Shown: positions 1-64,000 of the stretch, one piece after another
How the letters are laid out: every line of letters starts with the position of its first letter
Numbering within the stretch: the stretch's first letter is position 1
DNA from: a virus
Virus record (IMG/VR): IMGVR_UViG_3300046007_014223
Location: 18,802 to 82,801 of that record
Strand: one strand, 5' to 3'
Length of the DNA: 64,000 nt
Position numbers and translations under genes: made by a program
The notes under the pieces: generated by a model
What the model saw: the letters and a program-made list of their open reading frames with translations, nothing else
Told to the model about the DNA's origin: nothing
The model's database searches: none

Positions 1-1
1 A

Positions 2-592
2 AACATAGATTACATTGATGAATATATTGTTTCGAACTTCAATAAGTTAGAAGATATAGAGAAGATATGTGATTACACTTTTTCATCTAAAATCGATGTA
101 TTAGTAAATAACGCAGGCATTAACATCATAAACGATTTTGTAGATATACCTCCATCGGAGTTTATTCAAATACAGCAAGTTAACGTCTACGCCCCTTTTC
201 GCATTAGTCAACAAGCCATTAAAAACATGATTGAAAATAATTGGGGACGCATTGTCAATGTGAGTTCAGTATGGGGGATCATTAGTAAGAGCGGTCGTGC
301 AAGTTATAGCACAAGCAAGTTTGGAATAGATGGGCTTACATTAGCAATTGCTAATGAGCATGCACATAATGGAATTTTATGTAATAGCGTCGCCCCTGGG
401 TTTATTGATACTGACATGACTTGGAAGAATCTTGGTAATGAGGGGGTCTTAAAAATTTTAGAAGGTGTTCCAATCAAAAGATTGGCTAAAGTTAACGAGG
501 TGGCTAATTTAATTTATATGTTGGGTAGTGAGCAAAATACATATATCTCAGGGCAAAATATAGCGATTGATGGAGGGTTTACACGTGCTTAA
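2..592 (+). CDS. Short-chain dehydrogenase/reductase (FabG-like SDR), 5'-truncated by the window edge
   Basis: Frame is open from position 2, upstream of the track's ATG at 227. It encodes IDVLVNNAGIN, then the catalytic YSTSK (YxxxK), NSVAPGFIDTDM and a C-terminal ISGQNIAIDGGFT. Confidence 0.9.
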   Translation, partial: NIDYIDEYIVSNFNKLEDIEKICDYTFSSKIDVLVNNAGINIINDFVDIPPSEFIQIQQVNVYAPFRISQQAIKNMIENNWGRIVNVSSVWGIISKSGRASYSTSKFGIDGLTLAIANEHAHNGILCNSVAPGFIDTDMTWKNLGNEGVLKILEGVPIKRLAKVNEVANLIYMLGSEQNTYISGQNIAIDGGFTRA

Positions 593-1619
593 TATTAAAA
601 GTCATTCTTGTGATTATTGTGTTGAAATAGACAACCAAATAAAAACTAATGGGAAAATTCCCTCATTGGGCACACACTTTGTCATAGACAAAAAGGTATA
701 TGAAACCTTACCTGATGAGTTAAAACTTTCGTTGTTTAATGTTGTTCTTATAGAGGCGAATGAACAAACTAAAAGTTACCAAGGAATCGAACCTATTATA
801 GTAGAGCTTTTACAACAAAATTTGAGGCGTGATAGCACATTAGTAGCAATCGGGGGAGGGATAACACAAGATATCACATGCTTTATTGCTACAACATTCA
901 TGCGCGGAATAAAATGGGCTTTCGTTCCCACTACTCTATTAGCTCAGGCTGATAGTTGTATAGGTAGTAAAAGTAGTATAAATTTTAACAGTTACAAGAA
1001 TCTTCTTGGTAGTTTCACCCCCCCAAATAGAATCATCATATCTCAACAATTTTTAGAAACATTGCCTGATAATGACTTTACTAGCGGAGTGGGTGAAATA
1101 GCTAAACTTCTTATCATAGCAGGGAAGAATTTTGAATTTGGTCGTGTGAATCACACTACCATTTTTAATTTCACACTCGAAGCGTTGATGATAAAACGTG
1201 AATTTATTGAAAAGGATGAATTCGATAAAGGCATTCGACAAATTTTAAATTATGGACATTGTATTGGTCATGGAATCGAAAGCGCCACTAACTTTGTTAT
1301 ACCTCATGGTATAGCTATCTCTATGGGTATGGATGTAGTAAATCGTTTCGCACTAAACAAAAACCTGATTACGCAAGAACGATTTCAACATTTACATAAC
1401 TCTATCGCACCACTATACCAAAATTTTAATAAGATTGCAATACAAGTAGAAAAAGTATTCTATTCACAAACCAAAGACAAAAAAAATACAGGCAATAAAA
1501 TAAATCTTGTGCTCCCAGTGGGGAATAAAATTGAAAAACATGGGTTTGAAAACGAAAAAGCTCTATGGGATGAATTGCATAGAGCTTTTTCGCAAACACC
1601 TATTGCTATTCAATCATAG
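585..1619 (+). CDS. AroB/dehydroquinate synthase-related sugar phosphate cyclase
   Basis: GGGITQD, VPTTLLAQADSCIGSKSSIN, KNLLGSF, LNYGHCIGHGIES and HGIAISMG are divergent versions of DHQS-superfamily motifs. Likely start is GTG at 585 (GGAGG at 572-576); the ORF track starts at 567. Confidence 0.85.
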   Translation: MLNIKSHSCDYCVEIDNQIKTNGKIPSLGTHFVIDKKVYETLPDELKLSLFNVVLIEANEQTKSYQGIEPIIVELLQQNLRRDSTLVAIGGGITQDITCFIATTFMRGIKWAFVPTTLLAQADSCIGSKSSINFNSYKNLLGSFTPPNRIIISQQFLETLPDNDFTSGVGEIAKLLIIAGKNFEFGRVNHTTIFNFTLEALMIKREFIEKDEFDKGIRQILNYGHCIGHGIESATNFVIPHGIAISMGMDVVNRFALNKNLITQERFQHLHNSIAPLYQNFNKIAIQVEKVFYSQTKDKKNTGNKINLVLPVGNKIEKHGFENEKALWDELHRAFSQTPIAIQS

Positions 1620-2406
1620 CTTTCCATCTCGACTCAAGCATTTCAATGCGTGTATCATCTTCTCTAAAGATGCTACCATAATAGTCACGCTTGTTTTTCA
1701 ACCATAGCAATTCAAACTTAACCGCTGCAATTAGAGCTTTATCGGCGGCAGGCAATTGAATTGCTTCACCCTTAAAAATAATCTTACGTGTCTCATAACG
1801 ATCTAAATGCACACTTTGAACTTCTCGTATTGATGGAATAGCGTCACGACTGATGCCCCCACCCATAACAAGTTCAATACCTGCCTTTTTACATGAGTGC
1901 GCTGTTGCAACAACTTTCTCAGTTACAAAATCTTTGTTGACATCTTCGCGACCGTTGGCTCCCATACTCATAACAAAATCGACTCGACCAAATACCAGGC
2001 CATCTAATCCATCTTGAACTTTTGCTGCTTCAATCATTCCATCAAGATTTTCGAAACCTGTGATTGTTTCAAGATTTGTTAAAAACTTGACTTCCTTGCG
2101 GTCATCAGAATCAAAAATTTTATTTTTTGAACTGATAAACTTCGATAAAGCATATGGAGTTTCAACCATTGGGGCAATGATATAATCTACTCCAAACTGC
2201 TTAACTTCCATCAAGTCACGCATCGCTTCACATCCGCCAATTTTAAGGCCGATGCCCAAATCTGCCTTTCGGGCGATTTCAATCAATCGTAGCAATTCAT
2301 CTGTTCGAGTTCCCTCTGCTTCAAATTCTGCCTTGACTGCTGTATATCCAAATTCTTGTTTACCCTGTTTAAGAATATCAAGCATTTGCCGTTCTTTTAA
2401 GTTCAT
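1606..2406 (-). CDS. HpcH/HpaI aldolase / citrate lyase family protein
   Basis: KAEFEAEG, LKIGGCEA, IIAPMVET, NLETITG and LVFGRVDF match the aldolase-like family found in polysaccharide loci. Confidence 0.75.
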   Translation of the reverse strand: MNLKERQMLDILKQGKQEFGYTAVKAEFEAEGTRTDELLRLIEIARKADLGIGLKIGGCEAMRDLMEVKQFGVDYIIAPMVETPYALSKFISSKNKIFDSDDRKEVKFLTNLETITGFENLDGMIEAAKVQDGLDGLVFGRVDFVMSMGANGREDVNKDFVTEKVVATAHSCKKAGIELVMGGGISRDAIPSIREVQSVHLDRYETRKIIFKGEAIQLPAADKALIAAVKFELLWLKNKRDYYGSIFREDDTRIEMLESRWKAMIE

Positions 2407-2420
2407 TTTTTATCTCCTAT

Positions 2421-3740
2421 TTACTCAATTAGACTCATAAAGCTATCAACCTGTTCACCAATATAAGCAATTTGCTCTGGTGTAATCACAGGGCTAGTCC
2501 CGTGAAAATATGTATCTCCCATGACCTTGGTTGCATTAGGATAGTTTACTTTTGCATCGTCCGCCCTCATAATGCTCGAATAAGCGGGTTGTAGCATCAG
2601 ATTTCCTGCAAAGTAGGGTCGTGTTTGAATTAACCTGTCTTCAAGATGATTTACAATATCGATACGTTTAAATGGCGCACCATCTTTAATAGTAAGAGGG
2701 AATGCAAACCATGAAGGATCAGCACCTTTTTGTGGGCGAGGGAGGTGGAAAAATTCTTCATATTTTTCGTAAATTTTAAAAAGCAAGTTATAATTTCGCT
2801 TTCTTAGGGCATGTATTTCTTCTAGTTTGGTTAGTTGTACAAGCCCCATTGCGCCTTGTATTTCAATAGGTTTAAGATTGTAACCTATTTCATCGTAAAC
2901 GTATTTGTGATCAAAAATCTCACCACACATGTTAGGAATCCATTCAGAAAATCTTTTACCACATGTACCACATTGCAACTTATTCGCCTCAGGTCCCACG
3001 CAATAGCACCCACGACCCCATTCACGAAAGCTGCGCAAAATTACTTCTTGCTCGTATGTATTACATGCGACGAACCCACCTTCACCCATTGTCATATGAT
3101 GTGCAGGATAAAAGGAACAAGAAGCCATATCACCAAATGACCCCAAAGGTTTCCCATCATGTGTGCTTCCCAAGGCATCACAGCAATCTTCTAAAAATAT
3201 CAAATTATATTTTTTAACCAAATCCATAATTGCAGGCATATCCGGACAATTACCTAAAACATGTGCAAATGTAATTACCTTAACATTGTTTTTTCTGATA
3301 ATATCTTCTAGACCTTCAAGATTTATGTTCAAAGTATCGAGTTCGATGTCTGCGAACACAGGAACAAACCCGTTCTGAACTATGGGATTAAAGGTGGTTG
3401 GGAATCCTGCGATTGGAACTAGAACCTTAGTACCTTCAGGGAGATTGTACCCCCTCTTTGACTTTAAAGAAGTCATCATTAGCAAGTTTGCACTTGAGCC
3501 TGAGTTAGTTAGAATGCCATGATTCTTCCCAAATTGTGGAGGAAATTTTTTTTCGAAATCAAGACACTTATTACCCATAACAAGCCATCCATCAAGAAGG
3601 GTGTCCATTACTGAAGCGTACTCTCTTTCATCAAAGTAAGGCCCAGCGTAATTAACGAAGTCTTTACCTGCAACCCATTTCTTATTTTTTCCTTTATCTT
3701 TAAAGTATTCAGAAACTTTAGAAATAATTTCTTGCTTCAT
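2421..3740 (-). CDS. rfbH: CDP-4-keto-6-deoxyglucose 3-dehydratase (RfbH/DdhC, E1; PMP- and Fe-S-dependent)
   Basis: DegT/DnrJ fold (NSGSSANLL, EDCCDALGS), SFYPAHHMTMGEGG with His in place of the Schiff-base Lys, the WGRGCYC...CGTCGKRF Fe-S segment and DHKYVYDEIGYNLK. Confidence 0.88.
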   Translation of the reverse strand: MKQEIISKVSEYFKDKGKNKKWVAGKDFVNYAGPYFDEREYASVMDTLLDGWLVMGNKCLDFEKKFPPQFGKNHGILTNSGSSANLLMMTSLKSKRGYNLPEGTKVLVPIAGFPTTFNPIVQNGFVPVFADIELDTLNINLEGLEDIIRKNNVKVITFAHVLGNCPDMPAIMDLVKKYNLIFLEDCCDALGSTHDGKPLGSFGDMASCSFYPAHHMTMGEGGFVACNTYEQEVILRSFREWGRGCYCVGPEANKLQCGTCGKRFSEWIPNMCGEIFDHKYVYDEIGYNLKPIEIQGAMGLVQLTKLEEIHALRKRNYNLLFKIYEKYEEFFHLPRPQKGADPSWFAFPLTIKDGAPFKRIDIVNHLEDRLIQTRPYFAGNLMLQPAYSSIMRADDAKVNYPNATKVMGDTYFHGTSPVITPEQIAYIGEQVDSFMSLIE

Positions 3741-3741
3741 A

Positions 3742-4674
3742 TTATCCCCAATATGCAAATGTGCTTTCTAATCCAGGAACCCTGTCGCGATTTTGTGGTT
3801 GATCTATTTGTAATGGATAAATCCAATGATCATTGAACATTTGATTCCATTCATTATAACCTGAGACCTTTGCCCACCGACCACCCTTAACACCGAAGTA
3901 TAATTGTATCACACCTCCAGTTTGTATGCCAATTTTACCTAAACTTTTTGCATGATCAACGAATATTGGAGACGAGGTGCTTGCACCAGATAATAACACA
4001 TCAAAGTCATATGACTCAATCAAAGTTTTAATATGATTAACCATATCCCCCCACGTATTGCAATTAGGATATTGTCTGTCATCGATTGCGGGATGATAGG
4101 GAGCACGAATAACATCAACCAAATCAAAAGGAACAATTTTTTGCAAATTTTCTCCCCAAATTAGTTTACGCTTGTTCCATTGACTTTTAATACTATTTGC
4201 ATGAGTAGAAATTACTAAAACTTTTTTTCCCTTTAAATACTGTGTCCATGGATCAAAGGAGATTGGATGTTGAAGGTTTTCAATATAAAGTTTTGAGTAA
4301 CCCAAAAGCGATCCGGGATCAAATACCATATACCCTTCACTAAAAAAAAGAACTTTATCTTTTAGAGGTTCTGTTAAAGGCGACCCATTTCGTATGACAT
4401 TTGAAATATCAACAAATCCTATTGCATTCGCTCTAAACATACATTCATAGGTTTTCTCATATGCAACTGATATTGCATACTCAGGGGTGTTGGGATATAC
4501 ACCACCTTCAAGAATAGTTAAGGGATTAAAAAATTGTTGTGAGATGGGTGTATTTTTTGCTACACAATCCATCACATATCCTGCAGTGTTGTCAAGGCGA
4601 ATAACTGAAGCAGGCTCTCCTCTTATTAGAAGATCGCTTAAGTATTCATTCATTTCATAAAAATTTTTATTCAT
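3742..4674 (-). CDS. Putative glycosyltransferase, GT-D-fold-like
   Basis: C-terminal DFDVLLSGA...HAKSLGKIGIQTGGVIQLYFGVKGGRW resembles the GT-D-like signature; lies within a sugar island. Confidence 0.55.
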   Translation of the reverse strand: MNKNFYEMNEYLSDLLIRGEPASVIRLDNTAGYVMDCVAKNTPISQQFFNPLTILEGGVYPNTPEYAISVAYEKTYECMFRANAIGFVDISNVIRNGSPLTEPLKDKVLFFSEGYMVFDPGSLLGYSKLYIENLQHPISFDPWTQYLKGKKVLVISTHANSIKSQWNKRKLIWGENLQKIVPFDLVDVIRAPYHPAIDDRQYPNCNTWGDMVNHIKTLIESYDFDVLLSGASTSSPIFVDHAKSLGKIGIQTGGVIQLYFGVKGGRWAKVSGYNEWNQMFNDHWIYPLQIDQPQNRDRVPGLESTFAYWG

Positions 4675-5377
4675 GCTTTAGTAGTTGTACAATTTGTTGT
4701 CGGTCATTTTTAATCCAATGAAATAAAACTTTTAGATTATGAGGTAGAACATTAAATAGTTGTGCCATTTCTGTTTCAGCTTGTACCTTATTATAGTTTG
4801 TTCCTGGTGGATGATCAATGGTGTGAAAGTAATCCCGAATCACAAGTCGACCCATGAGATAACTTATCGCAGGGAAAATAATATCCCACCCCCATCCCAT
4901 TTTGTAGGGGGACATATCTATTTTTTCTTGTTTGAAAACATCAATAACATCTTTATGAATAAACCAACATGTACAATCAGGACAGGCAACAAGTTTCATT
5001 GTTTTATCTCTCAGTTCAACACCTGCAATATCTGTTCGGGTAGAATCGTACCATGTATAATCAACGTTGGGTGCATAGATTCCCCAGTTATAGGTTTCAT
5101 ATGAATCATTTGCGTCCTGTAAAAGATTTTGCCAATCCCTATAAGAAGCATCACCTTGAATATGAAAAAGAACATCACCATCAAAAAGTTCTAATGCTTT
5201 CAGGAATTGATCTGTAAAGTATGCACTTTCACCAACGTTTACCCACCCCTCATCGTTGTGTGTTTCATCTGAATTTATGATGAGAGGTGTGTGTCCAATA
5301 GAATTTAGTTGTTCTATTTTTTCTTTGGTCTTATCATACTGCCCACGCCAATTAAAAATAAATGACTGTATCTTCAC
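4667..5377 (-). CDS. Putative GT-A fold glycosyltransferase
   Basis: FIFNW N-terminus, LFHIQGDA (DxD-like), DCTCWFI, GWGWD and a C-terminal His (IDHP); context within the sugar island. Confidence 0.5.
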   Translation of the reverse strand: MKIQSFIFNWRGQYDKTKEKIEQLNSIGHTPLIINSDETHNDEGWVNVGESAYFTDQFLKALELFDGDVLFHIQGDASYRDWQNLLQDANDSYETYNWGIYAPNVDYTWYDSTRTDIAGVELRDKTMKLVACPDCTCWFIHKDVIDVFKQEKIDMSPYKMGWGWDIIFPAISYLMGRLVIRDYFHTIDHPPGTNYNKVQAETEMAQLFNVLPHNLKVLFHWIKNDRQQIVQLLKHE

Positions 5378-6248
5378 GTTTTTTTATTCTCCGATAAACA
5401 ATAGCATCAAACCAATTTAAAAAGTTATCAAGGTTAACATAATAAGGGGGAATGTTATGTACGAATTTTGGTTGTGATATGTGGCTTTTATATAAGTCCT
5501 CATTTTCATCTAACCTTTGAATGTGCTCAATAGCTTTATTAAAGTTTGCGAACCTGTGCATATTAACAAATGCATGACCATTAAAGTCTGCTGCAATTGT
5601 AGGGCTTCCCCAATAGATCGGAACCGTTTGTGCATAAAAAGCGTGTAAAATCTTTTCTGTTACATATCCCGGATGTGAATAGCTTTCAAAACAAATATTG
5701 AATTTTCTTGTTGACAGAAAATCGATTTTAGCTTTCTCTCCTTCAAGATTTGCCTCAATATTGTTGAAGTGTTTACCCCCACTATCAATCTTTTTATATT
5801 CAGATAAAGCATTATAGAAGTCATTACGTGTTTTGCAATTGGGGTTGCTTACAACAAAACTTGCAAATCCTGTCTTTTCTTTAACATCAGTAGGATTAAA
5901 AATATACTCATACTTGTAGTTTGTCTTATGAATATGTTCAAGCGCCCACATATAGATTACGAAAAGAGGCAAACGATAATGCCAAGCATGTAAATTGTGG
6001 TCAAATGAAATTGCATAATCGCAATCATATTTTTCGGGTCTTTTATTCTCACCTGTGTAGAAAATTTTAACTACATCTTTTCGCGAAAATTTTTTATTTG
6101 ATTGACCAAAATTGTCATCACCGAAAATCAAAAAATCGGGATTGTCGTGATCTAGTTCTATGTCAAATCTTCTCGCTAGAATATTGTAAAAGAAAGTAGC
6201 TATATGTTCATGCGTATCTGTAAAGCCTAATTTAATTTTTGGTTTCAT
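5352..6248 (-). CDS. Alpha-1,3/4-fucosyltransferase, GT10 family
   Basis: KIFYTGEN, FASFVVSN and the GT10 motif KFNICFES...GYVTEKILHAFYAQTVPIYWG. Confidence 0.9.
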   Translation of the reverse strand: MKPKIKLGFTDTHEHIATFFYNILARRFDIELDHDNPDFLIFGDDNFGQSNKKFSRKDVVKIFYTGENKRPEKYDCDYAISFDHNLHAWHYRLPLFVIYMWALEHIHKTNYKYEYIFNPTDVKEKTGFASFVVSNPNCKTRNDFYNALSEYKKIDSGGKHFNNIEANLEGEKAKIDFLSTRKFNICFESYSHPGYVTEKILHAFYAQTVPIYWGSPTIAADFNGHAFVNMHRFANFNKAIEHIQRLDENEDLYKSHISQPKFVHNIPPYYVNLDNFLNWFDAIVYRRIKKREDTVIYF

Positions 6249-7140
6249 TAATCACCCATTCGAATGTTTTAAAAATTGAGTCATCTGAATGATCAGTCAC
6301 ATGCTTATAATTACATTTGACCTTCACTTTGTTTGACATTGATTCATTGGGACCCTTACAAAAAGAAACAATCGTTTTACTTTCATCTTTTAAATTTTTC
6401 CCCGTCTCACAAAAAACAAAAGGTCCTGAATTTTTTCCTATAATTGCGTTACACTTTGTACTCAAATACGAGATTTCATTTAAGTCACATGTATTATGTG
6501 GACGATCAAACCAGTAAGGGTTGACACCAGTAAAGAATTGTTCAGTGTCTTGAATTATATCATCAGTGCATAAAATGTTAAATACATTTGCTTTTATTTT
6601 TTTAGTGCAAATAAAGTCAATGTCTTCGTTTTGTTTTGCAAACAGTTCAATCACTTCATTCATATCAGATTCAAATGATTGATTTGACATAGGTTTACCA
6701 TTGCAGATAAGAATTTTCTTTCTATCATTATTCGCAACAAATTTATCAACATTTGTTACATTAAAATAAGAGTAATCGACTTCAGGTAAATATCTTTCCG
6801 GATCATCATATAACTTAGCCCCCAATTTATCAAAAATTTGTTCCCAGCTTTCATATAATGATTGTAGATTTACACCCCCATGCCTTGTAAAAATATCATT
6901 CCACACACCAATCCATGTATTGATTGCAATCACTTCCCCTTGGTCATAAAATTTGATATTGTTATCTATTGTATTAGGCAAATTAGTAAGAGGTATATTT
7001 AAATCAAGATTTACCTTTGGGTGATTGTAATGCCAATACTCAAAGTTATACGAAGGAAAAATACTTTTCAAATGCCGGGCGAATTCCTTGTGAGTGAATA
7101 AATCACCCCGATGGAAATGATTGAAAAGGATGATTCTCAT
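6232..7140 (-). CDS. Hypothetical protein, probable GT-B glycosyltransferase; paralog of 45254-46216
   Basis: NHFHRGDLF, INTWIG, LICNGKPMSNQS and CDLNEISYLSTKCNAIIGKNSGPF are shared with the 45-46 kb paralog. Confidence 0.45.
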   Translation of the reverse strand: MRIILFNHFHRGDLFTHKEFARHLKSIFPSYNFEYWHYNHPKVNLDLNIPLTNLPNTIDNNIKFYDQGEVIAINTWIGVWNDIFTRHGGVNLQSLYESWEQIFDKLGAKLYDDPERYLPEVDYSYFNVTNVDKFVANNDRKKILICNGKPMSNQSFESDMNEVIELFAKQNEDIDFICTKKIKANVFNILCTDDIIQDTEQFFTGVNPYWFDRPHNTCDLNEISYLSTKCNAIIGKNSGPFVFCETGKNLKDESKTIVSFCKGPNESMSNKVKVKCNYKHVTDHSDDSIFKTFEWVINETKN

Positions 7141-7484
7141 TCGACTCCCTTGTACAATTTTACTGAATCTTCTGCCAAAGATTTCCCGCGAATGATAGCA
7201 TCATCAACCATACGATTAATAGCTTGCACAAATTTAGGACGCTTTTGTTTAAAGCAAATATCAACCTTACGCTTAATATCAGCTAGTTCCTCATCTGATT
7301 TGGCAGCTTGTGCTGCATCCTCAAGCATCCATGTGCGAATATGAAGGATGACTAGCTTTTCAATAACTTCACCCAAGTTATCTGTTGGGATGTATTCTTC
7401 AATGTCAGGCATTTGTCTTTTCGTTAATACATCTTCAACGGTTCGAATAATAATACCTTCTAGTTCTTCAGCAAATATCGTCAT
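7137..7484 (-). CDS. Small helical hypothetical protein
   Basis: ORF coupled to its neighbours; GGAGG at 7491-7495 (minus strand) precedes the ATG at 7484; motif TDNLGEVIEKLVILHIRTW. Confidence 0.6.
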   Translation of the reverse strand: MTIFAEELEGIIIRTVEDVLTKRQMPDIEEYIPTDNLGEVIEKLVILHIRTWMLEDAAQAAKSDEELADIKRKVDICFKQKRPKFVQAINRMVDDAIIRGKSLAEDSVKLYKGVE

Positions 7485-8646
7485 ATACATCCTCCATAGC
7501 GTGTTCAAGTAATTTCATATGTTTGTTTCCTACAAAGTGATTGTTTCCAATATACACACCTTGTGAATGTAAAATTTCTGCGTTTGTTTTATGTTTGTTT
7601 GTTTCAATCTTATATCCTCTGTTAACCAAAAAAGGTTGTGTAAGAAGATTGCCGCTTACAATTGGGCGATACTCAATATTATAATGTTTAAATGCTTCTT
7701 TCATGATTCTAGCGATTTTTTCACTTTTGCATACGAAAGGAAAGCAAAAACTGCTATTGCCATCTTCATACGTATGAGGATAAAAAAGTGTAGGATATTG
7801 ATTAATGATTTTAACATATTGTTCGTAGTTATGTCTACGCTGTTCAATCATCGAATCTAATCTTTTAAGTTGTGAGGATCCGAGGACCGCACAAATTTCA
7901 TGGTTCCTAAAATTGTAACCATCTGTCATAAACAAAAAAGATGGTTCAATGTGTGAATATTTCTCAGCGTATTCTTTTTGTTTTGTCGATTCGCGAGCCA
8001 TCCCATGACTTCGCTTCATACGCATCAAATCGTATAGGTCAGCATTATTAGTTGATACCATACCCCCTTCAATAGTAGACATATGGTGTCCAAAGTAAAA
8101 ACTAAAAGTCGAACCTAAACTCTTTGATCCATACTTTTCACCTTCAACATCTTTACATCCATGCGACTCACAAATGTCATCGATAATAAGAGCATTGGGA
8201 AATAGTTTTTGTAGCTTATGATTATCCGCAGGGAACCCCAATAAGTGTGTTACAAAAATTGCTTTAATGTCTTTGTACTTTTTAGCGATTTGTTTTGCAT
8301 CATCAAGATCAAAACTATAATTTTGTAAGTTAATATCACAAAATATTGGCTGTAGACCCAATTGAAAAACAGGAGAGATGTTTGTAACCCATGTACATGC
8401 AGGAACAAGGACTTTATCTCCGTCCCTTAGATTATACAATTCTTTTACAGCGGAAAGTAAAAGCGTGTTTGCTGTACTTCCACTACTTACAAAAAGTGAA
8501 TGCTTTACACCTAGCCAGTTACTCCATTCTTGTTCAAATTTCTTGACCTTCTCCCCATACGTAAATCTTTTTGCAGTCATTACGAATGACGCCATTTTTA
8601 TCCTATCACCCCATGTAATAGTTTCACCCATCAAAGGCCATTTCAT
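7468..8646 (-). CDS. colD: GDP-4-keto-6-deoxymannose 3-dehydratase (ColD-like, DegT/DnrJ family)
   Basis: SSGSTANTL, DDICESHG and FSFYFGHHMSTIEGGMV (His in place of Lys); lacks the RfbH Fe-S cysteines; lies directly downstream of gmd-fcl. Confidence 0.75.
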   Translation of the reverse strand: MKWPLMGETITWGDRIKMASFVMTAKRFTYGEKVKKFEQEWSNWLGVKHSLFVSSGSTANTLLLSAVKELYNLRDGDKVLVPACTWVTNISPVFQLGLQPIFCDINLQNYSFDLDDAKQIAKKYKDIKAIFVTHLLGFPADNHKLQKLFPNALIIDDICESHGCKDVEGEKYGSKSLGSTFSFYFGHHMSTIEGGMVSTNNADLYDLMRMKRSHGMARESTKQKEYAEKYSHIEPSFLFMTDGYNFRNHEICAVLGSSQLKRLDSMIEQRRHNYEQYVKIINQYPTLFYPHTYEDGNSSFCFPFVCKSEKIARIMKEAFKHYNIEYRPIVSGNLLTQPFLVNRGYKIETNKHKTNAEILHSQGVYIGNNHFVGNKHMKLLEHAMEDVYDDIC

Positions 8647-9578
8647 AGGAATCTCCCTCGATTTTCTTTAAACCATGCAATCGTTCTTGCAAGTCCCTCA
8701 TCAAACGATACCTTAGGCTTCCATCCAAGATCGAATAGTTTTGTGTTGTCTAGTTTTCTTCTAGGTGTGCCGTTTGGTTTGTCTGTGTTCCAAAAAATTT
8801 CACCGCTGTATCCCACCTCACGTTTAATAATTTCAGAAAGCTCTTTGATTGTAATTTCTACATCACTTCCCACATTAATATGTTCTGATGAGTTGTATTC
8901 ATTCATTAAAAATAAACAGGCGTCTGCTAGATCATCAACATAAAGAAACTCACGTGTCGGAGAACCATCACCCCATGCCTCAACAGTGTCTTGTCCTTCA
9001 AGTTTGGCATTGTAAAATTTATTAATGAGACCTGGAATTACATGACACTTATCAGGAAAGAAATTATCATTAGGTCCATACAAATTTGCAGGCATCAAAC
9101 TAATAGTGTTCAACCCATACTGCTTTGTGTAATACTTAGCCATCGTTAATCCTGCAATCTTTGCGAGCGCGTATGCATCATTCGTTGGTTCCAGCTTTGC
9201 TGATAGCAGGTATTCTTCTTTGATCGGTTGAGGTGTGACTTTAGGATAAATGCACGCCGAACCCAAAAACAATAATTTCTTTACACCTGTTTTATAAGCT
9301 GCATCAATCACATTTGATTGAATCATCAGATTATCATAAATGAAATCTGCAGGGTGTGTTGCATTGAAATTGATACCGCCGACCTTTGCTGCAGCGAGAA
9401 AAACATGCTCAGGTCGATACGTTCGAAAAAAATATTTGACAGATTCCTGATCACGTAAATCTAATGAATCTTTTGGTCGTACAATAATATCCTTGTAACC
9501 ATTTTCAGTTAGTTTTTTTACAAGAGCAGTCCCCACCAACCCGTTTCCTGCTACGTATATTCTGCTATTCTTATCCAT
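8643..9578 (-). CDS. fcl: GDP-L-fucose synthase / GDP-colitose synthase (epimerase-reductase)
   Basis: [58 protein letters not shown]. Confidence 0.93.
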
Positions 9579-10575
9579 GAATGCACATCTCCTCTACCAA
9601 ATCATTAAAACTATATTCAGGTTTCCAACCTAACACAGTTCTTGCCTTAGTAGAATCCCCCAACAATGTTTCTACCTCAGCAGGCCTAAAATACTTCAGA
9701 TCAACGTCTACAATAGTTTTTCCTGTATTCGTATCGACACCAACTTCATCAACACCTTCACCATACCATTCAATATTCATATCAAAATATGGTGCACACC
9801 GTTCAACAAATTGCTTTACTGAATATTGTTCACCTGTCGCAATCACAAAATCTTCTGCAGTATGATGTTGTAGGATCATCCACATTGCTCGACTATAGTC
9901 CTTAGCATGCCCCCAATCTCGCAAGGCATTTAGATTGCCTAAGGTTACTTTTTGTTGTTTTCCTCTACGAACATTTCGCAATCCATCAACAATCTTCTTC
10001 GTTACAAAGTTGTGACCGCGTCGAGGACTCTCATGGTTAAACAGAATACCTGAACAAGCAAACATGTTGTATGCCTCGCGATAATTCTTTACAATCCAGA
10101 ACCCATACAATTTTGCAACGCCATAGGGACTCCTCGGATAGAACGGCGTGCGCTCAGTTTGCGGAGTCTCTTGTACAAGGCCATAGAGCTCTGACGTAGA
10201 TGCCTGGTAAATCCTTACATCCTTTTCCATGCCCAATAGGCGAACTGCCTCAAGAACTTTCAACGTGCCCAAGCCATCAACCATTGCTGTGTACTCAGGT
10301 GTCTCAAAGGAAACCTTTACGTGACTCTGTGCAGCCAGATTATAAATTTCTTGTGGTTGTACTTTTTTGATGACTCCCATTATTGTCAGAGAATCAGTAA
10401 CATCACCATAGTGCAGCTTTAGTTTTGGATTGCTATATAGATGATCAATCCTACCAGTATTGATAGATGAACTTCTGCGAATAATGCCGTGAACATTATA
10501 ACCTTTTTCAAGCAATATTTCGGCTAGGTAGGAACCATCTTGACCCGTGATTCCTGTGATTAGAGCGGTTTTCAT
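9571..10575 (-). CDS. gmd: GDP-mannose 4,6-dehydratase
   Basis: [66 protein letters not shown]. Confidence 0.97.
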
Positions 10576-10602
10576 AACAAGTCACCTGTAATATCGATAC
10601 TG

Positions 10603-10610
10603 TATTTATA
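10603..10610 (-). promoter_or_regulatory. T4-type (gp55-dependent) late promoter TATAAATA driving the gmd operon
   Basis: Exact TATAAATA on the minus strand, 27 nt upstream of the gmd ATG and immediately downstream of a terminator. The same motif precedes gp23, gp22, gp18 and gp13. Confidence 0.8.
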
Positions 10611-10614
10611 ATAC

Positions 10615-10640
10615 AAAAAAGGCGCCAGTTCAATGGCGCC
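10615..10640 (-). terminator. Rho-independent terminator of the MoxR gene
   Basis: Minus strand reads GGCGCCA-TTGAAC-TGGCGCC followed by TTTTTT. Confidence 0.85.
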
Positions 10641-10660
10641 TTGAAGAAAAGAAAACTTAT

Positions 10661-11854
10661 TTAGACTGCAGGTACTTCTTCTGCAGGAGCGACTTCATCT
10701 GCTGCAGGTTGCTCAGTAGCTTTTACATCCACTTTGCTGTACAGATCAAGGAACGCTGCTTTAGTTTCTGCATCAAAGCGGTTGGTGCAAAGCTGGATTG
10801 CCTTGAGACGATTCTTGAACATGCCGTAGGCGCGAACGATATGCACCAGGCGGCGAGTCGAGACAAGTTCATCAATGCCACCCTCAAGGTAAGTTTTACG
10901 AATAATCTCACCCCAGGACACCAGCTTGTCAGCAAAATCTTCATCAACCTCGCCGACAACTGCCATGTTATTCAGAATAATCTTACGCTCAACAGACGCA
11001 GTAGGATATTCTTGCTCATGAGTAATCGGGAAGCGCTCGAGGAAGGCCTCATCAAGAATCTGGGCAGCGATAAACTTGCCATCATCTGTACCACGACCTT
11101 TAGTGTTGGCAGTGGCGATGATGTTGAACCCCGGTTGTCCGTGAATCAGCTCACCGGTTTTCTTGTTGAAGTACGGCTTGCCTTCAAGAATCGCTTGCAA
11201 GCACATAAGTTTGTTTGAGCCACGGTCAATCTCATCAAGAATGACAATTGCACCGCGCTTCATCGCTAGAAGGATAGGACCCTCGCGATAAACCACGTTA
11301 CCATCAATCAGTGTATTCGACCCAATGAGATCGTCCTCATCAGTTTCAATACTGATATTGACTCGAATGCACTCACGTTTCAGTTTAGCACAAACCTGCT
11401 CAACCATGAACGTCTTACCGTTACCAGACAGGCCTGTGATAAACACTGGGTAAAATTGATTGCTTGAGACAATCGCCTCGAGGTCCTTGAAGAACCCAAA
11501 GGGGACATAAGTGCGATCTTTCTCAGGCACCAAGTTATCGGAAATGTCAGTGACTAGGCGCTTCATTTTAACCGTGGTAATTGGCGTCACGGTAGCAGCA
11601 AGCGCAGGTTCAGCAACAGGTTCCTGCTTGGTAACAACAGGTTTCGGAGCAGAAACTGCAGAAGGAGACAAGCTGTACAACCCACGACCTGCTTTGTATT
11701 GAGCCCCATCAAGAAGAAACCAGGGGGTCGGGAGCTGATTGTCAGCACAATACTGAGTGATCTCACCGCGAGTCACCGAAGTGCCATAAGCAGCGATAAG
11801 AGACTCGATAAGTTGAGCGCGAAGCTCAGTGGTGTAAGAAGTAGAACGGGCCAT
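10661..11854 (-). CDS. MoxR/CbbQ-type AAA+ ATPase ('CobS-like' protein of T4-like phages)
   Basis: Walker A GLSGNGKT, Walker B ILDEID, IATANTKGRG, FLERF, STRRL. ATG at 11854 follows an AGGAG RBS. Confidence 0.9.
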   Translation of the reverse strand: MARSTSYTTELRAQLIESLIAAYGTSVTRGEITQYCADNQLPTPWFLLDGAQYKAGRGLYSLSPSAVSAPKPVVTKQEPVAEPALAATVTPITTVKMKRLVTDISDNLVPEKDRTYVPFGFFKDLEAIVSSNQFYPVFITGLSGNGKTFMVEQVCAKLKRECIRVNISIETDEDDLIGSNTLIDGNVVYREGPILLAMKRGAIVILDEIDRGSNKLMCLQAILEGKPYFNKKTGELIHGQPGFNIIATANTKGRGTDDGKFIAAQILDEAFLERFPITHEQEYPTASVERKIILNNMAVVGEVDEDFADKLVSWGEIIRKTYLEGGIDELVSTRRLVHIVRAYGMFKNRLKAIQLCTNRFDAETKAAFLDLYSKVDVKATEQPAADEVAPAEEVPAV

Positions 11855-11886
11855 GCAAGTCACTCCTGAAAAATCATCATGTTTAA

Positions 11887-11915
11887 ATTATATAAAAAAC
11901 CCAGATTCTTGTCAA
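11887..11915 (-). promoter_or_regulatory. Consensus sigma70 (early) promoter for the MoxR gene
   Basis: Minus strand TTGACA (11915-11910), 17-nt spacer, TATAAT (11892-11887): a perfect consensus. Confidence 0.85.
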
Positions 11916-11922
11916 GAAGTTT

Positions 11923-14043
11923 TTACAACTGAGCACAGATAGTGTTGCAAAAACGCGACAAAAATACCCTGTTAGTTGCCCGGGAATTTACACTTTTCAT
12001 AAAGGCCCGGCGAATATCACTCTTACTCGCTGATGTATCTACATCAATACCGAGGTCGTTAACTTCCAGGTCGCGACCGCCAGGAACCACAAAGTAGACA
12101 TCAAACCCCGTATTCATAACCGGGAAGAATTTTTCCTTTCGTCCTTTGTTCGCCAACACTTCAATATTATCTGGTGTCGCGACACCATACAACCGATGGA
12201 CCTTCTTTACATTGCTCAAAAAAGGACTCCCGTCGGTGATAAAGAAGCCAACATAATTAGCTCCCGTGATTTTTTTTGCCAACATGAGAAGACCTTTTGT
12301 AATCTCCTCATCACCAACTGTAACTGAATGCTTCGTAACCGGATCGGTAATGTTGATCCTATAATCCCAAGAACCTACTTGTGCGCGAAAAGAAGGCGAA
12401 CCGCTTGTTGAAGATGAACATACATAGTTGGTAACCGTTTGTTGACCTTCACCGTCGGTCAAGAACATGCAAGTTACAATTTCCAACCGATTGGAATCGC
12501 GAAAATTATTTACCACGCTGATTGAAGCCGCTACAGCCTCATTCAACGGAGTTCCGTTAAGATGTTCTGTCGCAGGAACCATTCCCGTTGAGCGTTGAAA
12601 CATCTCACCCAACAGCAACAGATTAAGCATTGCTTGATTATATTTCGTCCGAGACATTTTAGATGAAAGGTAACGCTTCAACCTAAAAGTGTTCTCGGCG
12701 TAAAAAATAATATTTCCTTCAGCACGCTCACCTAGTGGAACACCTTGGAAGGGAAAATGCTCTCGATGTTGTTGGTCTACCACTCCTGAATCAGTAAACC
12801 CATAAACCTCGAAAGGAATGTTTACTTTACGGCAGAAGGTGGTTACAATAAGCAGCTGCTCAACAGTGCCTTTAAAGTTCGCCCTCATTGATCCAGACAG
12901 ATCAAGAAACATAACCAGACCGTGACTTTTGCCTTGCGGAACAATCGTCACTCGGCGGAAAAGATCCTCGGTCAATTTGTATTGACCAATTTTCTTCATA
13001 TCAAGTTCGCCTGATTTATTGACGCTTGCCCGAGCGAATTGTTTCGCGTTCTTGCGAAGTTCGAACTCCTTCACCATGTAATTTACATAACGCTCATTCT
13101 TTTGCAAGAACGCCTTGGTTGAAACACCGAAAGTTGAAAACAGATCGTATGGTTGTTTCGCTACGTGGTTTTTGATGTTGTCATGAACCAGATCCTCATG
13201 AACAATCCGATCTTTCATATTGATCTTCGGAAAATTGACATAAGCAATCGGTTTGCACTGATCATCTACAAGATCAGATTCCTTACGACGGAAAACCTCA
13301 TCGGTAACAGACTTGGGAGTATTGTCGTAATTATTTGACAACATTTTTTCAACTTTTGCGACCTTGGCGTCTTTACCGTCGCCGACTTCCATCTCATCAT
13401 CCGATTCTTCATCGCCAAGATCGGACAAATCAAGATCGTCTAAAAGGTCTTCGATATCCGGATTGATATCCGTTTCTGGTTCATCATTCTTTGCATAATC
13501 ATAAAGGGCTTGAGCAACCCGGACAACATCTTCCCAGGTTGTTACACCATCAACCATATCAACGAACTTTTGCTCATGGGCAGCAAATTTTACATTGATG
13601 AGCGTGCCAAGTTTGAAGTGGAGGTTGATGCGGTCAATAAGTTTCAGATCACTAATATCAGTGTATTCAGAAACGCCGAAGAATCCTCGCTCGAAAAGAT
13701 TCTTGTAACCCTTGAAGAAGGAACTACGAATACCGGGAAACTTATCTTTGATACGCTTCTCGATCCGAGCATCTTCTACAATGTTCAGAAACGATTTAAA
13801 GTTTTTCTGATTACTTTTTGCGACGGCATTGTGCCAGCCCTCAGGCGGTGTATACAATGCATGTCCGACCTCATGACCCATCAAAAGGTCATAAAGTTCA
13901 GCAGGCATGTCTTTGAGAATAGGACACACCAGCACGCGGTTCTTAACGTCAAAGTACGCAGTGTTCGCTTTCTTATGCTGGACAGAAATATTCTCCTCAG
14001 CCAAGAGCTTGGCGAGAAGTGACTTAGATTCTACAACTGACAT
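11923..14043 (-). CDS. Zincin (HEXXH) + vWA domain protein, MoxR partner ('CobT-like')
   Basis: N-terminal LMGHEVGHALYTP and NIVEDARIE, an acidic linker, then vWA MIDAS elements DLSGSM, GTPL and FLTDGEG. Confidence 0.85.
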   Translation of the reverse strand: MSVVESKSLLAKLLAEENISVQHKKANTAYFDVKNRVLVCPILKDMPAELYDLLMGHEVGHALYTPPEGWHNAVAKSNQKNFKSFLNIVEDARIEKRIKDKFPGIRSSFFKGYKNLFERGFFGVSEYTDISDLKLIDRINLHFKLGTLINVKFAAHEQKFVDMVDGVTTWEDVVRVAQALYDYAKNDEPETDINPDIEDLLDDLDLSDLGDEESDDEMEVGDGKDAKVAKVEKMLSNNYDNTPKSVTDEVFRRKESDLVDDQCKPIAYVNFPKINMKDRIVHEDLVHDNIKNHVAKQPYDLFSTFGVSTKAFLQKNERYVNYMVKEFELRKNAKQFARASVNKSGELDMKKIGQYKLTEDLFRRVTIVPQGKSHGLVMFLDLSGSMRANFKGTVEQLLIVTTFCRKVNIPFEVYGFTDSGVVDQQHREHFPFQGVPLGERAEGNIIFYAENTFRLKRYLSSKMSRTKYNQAMLNLLLLGEMFQRSTGMVPATEHLNGTPLNEAVAASISVVNNFRDSNRLEIVTCMFLTDGEGQQTVTNYVCSSSTSGSPSFRAQVGSWDYRINITDPVTKHSVTVGDEEITKGLLMLAKKITGANYVGFFITDGSPFLSNVKKVHRLYGVATPDNIEVLANKGRKEKFFPVMNTGFDVYFVVPGGRDLEVNDLGIDVDTSASKSDIRRAFMKSVNSRATNRVFLSRFCNTICAQL

Positions 14044-14068
14044 ATGATCTCCTCAATCAACACTGTCA

Positions 14069-14096
14069 ATTATACGCAGATTCTAGAACTGTACAA
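14069..14096 (-). promoter_or_regulatory. Sigma70-like (early) promoter for the vWA gene
   Basis: Minus strand TTGTAC, 16-nt spacer, TATAAT, followed by GAGGAG RBS and the ATG at 14043. Confidence 0.65.
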
Positions 14097-14112
14097 CCGG
14101 TATTTTTAACTC

Positions 14113-14149
14113 GTTGTTTTTACACAACATTTTGTTGTTTTTATGCAAC
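14113..14149. repeat. Tandem pair of imperfect palindromes GTTG-N8-CAAC (putative operator)
   Basis: GTTGTTTTTACACAAC (14113-14128) and GTTGTTTTTATGCAAC (14134-14149), 21-bp period, just upstream of the vWA promoter. Confidence 0.5.
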
Positions 14150-14650
14150 ACCGTAGGATTTCTTGCGTTTTTTAAGGGCAACTGCCCATTTTAGAGGAGT
14201 AACATGGTCCTTTATAGTGACTCCTTGCATATGATCATACTCATGTAAAAAGATTCTTGCAGTGAGCCCCCCTAATGTCCTCTCCTGCTTCTCACCCTTT
14301 GCATTGTAAAATTCTACCGTGATTTCCTCAGGCCTTTTGATTTTTATTTGCACGCCAATGTAGGACAAGCATCCTTCATTGTAGTCACACTCACCTGTTG
14401 AAGAAATAATTTTAGGATTGAAAACATCAAGACGAAAGTCATCGACACCAATGACAAAGACAGACGCATCGATACCAACTTGATTCGCTGACAATCCGAC
14501 ACCTTTGAATTCTTTCATCTTTTGGTGAAGAACATTAGCAAACAATTCAGCTGTCTCCCCATGTTGTTCAAAGTCATATGGTTTCGGTGCCTTATGTAGA
14601 AAAGGATCACTGTCAGGAATTAGTTTTAATTCAGATCGTTTTACAATCAT
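14141..14650 (-). CDS. def: Peptide deformylase
   Basis: All three PDF motifs are present: GVGLSANQVG, EGCLS and HEYDH. Likely start is the ATG at 14650. Confidence 0.93.
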   Translation of the reverse strand: MIVKRSELKLIPDSDPFLHKAPKPYDFEQHGETAELFANVLHQKMKEFKGVGLSANQVGIDASVFVIGVDDFRLDVFNPKIISSTGECDYNEGCLSYIGVQIKIKRPEEITVEFYNAKGEKQERTLGGLTARIFLHEYDHMQGVTIKDHVTPLKWAVALKKRKKSYGVA

Positions 14651-14651
14651 A

Positions 14652-16367
14652 TCACAATATCCTACTAAAATTTTGATGTTTCTCAACACGGATAACGTTT
14701 TTAAACTTATCAAGCATCTGGTCACCCTTATGACTAATCACAAAAACATGAGTATCAGTGTCAAGGGTATCAAGAAGGTTCATCACATAATCCGTTCCGT
14801 TCGCATCTAAACTACTATCAAAAACTTCATCAAGAAGTAACAGGTTTGTACTTACGCTATTTTTCATCTTTGCGATTGCTCGCCACGTAAACAACAATGC
14901 AAGATCGATTCTTTGCTTTTCACCTTCTGAAAACGATGCATAACTAAAATCATCTCGATGCCGCGACTTGATACTTTCATTGAATGCATCATCCAGTTCA
15001 AAGGATACAAAGAAATCCATTGCAGAGAGATATTTATTCACCAGCTTATTGATTACAGGAATATACTGTCGGATGATTTTCGTCTTAATACCTGTGTCCT
15101 TCAATAATGTGCCTGCTGCCTCAAGATAAAAATATGTCTCAGTAATCTTTGTCTTGTTTTCTGACACATCAAGAATCTTCTTCGCAATAGATTTTAGTTC
15201 CTCTTTTGCGCCATCAAGTTCGGTTGTATCAATCTTATCCTTGTCGTTGTCATCAGACATCTTTTTAATCAGTGCTTGCTTCGTTATAATATCTGAGTTC
15301 AGTTCAATTAGTTGCATCTGATAGGTAGAGATGTTTTCTTTCACCTTAGTAATCTGATCTATTTTTTCTTCAATGCTAGTTATCTTTGATGACAAAGTGT
15401 CGATTGCTGTTTGCACTTCTTCTATCTTATGTGCATGTTTTTCTATTGCCTGATGTTTTAAATCATCTGAAATGTTTTGCATACAGGTAGGACACTCATC
15501 ATGATTCTCATAGAAGTCAATGTTTGTCCTAGAATTTTTTATACGCTCAGAAAGACTTTTAAGTAATGTTGACCATTCAGCACGCTTCGTGACCAATGAC
15601 TTTTCATCCATCAAAGAGGATTGCAATTCGGATATGTTTGATTGAATCGTTGAAACTGTCAAGGTTGCATTCGCAATGTCTCTTTGTGTTCTTTCAATTT
15701 CCTGTTGGTTGTCTTGCGCTCGCTTTTCAATATCCTTTTCTAACTTTGCAATAAAATCTTTTTGCAATTTTACTGCTTGCTTACCTACCACGATTTCGTT
15801 TTCCAATTGAGACAATTCTGTTTTGGTCGTGGTCAATCGATTCTTCAGAATCGTATTCATTGTAGTGAATATTTGAATATCAAGAATATCCTCAATAACT
15901 TCCCGACGATGACCTTGAGGAAGTTGCATGAAGGGGGTAAACGATGCTGATCCCAAAATAACTATCTGTGTGAATGACTTATAATTTAACTTAAGAATCT
16001 TTTCTTCAAGATGTGTTTGATAGTCTCTTGAAGCTGCATCCTGTGATAACAATTCATTGTCAACATAAATTTCCAATACCGTAGGTTTGATACCTCGCAC
16101 CACACGATACTCACGTTTGCCAATGTTAAAGAAAACCTCAACCACACAATTCTTTTGATTGATTGAATTCACTAGCTGAGGTTTATTGATATTACGAAAG
16201 GCCTTTCCAAACAAACCAAAACAAAGAGCATCAAGAATCGTACTTTTACCTGCGCCGTTTTCACCTATGATAAGAGTGGTTTGATGTTCTACAAAGTTTA
16301 TTTCTGTAAATTGATTACCTGTCGATAAAAAGTTACGCCAACGAATACTATTAAATTTAATTGCCAT
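14652..16367 (-). CDS. 46: gp46 recombination endonuclease subunit (Rad50/SbcC-like ATPase)
   Basis: WRNFLSTGN, GENGAGKST, CPTC zinc hook, FSEGEKQRIDLALLF, LLDEVFDSSLD. Confidence 0.95.
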   Translation of the reverse strand: MAIKFNSIRWRNFLSTGNQFTEINFVEHQTTLIIGENGAGKSTILDALCFGLFGKAFRNINKPQLVNSINQKNCVVEVFFNIGKREYRVVRGIKPTVLEIYVDNELLSQDAASRDYQTHLEEKILKLNYKSFTQIVILGSASFTPFMQLPQGHRREVIEDILDIQIFTTMNTILKNRLTTTKTELSQLENEIVVGKQAVKLQKDFIAKLEKDIEKRAQDNQQEIERTQRDIANATLTVSTIQSNISELQSSLMDEKSLVTKRAEWSTLLKSLSERIKNSRTNIDFYENHDECPTCMQNISDDLKHQAIEKHAHKIEEVQTAIDTLSSKITSIEEKIDQITKVKENISTYQMQLIELNSDIITKQALIKKMSDDNDKDKIDTTELDGAKEELKSIAKKILDVSENKTKITETYFYLEAAGTLLKDTGIKTKIIRQYIPVINKLVNKYLSAMDFFVSFELDDAFNESIKSRHRDDFSYASFSEGEKQRIDLALLFTWRAIAKMKNSVSTNLLLLDEVFDSSLDANGTDYVMNLLDTLDTDTHVFVISHKGDQMLDKFKNVIRVEKHQNFSRIL

Positions 16368-17408
16368 TCATTTTTCCTCTGCATAGTCATGTGCCTCTAT
16401 ATACAGTTCCTTGAGAATATTCTTAAGGCGACTTTTATCTGCATCTGTTTCTATTGCATCAACATATTCTGATAGCAATGACATTGTATCCTCAATGTTT
16501 ATACTGTCATCGTCTACCTGATTTTCAAAATCAGACATATCCTCGATGATTTTCACTTCCGCAGGATTCTTATTATACAATGAGTCAACAACAGAATCAA
16601 ATTGAGAAAAATTCTTTTTTGTAACAACAACTAGTTTGACATACTTGTCTGTCACGTTTGAATCAAACTCAACCTTTCCTGATGAATCATCATAGTACAA
16701 TTTGACAAACATCGGATCATTGTTCTGTATGAATTCAAGATCGTTTGTTACGGTGTCCCAAATGTAAAAACCTTTTGGATCTTTGTAATCATTCCAAAAT
16801 AACTCATAAGGGGTTCCCAAATACATGATGTTGCCTTTGTTTGACTTTGTATGGAAATGCCCACTAAACACTTGTTTGTATTTCGCAAGCACAGAAGGAT
16901 CCATACCTTCATGGTTTTCGATACCCTTTGACATTTCAAAACCTTTTAGCTCAAAATGTCCAAAACAATAAGGTCGAGTTGACTTGTCAATGAACTCATG
17001 AATCTGTTTTTCATTATCCTTACATAACCAAGGAATCACGTCTGCATTATCTAAAACGACGGGTTCTTGAATGATATGAATATTTTTATACGCTTCAAGA
17101 AGCAACGTCGGGGAGTTTACATCTAACTTCTCACGCCAAAAAATATCATGATTGCCAAGAAGGGAATACATTACGTATCCCTCTCGTTCAATAACATCAA
17201 AAAAATATCTTTTGCTTTGTTCAAGTGTGTAGAAATTAATGTACTTTCTTCTATCGAACAAATCACCTAACTGAATGATTTGATCTACACCTCTCTCTTT
17301 TAGTGCAGGGAAAAACACTTCGGTGTAGAAATTTTCCATGTACTTATGAAAAATTTTACTATCATTTCTAACACCGAAGTGTGTATCACCTAAAAGGCAA
17401 ATTTTCAT
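16368..17408 (-). CDS. 47: gp47 recombination endonuclease subunit (Mre11/SbcD-like)
   Basis: GDTHFG, GDLFDRRK, GNHD, GHFE, SGHFH; adjacent to gp46. Confidence 0.95.
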   Translation of the reverse strand: MKICLLGDTHFGVRNDSKIFHKYMENFYTEVFFPALKERGVDQIIQLGDLFDRRKYINFYTLEQSKRYFFDVIEREGYVMYSLLGNHDIFWREKLDVNSPTLLLEAYKNIHIIQEPVVLDNADVIPWLCKDNEKQIHEFIDKSTRPYCFGHFELKGFEMSKGIENHEGMDPSVLAKYKQVFSGHFHTKSNKGNIMYLGTPYELFWNDYKDPKGFYIWDTVTNDLEFIQNNDPMFVKLYYDDSSGKVEFDSNVTDKYVKLVVVTKKNFSQFDSVVDSLYNKNPAEVKIIEDMSDFENQVDDDSINIEDTMSLLSEYVDAIETDADKSRLKNILKELYIEAHDYAEEK

Positions 17409-18073
17409 ACTGCGTGCTTTGCTTCTTTATCAGTCGGAGCCAAAGACACCAGCGGAGTAAGTGCAAGAATGAACAAAAGTTTAAACAGTGTAGAACCTGA
17501 AACGATTCTTGCAATTGCTGAGTTGATATCCATCGCATTGCCTCCAAGAATTACAGGCATCGCAACGAAGGCAATCATTACAAAGAAGATAGCATCAACA
17601 GGCAAACTTACAAAATTCGAAACAAATGTCCTTGCCCATGAGCTCCAATCTCGATCCCACAATGCTTGATAAACATATGTGTTTACCCATTGCGAAATTA
17701 CAGTAGCAATCTCAGATCCAATCACAATACCTAATGACATTTTAAATACTGCGTCAAAGTTAACGCTAGGTCTAAATCCTGGAGCAGGAATAAAGGTCAT
17801 TGCATACATGAATGCAGCAACAAGCAAATTTAAAATTACCCCAATAAAGATAATTCTTGTCACATAAGCAGCACCTGCTAGTTTATGCAACATATCACGC
17901 AACACAAATACAACACCAAAAAGCATTGCACCTGCAGGTGTTACAACAAACCCAAAATCAAGAAATTTAACCGCAGCAAAATCAGCAACAGTCATTGCAA
18001 GAATAAGTGCAGACGACAATCCTGCAATCCACAAAAGATTGCCATTGTCACGGGGAGGAAGAATCAAGTTCAT
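17405..18073 (-). CDS. yhhQ: YhhQ/VUT family queuosine-precursor (preQ0/preQ1) transporter
   Basis: Multi-TM protein with PAGAMLFGVVFVLRD, GSEIATVISQWVNTYVY and RTFVSNFVSLPVDAIFF; last gene of the que cluster. Confidence 0.8.
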   Translation of the reverse strand: MNLILPPRDNGNLLWIAGLSSALILAMTVADFAAVKFLDFGFVVTPAGAMLFGVVFVLRDMLHKLAGAAYVTRIIFIGVILNLLVAAFMYAMTFIPAPGFRPSVNFDAVFKMSLGIVIGSEIATVISQWVNTYVYQALWDRDWSSWARTFVSNFVSLPVDAIFFVMIAFVAMPVILGGNAMDINSAIARIVSGSTLFKLLFILALTPLVSLAPTDKEAKHAV

Positions 18074-18082
18074 AGTGTCTCC

Positions 18083-18550
18083 TTAGTTTTCGTTTACCCA
18101 CATAGCCGAGTTGGCAGGGGTTTCCATAACTTTGACAAGTCGCAATTTAACACGACCGTCAGAGTATCCGTTTTCAGGCATCCAAATTTCTTGAATGTAA
18201 TCTGCCAGAAATTTAGAAAGGCCTTCACAACCTGTGCGTTCTACAACAACCATCTTACATAGTTTCTTTTCGTGCAACATTTTGAATGTTTCAAATTCAG
18301 GATCATCTTCTGCAACCAACAAAGTATGATCAAACCATTCGTCAAGTTTTTCTTTGAGAGATTTATATCCTCCAAAGTCAACACACCAATTGCGACGGTC
18401 AAGTTTGTCCTCATCACATTCAAATTCGAAATGAAATGCCAATGCATACCCATGAATAAGATTGCAATGTGAATCAGCACGCCATTGACGATATGCTACA
18501 GCGTATCCTCTCTCATGTCCATATGTTTTAGTTGAAATAAATTTTCCCAT
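18083..18550 (-). CDS. queD: 6-carboxy-5,6,7,8-tetrahydropterin synthase
   Basis: SHCNLIHGY (CxxxHG), VDFG, FDHTLL, C-terminal VMETPANSA. Confidence 0.88.
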   Translation of the reverse strand: MGKFISTKTYGHERGYAVAYRQWRADSHCNLIHGYALAFHFEFECDEDKLDRRNWCVDFGGYKSLKEKLDEWFDHTLLVAEDDPEFETFKMLHEKKLCKMVVVERTGCEGLSKFLADYIQEIWMPENGYSDGRVKLRLVKVMETPANSAMWVNEN

Positions 18551-19168
18551 TCAATCACCTATGTAGTAAGGGTTCTCAAGAGTAATAAATTTGCTAACTG
18601 CAAACAAAGATGAAAAATTAAAATCCATATGATGTAAAGTATTCGGGGGTGTACTATGAGAACCCTTGAAGGGTGTCGATGATAGATTTAGTGCAGCATC
18701 ATAAAACATGGGTGAAATTTCATTTCGAAAAAGATACAAGTGTTCGTAGTCATAAAGTAAACAAGAAAATGTTCCATCAAGGTTATTTAGGTTATCCCTG
18801 TTTTGTGTAATTGTTTTTAACATTAAAAAAGTATCCCACTCACAAACTTCATCTAATTCTTTTTTTAGCTTTTGAATATATGTTTGTTTTAAGATACCAT
18901 TATGCCACAAATACCGACCATCATAGTGTGCAGGGTGTATTGATGAAGTCTCTTGTGTCGTAGGTGCTTGTGAGTGGATGATAATATAAACAAGAGGTGA
19001 TTGTTCAACATTATCAAAATTGATAGCACCCTCATATCTGTTGACGGTTAGTTTACCTGTTACAACATCATAATAACTAATTGAGTGAGCGTAATCACCT
19101 CTTTGAACATTATGTTTATATAAGTCGATCAATTTCTCTTTTTTAAACGACCCAATAATGCTACACAT
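18551..19168 (-). CDS. Stand-alone class II (Ntn) glutamine amidotransferase (Gat)
   Basis: N-terminal nucleophile MCSIIG, HSQAPT, HP, LWHNGIL, DGTFSC, LFRNEISP; overlaps the queC stop. Confidence 0.75.
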   Translation of the reverse strand: MCSIIGSFKKEKLIDLYKHNVQRGDYAHSISYYDVVTGKLTVNRYEGAINFDNVEQSPLVYIIIHSQAPTTQETSSIHPAHYDGRYLWHNGILKQTYIQKLKKELDEVCEWDTFLMLKTITQNRDNLNNLDGTFSCLLYDYEHLYLFRNEISPMFYDAALNLSSTPFKGSHSTPPNTLHHMDFNFSSLFAVSKFITLENPYYIGD

Positions 19169-19940
19169 TTAGAAGTTTACTCCACGGAATGTTTGCTGAG
19201 TAAGGAATGGGGTCAACAAGACCTGCCTTTGCAAAGTTTGCAATCCTTTCAGAACATGATGGACACTTGCCACATGAATGTCCTTTATCATCAGGATTAT
19301 AACATGTAAGCGTATTAGCCAACAAGTCAACATTACCATCAAGATGTTGCAAAACTTTAATTTCATCAAATTTACTTAATCCTGCAAAGGGTGCAATAAC
19401 TTTGATCTTGATGATTCTGTTTTCAGAAAGAACATCGTTTACTTTACTTACGAACCTTGCAGTCGTATCATGATAACCATACTCATCGTGAATTTGTAAA
19501 CCCATAACGATGGTATCAAAACCTTCAACTTCAGCAAAAGCTGCTGCTACTGACATGAGAATCATATTACGATTCGGGACATAAGTTTTCGGGCGCGGAT
19601 CACCTAACACATCCTTAATCGTAGGCATACTAATATCAGTGTCTACATTTGCAGAGAAACCTTTACTAATTTCCCCTAATACAGACAAGTCAAATACTTT
19701 GTGCTTGACACCAAGATGTTTGGTTGTAAACTTTGCCTTTTCAATTTCAATAGATTGTCTTTGCCCATAAAAGTAAGTAAGAGCCCTTACATTATCTTTG
19801 CCATACTTTTCTATACACAACCTCAATGAAATTGTGCTGTCCATACCGCCCGATAAAATAACTATTGCACCTTTAGTATCGGGTAACTTAGCTAGAATAT
19901 CTTCAATCATCATTGCCTCATGGTTTTGTTCACTAGACAT
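19161..19940 (-). CDS. queC: 7-cyano-7-deazaguanine (preQ0) synthase
   Basis: LSGGMDS PP-loop, YGQR, TYVPNRN, and the TCY...CGKCPSC zinc site. Confidence 0.93.
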   Translation of the reverse strand: MSSEQNHEAMMIEDILAKLPDTKGAIVILSGGMDSTISLRLCIEKYGKDNVRALTYFYGQRQSIEIEKAKFTTKHLGVKHKVFDLSVLGEISKGFSANVDTDISMPTIKDVLGDPRPKTYVPNRNMILMSVAAAFAEVEGFDTIVMGLQIHDEYGYHDTTARFVSKVNDVLSENRIIKIKVIAPFAGLSKFDEIKVLQHLDGNVDLLANTLTCYNPDDKGHSCGKCPSCSERIANFAKAGLVDPIPYSANIPWSKLLNV

Positions 19941-20842
19941 TTAGTTTCCATCAGAATCATTGACTCTGCATTTAGAATAAGTTCACTTGATGCACGAATC
20001 GGGTTTATATCAATACCCCCTCGCCGTGTATAAAGGCAAGCAACAAATAACTCATCAGGTTGCAGTATATCATAAAGTCGTTTGTAAATACATTCACAAA
20101 TTTCTTCGTGAAAGTGATTTTCTTTTCGCATGGAAACGATATATTGCAAAAATGATTGTGGGGTTATCGTTTTTTCCCCTCTGATGTAGACGAAAACATC
20201 ACCCCAATCAGGTTGATTAGTAACCCGACAATTCGAACGAAGAGCAGAGGTATGATAGCGAGTATCGCTAAGAGCGTGTGCACTAACAACTTCCAGCAAA
20301 GAAGGATCTTCATTGTATGCATTAAAATCAGTTTTAGTTACATCAATAGTCTCATCAACAAACCAAAAATAGTTTGATAGAGGTTGTGAATTATACATGA
20401 AAACTTGTTTTTGACGATGGAAGGTAGCACTCACCTTACATTGCAAAAGTTTTGATAGATCAGACTCAACTTTTTCTCTAATAATGAGTCCTGCCATGTC
20501 AACAGAATCACAAAGTTTTACCATATTAAAAGAATTTAAATATAGCTTTAATGATTTGGATTCAACGATATATTTTGAATTTGCAGGATAGAAAATCTTT
20601 AGCGTCCCTGAAAGAGGGAACCCACTTGTAAGCAACGTTGAAAACTCATAGCAGTTCCAAACATCACCCCCAACAAAAGGCAGATGAGCGTCGTCGATGT
20701 TGTATTGTGTTCTATTTAGTTGGCGAGGAACAGCAACAAGAAGCGATGGATCAATTTCGTCAGGTGTTACATAAGGTTTTACAACTGACCCATCACCCGC
20801 TTTTCCTAAGTGTACGGATGCGATTTGTTCGATTGTATTCAT
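19910..20842 (-). CDS. queF: NADPH-dependent preQ0 reductase (bimodular QueF)
   Basis: QueF motif VESKSLKLYLNSFN, catalytic RSNCRVTNQPDWG, FHEEICE, YTRRGGIDINP. Confidence 0.92.
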   Translation of the reverse strand: MNTIEQIASVHLGKAGDGSVVKPYVTPDEIDPSLLVAVPRQLNRTQYNIDDAHLPFVGGDVWNCYEFSTLLTSGFPLSGTLKIFYPANSKYIVESKSLKLYLNSFNMVKLCDSVDMAGLIIREKVESDLSKLLQCKVSATFHRQKQVFMYNSQPLSNYFWFVDETIDVTKTDFNAYNEDPSLLEVVSAHALSDTRYHTSALRSNCRVTNQPDWGDVFVYIRGEKTITPQSFLQYIVSMRKENHFHEEICECIYKRLYDILQPDELFVACLYTRRGGIDINPIRASSELILNAESMILMETKCLVNKTMRQ

Positions 20843-22158
20843 TGAAAAAGGTCCTCAAGTGATCCATGATTTTCTTCACGGACAATTCGTTTACTTTTTA
20901 TGTTTGACTTTGCAGCGTTCAGCCAAGACATCATAGTTGTATCATCACGTATATTTAGCAGTTTGTCGATATGTTGATTGCCTGAAGTTGACTCGACTAA
21001 AACTTTATCGATACAAGATACAAAATTATCGATTTGAAAATATGTATGCATAGCTTTTGACAAGTATGCAATAATTAGTTTTTCATCTGATAAGTTAGCT
21101 GCACTTTCTTTAACTGTTGAATATTTCCAATCACGAATACCATCACCCAAAATAATATCAATGTACTCATCCTCGCTGACCTTAGGTGAAAGGTAATTGT
21201 AAAAGAGATTGTAGACATTCCTAAAGTGTGCTTCACCTTTAGGTGTTCGAACACTGCCCAACGGTCGGCATGTTCCGTTGACTTTCAATAATCCATAATC
21301 AAAGGTAGACGTATGGGATGAACTATCATAAGATACTTTCTCAAATGTGTCCAAGTAACCCGACTTATTCAAATAAAGAATTGGGCGCATTCTTGAAATA
21401 CTACCAACACCTAAGATGTGCAAATGCTTTTTGATGTTATCATGGCAAATCATAGAAATGTGTTTAGCACCTCGCAACATTTCAATCGATTCAAGTTCAC
21501 CATTACCCATGCAAGTATCAGCTATCGCCATACCACTAATAAATTCATAATCTTCGGGTTCAAGTTCATTGACGATCATGTTAAAAAAGGTAATCATATC
21601 CTGATAGGTATTACCTTGAATAATAGGAATGACTTTTGTTTTCGCACCCAATGATTTGAATGCTTCGATTTGTTCCTTAATATTCTTACCTGTCAAGGTG
21701 CCTTTCTCAGCATGTTCAGACGATTTGAAAATTTTATTTCCAACATTCGATCTTTCGTTACGTGTGCGCGTGACACTGAAAGAACCCAGCGCAATCTCAT
21801 CGAAGCACATAGCGTAATCAGCCGCAGTTTGTGTCTTGTAAATTTGTTGCTTAATTTCAGGTGTAATCTTTTTACCTGCAGTAACAATTTGTAATCCACC
21901 CGAATCTGCATACAGTTTTTTTGCCCCGAGATTGTTTAGAACGGCAAATCGTTCTGTAAATCCTGATTCGGTGTAACCATTAAACAAAGTAGCAATAGTT
22001 GGGTTTGTATTCTTTGCCTTTCTTTGTACACTTTCGTTCAAGCATTTCATCAATTCAAGCAAACTTGATTTCCATGCTTCTCGGTGGTTATCATAAACTT
22101 GATTGGTAAAAACACCCATCATACCACAGGCGCTTATTACATACTCGAGGTTAATCAT
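20839..22158 (-). CDS. dpdA: DpdA-type TGT-like 7-deazaguanine DNA transglycosylase
   Basis: TGT-fold motifs YADSGGLQ, MCFDEI, PIIQG, HILGVG and SYDSSSH; lacks the canonical TGT CxCxxC zinc motif; embedded among folE/queCDEF. Confidence 0.8.
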   Translation of the reverse strand: MINLEYVISACGMMGVFTNQVYDNHREAWKSSLLELMKCLNESVQRKAKNTNPTIATLFNGYTESGFTERFAVLNNLGAKKLYADSGGLQIVTAGKKITPEIKQQIYKTQTAADYAMCFDEIALGSFSVTRTRNERSNVGNKIFKSSEHAEKGTLTGKNIKEQIEAFKSLGAKTKVIPIIQGNTYQDMITFFNMIVNELEPEDYEFISGMAIADTCMGNGELESIEMLRGAKHISMICHDNIKKHLHILGVGSISRMRPILYLNKSGYLDTFEKVSYDSSSHTSTFDYGLLKVNGTCRPLGSVRTPKGEAHFRNVYNLFYNYLSPKVSEDEYIDIILGDGIRDWKYSTVKESAANLSDEKLIIAYLSKAMHTYFQIDNFVSCIDKVLVESTSGNQHIDKLLNIRDDTTMMSWLNAAKSNIKSKRIVREENHGSLEDLFQ

Positions 22159-22829
22159 CGCTTGTTTACCAAGTTCATGAACTCAGCACGCACTGCTTGA
22201 TCTGATTTGAATTCGCCACCCAGCTTACTAGTAATTGTTGATGAACCAACATCTTCTACGCCGCGTGATTTGACACAATAATGTTGAGCATCAATAAGAA
22301 CAGCAATGTCATCAGTGCCTAGAATATATTGCAAGGCATGATAAATTTGTTCAGTCAATCGTTCTTGAATTTGTGGGCGTTTACTAAAGTATTCAACCAC
22401 ACGATTGATTTTACTCAATCCCAATACTTTCTCTTTTGGAATATATGCAACGGTTGCCTTTCCGTCGATAACTACAAAGTGATGTTCACAGTTTGATTGC
22501 ACATTGATATTACGCTCGATAACCATCTCATCATACTTCATCTTATTATCGACCGTTGTACATTTAGGAAATGCTTCAGGATCCAGACCCCAAAAGATTT
22601 CGTTGACAAACATCTTTGCTACACGATTTGGAGTCTCTTTCAAACTATCATCCTTCAGATCAAGACCCAATACCAGCATGATATATTCAAAGTGTTTTTG
22701 AATTTCTGTAATCTTTTCCTTATGTGTCAAAGGATTCGACCACATGGGAGTCTGAACTCCACATTTGATTAGATGTTCGTGAATTTGTTGACCCAACTCA
22801 GGATCGGTTTTTGTTTTATTGAATGACAT
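22155..22829 (-). CDS. folE: GTP cyclohydrolase I
   Basis: ETPNRVAKM, SNCEHHF, GLSKINR, RPQIQERLT, HYCVKSRGV. Confidence 0.95.
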   Translation of the reverse strand: MSFNKTKTDPELGQQIHEHLIKCGVQTPMWSNPLTHKEKITEIQKHFEYIMLVLGLDLKDDSLKETPNRVAKMFVNEIFWGLDPEAFPKCTTVDNKMKYDEMVIERNINVQSNCEHHFVVIDGKATVAYIPKEKVLGLSKINRVVEYFSKRPQIQERLTEQIYHALQYILGTDDIAVLIDAQHYCVKSRGVEDVGSSTITSKLGGEFKSDQAVRAEFMNLVNKR

Positions 22830-22853
22830 ATTATCCTTCCTTACGCGGATAGT

Positions 22854-23693
22854 TTAAGTACCCCATGCATTTTTAAACAAGGGGACCTGTAAGCGATCTG
22901 AATAACGATAGCCTCTTGCCATCGCCAATTCAGCCACCCTCTTATTATTTAGCGAATACACACTCTCTACACCACCAACAGGCATTAGATAAACAGGACC
23001 TTTAAATCCTGCTTTACGATAAGCAGATACAGCGTCTTCGATTTCCTCACTATCTTCTTCGCCAGTTACAACAAATTTTAAATATGTAAACCCAAGTAGT
23101 TCATAATCACACACCACGTCTGGCTTAATCGCATCTTCCCACTTCTCACCACTTACACTCAATTTAGGACTTACACTAAATGTAACTTCGTAAATGTTGC
23201 TATCATTTAATAGGTAATCAAAAAATTCACTTGTTAGACTCTGTGTACCATTCGTTTCAAATGTGAGTTCCTTTAAATTACGAATCAAATCATGTTCAAG
23301 AAGTTCAGGATACGCTCGTTGCCAACCCAACAAAGGTTCGCCGCCTGTAATGACTAGGTGTTCTTCTTTCCATTGGTTATGTGGGAGTAGATCGATGATA
23401 GCTTTGGCGATAGCATCTGTATCAAGAAGTGGAGACATATGCTTAAAGCGAGGATCCCAACTAGCGTAAGAATCACAACCGGTATTAACCAAAGGAAGAT
23501 CTCTGTATTGGTTATAGAATGTAATATTTGCAGCCACATCGTCTCGTTCACGACTTATCTCTCCTCGTGGCATACCGAAACCACCACAGGTAAAATTACA
23601 TCCAAATGTTCGAAGAAAGACACTAGGTACACCCATGTATCTACCTTCACCTTGTATCGAATAAAAAAGTTCACTCACCTTAATCTTTTGCAT
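22854..23693 (-). CDS. queE: 7-carboxy-7-deazaguanine synthase (radical SAM)
   Basis: ELFYSIQGEG, FLRTFGCNFTC...GCDS, VITGGEPL, ETNGT, SVSPKL, LKFVV. Confidence 0.9.
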   Translation of the reverse strand: MQKIKVSELFYSIQGEGRYMGVPSVFLRTFGCNFTCGGFGMPRGEISRERDDVAANITFYNQYRDLPLVNTGCDSYASWDPRFKHMSPLLDTDAIAKAIIDLLPHNQWKEEHLVITGGEPLLGWQRAYPELLEHDLIRNLKELTFETNGTQSLTSEFFDYLLNDSNIYEVTFSVSPKLSVSGEKWEDAIKPDVVCDYELLGFTYLKFVVTGEEDSEEIEDAVSAYRKAGFKGPVYLMPVGGVESVYSLNNKRVAELAMARGYRYSDRLQVPLFKNAWGT

Positions 23694-23739
23694 ACATCCC
23701 CCAATAAAAAGCACATGATATAAGAATATTTAGCAGAAA

Positions 23740-24285
23740 TCAATCATCAAATTCAAGTTTTAGTGCTGTTTCCTCAGCCATCTTTGTACTTTTCTTTTGA
23801 GGTGTCGCTGCTCTGCGATCCGGATCAATCGTATCCAATTGCTTTTTGACGTAATCTAAAAACTGATTACTAAAGTCACTTGAGTCAGTCTCTTGGGTAA
23901 TGATCTCATCAATATCAATGTTTTCAAGAAGTTTATACTTTGTGGCTTGTTGTTTCTTTTCTTTTTGGATTCGTCGAATGAACGCATAATAAACGATTTG
24001 AGTATAATATGCAAAAGGATTCTTTGACTTTTCGGGATCAAATTTTTCAGCAGCAACAAGGCAATTTTCAATTGCATCAGATACCATATCGTCGCGGAAT
24101 GAATAATTTATAAAGTTACCTTTGTAAGCTAAATGGTTAGATATCTTAATAAAACATTCGCCGATGTACTTAGGCAAAATAGGTTTGTCAACCCCTTGTG
24201 CAACAGCCTCATTACAAGCGGCTTTATACTGTGTCAATGCCTCAAGGAATTTATCATTGTCAACATAATGTGTTGCTTTTCTCAT
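23740..24285 (-). CDS. 55: gp55 late-transcription sigma factor
   Basis: HYVDN, YIGECFIKI, NFINYSFRDDMVSDAIENC, FDPEKSKNPFAYYTQI...AFIRRIQKEKKQ. Confidence 0.95.
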   Translation of the reverse strand: MRKATHYVDNDKFLEALTQYKAACNEAVAQGVDKPILPKYIGECFIKISNHLAYKGNFINYSFRDDMVSDAIENCLVAAEKFDPEKSKNPFAYYTQIVYYAFIRRIQKEKKQQATKYKLLENIDIDEIITQETDSSDFSNQFLDYVKKQLDTIDPDRRAATPQKKSTKMAEETALKLEFDD

Positions 24286-24286
24286 A

Positions 24287-24727
24287 TTAGTGATACCATT
24301 TCTTTCTATTTTCTTGTGATTTGGATACTTCTTCAAGCATTTCTTCTATTTCTTCATCTTCATCGTACTCATCATCTTCAGTACCTGCGATCTCAGCTCC
24401 ACCTTCTTCAATGGGTTGTTGAGAATTAGGATCGGTTATAAATTCAATGTACTTGTCGATAAAAATTTCCTTTAACTTACCCACAAACACTACATTACTC
24501 ATAGGTATTTTTGTTGTGTTGTCGCTTGAAAACGGTGTCCAAGATTGCATAATGTATTTTTCAATGATGACACCATTGTGAGGAATCTTAAATGAAAAGA
24601 TTTGAATGGGATCTATTATAGGAAGAAACTTTAATTTTTCAATTGTTGATACATCATGAAGGGTTGTGCAAATCAAGTTATCTCCGTTAGATAGCTTAAT
24701 AAAAATAAACTTTGCTTCTTCAGTCAT
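24287..24727 (-). CDS. Hypothetical protein (Sm-like N-terminus, acidic tail)
   Basis: IKLSNGDNLI...WTPFS; sits in the usual slot between uvsW and gp55 in aquatic T4-like phages. Confidence 0.65.
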   Translation of the reverse strand: MTEEAKFIFIKLSNGDNLICTTLHDVSTIEKLKFLPIIDPIQIFSFKIPHNGVIIEKYIMQSWTPFSSDNTTKIPMSNVVFVGKLKEIFIDKYIEFITDPNSQQPIEEGGAEIAGTEDDEYDEDEEIEEMLEEVSKSQENRKKWYH

Positions 24728-26213
24728 TTAAAGGTACCTTTACTAAAGTGTAACTAAACGACTCCTCATTATAAATTTTTATTCTTTCAACCATATGTTG
24801 TAATGTAAAATTTTTCTTACTTTTCCAACTTAGATCATCACCAATATCATACAAATTACATTTATCTTTGGTTTCAGAAATACGCAAACCCCTACCTATC
24901 GATTGCAAGTTGCGAACCCTTGACTTAGAAGGCGAAGCAAAAATAATATTATGAAGGTTACGAATATTTACACCTGTTGAGAATGTCCCATACGATGCTA
25001 CAATTATGGCATCATTCTCCTTCTCTGTCAATGCCCTTATATTTTCACGTTGCTGGGTATCGGTGCCTCCATATACAAAGAACACCTTTCTATCCTCGCA
25101 CTTCGCCCAAATCATATCATGAAGCATCTTGCCATGCTTTTCTACATATTGAAACAATACAAGAGTGTTACCTTTGCAATTGACAGCCAAGTTACGAATG
25201 AATTTATTTCTTGCATTGTTTGAAACAAGAAAATCCATCTCCTGTTGATAATCAAAACCTTTAGCTGCCTTTTTTAATTCATCTGAGTAATTTAGCACAA
25301 GGCAAAATATTTTTAAGTCAGCTAATTTTTTGTTTTCGATCAACTTTCGCGTCGTTGTCACTTTATATATAGGACCAAACAAACCCTCGAGGACTAATTT
25401 ATGTGTTTGTGTTCCATCAAGTGAACCTGTTGCACCGATACGATAAGGCGTTTTCGTGCAACGAGACATGATAGCAGTCAATGACTTGGCTTTAAACAGA
25501 TGTGCCTCATCACCATATATGCAATCAAAGTCTTCGAAAAAATCTTTGGGTAGTTTTTGTAATGATTGCCATGTTGAAATAATTACAGGAAAGTCATTTG
25601 TCTTTTCCTTTCCTGAATAAATTCGATGACAATTCTTTTCTACATTCCAATTATTGACACTTGAATAATCAATGAAGTCGGTGTACAATTGTTCTACAAG
25701 TGATGTTGTGGGGACAACAATCAACTGTTTTCGTCCTTTGTTATGGTGCCATCTAATAAGCGAATAGATGATTAAAGACTTACCCGAACCTGTTGGCGAT
25801 ATAAGCATCTTTCTACCACAGGACAACGCTTGATAAATTGCATCGATTTGATACTCACGCACATCAATGGGTTTGCCTTGTGATGAAAGTTGTAGGTCAT
25901 TACAAAATGTTTCTACATCAGTAGAAGTGCATTGGTCACCCACACGTTCATACTTAGAAAAATCAATAGTATAGCCGCTATTGACAGCAAAGTCATTAAT
26001 ATGATCCACCAATCCACAATATACCTCACCAGTCATGTATGAAAAAAGACGAATCTTTCCATCCCACATTCTGTTTCGATACAAAGGTGTAAATTTGGCG
26101 CCAGGAACATCGAATGTGAAATGTTCACTTAGCTCTTGTCTTAAGCTGGGTTCACAATCAACGATTACATGAACCTCATCTTTCTTTTTAATTCGAATAT
26201 CAGATTGATCCAT
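24720..26213 (-). CDS. uvsW: UvsW DNA helicase
   Basis: WDGKIRL, SPTGSGKS, VPTTSLVEQ, DEAH, ASYGTFSTGVNI, QSIGRGLR. Confidence 0.96.
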   Translation of the reverse strand: MDQSDIRIKKKDEVHVIVDCEPSLRQELSEHFTFDVPGAKFTPLYRNRMWDGKIRLFSYMTGEVYCGLVDHINDFAVNSGYTIDFSKYERVGDQCTSTDVETFCNDLQLSSQGKPIDVREYQIDAIYQALSCGRKMLISPTGSGKSLIIYSLIRWHHNKGRKQLIVVPTTSLVEQLYTDFIDYSSVNNWNVEKNCHRIYSGKEKTNDFPVIISTWQSLQKLPKDFFEDFDCIYGDEAHLFKAKSLTAIMSRCTKTPYRIGATGSLDGTQTHKLVLEGLFGPIYKVTTTRKLIENKKLADLKIFCLVLNYSDELKKAAKGFDYQQEMDFLVSNNARNKFIRNLAVNCKGNTLVLFQYVEKHGKMLHDMIWAKCEDRKVFFVYGGTDTQQRENIRALTEKENDAIIVASYGTFSTGVNIRNLHNIIFASPSKSRVRNLQSIGRGLRISETKDKCNLYDIGDDLSWKSKKNFTLQHMVERIKIYNEESFSYTLVKVPLND

Positions 26214-26640
26214 TTGACCACTTTAGCCACTCGATAGCATTTTTTATATCCCACGTTCTTGAATTCAATGAGCGAATGATTTGTTCTAATTGATATAGAA
26301 CAGTTTTGAAGTATTCAATTTTATCTTGCAATGCAATCAAATCAGAATCAAATGAAAGGAACTCATCCATTTCGTTTTTAAGTGGTTTCGTTCCTTGCCA
26401 TTGTTCCCATTCTTCATTTAAAAGTTCTTGCTGAGTCATCTCACCTCGATAATAACGAAACTTCTTTCTACGCATGTTTGCGTAGTCAGACTCTGCCTTT
26501 CGCAAATTTAGTTTTGTTGAGGTAAGCAGATTCAAATACTTTGCATGAAGAATCGGTATCTTCGTTGCTTCACCACCCAAGTTCATTTCATCAATGGGAG
26601 AGTCTTTCTCCCATTGTGTTTGCAGATCACTTAATTTCAT
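26200..26640 (-). CDS. uvsY: UvsY recombination mediator
   Basis: LHAKYL, YYRG, RTWDIKNAIEWLKW; directly upstream of uvsW. Confidence 0.88.
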   Translation of the reverse strand: MKLSDLQTQWEKDSPIDEMNLGGEATKIPILHAKYLNLLTSTKLNLRKAESDYANMRRKKFRYYRGEMTQQELLNEEWEQWQGTKPLKNEMDEFLSFDSDLIALQDKIEYFKTVLYQLEQIIRSLNSRTWDIKNAIEWLKWSNGSI

Positions 26641-27464
26641 CGAGACTTTTCAAAGATAATCGTCGGATTTCCTGGGAAAGCATATGTACCATAGTGATTC
26701 AAGCTGATGTTTGGATCAAGCCAAACTTGCCCGCCCAATTCTTGCCAACGGCGACAAAATGTATAATCTTCTGAAAGATAACGTTTTGAGCTTTTTTCAA
26801 TAATAGTATCAAATAATGCATATGTAAATTGATCAAGATCTTTATCAACATTAATATCATTATTATATTGTAGCTCAGGATATGCCTTGGTCATTTTATC
26901 AAAAACAGCGCGTTTGATGAGCATGAATCCTGTACCAGCATCTTTCAATGATACCAATCCATCTTGAACTTCAATAGAACGCTCTTCAAGATTTTTGAAG
27001 TTAAAGTTAATTGCATATTCACTACCTGACGCACTTACATCAGAGGTAACTGAATCTTTATTATCTAGAACATGACGGCGTACAAGGTCCCAATTAATAC
27101 CTTTCTTAGGATATGCACCAACTGTCACATCTTTATCCGCTGCGATTAGACGAACAACATCCTCAACCTTGAATTCAATATCTGCATCGATGAACAACAG
27201 GTGTGTACAATCAGAGCGCAAGAAAAAGGCAGCAAGTGTGTTACGTGCTCGAGGAACTAAGGATTCATTCGCAATAGTTCCGAATTGCAAAGGAATATTG
27301 TGCTTGTCAAAGAAAAACACAAGTCGCAAAATACTTTTAAAATATGGTTCAGTCAATGCACCCCCATAACAAGGAGTTGCAATAAACAATTTTGTTTTTT
27401 GAAGATCAGAAACAGCAATACTTTTTTTCGTCACTTCAGGTTGTGCTTCGATTAATTCAGACAT
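26637..27464 (-). CDS. GT-A fold (GT2-like) glycosyltransferase
   Basis: FIATPCYGG, NESLVPRARN, FIDADI (DxD), AGTGFMLIKR, LSEDYTFCRRW, LNHYG. Confidence 0.75.
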   Translation of the reverse strand: MSELIEAQPEVTKKSIAVSDLQKTKLFIATPCYGGALTEPYFKSILRLVFFFDKHNIPLQFGTIANESLVPRARNTLAAFFLRSDCTHLLFIDADIEFKVEDVVRLIAADKDVTVGAYPKKGINWDLVRRHVLDNKDSVTSDVSASGSEYAINFNFKNLEERSIEVQDGLVSLKDAGTGFMLIKRAVFDKMTKAYPELQYNNDINVDKDLDQFTYALFDTIIEKSSKRYLSEDYTFCRRWQELGGQVWLDPNISLNHYGTYAFPGNPTIIFEKSR

Positions 27465-27479
27465 AATTTACTCCAAGTT

Positions 27480-28061
27480 TTATAATGATTTTATTTCAAA
27501 TGATCTATATTTGAAAGTTGCTCCGCAGACAAGATACTGAATGTTATCAATTGTTGTATCAAATGACAATGGTTGTAACTCTAAAGGAAAAAGTTCAGTA
27601 AACTTTATTTCTAATTTTGGTGTATTTGATGAATTTAAAATAAACAATGATGCATCAGAATATTTTAAAGACTCAGAATATTTATTATCCTTTGTCGCAC
27701 CGGGAAAACGATTTAATCTTTTATTAACAAAATCTGTCCAAATACTATCATCATATGCACTAATAGCTATAATCCAATTATATAGCTCTGAATAATTTTG
27801 CATTCCCTCTGATACAATAAATTTCAAACTAAAGTCGCCGAATTCAGGTTTTTGATCTGCAAGTTTTAAATTTATAGATGGTGTGGGAATATTAACATAT
27901 CCAATTGCAACAGAAGGCAACGACACTTCTTGACAAGTATATGAAACATTAGGTAAATCTTTTACAACAAATCTAAACCCATTGGGTTTCAAATAGTCAT
28001 AAGTTGCAGGTTGACTATTTGCATAATTGTTTGCTAAATCTGAATTACCTTCAATATACAA
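27480..28061 (-). CDS. 3: gp3 tail completion / sheath stabilizer protein
   Basis: YLKPNGFRF...LPNVSYTCQEVSLP, NYSELYNWI, SDASLFILNS, FTELFP; follows gp23. Confidence 0.85.
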   Translation of the reverse strand: MYIEGNSDLANNYANSQPATYDYLKPNGFRFVVKDLPNVSYTCQEVSLPSVAIGYVNIPTPSINLKLADQKPEFGDFSLKFIVSEGMQNYSELYNWIIAISAYDDSIWTDFVNKRLNRFPGATKDNKYSESLKYSDASLFILNSSNTPKLEIKFTELFPLELQPLSFDTTIDNIQYLVCGATFKYRSFEIKSL

Positions 28062-28081
28062 GATTTTCTCCTATGATGCAA

Positions 28082-28089
28082 TATTTATG
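28082..28089 (-). promoter_or_regulatory. Late promoter variant CATAAATA upstream of gp3
   Basis: One mismatch to TATAAATA; directly after the gp23 terminator. Confidence 0.55.
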
Positions 28090-28092
28090 CAT

Positions 28093-28117
28093 AAAAAAAG
28101 GGGGACCGAAGTCCCCC
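28093..28117 (-). terminator. Rho-independent terminator after gp23 with a C(UUCG)G tetraloop
   Basis: Minus strand reads GGGGGAC-TTCG-GTCCCCC-TTTTTTT. Confidence 0.92.
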
Positions 28118-28139
28118 AAACCCGATCTGCGCCGGTTTC

Positions 28140-29432
28140 TTACATGAGATTTAGAACGCCAGACTTACGATAGTACTGATTACGTCCTGACGTAAATGCA
28201 TCACCATCAGCAGCTGTTGAAGATGCATTTGGTGTAACGTATGGGTTAGCAATCATACCATAACGTGTCTTGAAGCCAATCTTTGGCTGGAAGGTGTTAG
28301 GATCAACTGCACGAACCATTTGGAGAGGAACGTATGGGCAGTAGAAAAGACCAGCGTCATAAGGTGAAGCACCTTTATAACCAACTACATAGAACTGATA
28401 CTGTGCGCCAAGGTTGGCTGAGTATGGATCGATGTAGACACGGAAACGACCATTGAGAACACCAGCGAATGTATTGCCTGTGTCATCAACGTTTAGGCCT
28501 GTTGAAAGAGCAGGTGCATAGTCAAGAACTCCAGCCATTGCAAGAGCAGAAGCTACGTCTGCTGAGCAAATGACGAAGTTACCTTTGCCTCTACGAGTAT
28601 CTTGTGCAATATGGTTTGCATCGCGTTCCATATTGAATAGAAGACCCTTGAAGCGCTCGACTGACCAACGACCGTTTGAATCAATATCAAGGTCAAACGT
28701 ACCTGGGGTTGCTGTTGTAGGTGAACCTGTCTTGGCAACTTTGTAAACAGTACGAATAACTTCACGGTTGATTTCAAACATGATTTCTTGTGAAAGAATG
28801 TTTGTAAGCTCTGACTCAGCGTCAAGACCATGAACTGCCTTAAGGTCTTGTGCAAGTTCAACTGTGTACTCTGCCTTAAGAGCACGTGACTTAGCAGTAA
28901 CAGTTGTCTTATCGATTGAGAAAGACATCTGACCGAAGTCATAGTTTGTTGTACCTAGCTGTTCTGCCCAAGCTGTAACGTTAGCAGTACCTGTTGTGTA
29001 AGAACCATTTACTGGATTTGTGCCAAGGTGTGTGCCTGTACCAGAGAAGTCGGTATCAGCTTCGTTGTAGAGAGCTTCAACACGACCACCAGCATTTGTA
29101 CGCTCTGTACCATAAAGCGAACGCATTGCGAAGATAAGTCCTGTAGGACCAGTCATTGGCTGAACGCCAGCAACGTCATAAGCCATTAGGTTAGGCATAG
29201 CACGACGAACTAGACCGATAAGGATCGGATCATACTTGTCAATACCAGAACCTGAAATGTTGTTTGCAGGAATATCTTCAAAAAGGGCTTGACGCTCTTC
29301 GCGAAGGGCTTTTTCTTGATTCTCTAGAAGAACAGCAGTAACGGCTCTCTTGTAGGTATCTTTGATCTCGGGAAGATCAGAATGCTCAATAATGGCACCC
29401 CATTTCTTCTGTAGTTGTTCGGTCATATACAT
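28140..29432 (-). CDS. 23: gp23 major capsid protein
   Basis: LLENQE, GVQPMTGPTGLIFAMR, AKSRALKAEYTVELAQDLKAVHGLDAE, YCPYVPL, FQPKIGFKTRYG. Confidence 0.98.
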   Translation of the reverse strand: MYMTEQLQKKWGAIIEHSDLPEIKDTYKRAVTAVLLENQEKALREERQALFEDIPANNISGSGIDKYDPILIGLVRRAMPNLMAYDVAGVQPMTGPTGLIFAMRSLYGTERTNAGGRVEALYNEADTDFSGTGTHLGTNPVNGSYTTGTANVTAWAEQLGTTNYDFGQMSFSIDKTTVTAKSRALKAEYTVELAQDLKAVHGLDAESELTNILSQEIMFEINREVIRTVYKVAKTGSPTTATPGTFDLDIDSNGRWSVERFKGLLFNMERDANHIAQDTRRGKGNFVICSADVASALAMAGVLDYAPALSTGLNVDDTGNTFAGVLNGRFRVYIDPYSANLGAQYQFYVVGYKGASPYDAGLFYCPYVPLQMVRAVDPNTFQPKIGFKTRYGMIANPYVTPNASSTAADGDAFTSGRNQYYRKSGVLNLM

Positions 29433-29463
29433 CTTTGAAATCTCCTTGATTGGATATTATTTT

Positions 29464-29471
29464 TATTTATA
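29464..29471 (-). promoter_or_regulatory. Late promoter TATAAATA for gp23
   Basis: Exact motif in the gp22-gp23 intergenic gap. Confidence 0.85.
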
Positions 29472-29474
29472 AAA

Positions 29475-30560
29475 TTAACGTGCTTTTACAGCTCTTGAAA
29501 GAGCTTGTACATACTTCGACATTACATCGCTTGTCTGTTGTACAGGAGCTTCTTCATTTAAAAGCTGTTCTTCAGGTGAACTCTTTGCAGCTTTTGGAAA
29601 ATAATTTTCCTTAATAACTTTTACTTTCTCACGGAAAAGCTCTTCCGAATCATAAGATACACCTTCAACTAGCTTACCTAGCTTTTCTGCTTCGGTATCA
29701 GCTAGATCACCACTCATTTCACTTAACACAATAGCTTTTCTTAAAGATGAAAGCTGTTCTGTAAGCTCAATGTTCTTATTCTCAGATTCATTAAGTTTTT
29801 CCTCAAGCTCATCTGATTTGGTTGAAAGAGTTTCAATAACATCGACTTTATCTTCAGGAATATCAATGTAATTCTCTTGGAACAGAGTTTTTAGACCTGT
29901 GATAAAATCTTCAGCGATTTCAGTGCGTAATCCGCCTTCAATCTCAAGTTTATTCTCTTCCATCCATTGCTCAACAACATAATTCATAAATGAATCTACT
30001 TTTTCGATTAAACCTTCAGTAATATCTTCAAGTTGCTTTTGCTTTTCTTCTTCAAGCTGAGCAACTACAGCGTCCATTTCTTCGTTTACACGTGCAATGA
30101 CAGCTGCTTCGAAAATTGCAGTAGCTTTATCACGGAAATCTTCTGAAAGGTCGTCACCAAAAATGGCTGACAGTTGTTCTTTCAATGAAGGTTTTGAATC
30201 TTCTTTTTCTTCACCCATCGGCTTGTTGCCCGAGGATGCTTGCATGTTGACCATAGAAGTTGGGTCACCTGCATTCATGAAATTGGGTGCTGCACCTGGG
30301 CCCGAATTTGCTGGGCGAGGTGAATTTGGTGTTGACTTTGATACAACTGCGCCTTGGTTTTCTTCTTTTTCATCTCTTTCTTCATAATCAGCATCTTGTG
30401 AAGAACCCTGACGAGGTGGTGTTGTATCACCTTGATTGGCGGCTTTAATGGATGTGTCTTTGGAAACGTTACCCGCACCCATCGGAGCCATACCTTCCTC
30501 ATTAAGCTGCTCTTCACTCTTACGTGATAGCAACTCTTTGATTTTGCTCTCAATTGACAT
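29475..30560 (-). CDS. 22: gp22 prohead core scaffold protein
   Basis: Acidic coiled-coil protein with LSEDFRDKATAIFEAAV, YVVEQWMEEN, IAEDFITGLK; lies between gp21 and gp23. Confidence 0.92.
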   Translation of the reverse strand: MSIESKIKELLSRKSEEQLNEEGMAPMGAGNVSKDTSIKAANQGDTTPPRQGSSQDADYEERDEKEENQGAVVSKSTPNSPRPANSGPGAAPNFMNAGDPTSMVNMQASSGNKPMGEEKEDSKPSLKEQLSAIFGDDLSEDFRDKATAIFEAAVIARVNEEMDAVVAQLEEEKQKQLEDITEGLIEKVDSFMNYVVEQWMEENKLEIEGGLRTEIAEDFITGLKTLFQENYIDIPEDKVDVIETLSTKSDELEEKLNESENKNIELTEQLSSLRKAIVLSEMSGDLADTEAEKLGKLVEGVSYDSEELFREKVKVIKENYFPKAAKSSPEEQLLNEEAPVQQTSDVMSKYVQALSRAVKAR

Positions 30561-30586
30561 AGATCTCTCCTAATGAAATTTACTTT

Positions 30587-30594
30587 TATTTATA
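30587..30594 (-). promoter_or_regulatory. Late promoter TATAAATA for gp22
   Basis: Exact motif in the intergenic gap. Confidence 0.8.
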
Positions 30595-30598
30595 AGTT

Positions 30599-31240
30599 TT
30601 ATTTTTTAGAAATTAGAGTAATGAATTGATTGAACAAATCAAGCTTTTTAGACTCAGAAAGTTTTGTTTTCTTTACCTCTTTCTTAATTTGTTCCATTAC
30701 CCATCCCTTACCTTCAACGTATAACCAAGATGCATCTTCCATAATGCCTTGAACAAAAGCATCGGGTGCAGAAGGATCAGCAACAATGTCTACGGTTGCC
30801 AAATGAAAGTCATCTTGCACTTCATTGACACCATCTTTGAGTTGTTTGACTGATCCTAATCCGCGCGAAGATACACCTAAGCGAACACCTTCCTCAATAA
30901 AATTCTGTGCAATTTTCCCCATTGGGGTGTCTAGAATTTTAGCTTTCCCATAAACATCATTTCCTTCAAATCTTAAATTCGTGATAAGATGTGATACTTG
31001 GTTTAGATTGATTGAAGGATTTGGTGGGTGTCCTAATTCGCCTAAAGCGCGCTTTTCACTAATGAGAGATTGATACCTATCAAGTTCTTTCTCAACGATA
31101 GGTTTTCTATAGACACGACCATTACGATTTGTTTTCTCTGTCTGCATGAAGATACCTTCAATATAGACATTCTTACCGCCCGTTTCTTTTTTCTCGGTGA
31201 TATATTTAACTTCTTGTGTGACTTCGGTAATAAGTTTCAT
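30599..31240 (-). CDS. 21: gp21 prohead protease
   Basis: MKLITE, IEGIFMQ, NRNGRVY, ALGELGHP, GVSSRGLGS, DIVADPSAPDAFV. Confidence 0.96.
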   Translation of the reverse strand: MKLITEVTQEVKYITEKKETGGKNVYIEGIFMQTEKTNRNGRVYRKPIVEKELDRYQSLISEKRALGELGHPPNPSINLNQVSHLITNLRFEGNDVYGKAKILDTPMGKIAQNFIEEGVRLGVSSRGLGSVKQLKDGVNEVQDDFHLATVDIVADPSAPDAFVQGIMEDASWLYVEGKGWVMEQIKKEVKKTKLSESKKLDLFNQFITLISKK

Positions 31241-31241
31241 G

Positions 31242-31637
31242 TTAGTTTCCCGATACAAAACCTTGCTGATCTGGCTCAGCAAATCCGGCTTCTTTTGTTA
31301 GACCTAGAATTACCGTTCCTCCAGAAGCAGGAATCGTCACTACAACGTTTGCAGAGTTATTCGACGTATCTGTAAATCCTGATACTTGTGAAAAGCTCCA
31401 ATTATCACTACCGAAAAGAACTAAAACGTTTGAATTATTTCTTTTAAATAAGATTGGGCCGTTTTCTGAATTATAGTAAACACTGTTGATATTTACCTTA
31501 ATGGCAGCGACATTACTAACTGTTTCGTCAGATAATTTTAAGTCTGCGACAAGATCAACGTTAGCCGTGCCATCACCGACAAGTTTGACTACAGCTTGCT
31601 GCCTTACCTTCTTTAATATTGTTTTAGTGATTGGCAT
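31242..31637 (-). CDS. Hypothetical virion-region protein (beta-rich)
   Basis: 131-aa ORF tightly packed upstream of gp21. Confidence 0.65.
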   Translation of the reverse strand: MPITKTILKKVRQQAVVKLVGDGTANVDLVADLKLSDETVSNVAAIKVNINSVYYNSENGPILFKRNNSNVLVLFGSDNWSFSQVSGFTDTSNNSANVVVTIPASGGTVILGLTKEAGFAEPDQQGFVSGN

Positions 31638-31646
31638 TTTTTGACC

Positions 31647-31778
31647 TTATCGAATGACTCTTCTTGGAGGTGGTGATCTTTTTGTTGCCCTTGCATTGAC
31701 ACCAATTGAAATCTTTCCACCAGGAATTTTAATTGATTTTGTTGCTCTTAGAATAGAAGTGATGATTGAGCTAAACAT
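31647..31778 (-). CDS. Small basic 43-aa peptide (not in ORF track)
   Basis: MFSSIITSILRATKSIKIPGGKISIGVNARATKRSPPPRRVIR*; fills the gap between the 341-aa and 131-aa ORFs almost exactly. Confidence 0.5.
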   Translation of the reverse strand: MFSSIITSILRATKSIKIPGGKISIGVNARATKRSPPPRRVIR

Positions 31779-31781
31779 TTT

Positions 31782-32807
31782 TTATTCCTTTGCTTTTTTG
31801 GCTTTTTTCTTCATGGGAGAATGGTTGTTATGATACTCAGCCATCATAACTTCAACATCTTCAGTAAAGATAACTTCTTCACCGTGATCAAATTGAACTG
31901 TATACCATTCAATGTCGCCATTCTCATCAGGATCAGCGTGTTGACCTTCAACAACAACACCTTCACCGTACACATCAGAGAAAACATGTTTAGCGCAATA
32001 GTGTTGATCTTGCTGAACACTTTCATTCATATCATCCATAAAATGTGATTTAGGTCTAGCTGTATGCACATGAACAGTTCCTCCACCAGTACCATAATCC
32101 ATATGATCATTTACGTCCGTGCCACCTATTTTGGATCCAACCTTAAGATTGTTCTTTGCAGCAAGTGGACTTTTGGGACCAACTGCAACAACCTTATACT
32201 GTGCTTTTTCGCTTGTTGGATTGCCTGTGCCAATATGATGGAGATGAATATCTCTGGGACCAATTTTTTTAGGTACATTAGGTTTACCATCAACCAATTT
32301 ATGATGTGTCATTTCCGGAGAAACACCAGCATAAAAGTCTTTTCGTTCATCAATCTGTTCTGTTTCTTCAGTCCTCATTGCTTGCTTTGTTGCAGTGGCA
32401 TACATTACTTCTTTAGCGCGCTCACCATAACGTTTTTTAAAGTCGCCAAATTTCTTTTTCATTGACTTGACAGTTTTTTCACGTTTTTTCATTTGTGTCT
32501 CGGTCATTTTTTCTTGAATATCCATTTGTGTACTCTCTTTAACTGTTGAAGGTGAGTAGATAGATTTAATCTTATTGGCTTCTTCTGCACTAATTTCATC
32601 ATCTTTTAGAAGCCTATTTGCATGAGCAGAAATATTCTTGTGCAGTGCTGAATGTTGTTCGGGGGTTAGTGACTTTTTAACATAAGCAGCATGCCTTTGC
32701 ATTTGAGACATCATCGATGCAGGAACACCCTTTCCTTGGCTTGAACCAACAAGATCTGCATACTGATCCATATGATCAGCAGGTGATTTTGCCCATGCAA
32801 AGTCCAT
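31782..32807 (-). CDS. Putative internal head/core protein
   Basis: Lies in the gp67-gp21 interval. Modular and K/E-rich, with candidate gp21 cleavage sites (VKE, IQE, IDE, MNE) and a KKRYGERAKEVMYATATK module. Confidence 0.55.
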   Translation of the reverse strand: MDFAWAKSPADHMDQYADLVGSSQGKGVPASMMSQMQRHAAYVKKSLTPEQHSALHKNISAHANRLLKDDEISAEEANKIKSIYSPSTVKESTQMDIQEKMTETQMKKREKTVKSMKKKFGDFKKRYGERAKEVMYATATKQAMRTEETEQIDERKDFYAGVSPEMTHHKLVDGKPNVPKKIGPRDIHLHHIGTGNPTSEKAQYKVVAVGPKSPLAAKNNLKVGSKIGGTDVNDHMDYGTGGGTVHVHTARPKSHFMDDMNESVQQDQHYCAKHVFSDVYGEGVVVEGQHADPDENGDIEWYTVQFDHGEEVIFTEDVEVMMAEYHNNHSPMKKKAKKAKE

Positions 32808-32974
32808 TATTCTTCCTCTTGAGCGTAAAGATTAGAAGCAACGGTTTGTTTTTGCGCTTCTAATGCATCTGTAACTTTAATAGAAATAATATCTTCAAAG
32901 CGCTCTTGCGCTTCTGCAGACTGCCCGTCAAGCACATTAGCCATCATTTGTTTAATTAAATCTTTTGTTTCCAT
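32807..32974 (-). CDS. gp67-like prohead core protein, 55 aa (not in ORF track)
   Basis: METKDLIKQMMANVLDGQSAEAQERFEDIISIKVTDALEAQKQTVASNLYAQEEE*, directly downstream of the portal gene as in T4 gene order. Confidence 0.7.
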   Translation of the reverse strand: METKDLIKQMMANVLDGQSAEAQERFEDIISIKVTDALEAQKQTVASNLYAQEEE

Positions 32975-32991
32975 TTCACATCCTTTATTTA

Positions 32992-34566
32992 TTATTTATT
33001 AGTTTCAGGTTGTTCTTTTTCTTGTTGTTGCATTGCGGCTATACCCTGCATTGCCTGCATTTGTTGCAATTCTAACATCGGATTGGGTGGTTCTTCACCG
33101 ATCTCCTTTTCAATATTTTCGATCTCATCATCAGTGAGGCGTAAAATATTACGCTTGACAAACCCCTGACTGTAGTACAACCCAACATAAGGCTGTATAG
33201 TTTGTAAAAGATCCATACGATTTCTTAAACTTTCCGCATCTTTTGCTTCTTGGAAATATTGATCTTGAGCAAATTTAAAACGAATTTGTTCTTTAATATC
33301 ATCCCAATCAGCTTCAACAATAATACCCTTTAGTATTAATTGTGTTTTTAAAAGATCTCGGAAAAGATCAGCAAATTTGTTGCGAAGACGACCAATAAAT
33401 TTTGCAAACTTCAACTCATCACGTGTAACTTCTGCAACACGACCGAAGGTAATACCTTGTTGAGGTTCTAGTCTTGATAGAGGAACGTTTAATGCTTGAT
33501 ACATTTTCTTCTGAAAATAAACAATATCATCTATCTGACCGAGGTTTTCACCTCCCGGGAGAGTGCTAATTTCTGTACCCTTTCCGCCTTCACGACGAGG
33601 TAACCAGAAATCTTCAAGCATCGACATAAACTTTCTATCGTCTCTCACCTCACCTGTGCTGGAATCATAAACAATCTTATTACGATACCTTGCCATCACG
33701 TCTTTAAGGTATTGTTCAGCTTTTAATTTGGGAAGATTGCCCACATCGATATAAAAGATTCGACGTTCGGGGGCACGTGCAAGACGATAGATTACCAATG
33801 CATCTTCCATCATCTTTAATTGGTTTACAGGTTTAATCGCCTTATGCAAGTATCCGATAACAATGTTCTTATCAAGATCAACTAACCCCGAATGACAATA
33901 AGCGATTGAATCAAGAGTGATTCTGATGCCCGTGCCTTGTGATACTGTTTGACTGGTGCTTAAAGCAACTGTATATTGAATACCTTTATCATTGTATAAG
34001 TAATATTCATCAATTGTCTTTATAATATCAATACCGTTGGGTAATTTTTCTTTCTTTACATCACGAATCTTTTTTATCTTTCGTGGGTCAATGTAACGAA
34101 GTTCTAATATACCCCTTTTTGCTGATCCGGTATCTACAATTTTTTGATAATAAATCCTTCCATCAACATACCAACGACGAAAAATTTCATGTGCCTTTGC
34201 ATTAAAATCAAGCAATGAAAGAATTTCTTTAAATTCGGCTTCTATTGTTTTTCGTATATTATCAGAAAGTTGCAGTTCTTCCAAATCTATAGACACGGGA
34301 GGCTCATCTTCAACATTAGCGATAGCTTCTGAAACAATATCTTCAATGGCCATATCACAATCAGCGTACATCGCCATTTGACGATAACGAGTGATTAGCT
34401 CTGATTCTGTTTTAGAAGTAGCGTCAAGGTCAACATATGTGCCATAATAACCACCAGCTGAAATAGTGGTGGCCCCGTCCTCGGCAATTGGAGTAACAAA
34501 GTTTTGATTCTTTGCTTCTTGCTTGCGAGGACGGGTTATTTTAAACCCAAATAAATTCAAATCCAT
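32992..34566 (-). CDS. 20: gp20 portal protein
   Basis: FRRWYVDGR, YLHKAIKPVNQLKMMEDALVIYRLARAPERRIFYIDVGNLP, EDFWLPRREGGKGTEI. Confidence 0.98.
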   Translation of the reverse strand: MDLNLFGFKITRPRKQEAKNQNFVTPIAEDGATTISAGGYYGTYVDLDATSKTESELITRYRQMAMYADCDMAIEDIVSEAIANVEDEPPVSIDLEELQLSDNIRKTIEAEFKEILSLLDFNAKAHEIFRRWYVDGRIYYQKIVDTGSAKRGILELRYIDPRKIKKIRDVKKEKLPNGIDIIKTIDEYYLYNDKGIQYTVALSTSQTVSQGTGIRITLDSIAYCHSGLVDLDKNIVIGYLHKAIKPVNQLKMMEDALVIYRLARAPERRIFYIDVGNLPKLKAEQYLKDVMARYRNKIVYDSSTGEVRDDRKFMSMLEDFWLPRREGGKGTEISTLPGGENLGQIDDIVYFQKKMYQALNVPLSRLEPQQGITFGRVAEVTRDELKFAKFIGRLRNKFADLFRDLLKTQLILKGIIVEADWDDIKEQIRFKFAQDQYFQEAKDAESLRNRMDLLQTIQPYVGLYYSQGFVKRNILRLTDDEIENIEKEIGEEPPNPMLELQQMQAMQGIAAMQQQEKEQPETNK

Positions 34567-34581
34567 ATTTTAACTTTTTAA

Positions 34582-35106
34582 TTAAACTGCGCCAGAACCT
34601 ATAACTTCAAATCTCTGATATTGCCAAGTACACGTGAATGAGCTAATTTGGTCGTTAGCATCAAAACTTAATGGTACCTCAGAAATATCAGAAGGCCATG
34701 CACCAATTAACCTATACTCGCGAGTTGGATTACCTGCTTTATCAAGTTGGCGAACAGTAATGTCACCAAAGTAACCTGCAGGTGATCCATCCTCATTTGC
34801 ATTGGGTGTTTTTACTTCAAGATCTTCAATGTAATCATTCATCCAAGATTCAATGTATTCACGTAATTGAAAGCTGGTGTCATTGATGATTGTTGTTGTC
34901 CAAGGTGCAAATACCATATCACCTGCTAATTTAAGCTCACGACCACGATAAAATGCACTTGCGGTACCAAATGTTCTTCCAGGTAAAGACGCAGCTGTTA
35001 CAAGAAAATTTGAAATTTGTTCAGCACCTGCAATTTCAACCTCAAAAAGATTAGGCCTTGCACCAGCTTGAAGTGTTTCTCTGAATTGTTCTATTTCGAA
35101 CGCCAT
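34582..35106 (-). CDS. 19: gp19 tail tube protein
   Basis: GARPNLFEV, ASLPG, RGRELKLAGD...WTTTIIND, VRQLD, AWPSDI. Confidence 0.93.
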   Translation of the reverse strand: MAFEIEQFRETLQAGARPNLFEVEIAGAEQISNFLVTAASLPGRTFGTASAFYRGRELKLAGDMVFAPWTTTIINDTSFQLREYIESWMNDYIEDLEVKTPNANEDGSPAGYFGDITVRQLDKAGNPTREYRLIGAWPSDISEVPLSFDANDQISSFTCTWQYQRFEVIGSGAV

Positions 35107-35117
35107 TTAAGCTCTCC

Positions 35118-36890
35118 TTAAGCTGTTACTTCTGCAAAGTCAATGCCAGTCTTTGTAGCAATGAAGTTCAGAGTAATGTAGTTGATTGAACGAGCGGGTT
35201 TAACATATATATCCGCAATAAACTCATTCCTATCAATTACTTCGCCTGTGTTATTAGTTTCATCGCATACAACCTTGAAGTCAGTGATACCACGACGACC
35301 TTTAACATCACGTAGATAAGGTTCTACGATATTTCTGAACTGAGCACGTGTGAATGCATCATTGAATTCAAACAACTGTGCTCTTGCCGCTGCTGTAATT
35401 GCTTTTTTGAGAACAATAAACAAGCGACGAACATTGATACGGTCAAAGGCGCTTGGCTTAATCTGTAGTGTCTTGTCGCCAAACAGAATCGTACCGTAGC
35501 CAGGTGATGAAATAACAGGGTTTACACCAGCTGAATAGAGAGTGTCACGCTGACCTTTGTTAGGATTGAATGCAAGTTTTACAACATTACGAATCTGACC
35601 TCTGTTTACACCAGCAGGTGAGAACCAAGGATCGGCTGTAAAGTCAGTACGAGCACACAACCCAGCAATGTCACCATTTAGAGGCAACCAACGATAAACG
35701 TCATTGTAACGGTCGTATTGATACTTCCATCCGCTATCCATCACCACATATGAAGATGAAAGATTCGTTAGATCTGTATTTCTATAACCAGTTACATTCG
35801 TAGCTTTTGTTGAATCAGCAACACTTGGCTGAACATCAGCGTACTCAGGGGAAACAAAAATAACCACATCATTACGCTTACCATCACCTGTTAGCGCATT
35901 AATAACAGTAAGAGCGTTTGCACCAGGTAAATCACCCACAGGAACTAAGGAAATATCATAAACTTCATCATTCTCGAGAAGTGAAAATCCTGTTGCTTTT
36001 TGACCTGGTGTGGGTGTTGCATCAGCAGCATTTGAAAATGACATAAAACCTGCGTTAACATTTGCGTTAGGGTTATTGTTTCCTAATGTATCAAATACAA
36101 CATTATTATTTCCGCCGATGCCTGTGAAAGAAGTTCCCCAATTTAGCGCTGAATTGGTAACATTTGCAGGGTGTGATCTCCATCTGACATACCTTGATTG
36201 CTCATTGATTACTGTAGGATAATAAATGCTTCTTCCGTCTGCCCCCAAAGCATCGCGTGCCTTTGAAAGATATTGAAACTTTTCAAGGACAGTATTTTTA
36301 GTTCCGGTAATTAACCCATCTTGATCAATTACAGCTATGTGCAATTCATCTTTTGCACCTGATGTTCCGTAAGTTGATGCATATGTTGAAACATTAGGTC
36401 TAACATCAAACAATGAAGTGATTGTTGATGTTGCATTGGCCCAAGACGCATTGTCAACAACAGCAACTGCAAGAGAATTTCCAATGTTACCTGGATATCT
36501 AGCAGTCATGAAAATATTTGCGTTACCGGTTAATCCTAAGTATGCATCATCGTTTAAAATTTTCTCTCCTGCAACAACAACGGTTGAATTACCTGAAATG
36601 TTAGATCCGAGAGTTGCATTAAGAGTTGTTGTATCTGCAGTACGAACAATATACATGCGGTTCGCATAACCTAAAAAGTTAGCGGCTGTAAAAAATGAAA
36701 GATAGGTGTTTGCGTCAGGTCTTCCAAATTGGTTTACCAGATCAACTTCGCTTGTTACAAGCGTTGGTTGATCAACAGGTCCCCATTGAAACTCTCCCGC
36801 AAAACCTCCCACAGAAGTAGCAACAGCCGGGACAACGGTAGTTAAGTCCTTCTCTGTTGCGATAATTCCTGGTGAAAGTTGATAAGGCAT
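35118..36890 (-). CDS. 18: gp18 tail sheath protein
   Basis: SPGI..EKDLT, FQWGP, DSGWKYQYD, PWFSPAG..RG, AFDRINVRRLF, FEFNDAFTR, KPARSINYITLNF. Confidence 0.97.
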   Translation of the reverse strand: MPYQLSPGIIATEKDLTTVVPAVATSVGGFAGEFQWGPVDQPTLVTSEVDLVNQFGRPDANTYLSFFTAANFLGYANRMYIVRTADTTTLNATLGSNISGNSTVVVAGEKILNDDAYLGLTGNANIFMTARYPGNIGNSLAVAVVDNASWANATSTITSLFDVRPNVSTYASTYGTSGAKDELHIAVIDQDGLITGTKNTVLEKFQYLSKARDALGADGRSIYYPTVINEQSRYVRWRSHPANVTNSALNWGTSFTGIGGNNNVVFDTLGNNNPNANVNAGFMSFSNAADATPTPGQKATGFSLLENDEVYDISLVPVGDLPGANALTVINALTGDGKRNDVVIFVSPEYADVQPSVADSTKATNVTGYRNTDLTNLSSSYVVMDSGWKYQYDRYNDVYRWLPLNGDIAGLCARTDFTADPWFSPAGVNRGQIRNVVKLAFNPNKGQRDTLYSAGVNPVISSPGYGTILFGDKTLQIKPSAFDRINVRRLFIVLKKAITAAARAQLFEFNDAFTRAQFRNIVEPYLRDVKGRRGITDFKVVCDETNNTGEVIDRNEFIADIYVKPARSINYITLNFIATKTGIDFAEVTA

Positions 36891-36939
36891 TTGTATCTCC
36901 TTGAACGTTATTTATTATAAAGTATCTTGATGGTATAAG

Positions 36940-38646
36940 TTATTTATAAAATCGCTCTTTTTCAAAGGGGTTAGTATCATACCAAGATTGTTTCAACTTA
37001 TTCATATATTCGTTCATATCGCCTGTTATCCATAAATCACCTGCCATTACTTCAGCAGAAACTTTTTCCGGTACCCCAGTATTTAACATACCAAAAGGTG
37101 TCAGTTCGTCTTCAATTTGTTTCATTTGATTTTCAAACAATGCATTTCGAAGATTGACGTTAGTCAATTCTTTAAAATAAGGATCTTTACTTGCCCATGC
37201 TAATAGAACAAGTGTCATAACTAAATCATCATGATAACCTTCATCCGCACCGTAAACGCCGCCGCGCACTTCGATGAAAGTTGACAATTCAGATATTATA
37301 TCCTTATCGAAGATCAGTAACTTTTTTGTTTCGATGAGTGTTTTTAAATTTGAACAACCAATTCTTTTGACCTGTTTGGTTGTTCTAACGCCCATCAATG
37401 CAGATCCTTTAAATCCGCTTGTAAGAAACTGACCGCTTTTTGTGCTTGATCCTACTCTGAAAATGTTTTCGTATTCTAAATCTGAATGTAAAATATCAGC
37501 TATCTGTTGTCCAATATCATTAATCTCAACTAAAACATAAGCATTGTTAAAGTCCTTTGCAACCTTATGTATTATGTCAGGGTACAATAAGGGACTAATT
37601 TTATTGTTTCTATATTTACCCACGACCTTGTACGGAACAGACGTAACATCAGTTAATGTAAATGCTGAATAATCTCCGCCTACACCTCGCGAAGTATCTA
37701 CAACTACAACATATTGACGATCTTTTTGTGGTTCTTCAAGAATATCCAACCCATCTTCAGTTGTAAATACGTAAGGTGTTGCAGAAAGAGATGCAATAAC
37801 ATCTCCTGAAATAAGAGAAGCAGAAGATCCGATAAATGAGCAAAGCACCTCTTGATTGAACTTCAGATCGCCAAGAAGTTTACGCTGCTCTTCTGCCCAC
37901 TTTTCATCTCGATTTGGATGTTCGTTGTATTTTACACGATAAGAAACAAAACCATTTGTTCCTTGTTCAGCATCATTCCAAAACTTCCAAAAGTGGTTAT
38001 AACCCAAAGGTGTAGACGTTAATATAATCTTGGTTGTTGAACCTGCCGAAACCACGGGATAAACAGCAGTGAAAAATTCTTCAGCGATGTTATTTGGAAT
38101 AATAGCTGTTTCGTCAACGTAAAGCAAGTTAACAGAACGACCACGAACACCCGACTTACTTGTCGCCGCAGTAAAAACAATCGATCCGTTTTCCAATTCA
38201 ATATCCCCTTTATTCCAGGTGCGAATACCTTGCTGAAGGAATAAAGGAAGGTGCTCATACATCAACTGATAACGAAACATTATCTCTCGCGCTGCGTTAG
38301 CTTTATTAGCTAAAATAGCAACTGTTTTATTTGCTTGAAAAAGAGTATACCACAAACAATAAGCAGCGACAACTTGTGACTTGCCCATCTGTCGCGGCTG
38401 CATACTTATAACTTTTCTATTATTTTCAATAATATCGATAAATTTTTTCTGATAATCATAAAGATCAAAGTCAACAAGGCCCAAGTCAAGCGAAACTATT
38501 TTACAATACTTTTGAATAAAATAAATGGGATCGCGCGCGCACGCGACAAGTTCTTTTACTTGATCTTGAGAAAACTGAATAGGATACCCGACTTGCTTAA
38601 GGCGAGTATTTCCATTATAACTATTCTTTAATTTATTCTGAATCAA
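36940..38646 (-). CDS. 17: gp17 terminase large subunit
   Basis: PRQMGKS, ILANK, LLYVDETA, TSTPLG, DTSRGVGGDYS, HDDLVM. Confidence 0.97.
   Translation of the reverse strand: MIQNKLKNSYNGNTRLKQVGYPIQFSQDQVKELVACARDPIYFIQKYCKIVSLDLGLVDFDLYDYQKKFIDIIENNRKVISMQPRQMGKSQVVAAYCLWYTLFQANKTVAILANKANAAREIMFRYQLMYEHLPLFLQQGIRTWNKGDIELENGSIVFTAATSKSGVRGRSVNLLYVDETAIIPNNIAEEFFTAVYPVVSAGSTTKIILTSTPLGYNHFWKFWNDAEQGTNGFVSYRVKYNEHPNRDEKWAEEQRKLLGDLKFNQEVLCSFIGSSASLISGDVIASLSATPYVFTTEDGLDILEEPQKDRQYVVVVDTSRGVGGDYSAFTLTDVTSVPYKVVGKYRNNKISPLLYPDIIHKVAKDFNNAYVLVEINDIGQQIADILHSDLEYENIFRVGSSTKSGQFLTSGFKGSALMGVRTTKQVKRIGCSNLKTLIETKKLLIFDKDIISELSTFIEVRGGVYGADEGYHDDLVMTLVLLAWASKDPYFKELTNVNLRNALFENQMKQIEDELTPFGMLNTGVPEKVSAEVMAGDLWITGDMNEYMNKLKQSWYDTNPFEKERFYK
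36941..36948 (-). promoter_or_regulatory. Late promoter TATAAATA for gp18
   Basis: Exact motif overlapping the gp17 stop; a second variant, AATAAATA, lies at 36909-36916. Confidence 0.7.
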
Positions 38647-39034
38647 TTGTCTTAGTGTCTTGTTGCTTTATCATTCGCAACAAGTCCTCCGTTGATCCTG
38701 CAAAGACAATGTTGTTTTGTTGTGCTATTTGAGCTGCAGCAACAGGAGATTCTTTTGGGTTATCTAATTCAAATTTTTGCTTTTTCAATGTCAAAAGATC
38801 TTTAGCGACATCTGACATTGTTTTCATAATCTGTCCTGCAACCTCATAACTACGAGGATGCTCTGAACTTCTAGCCAAAGAAATAACATCATCCAAAGCA
38901 TTCCTACCTTGTGTTATAACCTCTCGCAAGGTATCACGAGCAAGTTCATAATCGTCATCATGTTGAACTTCTCGCAAAACTCTTTGTGATTCACGAGGTT
39001 CTATATTAAATACCTCATTTAGTTTATCAGTCAT
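38633..39034 (-). CDS. 16: gp16 terminase small subunit
   Basis: DDYELAR..L, SEHPRSYEVAGQ, NNIVFAGSTEDL; upstream of gp17. Confidence 0.9.
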   Translation of the reverse strand: MTDKLNEVFNIEPRESQRVLREVQHDDDYELARDTLREVITQGRNALDDVISLARSSEHPRSYEVAGQIMKTMSDVAKDLLTLKKQKFELDNPKESPVAAAQIAQQNNIVFAGSTEDLLRMIKQQDTKTIDSE

Positions 39035-39785
39035 CTAATCCCTCAAATGTCTCTACAAAAACAATCGTATTGCCGGGGTAAACATTTGCTGTAGTTGTTA
39101 CAGAATAGTTAAACATTAGATTGCTTAATTCAGGATCAGAATACGTATTAACTTTAGCTGTTCTAATAACACCCTGCTTGGAAGAGGGCCCATAGAAGTT
39201 AACTTTCATTGTAAATGATAAGGTCCAAATAATCGCTCTACGTTCTGTAAACTCTCCATCATAACTATCAGAAAATTCTATATTATCAAGGATTATTGGA
39301 ATATCATGCTTAATGTTTAATTCGGGCACTGCTTTAATGGTTAAATTAAAGTCTGGATTAAAATAAGGAAGAATTTGTTCTATTACTTGTAATGCATCAT
39401 CAGAATTTTTTGCGTAGATATAAAGATTTATTAAAATATTATAAGGAACAGGAGCGTATTGTGTTGTAAGTGTGTTGTTTGTTGAATTCACATACCTATT
39501 TTGTTGAACCGCAGATATCTTTCTTGTTGAATCATATGTTATTTTTACTAATTCAAAAGACATACGAGGCAGAACAATTTGAACATTTCTCTCTTCTGCG
39601 TTAGGTAATTGATCTATTCTTGCAAGAAATTTTTGTCTCGGGGCGTATGCAAGTGGAACACGAATCGATTTGTTAATTGATCCATTAGCATTTAGACGTT
39701 CTATTTCAACGTTATTGAAAAGATTTCCAAATGCAATGATGCATTTACGAATTGTACCCCAATAAAAGCGTCCGGTGCTTAACAT
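39027..39785 (-). CDS. 15: gp15 tail terminator / proximal sheath stabilizer
   Basis: FGNLFNN, VPLAYAP.QKFL, LPRMSFE, QVIEQILPYFNP, YDGEF..RR.IIWTL.F. Confidence 0.93.
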   Translation of the reverse strand: MLSTGRFYWGTIRKCIIAFGNLFNNVEIERLNANGSINKSIRVPLAYAPRQKFLARIDQLPNAEERNVQIVLPRMSFELVKITYDSTRKISAVQQNRYVNSTNNTLTTQYAPVPYNILINLYIYAKNSDDALQVIEQILPYFNPDFNLTIKAVPELNIKHDIPIILDNIEFSDSYDGEFTERRAIIWTLSFTMKVNFYGPSSKQGVIRTAKVNTYSDPELSNLMFNYSVTTTANVYPGNTIVFVETFEGLDD

Positions 39786-40531
39786 TATCGTGTATATACC
39801 TCACCAAAAGGGTTGCGCTCTGTAAAATCAAGAATATCAGATATGTTAGTATCAAAATCATCATTTTGAGCATTTTTGTCGGTAGTGTTTATGTCAAATG
39901 TTTCAATGAGAAGCTCAGATGGTCTGTCTGTTTCCAAAAGAAAAGGTGTGCTATCTTCTAATTCTAATGCAAAAACATCGACCCCCTGATTAATCTTATC
40001 TTCGATTTCATCAATCTCTCGAATTTCAGTGTTAATATTTTCATGACTATATTGAAATAGTTCACACTCAAGTTTATAAACATAAAGTTTACCCACCTGA
40101 AAGAATGGATCTTTTACTTCAACATATTTAATTTCGAAAAATGATTTCGTCACAGGAAAATATAATAAATCCCCCTCTGCAGGTCGATTCACTAAAACAC
40201 TAGCTTTCTTCCTACCGACTGATTGTTCCCATCTTCTACGAGCTATAATAAAAGTAGCGGTATCTTGTATTTCTACACCGAACTTACTTAAAAGATCTGT
40301 ACCTCCAAACCCTGTAGTATTCTCCAAATAAGCTTCTAATGGAAACGCATCTTCATACTTATTTGTGGGGTCTTCATTTAAAATTAAATCACGGTTAACA
40401 GCAACACGCGGAATATAATAACAATCAAATCCATAAATTTTTAAACATTCAATAATAAGATCTTCATGAAGAAGCGACTCTGATCGCTTCCCCATCGGTA
40501 TTCCACTTTGAAAATAGAAATTTGTTGGCAT
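39785..40531 (-). CDS. 14: gp14 neck protein
   Basis: YYIPR, LSKFGVEIQD, RPAEGDLLYFP, PFFQVGK.YVYKL.CELFQYS, DFTERNPFGE. Confidence 0.93.
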   Translation of the reverse strand: MPTNFYFQSGIPMGKRSESLLHEDLIIECLKIYGFDCYYIPRVAVNRDLILNEDPTNKYEDAFPLEAYLENTTGFGGTDLLSKFGVEIQDTATFIIARRRWEQSVGRKKASVLVNRPAEGDLLYFPVTKSFFEIKYVEVKDPFFQVGKLYVYKLECELFQYSHENINTEIREIDEIEDKINQGVDVFALELEDSTPFLLETDRPSELLIETFDINTTDKNAQNDDFDTNISDILDFTERNPFGEVYTR

Positions 40532-40595
40532 TACTTATCTTGTGTATTGTTATTTAATTGACATGGGTGTACAATTGCTTTGTCAGGAATGATGA

Positions 40596-41555
40596 TTAAC
40601 CAACAAAAAAGTCAGTAGGCAATTCAAATCTTGACTGAACTTCATCTTCAATTTTTTGTATCTCTTCTAAAGCCTCTTCGAAGATTTTTTGTCCATTCAA
40701 AGTGACACCGCCGGGTAACTGAACACCTTCAAATTTCTTTAGGTTCTCTCCCCACTGTCGTTTCAAAAGAGCTGTTGCATATCTTTTAAGGAACATATCA
40801 TTATAAACATCAGTATACGTGCTTGGATCTAGAATTCTAAAGGCATTAACAATTAAGTAATCACCCAATCCTGCGTCTTTTTCCCAATCCATATCAACAA
40901 ACAATTTATTCATATGTCGATTATAGCGGAAAGGTTTTTCTCCAACAAGAAGCATATTAATCATTTGAAGGTGATTCTGAATCATTGTATAATGAATCAT
41001 GTCTACTGACATAAGATTATACAAATCTTGAACCAACATTTGATACCGAATATCAAATAAGTTTATGCCTGATGTTCGGTTATAGAAAGGTAAAACTTTC
41101 TTGATTCCATACACTGCATCAGAAATAGGGAAGTAACGATTATCGTATGTACCCTTTGAAAAGGAAGTGACAACACCTGTTGCACCAGAATCAGCAATTA
41201 CTGTTTCTCCTGCTGTGAAATCTACGTCTTGAGTTGTCTTGTAAACTTGAATTAAGTTTCCTGAGAGAGGTGTAGAGACAACTGTTGTTAAAACACCAGA
41301 AGTTTGACCCGTAATTTTTTCACCACCGACAAATGCATTTGCAGTATTGGTAGTTAAAATTAAGTTTGAGGAAGTAATCTGTGCCTTCAGATAAACTTCT
41401 TCCACAGCATCGAAGTGATATTCTCGATAGAATTGTAAAGCATCATCTATTCTATCTTCTATCTGGTCATCATCAACGTTAATTTCAATAACGGGGTGAC
41501 CTAGTCGACGCAAGCAATAATCTATTAATTCTTGTCTAGATGATACAGAAGCCAT
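40596..41555 (-). CDS. 13: gp13 neck protein
   Basis: LIDYCLRRLG.PVIEINV..DQIEDRID, YNDMFLKRYATAL.K.QWG.NL.KF.GVQLPGGVTLNG. Confidence 0.95.
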   Translation of the reverse strand: MASVSSRQELIDYCLRRLGHPVIEINVDDDQIEDRIDDALQFYREYHFDAVEEVYLKAQITSSNLILTTNTANAFVGGEKITGQTSGVLTTVVSTPLSGNLIQVYKTTQDVDFTAGETVIADSGATGVVTSFSKGTYDNRYFPISDAVYGIKKVLPFYNRTSGINLFDIRYQMLVQDLYNLMSVDMIHYTMIQNHLQMINMLLVGEKPFRYNRHMNKLFVDMDWEKDAGLGDYLIVNAFRILDPSTYTDVYNDMFLKRYATALLKRQWGENLKKFEGVQLPGGVTLNGQKIFEEALEEIQKIEDEVQSRFELPTDFFVG

Positions 41556-41578
41556 AACAGTCCCTATAAGTTTCTGAA

Positions 41579-41586
41579 TATTTATA
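41579..41586 (-). promoter_or_regulatory. Late promoter TATAAATA for gp13
   Basis: Exact motif in the intergenic gap. Confidence 0.8.
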
Positions 41587-41600
41587 AGGACTGTAAGTTA

Positions 41601-42437
41601 CTACTTCAGGCCCATTGTTTTACGTATTTTTGTGGCACTAATTGAGTGTATATTATCATCAAAAACTTCTTGCTCTATCTTATATCCCACATCTCGACCA
41701 TACGTTATATTTACAATGTTGGGGACTGCAATAATCTCATACTGACCTTGATAATGAGGGTCTAGATCTCTGCGAATAAAGTTTTTAACTTGCTGAATTG
41801 CAAAGGGATTACTATCATTCCACCCCTGACAATCACGAATCATAATACAAACTTGACCCGTTTTAGCAAGAGCTCTTTCGAATAGTGCACGATGACCTGC
41901 ATGCCAAGGTTGCCATCGGCCCAACATTTGAACGCTTTCTTTTTGCCAATCAAATCTTGGACGACGAAGATTTTGCACAATTCTTTCACCCACATAAGGA
42001 ACCCATGCTTCAGCATTTTGTTCTGTTATACGAAAATCATACTGTTCTGGTGGTATAAATGCCTTATTTGTGTCATCAAATCTACCTTCTGCAATGGTAT
42101 CCATCCAGATTGTCCAATCTGCTTTAAAGTTGTTTCGCATCTCTACAAGAGGCGCTACAAAATCGCAAATTACATATTCTTCATTACAAGAAAGAGCGAA
42201 TTCAAGCATTCGAATAGATTGACGAATTCTTCCTTCAGTGGTGAAATCCCAATCATTATACTTTCTTCGTACTTCGTCAGCATTAAACCACTTTACTCGA
42301 GCGTTTAGGTTTTGAAAGGGTGTATCAGGTGCAGATGATAGATCCCTTTTTCCGTGCTTCTCAAGGTAAATTTTTAATCTTTCTGCAAAGTATGTCTTTC
42401 CTGCCCCAGGAAGACCCATAATAAGAATTTTTTGCAT
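41601..42437 (-). CDS. Adenylylsulfate kinase-like P-loop domain fused to an HxGH nucleotidyltransferase domain
   Basis: N-terminal IMGLPGAGKT, NADEVR, DFTTEGRIRQ, DFVAP (CysC-like). C-terminal MLGRWQPWHAGH...YGRDVGY...ISATKIR (cytidylyltransferase-like). Confidence 0.75.
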   Translation of the reverse strand: MQKILIMGLPGAGKTYFAERLKIYLEKHGKRDLSSAPDTPFQNLNARVKWFNADEVRRKYNDWDFTTEGRIRQSIRMLEFALSCNEEYVICDFVAPLVEMRNNFKADWTIWMDTIAEGRFDDTNKAFIPPEQYDFRITEQNAEAWVPYVGERIVQNLRRPRFDWQKESVQMLGRWQPWHAGHRALFERALAKTGQVCIMIRDCQGWNDSNPFAIQQVKNFIRRDLDPHYQGQYEIIAVPNIVNITYGRDVGYKIEQEVFDDNIHSISATKIRKTMGLK

Positions 42438-42438
42438 A

Positions 42439-42696
42439 TTAAGCCAACGCTGCCTTTCCATTAGTAATTGCTGCTGTAAGATCGGATAGATCGCCCCCAA
42501 GTTCAACAACTTGTGGATCTGACATAACGATTTCTAAATGAGCAACGTTGCGTTCAATATTTCCGCGACCTTCTTCTGAAAGCACTCCTGTGTCAGCTTT
42601 CTTTTGAAGTTCATTTGTAACAACCCAAACGCTGTCACGTGCTGCTCGTACTGTTCCATCTACTCTTTGCTGTGCTGTTAGTTGTTGTTCAAGCAT
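42439..42696 (-). CDS. Hypothetical protein, 85 aa
   Basis: Tightly packed between the sulfotransferase and the kinase. Confidence 0.6.
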   Translation of the reverse strand: MLEQQLTAQQRVDGTVRAARDSVWVVTNELQKKADTGVLSEEGRGNIERNVAHLEIVMSDPQVVELGGDLSDLTAAITNGKAALA

Positions 42697-42697
42697 T

Positions 42698-43630
42698 TTA
42701 AGCTCCTATTATAAATGAAGGATTTTCTTGTGTTATGGGGAGTTCATTATCTGGAAGAAATTCTTCTTGAGGAATTTCTTCATTCATTGTACGCCAAAAT
42801 TCAGCGTTCTTACATTTATTTATAATTGTTTCAGATAAAATTTCAGCAGGATTTATACCACGACGACCCAAAGTTGTACGAACATCATGCATGTCTGCCA
42901 TTCCATATACTTGACCATCGTTTTCTTGGTGAATATTTACCAGGTTTGCAAAGTCATGTTTGAAGTAGTCCTCTTCAAGAAAGTCGTAAATTTTTTCCAT
43001 GGTATCTTGTGGATTATCAAGTAAATCATCATATTCGACAAAGTGTAAAGCCCTTTGTTGTCCTTGCATGATGCATTGCTTTAACCCCTCATAACTTTGA
43101 CCTAAAATGCCCATGGGGCTTGCTAATAGCTCACATCGATTATCATCTGTTAGTGGGAGATTTGATTTAACAAGCATTTCATCAAGAAAATTAAGTTTTA
43201 CGCTATCAACTTTTTGAAGATTTCTTCTTTGCATTGCGATGAACGATGCAAGGATTTCATCAATACTTCTAACAGGGCAAATAACTTTTGGCTGAATGCC
43301 AAAGTATCCTGAAATATAATGTAACCGATTAACCCATGATCTGTTTTTATCAATGATTACGGGTTTGTCAACATCCATATAAAATTGTGGCAAAATGTTT
43401 GCAATCATTTGTGCAGCAATTTGTGGTTTTGGATACGCTAAAAACAATTCATCTTGTGCCAAAGATGTTTCAAGAGCAAGCATCGTAGGCACTACAGGCG
43501 AGCTAGGTCCGGAATAGATTCGTGGATTTTGATTTAAAATAGCAGATAATAGAGTGCTACCCGCTCGAGGCAGTCCTGCCATAAAGTAATAAGATTTTGG
43601 TTCAATTTGTTTTGGGGGTTCATTAGCCAT
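42698..43630 (-). CDS. Sulfotransferase family protein
   Basis: 5'-PSB loop AGLPRAGSTLL, IDKNRSW, 3'-PB region ICPVRSIDEILAS, VEYDDLLDNP..TM.KIYDFL. Confidence 0.88.
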   Translation of the reverse strand: MANEPPKQIEPKSYYFMAGLPRAGSTLLSAILNQNPRIYSGPSSPVVPTMLALETSLAQDELFLAYPKPQIAAQMIANILPQFYMDVDKPVIIDKNRSWVNRLHYISGYFGIQPKVICPVRSIDEILASFIAMQRRNLQKVDSVKLNFLDEMLVKSNLPLTDDNRCELLASPMGILGQSYEGLKQCIMQGQQRALHFVEYDDLLDNPQDTMEKIYDFLEEDYFKHDFANLVNIHQENDGQVYGMADMHDVRTTLGRRGINPAEILSETIINKCKNAEFWRTMNEEIPQEEFLPDNELPITQENPSFIIGA

Positions 43631-43639
43631 AATAATCTC

Positions 43640-44539
43640 CTATTGCTTGTCCACAGATTCAATAATCTTATTTACATCAAACAATTTTACATCTTCTGTG
43701 AAAGGATATTCATGTTCATTCCCGTTAAAATCAAAGTCAAATAGATAGCTTCCGGGAAGTTTAAAGTCGTATGGAATTTCTGTGCAAATATTATCATGCA
43801 TATCATAACCAAATACCTTGGGGCTTGTTCCATTCCATAAAACGGTTGATTTTTTATTCATTGCAGCCGCGGCGTGTTGCAAACTTGAATCGATTAAAAT
43901 TCTTTTTTTTGCATGGAGTAAAATGGTAAAAAATTCAATCAAACTTAAAGATTGTTGAGGTGTAGCAAAAATGTGTTCTGCTCCATCAAGTTTTGGTGAG
44001 TTAAATTTTGTTACCTGATAGATGTGATAATCATTTTTGTAATGATTAATAAGATCCTGAGCAATATCGGGAGGCATGTCACGTGTCCATGCATATGGTT
44101 TTGCGTCAGTTGCCATCAATCCCCCGTTTGTATGAATCAACATTAGAGGTTTGTTTCTTTGCCAGAAAGTTTTTGATAAGTCAAATTGCAACTTGTTAAA
44201 CTTTAAAATTGGCATTTCATTATTATACTTCAATCCATACATCTCACACCAGTTAGGGATAAGTCTTTTTCTTTTGTGAATGTGATTTGTAGTAAAGTAG
44301 GGTTCGTGATGGAACAAAATAGAATCTTTATCTTGAACATACCTTTGATAAAAATAACTTGTATTACCCAAAGTATATACACGTTCGACAAAGTTTAGAT
44401 TTATAAACAAATCTGGGTAAGCACAAACCACAATTAGTTTTCTATCTGGGTAGTTGTTTTTAATGCACCTTGCTACAGCGGTCGCTGCTACATGTTTACC
44501 AATCCCCCCTTGAAGGTGGAAAATACTATATTTACTCAT
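43640..44539 (-). CDS. GT-B glycosyltransferase, GT9/heptosyltransferase-like
   Basis: GGIGKHVAATAV, LIVVCAYP, LIDSSLQHAAAA.NKKSTVLW.GT.P..FGY. Confidence 0.6.
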   Translation of the reverse strand: MSKYSIFHLQGGIGKHVAATAVARCIKNNYPDRKLIVVCAYPDLFINLNFVERVYTLGNTSYFYQRYVQDKDSILFHHEPYFTTNHIHKRKRLIPNWCEMYGLKYNNEMPILKFNKLQFDLSKTFWQRNKPLMLIHTNGGLMATDAKPYAWTRDMPPDIAQDLINHYKNDYHIYQVTKFNSPKLDGAEHIFATPQQSLSLIEFFTILLHAKKRILIDSSLQHAAAAMNKKSTVLWNGTSPKVFGYDMHDNICTEIPYDFKLPGSYLFDFDFNGNEHEYPFTEDVKLFDVNKIIESVDKQ

Positions 44540-45261
44540 AATTTCCTCATTGTGTTTTGTACAATTTCCCAATTTCTTCCATTAAAGAAATGATTATATC
44601 GGTACACGTTTACAGTATCAAGATCAATTCTTCTTTGAACACTTTGTTTTATATCTTCACTGACAATAGTTTTTGAAACTACACCATGAATCTTGCTTGT
44701 TTTTAAAGTATAAATATTTTTGCATCGTTGAATCAAATAATCATCCCCATACCACACTTGATATAAACTTGGTATTACACGATAAGATGATCTTTTCACA
44801 AACATACACACACCATAAGCAAAACTCTGCCCACCAATAGGTTGTGACTTATTTACGTTTAAGCGAATAAGTTCTTCTTTTCTATCGGGATGGTTGGTGA
44901 TGTGATAGTTGGTGATACCATCCTTTAAATGCACTCCGATTATGTCTATTTCGGAAAAATCTAAATTTTGCATAAACTCAAAAACACCATCTTCAACATA
45001 TATATCATCGTTTAAAAGATTGATTATATCTGCGTTTGAACGATAGTATCCTTCATTCCATGCAGGGTTCACATAAATATTTTTGCCATAATTAACTAAG
45101 GTCAACTTATCGTGTTTGATTAAATCTTTTGGGCGTTTAACATAATCATTGTCGATTACAATGATCTTATTGATAGACTTACACTCACAATATTTTTTTA
45201 AAGCATCGGGGAAGTTTTCATCTCGCCACATTGTGGGAATAATCACATCAATTTTATTCAT
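44536..45261 (-). CDS. GT2 family glycosyltransferase
   Basis: VIIPTMW, IIVIDN, NIYVNPAWN.G, LLNDDI, WYGDDY. Confidence 0.75.
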   Translation of the reverse strand: MNKIDVIIPTMWRDENFPDALKKYCECKSINKIIVIDNDYVKRPKDLIKHDKLTLVNYGKNIYVNPAWNEGYYRSNADIINLLNDDIYVEDGVFEFMQNLDFSEIDIIGVHLKDGITNYHITNHPDRKEELIRLNVNKSQPIGGQSFAYGVCMFVKRSSYRVIPSLYQVWYGDDYLIQRCKNIYTLKTSKIHGVVSKTIVSEDIKQSVQRRIDLDTVNVYRYNHFFNGRNWEIVQNTMRKL

Positions 45262-46216
45262 ATCTAGATAAGTTTATAATTAATCCATGAGATAATTTTA
45301 TTGCACTTTCAATTGCGTTTGCTACAAGATTGGGTGACTCTGCTGCAGTAAAGAAATATTTGCAAGGCAGATTTTTAATGTGGTGGGGATAGCAGTCACT
45401 CACATTGTGACTCATCGCAACAAAAATCTTGTTAACATTATTTATATTCTCTTTAACATGAGTAAACATGAAAGGACCCGAATTCTTTCCCATGATAGTG
45501 TCACAATGTGTTGACATGTATGCAATCTCATTTAAGTCACAATCAATATTGAATATATCAGAGGTAAAATATACATTGTTTAATTTTGTTTCAAATTTTT
45601 CTGTGCAAATGAAAGTATCAGTCGAATAAGTTTTAGCTAAATGTTCTATTATAGGGGCAAGGTTATCCAATCCGCTTTGCATACTACGAACTTTTCCATT
45701 ACAAATCAAATGTTTTTTACCTTTATGTTGTTGCAGGAAGTTATCAGCTGATTTGATTTCATAAACACTCCAATTTACTTTTGGAACATAAAGTAAAGGA
45801 TTGTCACTCAAAATTATATCACACCCATGGTTCTTATTTAAATAGTCAATTATAAAAGTATAAATTTTATGTAATGACAAGTAATTTGCGTGACCTTCTC
45901 CTGGGAGGTTTGCCACAAACTCTTTGTGGTCGCCCATTCGCGCTTGATTTTGATAAAAGTACGCTCCCACCCATGTGTTGATGTAGATGGTTTCATCTGT
46001 TTCAAAAATCTTATTGTAGTTTAGTTGTTCGACTTGCCATTTTTTCAAATCAGGCTTAAATTGTGTGCGAATAAGATCAGTAACGATCTTTGAATTGCAC
46101 ACATGATAGTAGCCGAACTTTACGTTAGGGAGCGAGTCTTTAATGTGTTTAAGGTAACCTCGACCTGAAAAAACGTCACCATTATGCCACAGATTGTAGA
46201 ATAGAATGTTTTTCAT
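45254..46216 (-). CDS. Hypothetical protein, probable GT-B glycosyltransferase; paralog of 6232-7140
   Basis: NLWHNGDVF, INTWVG, LICNGKVRSMQS, CDLNEIAYMSTHCDTIMGKNSGPF. Confidence 0.45.
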   Translation of the reverse strand: MKNILFYNLWHNGDVFSGRGYLKHIKDSLPNVKFGYYHVCNSKIVTDLIRTQFKPDLKKWQVEQLNYNKIFETDETIYINTWVGAYFYQNQARMGDHKEFVANLPGEGHANYLSLHKIYTFIIDYLNKNHGCDIILSDNPLLYVPKVNWSVYEIKSADNFLQQHKGKKHLICNGKVRSMQSGLDNLAPIIEHLAKTYSTDTFICTEKFETKLNNVYFTSDIFNIDCDLNEIAYMSTHCDTIMGKNSGPFMFTHVKENINNVNKIFVAMSHNVSDCYPHHIKNLPCKYFFTAAESPNLVANAIESAIKLSHGLIINLSRYE

Positions 46217-46853
46217 TATAATCTTTTTCAAAGTTACCTTTGTACATTTTAACACCCAAATGAGCTACAGTGTGTTTGGGGTTAACCCAAATTTCATAAC
46301 CCAACTCTTTTATCTTTCGTGATAAAGTGATATCTTCACCGACGAATGAATCATTCCGAACAGAAAATTCACAAATGTTTTTTAAAATTTTACCTCGAAA
46401 AGATATTTCAGGATTGGATTGCCATAAGTCAGTTAACACTTTTCGAGACAGCTTTACAAACCCAGTTCCAACTTTTTGAACGTTGATATATCCATCTGTA
46501 GGATCAACTTTACTATTCTCCGAAAGGTAGACATTATATTCAATCTTTTTGTCACCCTTATTGACAACGGGAACAGCAACGACATCCTTCGGAGACTTAA
46601 GAATTTCAATGAGAATATTCGGACTCCAGTATTCATCATCATCGATGAATACCATGTGATCATAACCTTGAGTATAAGCAAGGTTGAACAATTCGTTTCT
46701 TGCCATGGGGAGAATTGATTCATTAGAAAGGAAGACTGCGTTAATCGCAAGATCTTCTTTCAACCCCAATTTAATTGATTCACATAAACTGTGAACATAA
46801 TATGCATCAACTTTACCATATAAACATGGTGTGGCTATCAAAATCTTTTTCAT
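46182..46853 (-). CDS. GT-A fold (GT2-like) glycosyltransferase; paralog of 26637-27464
   Basis: LIATPCLYG, NESILPMARN, FIDDD, VGTGFVKLSR, GEDITL, VAHLG. Confidence 0.75.
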   Translation of the reverse strand: MKKILIATPCLYGKVDAYYVHSLCESIKLGLKEDLAINAVFLSNESILPMARNELFNLAYTQGYDHMVFIDDDEYWSPNILIEILKSPKDVVAVPVVNKGDKKIEYNVYLSENSKVDPTDGYINVQKVGTGFVKLSRKVLTDLWQSNPEISFRGKILKNICEFSVRNDSFVGEDITLSRKIKELGYEIWVNPKHTVAHLGVKMYKGNFEKDYNEKHSILQSVA

Positions 46854-46874
46854 AATGTATCTCCATAAAAATAA

Positions 46875-46882
46875 TATTTATT
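46875..46882 (-). promoter_or_regulatory. Late promoter variant AATAAATA upstream of the second GT island
   Basis: One mismatch to TATAAATA, 21 nt upstream of the 46853 ATG and its GGAG RBS; AT-rich background lowers confidence. Confidence 0.45.
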
Positions 46883-49800
46883 TAGATTCAATCGCCTCAA
46901 TTCTTGCTTTTAATTGATCAATCTCCGCTGACATTTCTTTTATAGCATTAACCAGAATAGGTATCAAATAATCGCTTGTTATTTGTAACTTATCTGGAGT
47001 ATCGTCACTGACGATAACCTTTTCAACACCCTCTAATGCTGCAATTTCTTGTGCACTAAATCCATAACGTTTTTTATTTGGAGGATCAGTAATTTCATTC
47101 GTTATACGGTTTTTGAATGCATAAGCTATAGGATTAACATTACTTAAAAATCCTCTTCCATGTGGGACAGGGCCGAAAATACATTTATCACGAATATCAG
47201 AAACAGCTGTCCAAGCAATTTGTATTTGAGCACAAGCGTGGGAGCTATTGCCCATAATAATACGATTTGATTCAGTCGTTATGTTTGCAAGACCAGTAGC
47301 TCCTACCCCACTACAACATCCGAAGAATATGTTATTAGTACCTGTAGTGTTACAATTTCCGGCACACAAACCAGCAAAAAGATTATGATTTCCATTAATA
47401 CTTTCTATACCTGCCGATGTTCCTATAAAAATATTATGATTTCCCGTAGTATTTGAAAACCCCGCGGCCCACCCAATAAACGTATTATAAGTGCCGGAAT
47501 CATTACAATAACCTGTAGCTCTGCCAATAAAGTTATTGTGACAACCATTGACATTATTTGTACCTGCAGAAGTACCAATAAACGTATTATAAGTGCCAAT
47601 ATTATAAGCACCTGATGCAGTGTTTTCTCCTATAAAGATGTTTTTTGACCCGGTTGTATTTCTATAACCTGCATTTTTACCTAGAGCAATATTTAAATTA
47701 CCTGTAGTATTATTATATCCTGCGTCGAGACCAAAGAAGTTATTATAACAACCTGTAGTATTACATCCACCTGCATTACGACCAAAGAAATTATTATGAT
47801 TACCTGTTGTGTTACTTAAAGCTGTTAATGTTCCGAAGAAATTATTATAACTACCTGTGGTATTCTTATTTCCTGCACTTAATCCAAAAAAGTTATTATT
47901 GCAACCTGTACTATTACAACAACCTGCGCCATTACCAAAGAAGTTATTATGAATACCTGTAGTATTGTAACGACCCGCATAACGACCAAAGAAACTATTA
48001 TTACAACCTGTGGTATTACAACGACCCGCACTTAATCCAAAAAAGTTGTTGTCACAGCCAGTAGTATTTAAACAACCTGTAGCGCGCCCAAAGAAGTTGT
48101 TGTTCCTGGCTGTCGTATTGCCGCATCCAGCACACCGTCCTAAGAAGTTATTATCACAACCTGTGGTATTACAACGACCTGCATTTTCTCCAATAAAGTT
48201 ATTGTAGGAACCTGTAGTATTGTAACGACCCGCCCAAAATCCAAAGAAGCTATTATGAACACCTGTAGTATTTAAACATCCTGCGTAACAACCAAAGAAG
48301 TTATTATTACAACCTGTAGTATTGCAGAACCCAGCACGGCGGCCAATGAAGATGTTTTCACAGCCGATGGTGTTGTTGTACCCCGCAAAAAAACCAAAGA
48401 AGTTATTTGAAACGCCTGTAGTGTTACTACGACCTGCACTAAATCCGGCAAAGAAATTATATGATCCAAATGTTGTACAACGACCTGCATACCGTCCAAT
48501 AAAGATATTATGACAACCTGTTGCTGTTAATGCACAGGCATCAACAACAGTAAAGTTCTTTTGTGCATCTAATGTTGCTCCACCACCCCCACCTGCACTA
48601 ATGGTCACATTAGACGCTGCAGTAATACGACCTTGTGCGTCAACTGTTATCACAGGAACTATAGTAGAATTTCCATAAGTGGCTGCCGTTACACCACTAG
48701 TAGCTAACCCAACAGTGATTACGTTACCTTCACCTGTAGTACCTGTTGCTGTTATACCTGTACCACCAACAACACGATCTGTGTAGTTTCCTGTTGTATC
48801 TGTTCCAAGTGCAACAGAGTTTGACGCAACAGTTAATGTTACATCTAATGAATTAGTATTTTGATTGGTTAAGTTAAGATTAGCTGTACCTGTTACATCA
48901 CCCGTAAATCTTAAATTAACCGCAGGTTTGTTTGTTGTTATACCATAATTTCTATCAATAGCTACATTAGATGCACTTGTTACTCTACCCGTAGTATCAA
49001 CTGTTACTTGTGATACCACATTTGCATTACCGTAACTACCTGCTGTAACACCACTGGTAGCTAATGCAACAGTGATTACGTTACCTTCACCTGTAGTACC
49101 TGTAGCAGTAATACCTGTGCCTCCAACAACACGATCTGTGTAGTTTCCTGTTGTATCTGTTCCTAAGGCAACAGAATTGGTTGCGACAGTTAATGTTACA
49201 TCTAATGAATTAGTATTTTGATTGGTTAAGTTAAGATTAGCTGTACCCGTAACATCGCCAGTAAATCTTAAATTAACCGCAGGTTTGTTTGTAGTTATAC
49301 CATAATTTCTATCAATTAATAAGTTGGCTGCTGATGTTACTCTACCAGTAGTATCAAGTGTTACTCGTGGCACAGCATTTGCATTACCGTAACTGCCCGC
49401 AGTTACACCACTGGTAGCTAATGCAACAGTTATAACATTACCTTCATCTGCTGTACCTGTAGCAGTAATACCTGTACCTCCAACAACACGATTTGTGTAG
49501 TTTCCTGTTGTATCTGTACCTAAAGCGACAGAGTTTGTTGCTATCGTAGTTGTTATTGATATAACAGTTGAATTAGCCGTCAAAACTGCGTTTGCTGTTC
49601 CGGTAACATCACCTGTTAATATTATATTAGCCGCAGGATCATTAACAAAATTATTATAGTTTAAATAATACGTTGAATCTTGTCCGTCTAGTAAGTCTGA
49701 ATCACTTGCCTTTGCCGTTAATCCTAAGTAACGTGTATCAAGGTTAGCTGTAGCTACTGAAGCTGCTGTTACATGCCCAAATGTATCGAATTCTAAAGAT

Positions 49801-51086
49801 ACGTCCTGAATGACAATACCATTTGAGTTGTCACTAGATACGTTTGCTACAGAGCTAGTATCAGCATGTGAGACGGTTATAACATTACCTTCGTCGGCTG
49901 TACCTGTTGCTGTTATACCCGTTCCTGCGACAACTGTATTAGTATAATTTCCTGTTGTATCTGTTCCTAAAGCGACAGAGTTTGTTGCTACAGTTAATGT
50001 TACATCTAATGAATTAGTATTTTGATTGGTTAAGTTAAGATTAGCTGTACCAGTAACATCTCCAGTAAAGTTTAAATTAACCGCAGGTTTGTTTGTTGTT
50101 ATACCATAATTTCTATCAATTAATAGGTTAGATGCACTAGTTACTCTACCAGTAGCGTCTACAGTAATTTGTGACACAGCATTTGCATTACCGTAAATAC
50201 CTGCCGTTACTCCGCTTGTTCCTAAACCAACTGTAATTACGTTACCTTCACCTGTAGTGCCTGTTGCTGTTATACCTGTACCACCAACAACCCTATCGGT
50301 ATAGTTTCCTGTTGTATCTGTTCCTAAAGCGACAGAGTTTGCTCCAACAGTTAATGATACATCCAAGGAATTAGTATTTTGATTACTTAAGTTAAGATTA
50401 GCTGTACCTGTTACATCACCCGTAAATCTTAAATTAACTGCAGGTTTGTTTGTAATAGACGCATAAGCGGGTGTTGCTGTTACATTAGATGCGCTTGTAA
50501 TTCTTCCCTTAGCATCTACGGTAATGGCAGGTATACTTGTCACCCCACCATATGTGGTAGCAACTACTCCTGAATTGGGAAGTGAGGTTGAACTTCCTAA
50601 AGTGCCTGTAATATTTCCGCTCACACTAATGTTGCCTGCAACCACATTATTTGTAGCAATCAAATTAGCCGCAATGATGTTTGCTGATGCAACTACAGAG
50701 TTTCCAGTATTTGTGGTAAGTGTTATGCTGTTACCTTGCAAATCACCATTTACATTTAGTTTAAATCCTCCATCAGTCGCTGTTCCGATGAGAACGTTTC
50801 CACTGTATTGCGCTATGCGAACTTGACCCGTATCATACACTTCTAGAGAAGGGATACCTGATATATCATTTACACTGTAAATAACACCTGTCAAAGAGTT
50901 TTCTATACTAAAAAGCTGACCCGCACTTCCTTCCCAACTTAATGTGCCATTTCCTGTGGGATATGTTCGAACTGTTATATTATAAGGACCTAATGTTGCA
51001 TTTCCTGCAGTAAAAACTATCTTCGGATCATCAACAGACGATCCTTTATTAGGTGTAATTACAATATCTTTATCGGTATTTGCCAT
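46878..51086 (-). CDS. Long tail/virion fibre with shaft repeats, NTTG beta-roll repeats and a C-terminal S74-like intramolecular chaperone
   Basis: ~120-aa shaft repeats, ~28 14-aa NTTG repeats, then W..VSD.RDK...YGFSAQE...LIPILVNAIKE and a terminal coiled coil. Confidence 0.8.
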   Translation of the reverse strand: MANTDKDIVITPNKGSSVDDPKIVFTAGNATLGPYNITVRTYPTGNGTLSWEGSAGQLFSIENSLTGVIYSVNDISGIPSLEVYDTGQVRIAQYSGNVLIGTATDGGFKLNVNGDLQGNSITLTTNTGNSVVASANIIAANLIATNNVVAGNISVSGNITGTLGSSTSLPNSGVVATTYGGVTSIPAITVDAKGRITSASNVTATPAYASITNKPAVNLRFTGDVTGTANLNLSNQNTNSLDVSLTVGANSVALGTDTTGNYTDRVVGGTGITATGTTGEGNVITVGLGTSGVTAGIYGNANAVSQITVDATGRVTSASNLLIDRNYGITTNKPAVNLNFTGDVTGTANLNLTNQNTNSLDVTLTVATNSVALGTDTTGNYTNTVVAGTGITATGTADEGNVITVSHADTSSVANVSSDNSNGIVIQDVSLEFDTFGHVTAASVATANLDTRYLGLTAKASDSDLLDGQDSTYYLNYNNFVNDPAANIILTGDVTGTANAVLTANSTVISITTTIATNSVALGTDTTGNYTNRVVGGTGITATGTADEGNVITVALATSGVTAGSYGNANAVPRVTLDTTGRVTSAANLLIDRNYGITTNKPAVNLRFTGDVTGTANLNLTNQNTNSLDVTLTVATNSVALGTDTTGNYTDRVVGGTGITATGTTGEGNVITVALATSGVTAGSYGNANVVSQVTVDTTGRVTSASNVAIDRNYGITTNKPAVNLRFTGDVTGTANLNLTNQNTNSLDVTLTVASNSVALGTDTTGNYTDRVVGGTGITATGTTGEGNVITVGLATSGVTAATYGNSTIVPVITVDAQGRITAASNVTISAGGGGGATLDAQKNFTVVDACALTATGCHNIFIGRYAGRCTTFGSYNFFAGFSAGRSNTTGVSNNFFGFFAGYNNTIGCENIFIGRRAGFCNTTGCNNNFFGCYAGCLNTTGVHNSFFGFWAGRYNTTGSYNNFIGENAGRCNTTGCDNNFLGRCAGCGNTTARNNNFFGRATGCLNTTGCDNNFFGLSAGRCNTTGCNNSFFGRYAGRYNTTGIHNNFFGNGAGCCNSTGCNNNFFGLSAGNKNTTGSYNNFFGTLTALSNTTGNHNNFFGRNAGGCNTTGCYNNFFGLDAGYNNTTGNLNIALGKNAGYRNTTGSKNIFIGENTASGAYNIGTYNTFIGTSAGTNNVNGCHNNFIGRATGYCNDSGTYNTFIGWAAGFSNTTGNHNIFIGTSAGIESINGNHNLFAGLCAGNCNTTGTNNIFFGCCSGVGATGLANITTESNRIIMGNSSHACAQIQIAWTAVSDIRDKCIFGPVPHGRGFLSNVNPIAYAFKNRITNEITDPPNKKRYGFSAQEIAALEGVEKVIVSDDTPDKLQITSDYLIPILVNAIKEMSAEIDQLKARIEAIESK
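48600..50520 (-). repeat. ~360-bp (120-aa) internal shaft repeats
   Basis: NKPAVNL.FTGDVTGTANLNL.NQNTNSLDV.LTV..NSVALGTDTTGNYT occurs four times here and again in the 52747-58359 gene, with near-identical DNA. Confidence 0.85.
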
Positions 51087-51098
51087 GGTTCTATTTGG

Positions 51099-51248
51099 TT
51101 AAGTTATAATTTCAGCATCATTGTATTCTTTCAAAAGTTCAATATAAATTTCTTCTACATTATTAAAATTTTTATTATATGTTCTGTCAAATGTTTTAAT
51201 GTCGATTGTTTTGTCATAATTTGTTTCCAATACATTGATGATGCACAT
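51099..51248 (-). CDS. Possible 49-aa hypothetical protein (not in ORF track)
   Basis: MCIINVLETNYDKTIDIKTFDRTYNKNFNNVEEIYIELLKEYNDAEIIT* fills an intergenic gap; no clear RBS. Confidence 0.3.
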   Translation of the reverse strand: MCIINVLETNYDKTIDIKTFDRTYNKNFNNVEEIYIELLKEYNDAEIIT

Positions 51249-51356
51249 ATTATTTATGTTTTTATACTCTTTTATTATTACTTAATGACTTTGAGTTTTT
51301 CGGGTCAGTAAGAAATATTATTCCCCCTTTATCTATTTGGGGGCCAGCAAAGCTAC

Positions 51357-52058
51357 TCATACATTAAACCTGCCTCGAAGAGCATTAAAATTTTGTTGCA
51401 CTTCATTGATATTCAATTCTTTATTATATATTTTAGCCACAGCAATTCTACCTTTCATGTAATTACCGGGAGCATTGTTAAGAGTACTACCCTGTCCCCC
51501 TAAAGAATAATTACCTACGTCAGGTGATCCTGTGGGCGATCCATTTGCACTACTACTCACTGTTCCGTTTATGTATAGGTTTACATTTGATGTACCGTCC
51601 CATGTTCCTACGATATGTACCCAAGTATTACTTGTCACAGTCCCATATACTTGAATTGTAGCTGTATCGTGTCTCAACCACATTCCGACTTCATTATCAA
51701 CATTTCTTCTTATTAAGCCAAAAGTGCCAGCTGTGCTACCCCGACTAAACAATCCTCCACGATTCGTGTTATGCCATGTGCCATCCGAGTCAAAATATGT
51801 CCACATTTCGAAAGAAGTGGGTTGACTCCATGTAGAGGGATAAGTTATCCCTGCTGTAACCATTGCAGAGTTTACAGTGGCATCTAAACCAAAATAACCA
51901 GAAGTATTGTAAAGAGTGTTTGCTCCTAGTGTTGCGTATGAACTATCTAAAAGTCCTGTCCACGTTAGTCCATTACCTGAATAACTTTTTAAATTTATAG
52001 CATCTAAATACAACTGTAATCTACTGGTGACAATACTGGGGCTATGACGTAAACTCAT
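51357..52058 (-). CDS. LamG/concanavalin A-like lectin domain virion protein
   Basis: PSIVT..LQLYLDA.N.KSY.G.G.TW, WVHIVGTWDG, LYING, IYNKEL...EVQQNFNALRGRFNV. Confidence 0.8.
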   Translation of the reverse strand: MSLRHSPSIVTSRLQLYLDAINLKSYSGNGLTWTGLLDSSYATLGANTLYNTSGYFGLDATVNSAMVTAGITYPSTWSQPTSFEMWTYFDSDGTWHNTNRGGLFSRGSTAGTFGLIRRNVDNEVGMWLRHDTATIQVYGTVTSNTWVHIVGTWDGTSNVNLYINGTVSSSANGSPTGSPDVGNYSLGGQGSTLNNAPGNYMKGRIAVAKIYNKELNINEVQQNFNALRGRFNV

Positions 52059-52744
52059 ACGTTATATCTCCCACGCAAGGCTTGAAAGTTTTGTAAAATT
52101 TCTGAATCACTTAATGTTCTATTGTAAAATACTACATTGGAATACTTTCCAATAAAGCATTGAGATGATTGAAATCCACTTTCAACACCATCTTGTTCTT
52201 GACCCATAACGATTGCTCCAGTTATAGTTAATGTAGTAGAAGGACATGCTGCTGTTCCCTGATCAACCCCATTTAAAAATAACCCCATTGTTGTCCCACC
52301 GGTCCTATAGAATACAAAATTATACCATGTATTATTCTGAAATGTATAATTAAATGTACTATAAGTTGTGTCTATTAATGTTTGGATATAAGTGTTATAC
52401 CACTCAACAGAAAAATTGTTCCCTCCAGTATTTGTTGCATGAAATAAAGTATTCAAATTTCCAGAAGTAATAGATGTTGCATTCACCCACAATGATAAAG
52501 TAAAATCTGTAATATTAGAAATTACTGAGTTTGGTATTAAGATGTAATTTGTAATATTTGCACTACTACCTAAATCGATAGTTTTGTCATTGAACGTAGT
52601 AGTTCCCTTTAAAATTCCGTTATTTCCAAGACCACTCAAATCAACCCAAGTGTTCCCGCTACCTAGATAGCTTTTTATGTTAGCTGCATCTAAACACAGC
52701 TGTAATCCATTGGTGACAATACTAGGATTATAAGATACACTCAT
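52055..52744 (-). CDS. LamG/pentraxin-like lectin domain virion protein (paralog of 51357-52058)
   Basis: Same N- and C-terminal frame as its neighbour; pentraxin-like IVMGQEQD. Confidence 0.8.
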   Translation of the reverse strand: MSVSYNPSIVTNGLQLCLDAANIKSYLGSGNTWVDLSGLGNNGILKGTTTFNDKTIDLGSSANITNYILIPNSVISNITDFTLSLWVNATSITSGNLNTLFHATNTGGNNFSVEWYNTYIQTLIDTTYSTFNYTFQNNTWYNFVFYRTGGTTMGLFLNGVDQGTAACPSTTLTITGAIVMGQEQDGVESGFQSSQCFIGKYSNVVFYNRTLSDSEILQNFQALRGRYNV

Positions 52745-52746
52745 CG

Positions 52747-55700
52747 TTATTTTTCTACAACTAATTTATTTACATCTTTTCTTTCTGCAAAAATCATATA
52801 GAAACACTCAATTTTTTTGTCTAATAAGTTATCATTTTTAATGACAACACAATTTTCTGTAATTTTATCGACATACAGCTTTTGATGTTTACCTATCGGT
52901 GTTATATTCACAGTTATTGAATCGATACTTACTAAGTTTTTCCAATAATAGGGTAATTCAATGACTCCCATTTCCTTCTCAGTTAACTTTCCACGAACGT
53001 AAACACCATTTTCGGGGCCTTCAAGCGATCCATAAACCAGACGTTTACCTTCAACTGATGGGTGAGGAATATCAAAGGATTTAGTAGTTGCTGCAAATGA
53101 TCCATTAACTTCAAGGGCATATGTCGGATTTATGGTCCTGATTCCGACATTTCCTGCAACAATTAGAGATTTATTCGTTGCTGCGGGTTCAAGGAAGTAT
53201 GAAACGTTTGATGATGAGAAATAAATGTTTGAAAGAACATTACCTGTGAGCGTTGTATTACTATTAGCACCATCATGTAAATAGCGAACAATTGATCCGG
53301 TTGCTAGTATAATTGTATTTGAAGTTGCTCCAGTACAAGAAACAGAACCTAAAATTATGTTATTGTTTCCAGTAGTAATATCAGAGCCAGAATTAAGGCC
53401 CAAGAAGATATTGCAACTACCTGTAGTATTACAAAGACCAGCACTTGCACCAAAGAAGTTGTTATGATTACCTGTTGTGTTTAAACAACCCGCTCCAGGA
53501 CCAAAGAAGTTGTTATTACCCCCTGTTGTATTACAACGACCTGCATTTATTCCAAAAAAGTTATTATAACAACCTGAAGTATTTGAACGCCCTGCAGCTT
53601 GGCCAAATAAGTTATTATGATTACCTGTTGTATTACAAAGACCAGCATTAGGTCCTAAGAAGTTGTTGGAATTACCTGTTGTATTTCCACATCCTGCATT
53701 TTGTCCAAAGAAGTTATTATAAGAACCTATAGTATTTGAACAACCTGCATTAGGTCCTATGAAGTTATTCGAACGACCTGTTGTATTTAAACACCCTGCA
53801 CCTTGTCCAAAGAAGTTATTATAACAACCTGTAGTATTACAACGCCCCGCATTTATACCAAAGAAGGTATTACTATTTCCTGTAGTATTACAACGACCAG
53901 CATTTTGTCCAATGAAAGTATTATAACACCCTGTAGTATTTGAAAACCCTGCTTCTTGACCAAAGAAGTTATTAAAACATCCTGTAGTATTTGAACAACC
54001 TGCATTTAATCCAAAAAAGTTGTTGGAAGCACCTGTCGTATTATTACGTCCTGCTGCAGAACCAAAGAAGTTGTTTCTAATACCTGTAGTATTACAAAGC
54101 CCTGCACTTAATCCAAAAAAGTTATTATTATTACCTGTAGTATTACTACTACCTGCTACATGACCAATGAAGTTATTGTAAGATCCTGTTGTATTTGCAC
54201 AACCTGCTTGTACACCAAAGAAATTATTTGAATTGCCAGTAGTGTTTGAACTACCTGCATTTGCACCAAAGAAGTTGTTTCTAAGGCCTGTAGTATTACA
54301 ATGACCTGCTTCTGGACCAAAGAAGTTATTTTCATTGCCTGTGGTATTACAACGACCTGCAGAGCGACCAAAGAAGTTATTTAAATTGCCAGTTGTATTA
54401 CTACGTCCTGCATTTGAACCAATGAAAGTATTATAACACCCTGTAGTATTTGAAAACCCCGCAGAATTTCCAAAGAAGGTATTATGATTGCCTGTGGTAT
54501 TTAAACATCCTGCGTTTACACCAAAAAAGTTATTCGAACACCCTGTAGTATTTGAAAACCCTGCAGCTTGGCCAAAGAAGTTGTTGTGATTGGCTGTAGT
54601 ATTTGAAAACCCTGCAGAATTTCCAAAGAAGTTGTTCGAACAACCTGTGGTATTTAAACATCCTGCATTTACACCAAAGAAGTTATTCAAACAACCTGTA
54701 GTATTTAAACATCCTGCATTTGCACCAAAAAAGTTATTATTATTACCTGTAGTATTACAACGACCAGCATTTATTCCAATGAAGGTATTATAACAACCTG
54801 TAGTATTTGAACGCCCCGCAGCTTGGCCAAAGAAGTTATTATGATTACCTGTTGTATTACAAAGACCAGCACTAGGTCCAAAGAAGTTATTGGAACCACC
54901 CGTGGTGTTTAAACGACCTGCATAATTACCAAAAAAGTTATTATAACAACCTGTGGTATTATCACGACCAGCTGCACGACCAAAGAAGTTATTCAAACTA
55001 CCTGTGGTATTACAACGACCTGCACTTAATCCAATGAAGGTATTATAACAACCTGTAGTATTTGAAAGACCTGCCTCACATCCAAAGAAACTATTACTAC
55101 TACCTGTTGTATTTAAACATCCTGCGTTTAATCCAAAGAAGTTGTTGTGATTGCCTGTGGTATTTAAACATCCTGCATTTACACCAAAAAAGTTATTCGA
55201 ACACCCTGTAGTATTACAACGACCTGCACTTACACCAAAGAAGTTATTAAAACAACCTGTACTATTATTACGACCTGCATAATTACCAAAGAAGTTGTTA
55301 TTACTACCTGTGGTATTTTCACGACCCGCTGCACGACCAATGAAGGTATTATAACAACCTGTGGTATTTGCACAACCTGCATTTATTCCAAAGAAGTTAT
55401 TATAACTGCCTGTAGTATTACTACGACCTGCTGCACGACCAATGAAGTTATTGGAACCACCCGTGGTGTTTAAAAAACCCGCCTCACATCCAAAGAAGTT
55501 ATTACTACTACCTGTTGTATTTAAACAACCTGAATTTATACCAAAGAAGTTATTAAAACTACCTGTGGTATTACAACGACCTGCAGTTCCCCCAAAGAAG
55601 TTATTATAACTGCCTGTAGTATTACCACGACCTGCTGCAGAACCAAAGAAGTTATTATTATTACCTCCGGTATTTAAACGACCTGCATAATTCCCAAAGA

Positions 55701-58359
55701 AATTGTTACCGGTACCTATAGTATTTTCACGACCCGCTGCACGACCAATGAAGTTGTTATAAGCTCCTGTAGTATTTGAAAGACCTGCCTCACATCCAAA
55801 GAAGTTATTATGACTACCTGTACTATTTAAAAAACCTGCACATAATCCTGCAAAAGTATTAAAATTACCTATACTATTAGAGCGTCCGGCTGATTTACCT
55901 ATGAAGATGTTGTAACTACCTGTTTGATTACAATATCCCGTATTACTTCCAATGAAAACATTATCAGTGCCAGTGTAATTATAATATCCAGAACATTGAC
56001 CCGCAAAGAAATTATTGCTCCCCAGACTATTATAATAACCTGATAATGCTCCAAAGAAAATATTAAATGTTCCTATTGTGTTACACGCACCTGCAGATCT
56101 ACCTATAAAAACATTACAACCCCCTGTAGTATTTTCGAATGCAGTTAAAGGTCCAAAGAAAATGTTATCATTGCCTGTAGTGTTTTTTCTACCAGTGCAA
56201 TCACCTAGAAAAATATTCCTTGCACCGGATGTATTTTCACATCCTGCGTTTACACCCATAAAAATATTTCTTAACCCCGTGGAGTTAGTGAATCCTGCAC
56301 ATCTGCCTGCAAAGAAATTATATTTTCCAAATGTTGTACAACGACCCGCATCTTGTCCGACAAAAATGTTGTGACAACCTGTTGCTGTTAATGCACAGGC
56401 ATCAACAACAGTAAAGTTCTTTTGTGCATCTAATGTTGCTCCACCAACCCCCGACAAATTTATTGCCACATTAGACGCTGCGGTAATACGACCTTGTGCA
56501 TCAACAGTGATTACTGGAATTATATTAGAACTTCCATAAGAATTAGCAGTAACTCCAGTATTTGTTAGACCAACAGTTATAACATTACCTTCATCTGCTG
56601 TACCTGTTGCTGTTATACCCGTTCCTGCGACAACACGATTTGTATAATTGCCTGTTGTATCTGTTCCTAAAGCGACAGAGTTTGCTCCAACAGTTAATGT
56701 TACATCTAATGAATTGGTATTTTGATTAGATAGATTCAGATTAGCTGTACCTGTTACATCACCCGTAAATCTTAAATTAACCGCAGGTTTGTTTGTTACT
56801 GTTCCGTAATTTCTATCAATTAATAGGTTAGATGCTGCAGTAATGCGTCCTGTAGCGTCAACAGTTACTTGTGATACTGCATTTGCATTGCCATAACTGC
56901 CCGCAGTTACACCACTGGTAGCTAATGCAACAGTAATAACATTACCTTCATCAGCAGTGCCCGTAGCAGTTAAACCGGTTCCTGCAACAACACGATTTGT
57001 ATAATTGCCTGTTGTATCTGTTCCTAAAGCGACAGAGTTTGCTCCAACAGTTAATGCAATCGATAATGAGTTAGTATTATTATTGGCAAGATTTACTCCC
57101 CCCGAACCTGTAACATCTCCTGTAAACGTTAAGTTAATTGAGGGTTTATTTGTATGATTTGCCCAATCAAGATAATATGTTCCTTGCTGGTTATCAAGCA
57201 GATCAGCATTTAAGTTAATTACAGTATTTGAATCAGTGACATTTATTCTATTTGAATATAAAATGTTTGCTGCAAAATTTGCTAATCTAAATGAAGCATT
57301 CGCTGTATCGATGTTAACATTTAACGATGGCTCTATAGGGTATTGATCAAATACTTTCCATATACCATTATCTGAAGCATCTCTAAAGAAACCCGCATGA
57401 ACATTAGAACCAGTATTATAATGCCCAATAATACCAAAATCAGTAACATCTGAAATATTATTCTTAGCAATTTGAATAAGATTATCTTCAATAATTAAGT
57501 TATTGGCTCCAATTGTTGTTACGTTGCCACTAAATGTAATATTACCTTGAAAATCGATGGGGCCAGTTACAAACTGTGCCGAACCTGCCGAAAGTCTTAA
57601 AAATCTAGAATCAAGATCTGTTGTTGTAACAGATGCTGCAGTCACATGCCCAAATGTATCAAATCCTAATGTTACATCTTGTATTACTACACCATTTGAA
57701 TTATCGCTTGAAACATTCGCAACTGAACTTGTATCAGCATGAGAAACAGTAATTACGTTACCTTCATCTGCTGTACCTGTAGCAGTAATACCCGTTCCTG
57801 CGACAACTCTATTAGTATAGTTTCCTGTTGTATCTGTTCCTAATGCTACACTATTCGCTTGAATCGTTGTTGTTATTGATATAACAGTTGAGTTAGCTGT
57901 CAAAACTGCGTTAGCAGAACCACTAACATCACCTGTTAATACTATATTAGCCGCAGGATCATTAACAAAATTATTATAATTTAAATAATACGTTGAATTT
58001 TGACCATCAAAAAGATCAGCATCTAATCCTGAACCTGCGCCGTCTACTTGCAAAATACTTGAAAGAAGATTTGCGTTACTGACTTCACCTGTAAAGGAAC
58101 CAACTGATATAACTGTTCCTTGAGAATTTACAGGAACCCATGCATTACTGGCAGTTAACCAAGTTAAGACTTGAGCATTTGCAGGTGCAGTGTTCGCTAC
58201 GCTACGCCCACGTAATCCGATAACCGTAGGAAAAAAGACATTTCCCCCGAGATCGCCACCAAGCTCGGTTTTGAATAAATTGAGGTTAGAAAAGTTATTA
58301 TCAACCTCAGAATTTGTTAAGGGCGTTCCCTTAACTAAACGTAACGTTACATTAGCCAT
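52747..58359 (-). CDS. Giant tail/virion fibre (1870 aa) with a long NTTG repeat array
   Basis: N-terminal LRLVKGTPLTNSEVDNNF attachment-type motif, shaft repeats, ~70 14-aa repeats, and a C-terminal KSFDIPHP...L.YGSLEGPE.GVY.RG...AERKD domain. Confidence 0.8.
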   Translation of the reverse strand: MANVTLRLVKGTPLTNSEVDNNFSNLNLFKTELGGDLGGNVFFPTVIGLRGRSVANTAPANAQVLTWLTASNAWVPVNSQGTVISVGSFTGEVSNANLLSSILQVDGAGSGLDADLFDGQNSTYYLNYNNFVNDPAANIVLTGDVSGSANAVLTANSTVISITTTIQANSVALGTDTTGNYTNRVVAGTGITATGTADEGNVITVSHADTSSVANVSSDNSNGVVIQDVTLGFDTFGHVTAASVTTTDLDSRFLRLSAGSAQFVTGPIDFQGNITFSGNVTTIGANNLIIEDNLIQIAKNNISDVTDFGIIGHYNTGSNVHAGFFRDASDNGIWKVFDQYPIEPSLNVNIDTANASFRLANFAANILYSNRINVTDSNTVINLNADLLDNQQGTYYLDWANHTNKPSINLTFTGDVTGSGGVNLANNNTNSLSIALTVGANSVALGTDTTGNYTNRVVAGTGLTATGTADEGNVITVALATSGVTAGSYGNANAVSQVTVDATGRITAASNLLIDRNYGTVTNKPAVNLRFTGDVTGTANLNLSNQNTNSLDVTLTVGANSVALGTDTTGNYTNRVVAGTGITATGTADEGNVITVGLTNTGVTANSYGSSNIIPVITVDAQGRITAASNVAINLSGVGGATLDAQKNFTVVDACALTATGCHNIFVGQDAGRCTTFGKYNFFAGRCAGFTNSTGLRNIFMGVNAGCENTSGARNIFLGDCTGRKNTTGNDNIFFGPLTAFENTTGGCNVFIGRSAGACNTIGTFNIFFGALSGYYNSLGSNNFFAGQCSGYYNYTGTDNVFIGSNTGYCNQTGSYNIFIGKSAGRSNSIGNFNTFAGLCAGFLNSTGSHNNFFGCEAGLSNTTGAYNNFIGRAAGRENTIGTGNNFFGNYAGRLNTGGNNNNFFGSAAGRGNTTGSYNNFFGGTAGRCNTTGSFNNFFGINSGCLNTTGSSNNFFGCEAGFLNTTGGSNNFIGRAAGRSNTTGSYNNFFGINAGCANTTGCYNTFIGRAAGRENTTGSNNNFFGNYAGRNNSTGCFNNFFGVSAGRCNTTGCSNNFFGVNAGCLNTTGNHNNFFGLNAGCLNTTGSSNSFFGCEAGLSNTTGCYNTFIGLSAGRCNTTGSLNNFFGRAAGRDNTTGCYNNFFGNYAGRLNTTGGSNNFFGPSAGLCNTTGNHNNFFGQAAGRSNTTGCYNTFIGINAGRCNTTGNNNNFFGANAGCLNTTGCLNNFFGVNAGCLNTTGCSNNFFGNSAGFSNTTANHNNFFGQAAGFSNTTGCSNNFFGVNAGCLNTTGNHNTFFGNSAGFSNTTGCYNTFIGSNAGRSNTTGNLNNFFGRSAGRCNTTGNENNFFGPEAGHCNTTGLRNNFFGANAGSSNTTGNSNNFFGVQAGCANTTGSYNNFIGHVAGSSNTTGNNNNFFGLSAGLCNTTGIRNNFFGSAAGRNNTTGASNNFFGLNAGCSNTTGCFNNFFGQEAGFSNTTGCYNTFIGQNAGRCNTTGNSNTFFGINAGRCNTTGCYNNFFGQGAGCLNTTGRSNNFIGPNAGCSNTIGSYNNFFGQNAGCGNTTGNSNNFLGPNAGLCNTTGNHNNLFGQAAGRSNTSGCYNNFFGINAGRCNTTGGNNNFFGPGAGCLNTTGNHNNFFGASAGLCNTTGSCNIFLGLNSGSDITTGNNNIILGSVSCTGATSNTIILATGSIVRYLHDGANSNTTLTGNVLSNIYFSSSNVSYFLEPAATNKSLIVAGNVGIRTINPTYALEVNGSFAATTKSFDIPHPSVEGKRLVYGSLEGPENGVYVRGKLTEKEMGVIELPYYWKNLVSIDSITVNITPIGKHQKLYVDKITENCVVIKNDNLLDKKIECFYMIFAERKDVNKLVVEK
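53400..56375 (-). repeat. Tandem 42-bp (14-aa) coding repeat array, ~70 units
   Basis: Consensus AG.(C/S)NTTG.(Y/N)NNFFG..; the unit count is estimated from span/42. Related arrays lie at ~47320-48520 and ~60670-63560. Confidence 0.9.
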
Positions 58360-58366
58360 GTATTAA

Positions 58367-58813
58367 TTAGCTATTGCTAACAGTCCACGTAATCGATAAT
58401 GTATCTGCTGTGCCTTTATTAACAACGTCAAATACTGTACGACAAAGCATTTCACCTGCAACTGCAGCGTTAAAAATTGCAGCTTCGGTGATTGCATTTG
58501 CAGTTGCAGGTGTACCTGGATTGAATGTCGCTACATATGTTACTACGTTTGCATTAGCTGTGCCTGATGTTAACGTTACGCGAGCAGTTTCAGTTCCTAA
58601 AGTTGTATTGTTAAGAGCCGCCGCAGTATTATTTGTTCCGATAGCCATGTGTGACATGATAACGTTCGAATTACTTGCCATGCGATTAGCAATATAATTT
58701 CTACCCGTTTGTACAACAAGATTAGGAACTTTAAAATTTTGTTTTATATTCCCATCACCGTCTATTAAAACAACATCAAGTGATCCTATTGTTTCGATTT
58801 TATCTTTAATCAT
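58367..58813 (-). CDS. Small virion structural protein (tail-fibre N-terminal-like fold)
   Basis: NLVVQTG...MAIGT...L.TE..R...YVATF..G...AITEAAIFNA...MLCRTVF.VVNK...L.ITW, a recurrent phage structural family. Confidence 0.65.
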   Translation of the reverse strand: MIKDKIETIGSLDVVLIDGDGNIKQNFKVPNLVVQTGRNYIANRMASNSNVIMSHMAIGTNNTAAALNNTTLGTETARVTLTSGTANANVVTYVATFNPGTPATANAITEAAIFNAAVAGEMLCRTVFDVVNKGTADTLSITWTVSNS

Positions 58814-58822
58814 AATTTTCCC

Positions 58823-59911
58823 TTAGGTGAAAGTTCTTGATTCTCCTACATAGTCCTCGAGGAAGTATGTATTATCTACTGTATACCCTTGAGATATGAG
58901 AGATCCGCTACTTGATATGTTTAAAACATCAGATAACTTTTTATTAACTGCATTATTTATAGCATCTTGGGTTTGAAAAAAATCTGATTTAGGTGTAGTA
59001 AAAGTGTATTTAGGTGCATCAGAAAGTATAGGTAAATCTTGTAAAACTTTGTTTGAAATTTTTGTAAGTGTGTCGTTAAACACACCCAAATCGTTTAAAC
59101 GCTTACCTATATTTTTAACTGGTGAGTCTGTAAACAAAGAGGCTTCTTGTAAAAGTTTTGTTACAGTTTTAAAAGGAGAATCTGTTGAGAATGAAAAGTC
59201 TTGTGGGCGTTTAATAAAACTTAACGCTAAAATTTCATTAACTAACGAATCATCCAATAAACTCTTCGTCACTTGTTTTCTTGTTTCATCACCACTTAAT
59301 TTTGAATCTGATAAAACTTTACCAAAACTTTTTACAGGAATATCAGTTGAATTTGTAAAATCTTGTAAGCTCTTACCGAATGTAACAACAAAAATTTCAT
59401 TTAACGTTATTAATTCTTCGAGAAGCTTTGTTACACTTAATCTTGTTGAATCTGACCTTTGAGTTACATCTGATAAAGGTTTTTGTAATTGTAAGGCGGG
59501 AATGTCTGAGACATTGAAGGTATCTGATGCAGATTTTATTAAACTTATAACCTTTGAGTCAGAAAATACGATGGGTTCATCAAAGGATTTTGAAACGTTT
59601 AAGATAACAATATCAACTTGTGAAATTTGTTCGTCAAAAAATCTGTTGTACAAAACTTGTCGGATGAAATCATCAAATGATGTATAATCATCAGATAAAG
59701 ATTTTTCTTTGAGAAGTCCACCTTCAAATATGATGGTGCCCTGCACTATTTCAGGGCGAACTATACCTTTTAATACAGGATCAGTGGATATTACTAATCC
59801 TGTCTTATCTTCTGTGGTTAGTAATACGCTTTTGCGTATTTGTTCATCAGATAAAATTGTTCCTGATGTCTTGTTATTTAAAACAAGAATTGTAGCTTTC
59901 TTAACACTCAC
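58823..59911 (-). CDS. Putative structural protein with ~15 tandem 18-aa repeats
   Basis: Period-18 K-x-(L/F)-x-(D/E)-x5-(D/E) units; GTG start. Confidence 0.65.
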   Translation of the reverse strand: MSVKKATILVLNNKTSGTILSDEQIRKSVLLTTEDKTGLVISTDPVLKGIVRPEIVQGTIIFEGGLLKEKSLSDDYTSFDDFIRQVLYNRFFDEQISQVDIVILNVSKSFDEPIVFSDSKVISLIKSASDTFNVSDIPALQLQKPLSDVTQRSDSTRLSVTKLLEELITLNEIFVVTFGKSLQDFTNSTDIPVKSFGKVLSDSKLSGDETRKQVTKSLLDDSLVNEILALSFIKRPQDFSFSTDSPFKTVTKLLQEASLFTDSPVKNIGKRLNDLGVFNDTLTKISNKVLQDLPILSDAPKYTFTTPKSDFFQTQDAINNAVNKKLSDVLNISSSGSLISQGYTVDNTYFLEDYVGESRTFT

Positions 59912-59914
59912 AAA

Positions 59915-60247
59915 TTACCTTGTAACTTGAGGATAAACAGTTATTATGCCTTCAATTGGTCTTAAAACAACCCCTGCACTTGATATTTCAACATCATAAA
60001 CGTATCTTCCATATTTAAGATTAGCCGTTTGTGAAGGTGTTAATGTTAATGTGAGAGTTCCGTTTGCAGCTTGGAAAACATTAGAGGTAAAGGTAGCAGA
60101 CACAGTGTTAGTTGCATAGTTTCGGCGAATTTGCGCCGCAGGTGTATATCCTGCCAAATCAAAAACAGACCCATCTTCGCCAAAAATTTGCACTGTTGCA
60201 TTAAAAGAAGCACCTTGATCGATGTACAGATTGTTTACTGTTCCCAT
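59915..60247 (-). CDS. Small virion structural protein (BppU-like Ig fold)
   Basis: NLYIDQGASF, DLAGYT..AQIRR.Y, GTLTLTL...QT..L..GRYVYDV, EG.ITV.P.VTR. Confidence 0.7.
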   Translation of the reverse strand: MGTVNNLYIDQGASFNATVQIFGEDGSVFDLAGYTPAAQIRRNYATNTVSATFTSNVFQAANGTLTLTLTPSQTANLKYGRYVYDVEISSAGVVLRPIEGIITVYPQVTR

Positions 60248-63200
60248 TATAGTCTCTTTTTAAGTTCTTCTACTTCAGCTTTCAAGGCCTCATAATCTTT
60301 TGTAAGCTCTTTAATTGCATTAACTAAGACAGGTATGATATAGTCAGGTGTTAACGAAAGTTTTTCTGTATCATCTATACTTGCGATTACAGGATTATCA
60401 CCCTCAAGTTGTGATATTTCTTGTGCACTAAATCCGTATCTCTTTCTGGTATCAGAAATTTCACCGGTTTCACGGTTTTTAAATGAGTAAGCGATAGGAT
60501 TAACATTACTTAAAAATCCCTTACCATGAGGTACAGGGCCAAATATACACTTATCGCGAATATCAGACACTGTTGACCAACCAATTTGAATTTGAGCGCA
60601 AGTGTGGGCGCTATTGCCCATAATGATACGGTTAGATTGTGTGGTAATGTTAGCAAGGCCAGTAGCTCCTACCCCGCTGTAGGATCCAAAAAATAGATTA
60701 TTACTACCTGTAGTATTTGCACAACCTGCACGATCTCCGAAGAAGTTATTATTATTACCTGTGGTGTTATAAAATCCTGTAGCTTTGCCTAAGAATGTAT
60801 TATTGTAACCTGTGGTGTTACATGCACCTGCCGCTTGCCCCATGAAGTTATTATCATTGGCTGTTGTACGATAACCCGCTCTTTCCCCAAAGAAGTTGTT
60901 ATATTTCCCTGTGGTATTAAAATATCCTGCGTTACATCCAAAGAAATTATTATAAGATCCAGTTGTATTACAATATCCTGTAGAATTTCCAAAGAAGATA
61001 TTAAATTTACCTGTTGTGTTATAACGACCCGCATCAGCCCCAAAGAAGGTATTGCAAGCGCCTATTGTATTTGAACAACCTGCTGCACTACCTATAAAAA
61101 TATTTTTAGCACCTGTTGTGTTGTTACGACCAGCTAAATTGCCCAGGAAAACATTATTATCGCCGATGGTATTAGAAAGACCAGCACTATGTCCGATGAA
61201 AATGTTTCTTGTTCCTGTCGTGTTGCTGTACCCAGCACCTAACCCTGCAAAAAAATTATAATTGCCTGTTGTATTGTATTTTCCTGCACTATCTCCGAGG
61301 AAAATATTTCTATTACCTGTCGTTGTGTCTCTACCTGCTTGTTCACCAATAATAATATTATCTTGAGCTGTTGTGACATTAGCTCCTGCACAAAAACCTA
61401 CAAAGAAATTTCTGGATCCTGATGTTATTGAGTTACCAGCTAAACAACCTAAAGTTATATTTTTTAAACAAGAGTCAATCTTAAATTTTGAGGTACCTCC
61501 CGTAGCCATTATAATGACGTTACTGGTAGAAGCAGTTAATCCAACATTTCCTGTGACACAACCAAAGATAATATTATCATTACCTGTTACAATGTTTCCA
61601 CCACCGCAACAGCCGAGAATAATATTTCTAGAGCCGCTAACTAAACAAGCACCTGCTTCAGATCCGATGATGTTATTATGATTACCGTCAGCTAACATGT
61701 ATCCGCCACGATAACCTATAATGTTATTTAAAGATCCGCTGTTAACTGACGCCGCAGCACACAGTCCAAAGAAGTTATTACAACTTCCAGATGAATTAAA
61801 ATATCCTGCGAAAGATCCAATGAAATTGTTATATTTCCCCGATGAACCGATAGTTCCCGCCCCTGCGCTAACTCCAAAATAGTTATTATAACATCCCGTT
61901 GTAACACCACTGCCCGCTGAGGATCCTATGAAAGAATTATTTCGTCCAGTAGATATACGAATACCCGAACAAGTACCCAAATTAATATTATTGCACACAC
62001 CATCTATTTCAAGTCTCGGTACCCCTCCCGTAGACATAATAATCACGTTACTGGTAGAGGATGTTAACCCCACGCAAGAAGTTAAGCAACCGAAAATTAT
62101 ATTATCATTACCAGTAGCTACATTACCTCCTGAATAATGTCCTAAGTAAATGTGTCTTGAGCCTGAAGTGTTTGTGTCTCCTGCATAACAACCCATGAAT
62201 ATATTATGGCAACCTGTTGTGTTCAAGAACCCGGAACATAATCCAGCGAAGAAATTATGACAGCCTGTAGTATTACAAAAACCTGTACATAGACCAAAAA
62301 AGTTATTATAACAACCTGAAGTATTACGAAAACCTGAATAACTTCCGATGAAGTTATTATTTTTTCCTGCAAGATTACAATTACCTGTATTTCTTCCAAA
62401 GAAGTTATTGCAACTTCCGGTTGTATTAAAACGACCAGCACTTCTTCCAAAGAAGTTATTATAACAACCTGATGTATTACTATAGCCAGAAAGAGTTCCA
62501 AAGAAAAAATTATTATTCGGTGCATCAACCTTAACTATTTGACTACCACCAGTAGCCATAATAATGACGTTACTAGTAGCATCAGACAATCCAACACAAG
62601 AGGCTAAGCAACCAAATATGATATTATCATTGCCTGTTGTTACATTACCTCCTGAATAAACCCCCAAGTAAATGTTTCTATCACCTGTTGTGTTTTCACA
62701 TCCTGAAAAGTTGCCTAAAAATGTGTTACACCTTCCTGTGGTGTTCAATGCCCCGGTTGCATATCCAAAGAATACGTTATTAGAACCAGAGCAATTTTTA
62801 CGCCCAGCTATAGCACCTACAAATGAATTTTGTGCAGCTCCTGCACAAGAATTGCATCTTCCTGCCTGATTGCCGATAAAAACATTATTATTTGTAGTTA
62901 TATTGCAGTGTCCGGCGTATTTACCCAAAAATACATTATCATTTCCGGTTGTATTACATGATCCTGCACAACTTCCTAGAAATACATTATACGCCCCGTT
63001 AGTATTTCTTAAACCTGCACAATGACCTGCAAAAAAGTTTCTGCAGCCAATGGTATTGCAACCCCCAGCGAAAGCCCCAATGAAGGTGTTATAAATTCCA
63101 GTGGTGTTTCTATATCCAGCATTACTACCCATAAAGATATTATAGTTACCTCTTGTATTATACCTTCCAGCATCTTTTCCTATAAAGGTGTTGTACGATC

Positions 63201-63999
63201 CTGTAGTAGTAGCCATCCCTGCACGTAAACCAAAGAAGGTATTATGGACAGCTGTTAGACCTGGAATAGGTCCTGCTTTAATTGAACTTACCCCGGCACA
63301 TTCACCAACATAAAAATTAGTATAGTTCCCCGCAACATAAAGCCGTGTAATACCCGCCGTTGACATAATTATTTGGTTAGAATCTATGGTAGAGTTATTA
63401 TTAAACCATATATTACCTGTGACACACCCAAAGATAATATTATCACTACCTGTTGTAATATTACCCCCTGCACATGTTCCAACGAGGAAATTTCTACTGC
63501 CTGAGGTAATTAAATTGCCTGCACAAGCCCCGAGGATTGTGTTAAATCCTCCTGATGTTATCTTAAATCCTGAACCAGGCCCAACAATAAAGTTTGGATT
63601 TGAAGTAGTTAAACTTCCAACTGAGGTTTGTGTACATGAGAAAATTGTTTCGTTAGTTTTGTCAAATTGTTGAGTTACGGCCGGAGCAGATGTGCAATAT
63701 GTTGCTGTTGTAACTGCAGTCACGTGACCGCGATCATCAACTGTAATAGATGCAATACCTGAACCGCCTTGTGCTCCAGTTAAAGTAGAGGTATCAGCGT
63801 GATTAACTGTAATTACATTACCTTCATCATTATTGCCTGTAACAGTGATTGCAGTTCCCGCTACAACTCTATCAGTATAGTTTCCTGACGTATTAGTTCC
63901 AAGTGCAATATCAATTGTCGTATCACTTGCACTTGTTATTCTACCTGTTCTATCAACAGTGAATGTACCTACACTGCTAGCTGTACCATATGTCGCTGG
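60247..63999 (-). CDS. Third long fibre protein with NTTG repeats and an S74-like chaperone; 5' end beyond the window
   Basis: The frame continues upstream of the track's GTG at 63723 with the same shaft motifs (ALGTNTSGNYTDRVVAGT...HADTS). Its C-terminus VSDIRDKCIFGPVPHG.GFL...YGFSAQE is highly similar to that of 46878-51086. Confidence 0.8.
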   Translation of the reverse strand, partial: PATYGTASSVGTFTVDRTGRITSASDTTIDIALGTNTSGNYTDRVVAGTAITVTGNNDEGNVITVNHADTSTLTGAQGGSGIASITVDDRGHVTAVTTATYCTSAPAVTQQFDKTNETIFSCTQTSVGSLTTSNPNFIVGPGSGFKITSGGFNTILGACAGNLITSGSRNFLVGTCAGGNITTGSDNIIFGCVTGNIWFNNNSTIDSNQIIMSTAGITRLYVAGNYTNFYVGECAGVSSIKAGPIPGLTAVHNTFFGLRAGMATTTGSYNTFIGKDAGRYNTRGNYNIFMGSNAGYRNTTGIYNTFIGAFAGGCNTIGCRNFFAGHCAGLRNTNGAYNVFLGSCAGSCNTTGNDNVFLGKYAGHCNITTNNNVFIGNQAGRCNSCAGAAQNSFVGAIAGRKNCSGSNNVFFGYATGALNTTGRCNTFLGNFSGCENTTGDRNIYLGVYSGGNVTTGNDNIIFGCLASCVGLSDATSNVIIMATGGSQIVKVDAPNNNFFFGTLSGYSNTSGCYNNFFGRSAGRFNTTGSCNNFFGRNTGNCNLAGKNNNFIGSYSGFRNTSGCYNNFFGLCTGFCNTTGCHNFFAGLCSGFLNTTGCHNIFMGCYAGDTNTSGSRHIYLGHYSGGNVATGNDNIIFGCLTSCVGLTSSTSNVIIMSTGGVPRLEIDGVCNNINLGTCSGIRISTGRNNSFIGSSAGSGVTTGCYNNYFGVSAGAGTIGSSGKYNNFIGSFAGYFNSSGSCNNFFGLCAAASVNSGSLNNIIGYRGGYMLADGNHNNIIGSEAGACLVSGSRNIILGCCGGGNIVTGNDNIIFGCVTGNVGLTASTSNVIIMATGGTSKFKIDSCLKNITLGCLAGNSITSGSRNFFVGFCAGANVTTAQDNIIIGEQAGRDTTTGNRNIFLGDSAGKYNTTGNYNFFAGLGAGYSNTTGTRNIFIGHSAGLSNTIGDNNVFLGNLAGRNNTTGAKNIFIGSAAGCSNTIGACNTFFGADAGRYNTTGKFNIFFGNSTGYCNTTGSYNNFFGCNAGYFNTTGKYNNFFGERAGYRTTANDNNFMGQAAGACNTTGYNNTFLGKATGFYNTTGNNNNFFGDRAGCANTTGSNNLFFGSYSGVGATGLANITTQSNRIIMGNSAHTCAQIQIGWSTVSDIRDKCIFGPVPHGKGFLSNVNPIAYSFKNRETGEISDTRKRYGFSAQEISQLEGDNPVIASIDDTEKLSLTPDYIIPVLVNAIKELTKDYEALKAEVEELKKRL

Positions 64000-64000
64000 A

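Follow-up and report, generated by a model that had tools for sequence, protein, structure and literature searches.

A sugar-synthesis island headed by a conserved late-promoter motif in an uncultured freshwater T4-like phage, with virion glycosylation as a possible role

An uncultured T4-like freshwater phage, recovered from lake water as an 82.8-kb record of which the window covers 64 kb, carries a main sugar island of ~17 kb and 19 genes, flanked by gp46/CobS and gp45. Our preferred reading, to which we assign a probability of roughly 40%, is that soluble phage enzymes work in the cytoplasm to build a sugar chain, most likely one that decorates the virion. The island described in an earlier note on this DNA was confirmed and is larger than that note said, extending beyond the left window edge to contig positions 12134-18598, where a second operon has its own TATAAATA at its head. 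The host is a freshwater organism and probably not cyanobacterial, since among cultured phages the OM43 and SAR11 myophages have the closest MCPs.

The core of the island is a run of ten minus-strand ORFs (operon A, 1606-10575) separated by overlaps or by gaps of ≤15 nt; both the tight packing previously claimed and the gene calls hold. These genes and the signals preceding them are, from the 5′ end:

10619..10642, minus strand: intrinsic terminator closing the MoxR/CobS-like early transcription unit (9-pair stem, 6 G-C, then a T run)
10603..10610, minus strand: exact TATAAATA, a late promoter element of the T4 gp55 type, 27 nt 5′ of the gmd ATG (10575)
9571..10575, minus strand: gmd, GDP-mannose 4,6-dehydratase (TIGR01472, 531 bits against a cut-off of 415; PF16363, E 3e-146)
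8643..9578, minus strand: Fcl/ColC-like GDP-4-keto-6-deoxymannose epimerase-reductase (NF047922, 426 bits, under the cut-off of 500)
7468..8646, minus strand: ColD-type GDP-4-keto-6-deoxymannose 3-dehydratase (DegT gene, 392 aa; top solved match ColD/WbdK 2gms, E 3e-56)
7137..7508, minus strand: conserved helical protein (123 aa) whose family is confined to viruses (61% mean column identity, 30 sequences)
6232..7140, minus strand: GT-B fold glycosyltransferase, GT9/heptosyltransferase-like (302 aa; AlphaFold2 pLDDT 91.7)
5352..6248, minus strand: GT10 alpha-1,3-fucosyltransferase-like enzyme (PF00852, 73.7 bits; PF18025, 64.8 bits; both over cut-off)
4667..5377, minus strand: probable GT-A (GT2-like) glycosyltransferase (236 aa; Atlas proximity and acidic motifs)
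3742..4674, minus strand: GT-D-like protein (PF22882, 26.2 bits, slightly under the cut-off of 27; kept in 11 relatives)
2421..3758, minus strand: E1/RfbH-type NDP-4-keto-6-deoxyhexose 3-dehydrase (NF011936, 441 bits against a cut-off of 423)
1606..2406, minus strand: HpcH/HpaI-family aldolase-like protein, the final gene of the operon (PF03328, 38.2 bits against a cut-off of 25; no PDB sequence match)

Judging from the enzyme families, Gmd would convert host GDP-mannose to GDP-4-keto-6-deoxymannose. The DegT protein has a His at its active site (GHH, aligned to SHH) where aminotransferases have their Lys, and its identity as a ColD-type 3-dehydratase points to a GDP-colitose/fucose branch; with the Fcl/ColC-like protein, a putative GDP-L-fucose and/or GDP-L-colitose synthase whose gene follows gmd in every cassette examined, it would yield GDP-L-colitose and/or GDP-L-fucose. 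The E1/RfbH protein matched 3bcx (E 1e-102), with an AHH His and a Cys cluster (Fe-S cysteines) aligned, and its presence with a YerE-like ThDP enzyme and an RmlB-like 4,6-dehydratase suggests a second 3,6-dideoxy or branched sugar, which these enzymes and an RmlD-like reductase would probably produce.

Assembly of the chain itself would fall to a methyltransferase and four or more soluble glycosyltransferases, namely the GT-B and GT10 enzymes and the probable GT-A and GT-D ones. The GT-B model matched 3tov, 1psw, and WaaC in Foldseek (E 3e-7 to 1e-5), and its gene follows the small ORF in 27 loci. The 236-aa ORF had no Pfam or PDB sequence match; a protein-language-model search placed it near viral GT2-like Atlas clusters (scores 0.96-0.97), which is a lead only, and conserved acidic motifs were present in its alignment (A3). 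The 123-aa ORF had no family over threshold (a weak DUF4254 match only) and zero matches among 50,697 GenBank phage records; its closest Atlas clusters were viral, and its model, a three-helix bundle (pLDDT 77), gave no match in a fold search. Roughly nine glycosyltransferase-like genes had been counted previously in the window; the GT10 and GT-B genes are solid members of that tally, four were assigned on weak matches, and the two from phrog_1574, one of which lies at 26.6 kb, are doubtful.

The island further includes the plus-strand genes at 2-1619:

567..1619, plus strand: AroB-like sugar-phosphate cyclase, convergent with operon A (TIGR04425, 381 bits, under the cut-off of 400; PDB matches are DHQ synthases)
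2..592, plus strand: SDR reductase with TATAAATT upstream (5′ end beyond the window; complete at contig 18689-19393)

A second exact TATAAATA leads the downstream half of the island, which is set off by an inverted two-gene module, an inversion seen in this phage only. In five relatives the ThDP gene lies inside a co-directional operon, and in one of the relatives (G007) a sequence resembling an AroB-type 3′ end, judged by eye, lies directly upstream of the ThDP gene in the same direction. A near-identical phage (L004) retains 94.7% nucleotide identity through the small ORF, after which identity falls to 79%, 78%, and 66% and genes are gained and lost, a pattern that may reflect selection on the glycosyltransferase part; the cyclase-to-ThDP segment is dispensable in L004.

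The late-promoter motif was as previously described in exact form and position, and comparison supports its reading as a promoter. The raw TATAAATA count was not enriched (9 in the window vs. 6.8 expected); its placement was, with six of 12 copies on the whole 82.8-kb contig lying on the sense strand 5-70 nt 5′ of a start, against a baseline of 55/779 (7.1%) for all same-composition 8-mers, among which no other exceeded three. The six precede gmd, the ThDP gene, gp23, gp22, gp18, and gp13, and PHROGs confirmed the identities of the last four, canonical late genes, and of gp55. The record encodes gp45 and also the late sigma factor:

23740..24336, minus strand: gp55 late sigma factor, candidate reader of TATAAATA (phrog_234, E 4e-57)

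A survey of related phages recovered the exact motif 13-35 nt 5′ of the first start of the operon in nine of 12 syntenic relatives, within flanking sequence that has diverged to 50% mean column identity. Upstream, the hairpin at 10642-10619(-) is the top terminator-like site within 1-14200, bearing out the proposed terminator between the MoxR gene and the operon, and relatives have a hairpin of differing sequence at the same position; the MoxR/CobS-like gene has the sole 12/12 sigma-70 match in that interval (11915-11887(-)). In this clade (clade 1), operon A would be transcribed from gp55-type late promoters, and its enzymes would be made alongside structural proteins.

Late timing is not a fixed property of the cassette, since in a second T4-like clade (MCP 64% identical) gmd, fcl, ColD, the small ORF, and GT-B lie behind TTGACA-N17-TATAAT-type promoters at 10 loci. 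No intergenic NATAAATA was found inside these second-clade operons, and the same phages do place TATAAATA before gp23 and gp22. A wcaG RNA motif precedes gmd in cyanophage S-SKS1, as it does at two metagenomic loci, suggesting metabolite-responsive control. The late promoter previously proposed is supported in clade 1, but the step from late timing to a virion target is weakened by the sigma-70-type promoters and wcaG RNA found elsewhere.

A second sugar island lies among structural genes:

41601..46853, minus strand: six genes within the late fibre-to-neck operon, encoding a phrog_1574 protein, a 333-aa protein of no known family, GT2-like and GT9-like proteins, a sulfotransferase, and a P-loop kinase/nucleotidyltransferase-like protein

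Its neighbors are gp13 and a 1402-aa fibre gene, from which it is separated by a promoter-free gap of 24 nt, and four of the six genes occupy the same place in a clade-1 relative (G004) with an 87% identical MCP. Co-transcribed with the fibre genes, it may extend or sulfate the glycan.

The position of this second island is one of three points in favor of a virion target. The second is the lack of membrane machinery: none of 28 sugar-island and neighboring proteins had a hydrophobic 19-mer over threshold (the control, Vut_1, had six), and Pfam/NCBIfam scans detected no flippase, polymerase, ligase, or priming transferase. The third is the lack of the ThyA/dCMP-hydroxymethylase family, considered below. 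Among lytic viruses that carry sugar-nucleotide genes along with soluble glycosyltransferases and whose target is known (chloroviruses, mimiviruses, and mycobacteriophages), that target is reportedly the virion. The acceptor would most likely be a protein of the virion, the fibres and the capsid being candidates. No acceptor motif stood out. One fibre contained 25 G-x-[TS]-[GA] motifs vs. 9 expected, a count confounded by internal repeats.

Several observations count against a virion target. The main island is part of the replication module (gp46 to gp45), away from the structural genes, and the ordinary glycosyltransferases of O-antigen synthesis are soluble too, so that missing membrane proteins are compatible with action on undecaprenyl-linked intermediates of the host. 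Somewhat less likely than virion decoration is a role in host-envelope remodeling, in which phage glycosyltransferases at the inner membrane face would modify such O-antigen or capsule intermediates and the host flippase and ligase would display the altered glycan, for example blocking superinfection or, alternatively, keeping progeny from adsorbing to lysing cells and debris. This is the published view of such T4-like cyanophage clusters in the available text of PMC2984593 and PMC12801897. It draws further support from the GT9-like and GT10 families, best known from LPS synthesis and with the colitose/RfbH pathways classic O-antigen chemistry, from glycosyltransferase turnover among near-identical phages resembling that of O-antigen loci, and from the clade 2 promoters; the wcaG RNA of cyanophage-type loci likewise weighs against a virion role. 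However, the scanned proteins include no priming transferase, flippase, polymerase, ligase, or membrane protein, the conserved clade 1 promoter is late and would leave little time for export and display, and the second island shares its transcription unit with fibre genes.

We regard as improbable a soluble or small-molecule product, such as a cyclitol or unusual sugar conjugate, or control of the sugar-nucleotide pool through a GDP-mannose drain, with the AroB-like cyclase, SDR, aldolase, ThDP enzyme, and dehydratases as the makers and no phage macromolecule decorated. Similar genes are annotated as antibiotic-synthesis genes in the available text of PMC12801897, the AroB-related cyclase, SDR, HpcH aldolase, and ThDP enzyme are atypical of O-antigen loci, and the wcaG RNA suggests metabolite sensing; nevertheless, the conserved core always pairs sugar-nucleotide genes with glycosyltransferases, and the near-identical phage dispenses with the cyclase-to-ThDP segment. 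Glycosylation of phage DNA, like T4 glucosyl-hmC or the multi-sugar hmC glycans of other phages, is highly improbable: DNA-modifying phage glycosyltransferases are well known, but those known take UDP-sugars, the ThyA/dCMP-hydroxymethylase family (PF00303; control detected in 10 of 14 genomes) was absent in all five related records, three of them ≥90% complete, the phage already carries a 7-deazaguanine pathway, and a late promoter is ill-timed for co-replicative modification. The available text of PMC12801897 suggests this possibility for cyanophage glycosyltransferases, and that of PMC2984593 reports no evidence of it in cyanomyoviruses. In a Tet_JBP search, the control gave no signal.

Comparable sugar clusters, not mentioned by the earlier note, are already known in cyanomyoviruses, likewise T4-like phages (P-SSM2, S-SSM7, S-SM2, S-SKS1, S-CAM7, S-SCSM1, and S-SCSM2R). 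These 'LPS' clusters have been published since 2005-2010 and, in the available text, are read as host-surface modification or function-unknown (PMC3037559, PMC2984593), with function given as unknown in PMC3037559, PMC2984593, and PMC12801897. They contain gmd, fcl, fucosyltransferase-like genes, and many other glycosyltransferases in hyperplastic regions, their Gmd proteins are 70-72% identical to the one here, and the S-SKS1 cluster comprises gmd, fcl, several hypothetical proteins, and a fucosyltransferase. In contrast, the cluster here is headed by a conserved TATAAATA rather than the wcaG RNA motif, includes ColD, the small helical protein, and the GT-B gene, and lies between gp46/CobS and gp45.

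Among bacterial pathways, the closest are the Gmd-ColD-ColC colitose pathway of E. coli O55/Yersinia (ColD match E 3e-56, catalytic His shared) and the Yersinia E1 (RfbH/DdhC) 3,6-dideoxyhexose pathway (E1 match E 1e-102, His and Fe-S cysteines shared); unlike these, the island is without ManB/ManC, an E3 reductase, a cytidylyltransferase, Wzx, Wzy, and WaaL, and its 4,6-dehydratase is RmlB-like, not of the CDP type. The mechanism proposed here, as read from the genes, is that of mycobacteriophages, in which, in work attributed to Freeman and colleagues in 2023, phage-encoded soluble glycosyltransferases reportedly modify capsid and tail-tube subunits. Those siphoviruses infect Actinobacteria, have one or two glycosyltransferase genes beside the capsid gene, and use host sugar nucleotides, whereas this T4-like phage, with a presumed Gram-negative host, has roughly ten glycosyltransferase-like genes and complete deoxysugar pathways. 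Chlorovirus PBCV-1, a eukaryotic giant virus whose proven acceptor is the major capsid protein, encodes its own Gmd/GMER (GDP-fucose synthase) and several cytoplasmic glycosyltransferases and needs no membrane-bound host machinery. No colitose or RfbH branch is known in PBCV-1; Gmd, GDP-fucose synthase, and soluble glycosyltransferases, deduced here from gene content, are common to both viruses.

The record is 82,801 bases long with an estimated completeness of 46%, and its major capsid protein (MCP) shares 67% identity with the one from Methylophilales phage Melnitz, 63–65% with those of pelagimyophages, and ~60% with those of cyanomyoviruses. A T4-type gene set was recognized by PHROGs (gp23, gp22, gp21, gp20, gp18, gp19, gp13-15, terminase, gp46/47, UvsW/Y, and gp55), with the late sigma factor gp55 assigned by phrog_234 (E 4e-57); the sliding clamp gp45 (PF09116 and PF02916 matches), gp44, gp62, and RegA lie directly left of the window. 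No GenBank phage was matched by window 1-12000 in a megablast search, and window 8000-12500 was contained in 20 DNA runs labelled lake-water metagenome but in no RNA run among the sequencing runs listed. Elsewhere in the window, a 7-deazaguanine gene set (17405-23714) comprises QueD-, QueC-, and QueE-like genes, two GTP cyclohydrolases, and a 439-aa protein (phrog_10773), and adjoins a six-helix Vut_1/YhhQ-type transporter, which is unusual in a phage. G+C content is 0.43-0.45 at 10661-14043 vs. ~0.36 in the rest of the window; two genes lie there, one for the CobS/MoxR-like ATPase and one for a protein of 706 aa (phrog_459 ‘peptidase’; matches to cobalamin-synthesis/CobT-like families are weak), and both are preceded by clean sigma-70-type promoters. 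Additionally, the gaps at 32808-32991 and 42510-42697 each open with an apparent ATG frame, read by eye and below ORF size cut-offs, and are probably unannotated small genes.

The sugar island spans contig 12134-29376 (~17 kb, 19 genes), is flanked by gp46-PDF-CobT-like-CobS-like on one side and gp45 on the other, and is larger than the earlier note described. Its main block is the run of ten tightly coupled minus-strand genes proposed there (operon A), which is present at 1606-10575 with all genes overlapping or at most 15 nt apart, in the order gmd, Fcl-like, DegT-family, 123-aa ORF, 302-aa ORF, GT10 (fucosyltransferase-like), 236-aa ORF, GT-D-like (slightly below cut-off), RfbH, and HpcH-family aldolase. 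Plus-strand genes at window 2-1619 encode an SDR and an AroB-related sugar-phosphate cyclase. Left of the window, a second minus-strand operon begins with an acetolactate-synthase-type ThDP enzyme, followed by an RmlD-like reductase and then an RmlB-like NDP-hexose 4,6-dehydratase, continues with a protein of no recognized family, a GT2-like protein, a methyltransferase, and a GT2, and has its own exact copy of TATAAATA, the T4 gp55-type late promoter element, 45 nt ahead of its start. Five relatives have the ThDP gene inside a co-directional operon, with no such motif before it, and the entire island is one unidirectional operon in the near-identical relative L004. The inverted SDR-cyclase pair is thus particular to this phage, and the half that it separates off carries a late motif of its own.

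The insulation of operon A from the upstream MoxR gene by a terminator, and the exact late element at its head, were both found as had been claimed. The MoxR/CobS-like gene has the sole perfect sigma-70 match in 1-14200, and its transcript runs into the best terminator-like hairpin of that interval, after which come the promoter element and gmd:

10603-10610, minus strand: exact TATAAATA, intergenic and on the sense strand, after the terminator and 27 nt before the gmd ATG

The motif is not enriched by count in the window (nine copies vs. 6.8 expected). Its placement, however, is far from random: six of the 12 contig copies are found in sense orientation 5-70 nt upstream of start codons, namely those of gmd, the ThDP gene, and gp23, gp22, gp18, and gp13, the last four as noted earlier, against a background of 7.1% (55/779) for same-composition 8-mers so placed. 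A further exact copy at contig 11830-11837, just within the annotated 5′ end of gp45 and ~6.97 kb left of the window’s first base, could act as a late promoter if gp45 has a shorter start.

When viral contigs were scanned for Gmd, 79 loci were recovered; the gene order gmd, fcl, ColD, small ORF, GT-B gene is found in ~40 of them, and many of these extend to GT10, the 236-aa gene, GT-D, and RfbH. The gp46-PDF-CobT-CobS-gmd synteny is common to 12 loci. Nine of them (L004, L005, L009-L013, L019, and L020) carry an exact TATAAATA 13-35 nt ahead of the first start of the operon, usually preceded by a hairpin whose sequence differs between loci; in L014 and L015, which share one sequence, the motif is ahead of the hairpin, and in L082 it is absent. 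With a mean column identity of 50% across the aligned spacers, the motif before gmd is a phylogenetic footprint. The survey of relatives that the earlier note called for supports the late-promoter reading of operon A well, by comparison.

The same core cassette occurs in a second T4-like clade (clade 2; MCP 64% identical), where ten loci have a TTGACA-N17-TATAAT-type promoter ~30 nt before the first gene of the operon and no intergenic NATAAATA within it; these phages do carry TATAAATA ahead of gp23 and gp22. A third arrangement was found in three of the eight sources searched, which have a wcaG RNA motif directly upstream of gmd:

L088 (cultured cyanophage S-SKS1), 8837-8934: wcaG RNA motif RF01761, then a hairpin and T run
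L030 (metagenomic), 6684-6784: wcaG RNA motif RF01761, then a hairpin and T run
L037 (metagenomic), 7815-7910: wcaG RNA motif RF01761, then a hairpin and T run

A TGGTATAAT after the S-SKS1 hairpin was dropped as a sigma-70 promoter, since the hairpin comes after the wcaG RNA aptamer, whose expression platform it more likely forms. The window itself gave no Rfam match, so no wcaG RNA precedes gmd here. Lineages therefore differ in how the cassette is controlled: control would be riboswitch-like in the cyanophage-type loci and by late promoter in this phage, and late timing would be a trait of clade 1 (this phage and the relatives with a late-promoter-headed sugar operon). Of the proposal that late timing points to virion decoration, the late promoter stands by comparison, but the step from timing to target is weaker than proposed, given clade 2 and the wcaG loci, and late timing is not a fixed property of the cassette. 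A cassette with one function in all lineages would have to be able to perform it with late-only expression, which would favor targets that exist late in infection.

The first enzymes of operon A are the most readily assigned. Gmd is an equivalog match (TIGR01472, 531 bits vs. a cut-off of 415), and the best solved relative of the DegT-family protein is ColD (2gms, E 3e-56). The active-site His of ColD, a position marked by the H188N and H188K mutant entries, is kept (GHH aligned to the SHH of 2gms) where aminotransferases have Lys; because of this replacement the protein is taken to be a 3-dehydratase, and perosamine synthase was ruled out. The Fcl-like protein scored 426 bits to the Fcl model, below the equivalog cut-off of 500. 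Together, Gmd, ColD, and the Fcl/ColC-like enzyme are predicted to form a branch to GDP-colitose and perhaps another to GDP-fucose. RfbH is above its equivalog cut-off (NF011936, 441 bits vs. 423) and aligns end to end with Yersinia E1 (3bcx, E 1e-102), with the His and the [2Fe-2S] cysteine cluster in place, and the 4,6-dehydratase is RmlB-like (TIGR01181, 290 bits vs. 69 bits for the CDP type). As judged by these families, RfbH and the dehydratase, taken with the RmlD-like reductase and the ThDP enzyme, resemble routes to 3,6-dideoxy or branched sugars and may be akin to yersiniose synthesis. No nucleotidyltransferase, ManB/ManC, or E3 reductase was found in the island by Pfam and NCBIfam, and a CDP-glucose-forming cytidylyltransferase with a CDP-type dehydratase is absent among its genes.

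Among the putative transferases, the 302-aa protein has a predicted GT-B fold (pLDDT 91.7) nearest to GT9 heptosyltransferases. For the 236-aa protein, a protein-language-model lead to viral GT2-like clusters was the sole clue; a profile search of PDB sequences returned spurious TPR matches only, and hhalign found no relation to the island GT2 (probability 0.6). The aldolase had no match to PDB sequences. A gene is indeed present at 26.6 kb, where a further GT had been proposed, but its phrog_1574 homologues in Cr30 and phiM12, which lie between gp46 and gp45, carry the annotation ‘hypothetical’, and it was not counted as a confirmed GT.

The best conserved gene of the cassette encodes the 123-aa protein (window 7137-7508; mean column identity 61%, n = 30 sequences), with 32 invariant columns, many of them charged residues. 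Its family is restricted to viruses, and the predicted model is a three-helix bundle; Foldseek against the PDB gave nothing at E ≤ 0.001, and tblastn against GenBank phages gave no match. The protein looks more like an enzyme or obligatory partner than filler.

L004 is 94.7% identical to this phage in nucleotide sequence from gp47 through the small ORF, at the end of which lies a sharp recombination breakpoint beyond which transferase genes are swapped (L004 11452-15711 vs. window 7124 to -2759); identity in the L004 transferase genes falls to 79%, 78%, and 66%, the GT-B gene and the RfbH-to-RmlD segment are missing, and two other genes are present. The transferase part is a recombination hot spot, as in O-antigen loci, suggesting diversifying selection on the structure of the glycan itself; a virion coat and a host-surface glycan would agree with this pattern equally well.

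The second island (window 41601-46853, minus strand) lies inside the late fibre-to-neck operon, 24 nt after the gene for a 1402-aa fibre-like protein, with no promoter in the gap, and encodes a sulfotransferase, a P-loop kinase/nucleotidyltransferase-like protein, a phrog_1574 protein, and proteins of GT2-like and GT9-like type. The clade-1 relative G004 keeps four of the six genes at the same place, which in clade-2 phages is occupied by fibre-type genes. Both sugar islands of clade 1 would thus be in late transcription units, one of them common with the fibres. At 41601-43630, the sulfotransferase (PF13469) adjoins a protein whose P-loop kinase (APS-kinase/KTI12-like) and cytidylyltransferase-like matches are weak, a pair possibly serving sulfate activation and transfer and hinting at a sulfated glycan. 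The fibre-like protein (46878-51086) has repeats rich in GDVTGTANLNL, GGTGITATGT, and like motifs. G-x-[TS]-[GA] occurs 25 times in it vs. nine expected (z 5.7) and is enriched in one of three giant fibre proteins but not in the MCP, sheath, or tube; as the enriched protein is internally repetitive, the excess was given no weight as a sign of glycan acceptors.

The most likely target of the sugars is the virion, to which we assign a probability of roughly 0.4. The glycan would be made wholly in the cytoplasm by late-expressed phage enzymes, and the encoded GTs (GT10, GT-B fold) are soluble and lack membrane segments. Remodelling of the host envelope ranks behind, as a possible but less probable target. 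A scan of 28 proteins encoded in the sugar islands and next to them found no membrane segment, against six in the Vut_1 control, and Pfam and NCBIfam searches of the island genes found no priming (phosphoglycosyl) transferase, flippase/transporter, polymerase, or ligase; because ordinary O-antigen transferases are soluble too, this implies only that surface display would rest wholly on host machinery. Glycosylation of phage DNA is unlikely, because no member of the ThyA/dCMP-hydroxymethylase family occurs in five related records (three at least 90% complete; control positive in 10 of 14 genomes) and a 7-deazaguanine pathway is already present; a Tet_JBP search was negative, but so was its control, and the result is uninformative. 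Beyond virion glycosylation as such, it is conceivable, if doubtful, that a widespread freshwater T4-like clade coats its own particles, fibres first, with a cytoplasm-built, late-expressed O-antigen-like glycan (colitose or fucose plus a branched dideoxy sugar, maybe sulfated), and that transferase swaps among near-identical phages yield a differing ‘virion serotype’.

Large sugar-synthesis clusters have been known in T4-like aquatic phages since the first cyanomyovirus genomes, and virion glycosylation is reported for mycobacteriophages. Annotations of gmd and fcl are found in S-SKS1, S-CAM7, DSL-LC03, ACG-2014f, and S-SCSM1. In the available portions of two papers, large ‘LPS’ clusters in P-SSM2, S-SSM7, and S-SM2 are described as of unknown function (‘stuffer DNA’) or as possibly altering the host surface, and NATAAATA is given as the late promoter of cyanomyoviruses (PMC3037559, PMC2984593). 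The 13 GTs of S-SCSM2R, including one GT10, were read as host-surface or DNA modification in the accessible text (PMC12801897), that of PMC5082946 mentions only host LPS genes, and that of the Melnitz paper (PMC9004378) has nothing on sugar-synthesis clusters, its lone ‘glycosyl’ match being a putative glycosyl hydrolase. Neither a late promoter on such a cluster nor a glycosylated T4-like virion is reported in those portions of the five papers, although the pairing was not queried directly, and full-text literature searches found no time-course transcriptome of a phage with such a cluster; PMC6802176 contained none of the sugar- or T4-related terms sought.

The locus makes the question testable, with a compact core cassette in ~40 viral contigs and three control regimes (late promoter, sigma-70-type promoter, and wcaG RNA) in three lineages; only a function that still works under late-only expression would fit all three. 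A virion coat would be the first glycosylated virion of the T4 group and would give a function to the long-unexplained ‘LPS clusters’ of T4-like phages. Glycosylated particles would extend the range of virion glycosylation from mycobacteriophages and giant viruses to the T4 group and alter the view of how abundant aquatic phages adsorb, aggregate, are grazed, and are recognized by antibodies or lectins. Late remodelling of the host surface would instead represent a new kind of exit or anti-readsorption strategy.

Compared with known systems, the island lacks the integral membrane proteins of Wzx/Wzy- or ABC-dependent O-antigen clusters, and the upstream RNA of wcaG RNA-controlled gmd/wcaG clusters (RF01761) is missing before its gmd. 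From the E1/E3 3,6-dideoxyhexose pathway it has E1 (RfbH) but not the E3 partner, the cytidylyltransferase, or the CDP-type dehydratase; with the GDP-L-colitose pathway (Gmd, ColD, and ColC) it shares the Gmd equivalog and a ColD with the His. As in the virion glycosylation of mycobacteriophages and chloroviruses, the soluble GTs are encoded by the virus itself.

Follow-up and report, generated by a model that had tools for sequence, protein, structure and literature searches.

The question raised by this locus is whether a phage that encodes a sulfotransferase may also make the PAPS that such an enzyme would use. The window, by which we mean the whole 64,000-nucleotide stretch of viral DNA analyzed here, is carried by a T4-like phage of lake or ocean origin. 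On its minus strand lies a fusion gene (41601..42437, stop codon at 41601-41603) encoding a 278-aa protein with a trimmed APS-kinase-like N-terminus and a mini nucleotidyltransferase (mini-NT) C-terminus. The open reading frame spans 41601..42509 (minus strand), and translation from the ATG at position 42437 yields 278 aa, which is the length of nearly all close homologs. Since more than 8000 homologs were found at E<=0.001 and the AlphaFold2 model of the full protein has a mean pLDDT of 92.7, the fusion ORF is not due to chance; the 278-aa relatives are 76-96% identical. A preliminary description had placed a CysC-like kinase and an HxGH/ISAT domain in this one 278-aa protein, and the ORF, motifs, and folds bear this out. 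The fusion protein gave weak Pfam matches (KTI12, 2.8e-5; APS_kinase, 1e-4; CTP_transf_like, 3e-3), and the domain calls rest on the whole family and the fold. What we observe is the domain architecture, conserved residues, folds, neighborhoods, and phyletic patterns. From the sequence comparisons below, we consider it probable (roughly 0.7) that the fusion is a compact two-step PAPS synthase feeding the upstream sulfotransferase.

The sulfotransferase (310 aa; 42698..43630, minus strand), a presumed PAPS user, matches Sulfotransfer_3, Sulfotransfer_1, and phrog_27463, and its match to PF13469 (7.5e-16, 59.5 bits, cut-off 27) is the only one to that family on the 82.8-kb contig. It is followed by an 85-aa ORF (42439..42696, minus strand), which has conserved counterparts at about 12 related phage loci, and then by the fusion gene on the same strand, confirming the earlier statement that the fusion lies two genes downstream of the sulfotransferase. 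The three genes are only 1-2 nt apart, with TAAAATG and TAATATG as spacers. Four further genes complete the island (43640..46853, minus strand), namely a GT9-like gene with a weak match, a GT2-like gene, a 333-aa ORF, and a phrog_1574/glycosyltransferase-like gene, and these accompany the sulfotransferase and fusion in related phages, even at other genome positions. Where the island is relocated in the genome, the sulfotransferase still adjoins the fusion, and among 25 TerL-anchored relatives both genes were absent in 24 and both present in one. The commonest neighbor in related phage loci was the sulfotransferase cluster (44/80 within 6 kb), while about one-third of the fully flanked phage loci had no sulfotransferase within 6 kb. 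PF13469 had no match in the fusion-bearing Xylella phages Sano and Bacata, Stenotrophomonas phage DLP_6, and two large viral contigs.

The kinase domain (aa 1-158; 41964..42437, minus strand) was identified by alignment to canonical CysC domains and by its top Foldseek matches. With the full model as the query, ranks 1-11 were all APS kinases (E 1e-5 to 7e-5, TMt 0.58-0.72), with 7yq1, 2ofw, and 2yvu as the top matches and gluconate kinase close behind. Among 55 family members, 49 also matched APS_kinase better than any other Pfam family, with 2.5e-18 as the strongest match. The window protein itself reached 22.8 bits against PF01583 (cut-off 21.1), with no single stretch passing, and it scored 18 bits against the NCBIfam adenylyl-sulfate kinase subfamily (cut-off 127) and fell under the TIGR00455 cut-off. 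By motif and alignment, the Walker A/P-loop is GLPGAGKT (aa 8-15; 42393..42416, minus strand), and NADEVR (aa 52-57; 42267..42284, minus strand) is the counterpart of the APS-kinase LDGDxxR, retaining the catalytic-base Asp (D54) and the Arg (R57) while the first Asp of LDGD is replaced by Asn. Alignment to genuine CysC further shows that F65, R70, DFVAP (the SFISP-like strand), and R119-F120 are retained. D54 corresponds to Mtb D480, and the adenine-stacking Phe pair F65 and F120 corresponds to Mtb F492 and F576; the roles of the matched CysC residues are taken from PMC4373884. Compared to CysC, the kinase has two deletions of 13 and 11 aa, the latter in the lid, and the phage clade carries a specific 19-aa insert (aa 29-47). 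In the alignment to CysC, the lid with its conserved Arg and Lys (KGLYKKAR) is absent from the phage, SAR11, and SAR86 forms through the 11-residue deletion; in Mtb CysC, the lid carries Arg559 and Lys562, which are required for ATP binding and transition-state stabilization (PMC4373884). These comparisons indicate that aa 1-158 is a divergent, lid-less APS kinase.

The C-terminal half (aa 160-278; 41604..41960) is a candidate ATP sulfurylase that belongs to the HIGH superfamily by sequence profile and fold. Its motifs, like the domain itself on the minus strand, are the HxGH nucleotide-binding motif GRWQPWHAGH (aa 173-182; 41892..41921), in which G173, R174, Q176, P177, H179, G181, and H182 are invariant or almost so in the family; YGRDVGY (aa 246-252; 41682..41702), in which every residue but the Asp is invariant across the family; and ISATKIR (aa 266-272; 41622..41642), the second nucleotidyltransferase signature (ISxTxIR). 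The preliminary description pointed to Sat-type ATP sulfurylases as members of the same superfamily and suggested a stripped-down bifunctional PAPS synthase, but in the profile searches the domain is not a stripped-down Sat. Among PDB sequences, the mini-NT profile was closest to NMNAT (2qjt, 5e-10; 1f9a, 2.9e-9), and the matches down to E<=10 included no Sat chain. Likewise, the window protein did not match PF01747 (Sat), and only one of 55 relatives did so (3.9e-4). A comparison by hhalign with a four-sequence Sat profile gave a weak probability of 39% over part of the domain only. An argument from a GRD motif common to Sat and the mini-NT is unusable, since hhalign pairs the GRD of Sat with IRD instead of YGRD; moreover, the Asp is Gly in bacterial homologs (YGRGVGY), so the motif is not conserved there.

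The alignment to NMNAT breaks off after strand 3 and picks up only at ISxT, and the mini-NT is missing about 50 NMNAT residues, among them the helices that follow strands 3 and 4. Its domain model (pLDDT 87.9) gave zero Foldseek matches at E<=0.001 when searched alone. With VIA-align, PPAT (Z 9.7), NadM NMNAT (Z 9.6), and the T. thermophilus ATP sulfurylase 1v47 (Z 8.4) were matched, and other Sat structures scored Z 5.6-6.2 versus 9.2-9.7 for PPAT/NMNAT. The modeled fold does not discriminate among PPAT, NMNAT, and one ATP sulfurylase, with all three within about 1.3 Z. By sequence, the mini-NT derives from an archaeal/NadM-type NMNAT. We also considered whether it replaces NadD or CoaD, and we rejected this since Pelagibacter G001 already has both canonical enzymes above curated cut-offs.

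Across 12 bacterial taxon groups, the mini-NT invariably occurs with an APS-kinase-type enzyme, either in one chain or as the next gene, and the kinase-NT pair has no other conserved neighbor. One protein (P0228) joins the mini-NT to a bona fide CysC in the reverse order (TIGR00455, 233.6 bits; cut-off 138.7), and this NT-CysC architecture of about 310 aa comprises at least 120 clusters, many from Tara and NCBI sources, making it a large marine family. Other arrangements include NT followed by a trimmed kinase (P0214) and DUF4118-kinase-NT (P0156). A possible sulfotransferase-kinase-degenerate-NT triple fusion (P0173) was also seen; comparing P0173 with the window sulfotransferase by BLASTP yielded nothing meaningful, and we do not count this protein as evidence.

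SAR86 and SAR11 rank with the most abundant bacteria of the ocean and are textbook cases of missing sulfate-assimilation genes. Among 61 genomes of the SAR86 order, 26 had both the mini-NT and Sulfotransfer_3, two had the NT only, six had the sulfotransferase only, and 27 had neither (Fisher p=2.6e-9, ignoring shared ancestry). In at least 10 SAR86 genomes, sulfotransferase, kinase, and NT are consecutive in this order on the same strand, while Sat and CysD were each found in 1/61. A search of the complete SAR86 genome G002 did not find Sat, CysD/H, or AprA, and two strong sulfotransferases are present there. For the 121 SAR11 genomes, we found the mini-NT in 99, AprA in 101, and Sat in five; NT and AprA occurred together in 97, NT alone in two, AprA alone in four, and neither in 18 (p=1e-15, again ignoring shared ancestry). 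Canonical CysNC was limited to SAR11 genomes that lack the mini-NT (5/22 vs 0/99, p=1.3e-4, likewise ignoring shared ancestry). In one SAR11 subclade, the kinase->NT pair abuts a convergent set of genes (<-aprA<-aprB<-aprM-like). In the sat-aprMBA clusters of sulfur oxidizers, sat occupies the position taken by this pair. A sulfotransferase occurs together with no recognizable PAPS route in six genomes of SAR11 and five of SAR86, and incomplete genomes may lie behind these cases. Most SAR11 have been found to lack an ATP sulfurylase although AprAB is present (bioRxiv 10.1101/2022.09.23.509140).

The PAPS-synthase reading was already proposed in the preliminary description, and it gains support from the phage sulfotransferase neighborhood, the NT-CysC fusion, the SAR86 operons, the SAR11 adjacency to aprBA, and the co-distribution in both groups, all of which point to APS/PAPS metabolism at the level of comparative genomics. 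According to this model, the C-terminal HxGH/ISxT domain of about 115 aa would convert ATP and sulfate to APS and PPi using an NMNAT-derived minimal fold, and the trimmed N-terminal kinase would turn APS into PAPS by phosphorylating its 3'-OH, thereby drawing the very unfavorable adenylylation of sulfate forward. The PAPS would then supply the sulfotransferase encoded two genes upstream, which together with the neighboring glycosyltransferases may act on a virion or infected-cell glycan. Here we infer both catalytic activities, sulfate as the substrate, and which acceptor is sulfated. Describing the phage as self-sufficient for sulfation would assume sulfate uptake and PAP disposal by the host. 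We also lean toward the broader view that the domain of about 115 aa represents a third, NMNAT-derived class of ATP sulfurylase; that with the lid-less kinase it forms a cryptic PAPS synthase in SAR86 and SAR11, lineages held to be incapable of sulfate activation, and is the "missing" sulfurylase of the AprAB route in SAR11; and that aquatic phages captured and fused the pair for their sulfotransferases. Our literature searches found no description of the mini-NT domain as a sulfurylase.

Since the NT domain is nearest to NMNAT in both sequence and fold, it is conceivable that only the kinase half acts in sulfur metabolism, on APS made by host Sat, CysDN, or AprAB, and that the NT adenylylates, for example, NMN or NaMN or serves as a regulatory or nucleotide-binding module. 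AprAB is indeed a possible source of APS in SAR11. However, the SAR86 genomes with sulfotransferase-kinase-NT operons lack Sat, CysD, and AprA as suppliers of APS, the NT is never without its APS-kinase-type partner in the 12 taxon groups and has no other conserved neighbor, and Pelagibacter G001 already has canonical NadD and CoaD, so that we regard this explanation as unlikely. A different possibility is that the first step adenylylates a compound other than sulfate (a phospho-sugar, a phosphopantetheine-like compound, or NMN) before 3'-OH phosphorylation, yielding another 3'-phospho-adenylyl donor for the neighboring tailoring enzymes. The small phosphosulfate pocket could be opened up by the two kinase deletions, one of which removes the lid, and at many loci without the sulfotransferase, glycosyl- and methyltransferases are found in its stead. 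Nevertheless, the NT also occurs in one chain with a CysC that is unmodified, scores at equivalog level, and has a pocket suited to APS, and the NT is most strongly associated with PAPS-dependent sulfotransferases and with APS reductase, which makes a substrate other than sulfate quite improbable.

We give very little credence to a NadR-like role in NAD salvage or counter-defense, in which the kinase would act on nicotinamide riboside and the NT would convert NMN to NAD+, restoring NAD depleted by defense. Such a role would fit the best NCBIfam and PDB matches of the NT, which are to NMNAT/NadM. In addition, the fusion gene of Sano-like phages has MazG nearby and overlaps a COG3236/NADAR gene, an overlap suggestive of NAD/ADP-ribose chemistry, and phage NadR/NadM systems are known, with NADAR reported beside NAD salvage genes (PMC9503650). 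On the other hand, the kinase is APS-kinase-like and retains the residues with which APS kinases bind the adenosine of their substrate, the order of the domains is opposite to that of NadR, NadV/NAPRTase was not found on the phage contig (46% complete), and the absence of about 50 NMNAT residues also counts against it. Moreover, a NadR-like role explains neither why the NT is fused to a genuine CysC nor why it is linked to aprBA and to sulfotransferases. Separately, the weak GT9 match next door prompted us to consider an HldA/HldC-like ADP-heptose route, which we rejected since the kinase is a P-loop enzyme of the APS type and, to our knowledge, that pathway has no 3'-phosphorylation step.

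If the mini-NT does adenylylate sulfate, as the PAPS-synthase reading proposes, it would constitute a third enzymatic route beside Sat and CysDN and the smallest of the three, and it would be a sulfurylase hidden from current annotation, in which its genes are labeled "kinase," "CysC," or "hypothetical." This would explain the PAPS source for sulfotransferases in the surface-glycan islands of SAR86 and SAR11, as well as the fate of AprAB-made APS in SAR11, a gap noted previously (bioRxiv 10.1101/2022.09.23.509140). The phage auxiliary module would then be a self-contained sulfation cassette that combines donor synthesis, a transferase, and glycosyltransferases. CysC-family auxiliary metabolic genes (AMGs) from lake viromes, which have been read as "assimilatory sulfate reduction," would need re-reading if they are members of the mini-NT fusion family.

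Among known systems, metazoan PAPSS1/2 (1x6v, 2ofx) resemble the fusion in having an N-terminal kinase and a C-terminal sulfate-adenylylating domain (the latter proposed in the fusion), in the proposed two-step chemistry, and in the pairing with sulfotransferases, and their kinase half is a structural match. However, PAPSS is about 620 aa compared to 278 aa for the phage protein, and its C-terminus is of the Sat family with a PUA-like module, whereas the phage fusion has an NMNAT-like minimal fold of about 115 aa and a kinase with the lid deleted. CysC (PF01583/TIGR00455; M. tuberculosis 4bzp, A. fulgidus 7yq1) has in common with the fusion kinase its fold, P-loop, catalytic Asp, Args, Phe-Phe sandwich, and SFISP-like strand, and differs by the 13-aa and 11-aa deletions, the change of LDGD to xNAD, and the 19-aa phage-clade insert. 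NadR, which is known in phages (PMC9503650), also has a HIGH nucleotidyltransferase and a P-loop kinase in one chain, but the fusion reverses the order, uses another kinase family, has no HTH, and keeps other genomic partners; the NadR-type AAA_28 was a weak match in 15/55 family members compared to 49/55 for APS_kinase.

The two families that bear on the mini-NT itself are Sat and NadM. Sat (PF01747; 1v47, yeast 1j70) is also in the HIGH superfamily and, in the four SAR11 Sat sequences, has HxGH, a loop with an Arg, and a motif resembling ISGTxIR in the same order as the mini-NT; in one SAR11 subclade, the kinase-NT pair sits beside aprBA, where sat lies in sulfur oxidizers. Unlike Sat, the mini-NT has no PUA-like domain, for which 119 residues leave no room, lacks the QxRN sulfate motif, and is only one-third as large. 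The SAR11 Sat motif reads QTRNIPHxGH in 2/4 and HTRNxPHxGH in 2/4, and its mini-NT counterpart is GRWQPWHAGH. Archaeal/NadM NMNAT (TIGR01527, PRK01153; 1f9a, 1ej2, 2qjt) is the family nearest to the mini-NT by sequence, sharing the GRxQPxHxGH, NPF, and ISxTxIR motifs and the fold (Z 9.2-9.6). However, the mini-NT falls far under the cut-offs of this family (26.8 vs 127 bits and 23.3 vs 181 bits for the window protein), comprises 119 aa compared to an NMNAT domain of about 170 aa, and has invariant RD and YGRxVGY motifs of its own. Its partners are an APS-type kinase, sulfotransferases, and AprBA and, unlike those of NadM NMNAT, never NadV or Nudix.

The window lies on an 82.8-kb IMG/VR viral contig (estimated completeness 46%) from a T4-like myovirus, whose terminase shares only ~48% identity with its counterparts in cyanomyophages and Pelagibacter phage HTVC008M. 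Tailoring genes form an island on the minus strand, ahead of the terminase and of the neck genes gp13/14/15. It comprises four genes that are glycosyltransferase-like or unknown (43640-46853, -), the gene for a protein of the Sulfotransfer_3 family (42698-43630, -; PF13469, 7.5e-16), an 85-aa ORF (42439-42696, -) and the fusion gene (41601-42437, -), which encodes 278 aa from the ATG at 42437, the length of nearly all its close relatives. The preliminary description had placed a kinase fused to an HxGH domain two genes downstream of a sulfotransferase, and we confirm this arrangement, with the 85-aa ORF in between. Since the spacers among these three genes are TAAAATG and TAATATG, they are almost certainly co-translated. 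Directly upstream of the island, a 1402-aa fibre-like protein (46878-51086, -) possesses many near-identical ~95-aa repeats (…NKPAVNL.FTGDVTGTANLNL…SVALGTDTTGNYT…), an extended tract of degenerate ~17-aa 'NNFFG..AG..NTTG' repeats, and a chaperone/peptidase S74-like C-terminal end; it could be the target that is glycosylated or sulfated.

The fusion itself gave weak Pfam matches (KTI12, 2.8e-5; APS_kinase, 1e-4; CTP_transf_like, 3e-3), and among 55 diverse full-length relatives, APS_kinase was the leading family (49/55, best 2.5e-18), with CTP_transf_like matched by 35. An AlphaFold2 model built on the alignment of these relatives was confident (pLDDT 92.7, pTM 0.83), and in Foldseek it matched APS kinases best (7yq1, 2ofw and 2yvu among them), closely followed by gluconate kinase. 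When aligned with genuine CysC domains, the kinase half retains the P-loop, the catalytic Asp (D54), R57, R70, the SFISP-like strand, and F65 and F120 at the positions of the CysC Phe pair. The counterparts of D54 and F65/F120 in M. tuberculosis CysC are the catalytic Asp480 and Phe492/Phe576, which sandwich the adenine of APS (PMC4373884). Two deletions mark the fusion kinase: 13 residues are gone after the SFISP-like strand, and 11 from the lid (KGLYKKAR), which supplies Arg559 and Lys562 in CysC (PMC4373884). In addition, Asn replaces the first Asp of LDGD. Because of these changes, the kinase half reads as a divergent, trimmed relative of APS kinase and not as a standard CysC.

Modelled alone, the C-terminal 119 residues also fold confidently (pLDDT 87.9). 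NCBIfam gave weak NMNAT/NadM matches over fusion residues 169-239, and a profile of stand-alone versions of this mini-nucleotidyltransferase (mini-NT) matched archaeal/NadM-type NMN adenylyltransferases (2qjt, 5e-10; 1f9a, 2.9e-9) but found no ATP sulfurylase at E<=10. Comparing the fold with Sat and NMNAT, as had been suggested, placed T. thermophilus ATP sulfurylase close (1v47, Z 8.4), but PPAT (9.7) and NadM and archaeal NMNATs (9.2-9.6) scored higher. Since all of these folds are close, the models identify a predicted minimal HIGH-superfamily nucleotidyltransferase rather than its substrate. Its invariant motifs are GRxQPxHxGH, RD after strand 2, NP, PNI, YGRxVGY and ISxTxIR, and the order of the motifs is matched in four SAR11 Sat sequences by HxGH, GRDHAG and ISGTxIR-like elements. 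We rejected membership in the Sat family, given the lack of a Sat match at E<=10 and the failure of the GRD pairing: the phage 'GRD' is GRG in bacterial homologues, and hhalign aligned the Sat GRD with the mini-NT IRD at a probability of only 39%.

Scanning viral contigs revealed 406 loci with a fusion relative. Among the best 80, a sulfotransferase was the commonest neighbour cluster (44/80 within 6 kb; ~19 of the 30 fully flanked loci), with 25% to 93% identity to that of the window, and glycosyltransferases and methyltransferases were further neighbours. Some contigs (L010-L012) carry the entire island (sulfotransferase, fusion, GT9-like, GT2-like, fibre) away from the neck genes. Of 25 relatives anchored on the terminase whose upstream DNA was long enough, 24 lacked both sulfotransferase and fusion there and one had both. 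No PF13469 match was found in the fusion carriers Xylella phages Sano and Bacata and Stenotrophomonas phage DLP_6, whose fusions are about 40% identical to ours, or in two large viral contigs (about 75%). In Sano-like phages, a COG3236/NADAR gene overlaps the fusion gene, by a few bases in Sano (L001, 5559-6732) and Bacata (L003, 4559-5735), and MazG and a 'cysteine dioxygenase' cupin gene lie nearby in these siphophages. Large RCC1-repeat proteins (PF00415, 13 repeats) are frequent beside the fusion (L069:1126-3669 and 25 other viral loci). The closest 'bacterial' NT matches, on 2-3 kb contigs of Bacteroidetes and Melainabacteria lake MAGs (L084, L085, L090), are fused forms of 263-274 aa with 74-82% identity to the phage NT domain, and are probably misbinned phage fragments.

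In bacteria (one genome per species), the mini-NT occurs in at least 590 places, including Pelagibacteraceae, SAR86, SAR116 and Marinoscillum. Typically, a 135-aa kinase gene overlaps a ~125-aa NT gene, with fusion in some, and no other neighbour was conserved across 12 taxon groups. In a 50%-identity representative library, the mini-NT also precedes a canonical APS kinase, as in P0228 (PF01583, 5.7e-63; TIGR00455, 233.6 bits against a cut-off of 138.7), and at 90% identity, proteins of this ~310-aa architecture form at least 120 clusters, to which Tara Oceans and NCBI genomes contribute many. Other forms are P0214, in which the NT precedes the trimmed kinase, and DUF4118-kinase-NT (P0156), and each half is also common alone. 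The 489-aa P0173, a possible triple fusion, has an unassigned ~250-aa N-terminal part with a TPRTGS motif reminiscent of the sulfotransferase PAPS-binding loop, followed by a trimmed kinase and an NT without HxGH. Replacement of NadD or CoaD by the mini-NT was rejected, because both canonical enzymes score above curated cut-offs in the complete Pelagibacter genome G001.

Among 61 SAR86 genomes (at least 80% complete), 28 carried the mini-NT, always alongside the trimmed kinase, and 32 carried Sulfotransfer_3 (both 26, NT only 2, sulfotransferase only 6, neither 27; Fisher p=2.6e-9, uncorrected for phylogeny). Sulfotransferase, kinase and NT were consecutive on one strand in at least 10 genomes, with kinase and NT overlapping by 8 nt. 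Sat was present in 1/61, as was a real CysD, in the one genome that also had CysNC. The complete genome G002 has two strong sulfotransferases, with Sat, CysD/H and AprA not found, and no alternative APS source was found in the SAR86 genomes. A conserved 318-aa gene follows the trio on the same strand (L285, 1510-2466; L286, 3965-4921), its start overlapping the NT stop or lying a few bases after it.

SAR11 contains sulfotransferases in hypervariable regions (bioRxiv 10.64898/2026.04.03.716430; PMC2217521), and 'most SAR11 lack ATP sulfurylase' although AprAB is present (bioRxiv 10.1101/2022.09.23.509140). Our 121 SAR11 genomes (at least 80% complete) yielded the mini-NT in 99, Sulfotransfer_3 in 90, Sat in 5 and AprA above cut-off in 100; dropping the unpublished genome G087, on which none of the claims rests, alters each count by at most 1. 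The mini-NT and AprA co-varied almost perfectly (both 97, NT only 2, AprA only 4, neither 18; p=1e-15). Canonical CysNC was confined to mini-NT-negative genomes (5/22 vs 0/99), in one of which (G035) Sat adjoins a sulfotransferase, and ~19 mini-NT-positive genomes had an extra stand-alone CysC without Sat. In one subclade (L203, L204), the kinase-NT operon abuts a 116-aa ORF, aprA, aprB and an aprM-like gene; in sulfur oxidisers, this position is normally held by sat. The 116-aa ORF between aprA and the operon is conserved (L203, G025:C23:1500-9500, 2999-3349; L204, 2993-3343), and the protein upstream of aprB is a 264-aa membrane protein, perhaps AprM-like. Low-GC islands in G035 (L202, G035:C2:152000-163000, 4543-9118) and G125 (L200, 2656-4926) combine a short canonical CysC, a pyruvate-kinase-like gene and a TauE/SafE-like permease, with a Sat-like gene and sulfotransferase only in G035; the combination looks like a second PAPS cassette of conventional type, housed in glycan islands.

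Altogether, the kinase and NT are best read as a module of APS/PAPS metabolism, and the simplest candidate role for the NT is a reversible ATP-sulfurylase reaction. Wherever there is a demand for PAPS, for example in SAR86 and the phage, the NT would run forward and turn sulfate into APS, with the fused kinase pulling the reaction. Behind AprAB in SAR11, it could run backward. Sulfate adenylylation is strongly unfavourable thermodynamically, so tight coupling of NT and kinase would be sensible. We put the probability that the window gene is such a module with a sulfurylase NT at roughly 0.7. Of the minimal PAPS synthase previously proposed to serve phage sulfation, the link to APS/PAPS is favoured by context and co-distribution, while a Sat-type sulfurylase is not. 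Alternatively, the NT may have a non-sulfur role, the pair may act in NadR-like NAD salvage, or it may make another 3'-phospho-adenylyl product. Three findings keep these readings alive: the NT descends from NMNAT, the kinase lacks its lid, and in Sano-type phages the fusion is linked to NADAR and comes without a sulfotransferase match. We consider them unlikely even when taken together.

An earlier study described CysC-family auxiliary metabolic genes in lake viruses and interpreted them as genes of sulfate assimilation (bioRxiv 10.1101/655167). Our literature search found no description of the second domain or of a new sulfurylase. Beyond viruses, the gene order of sulfotransferase, kinase and NT in SAR86 is the same as in the phage island.
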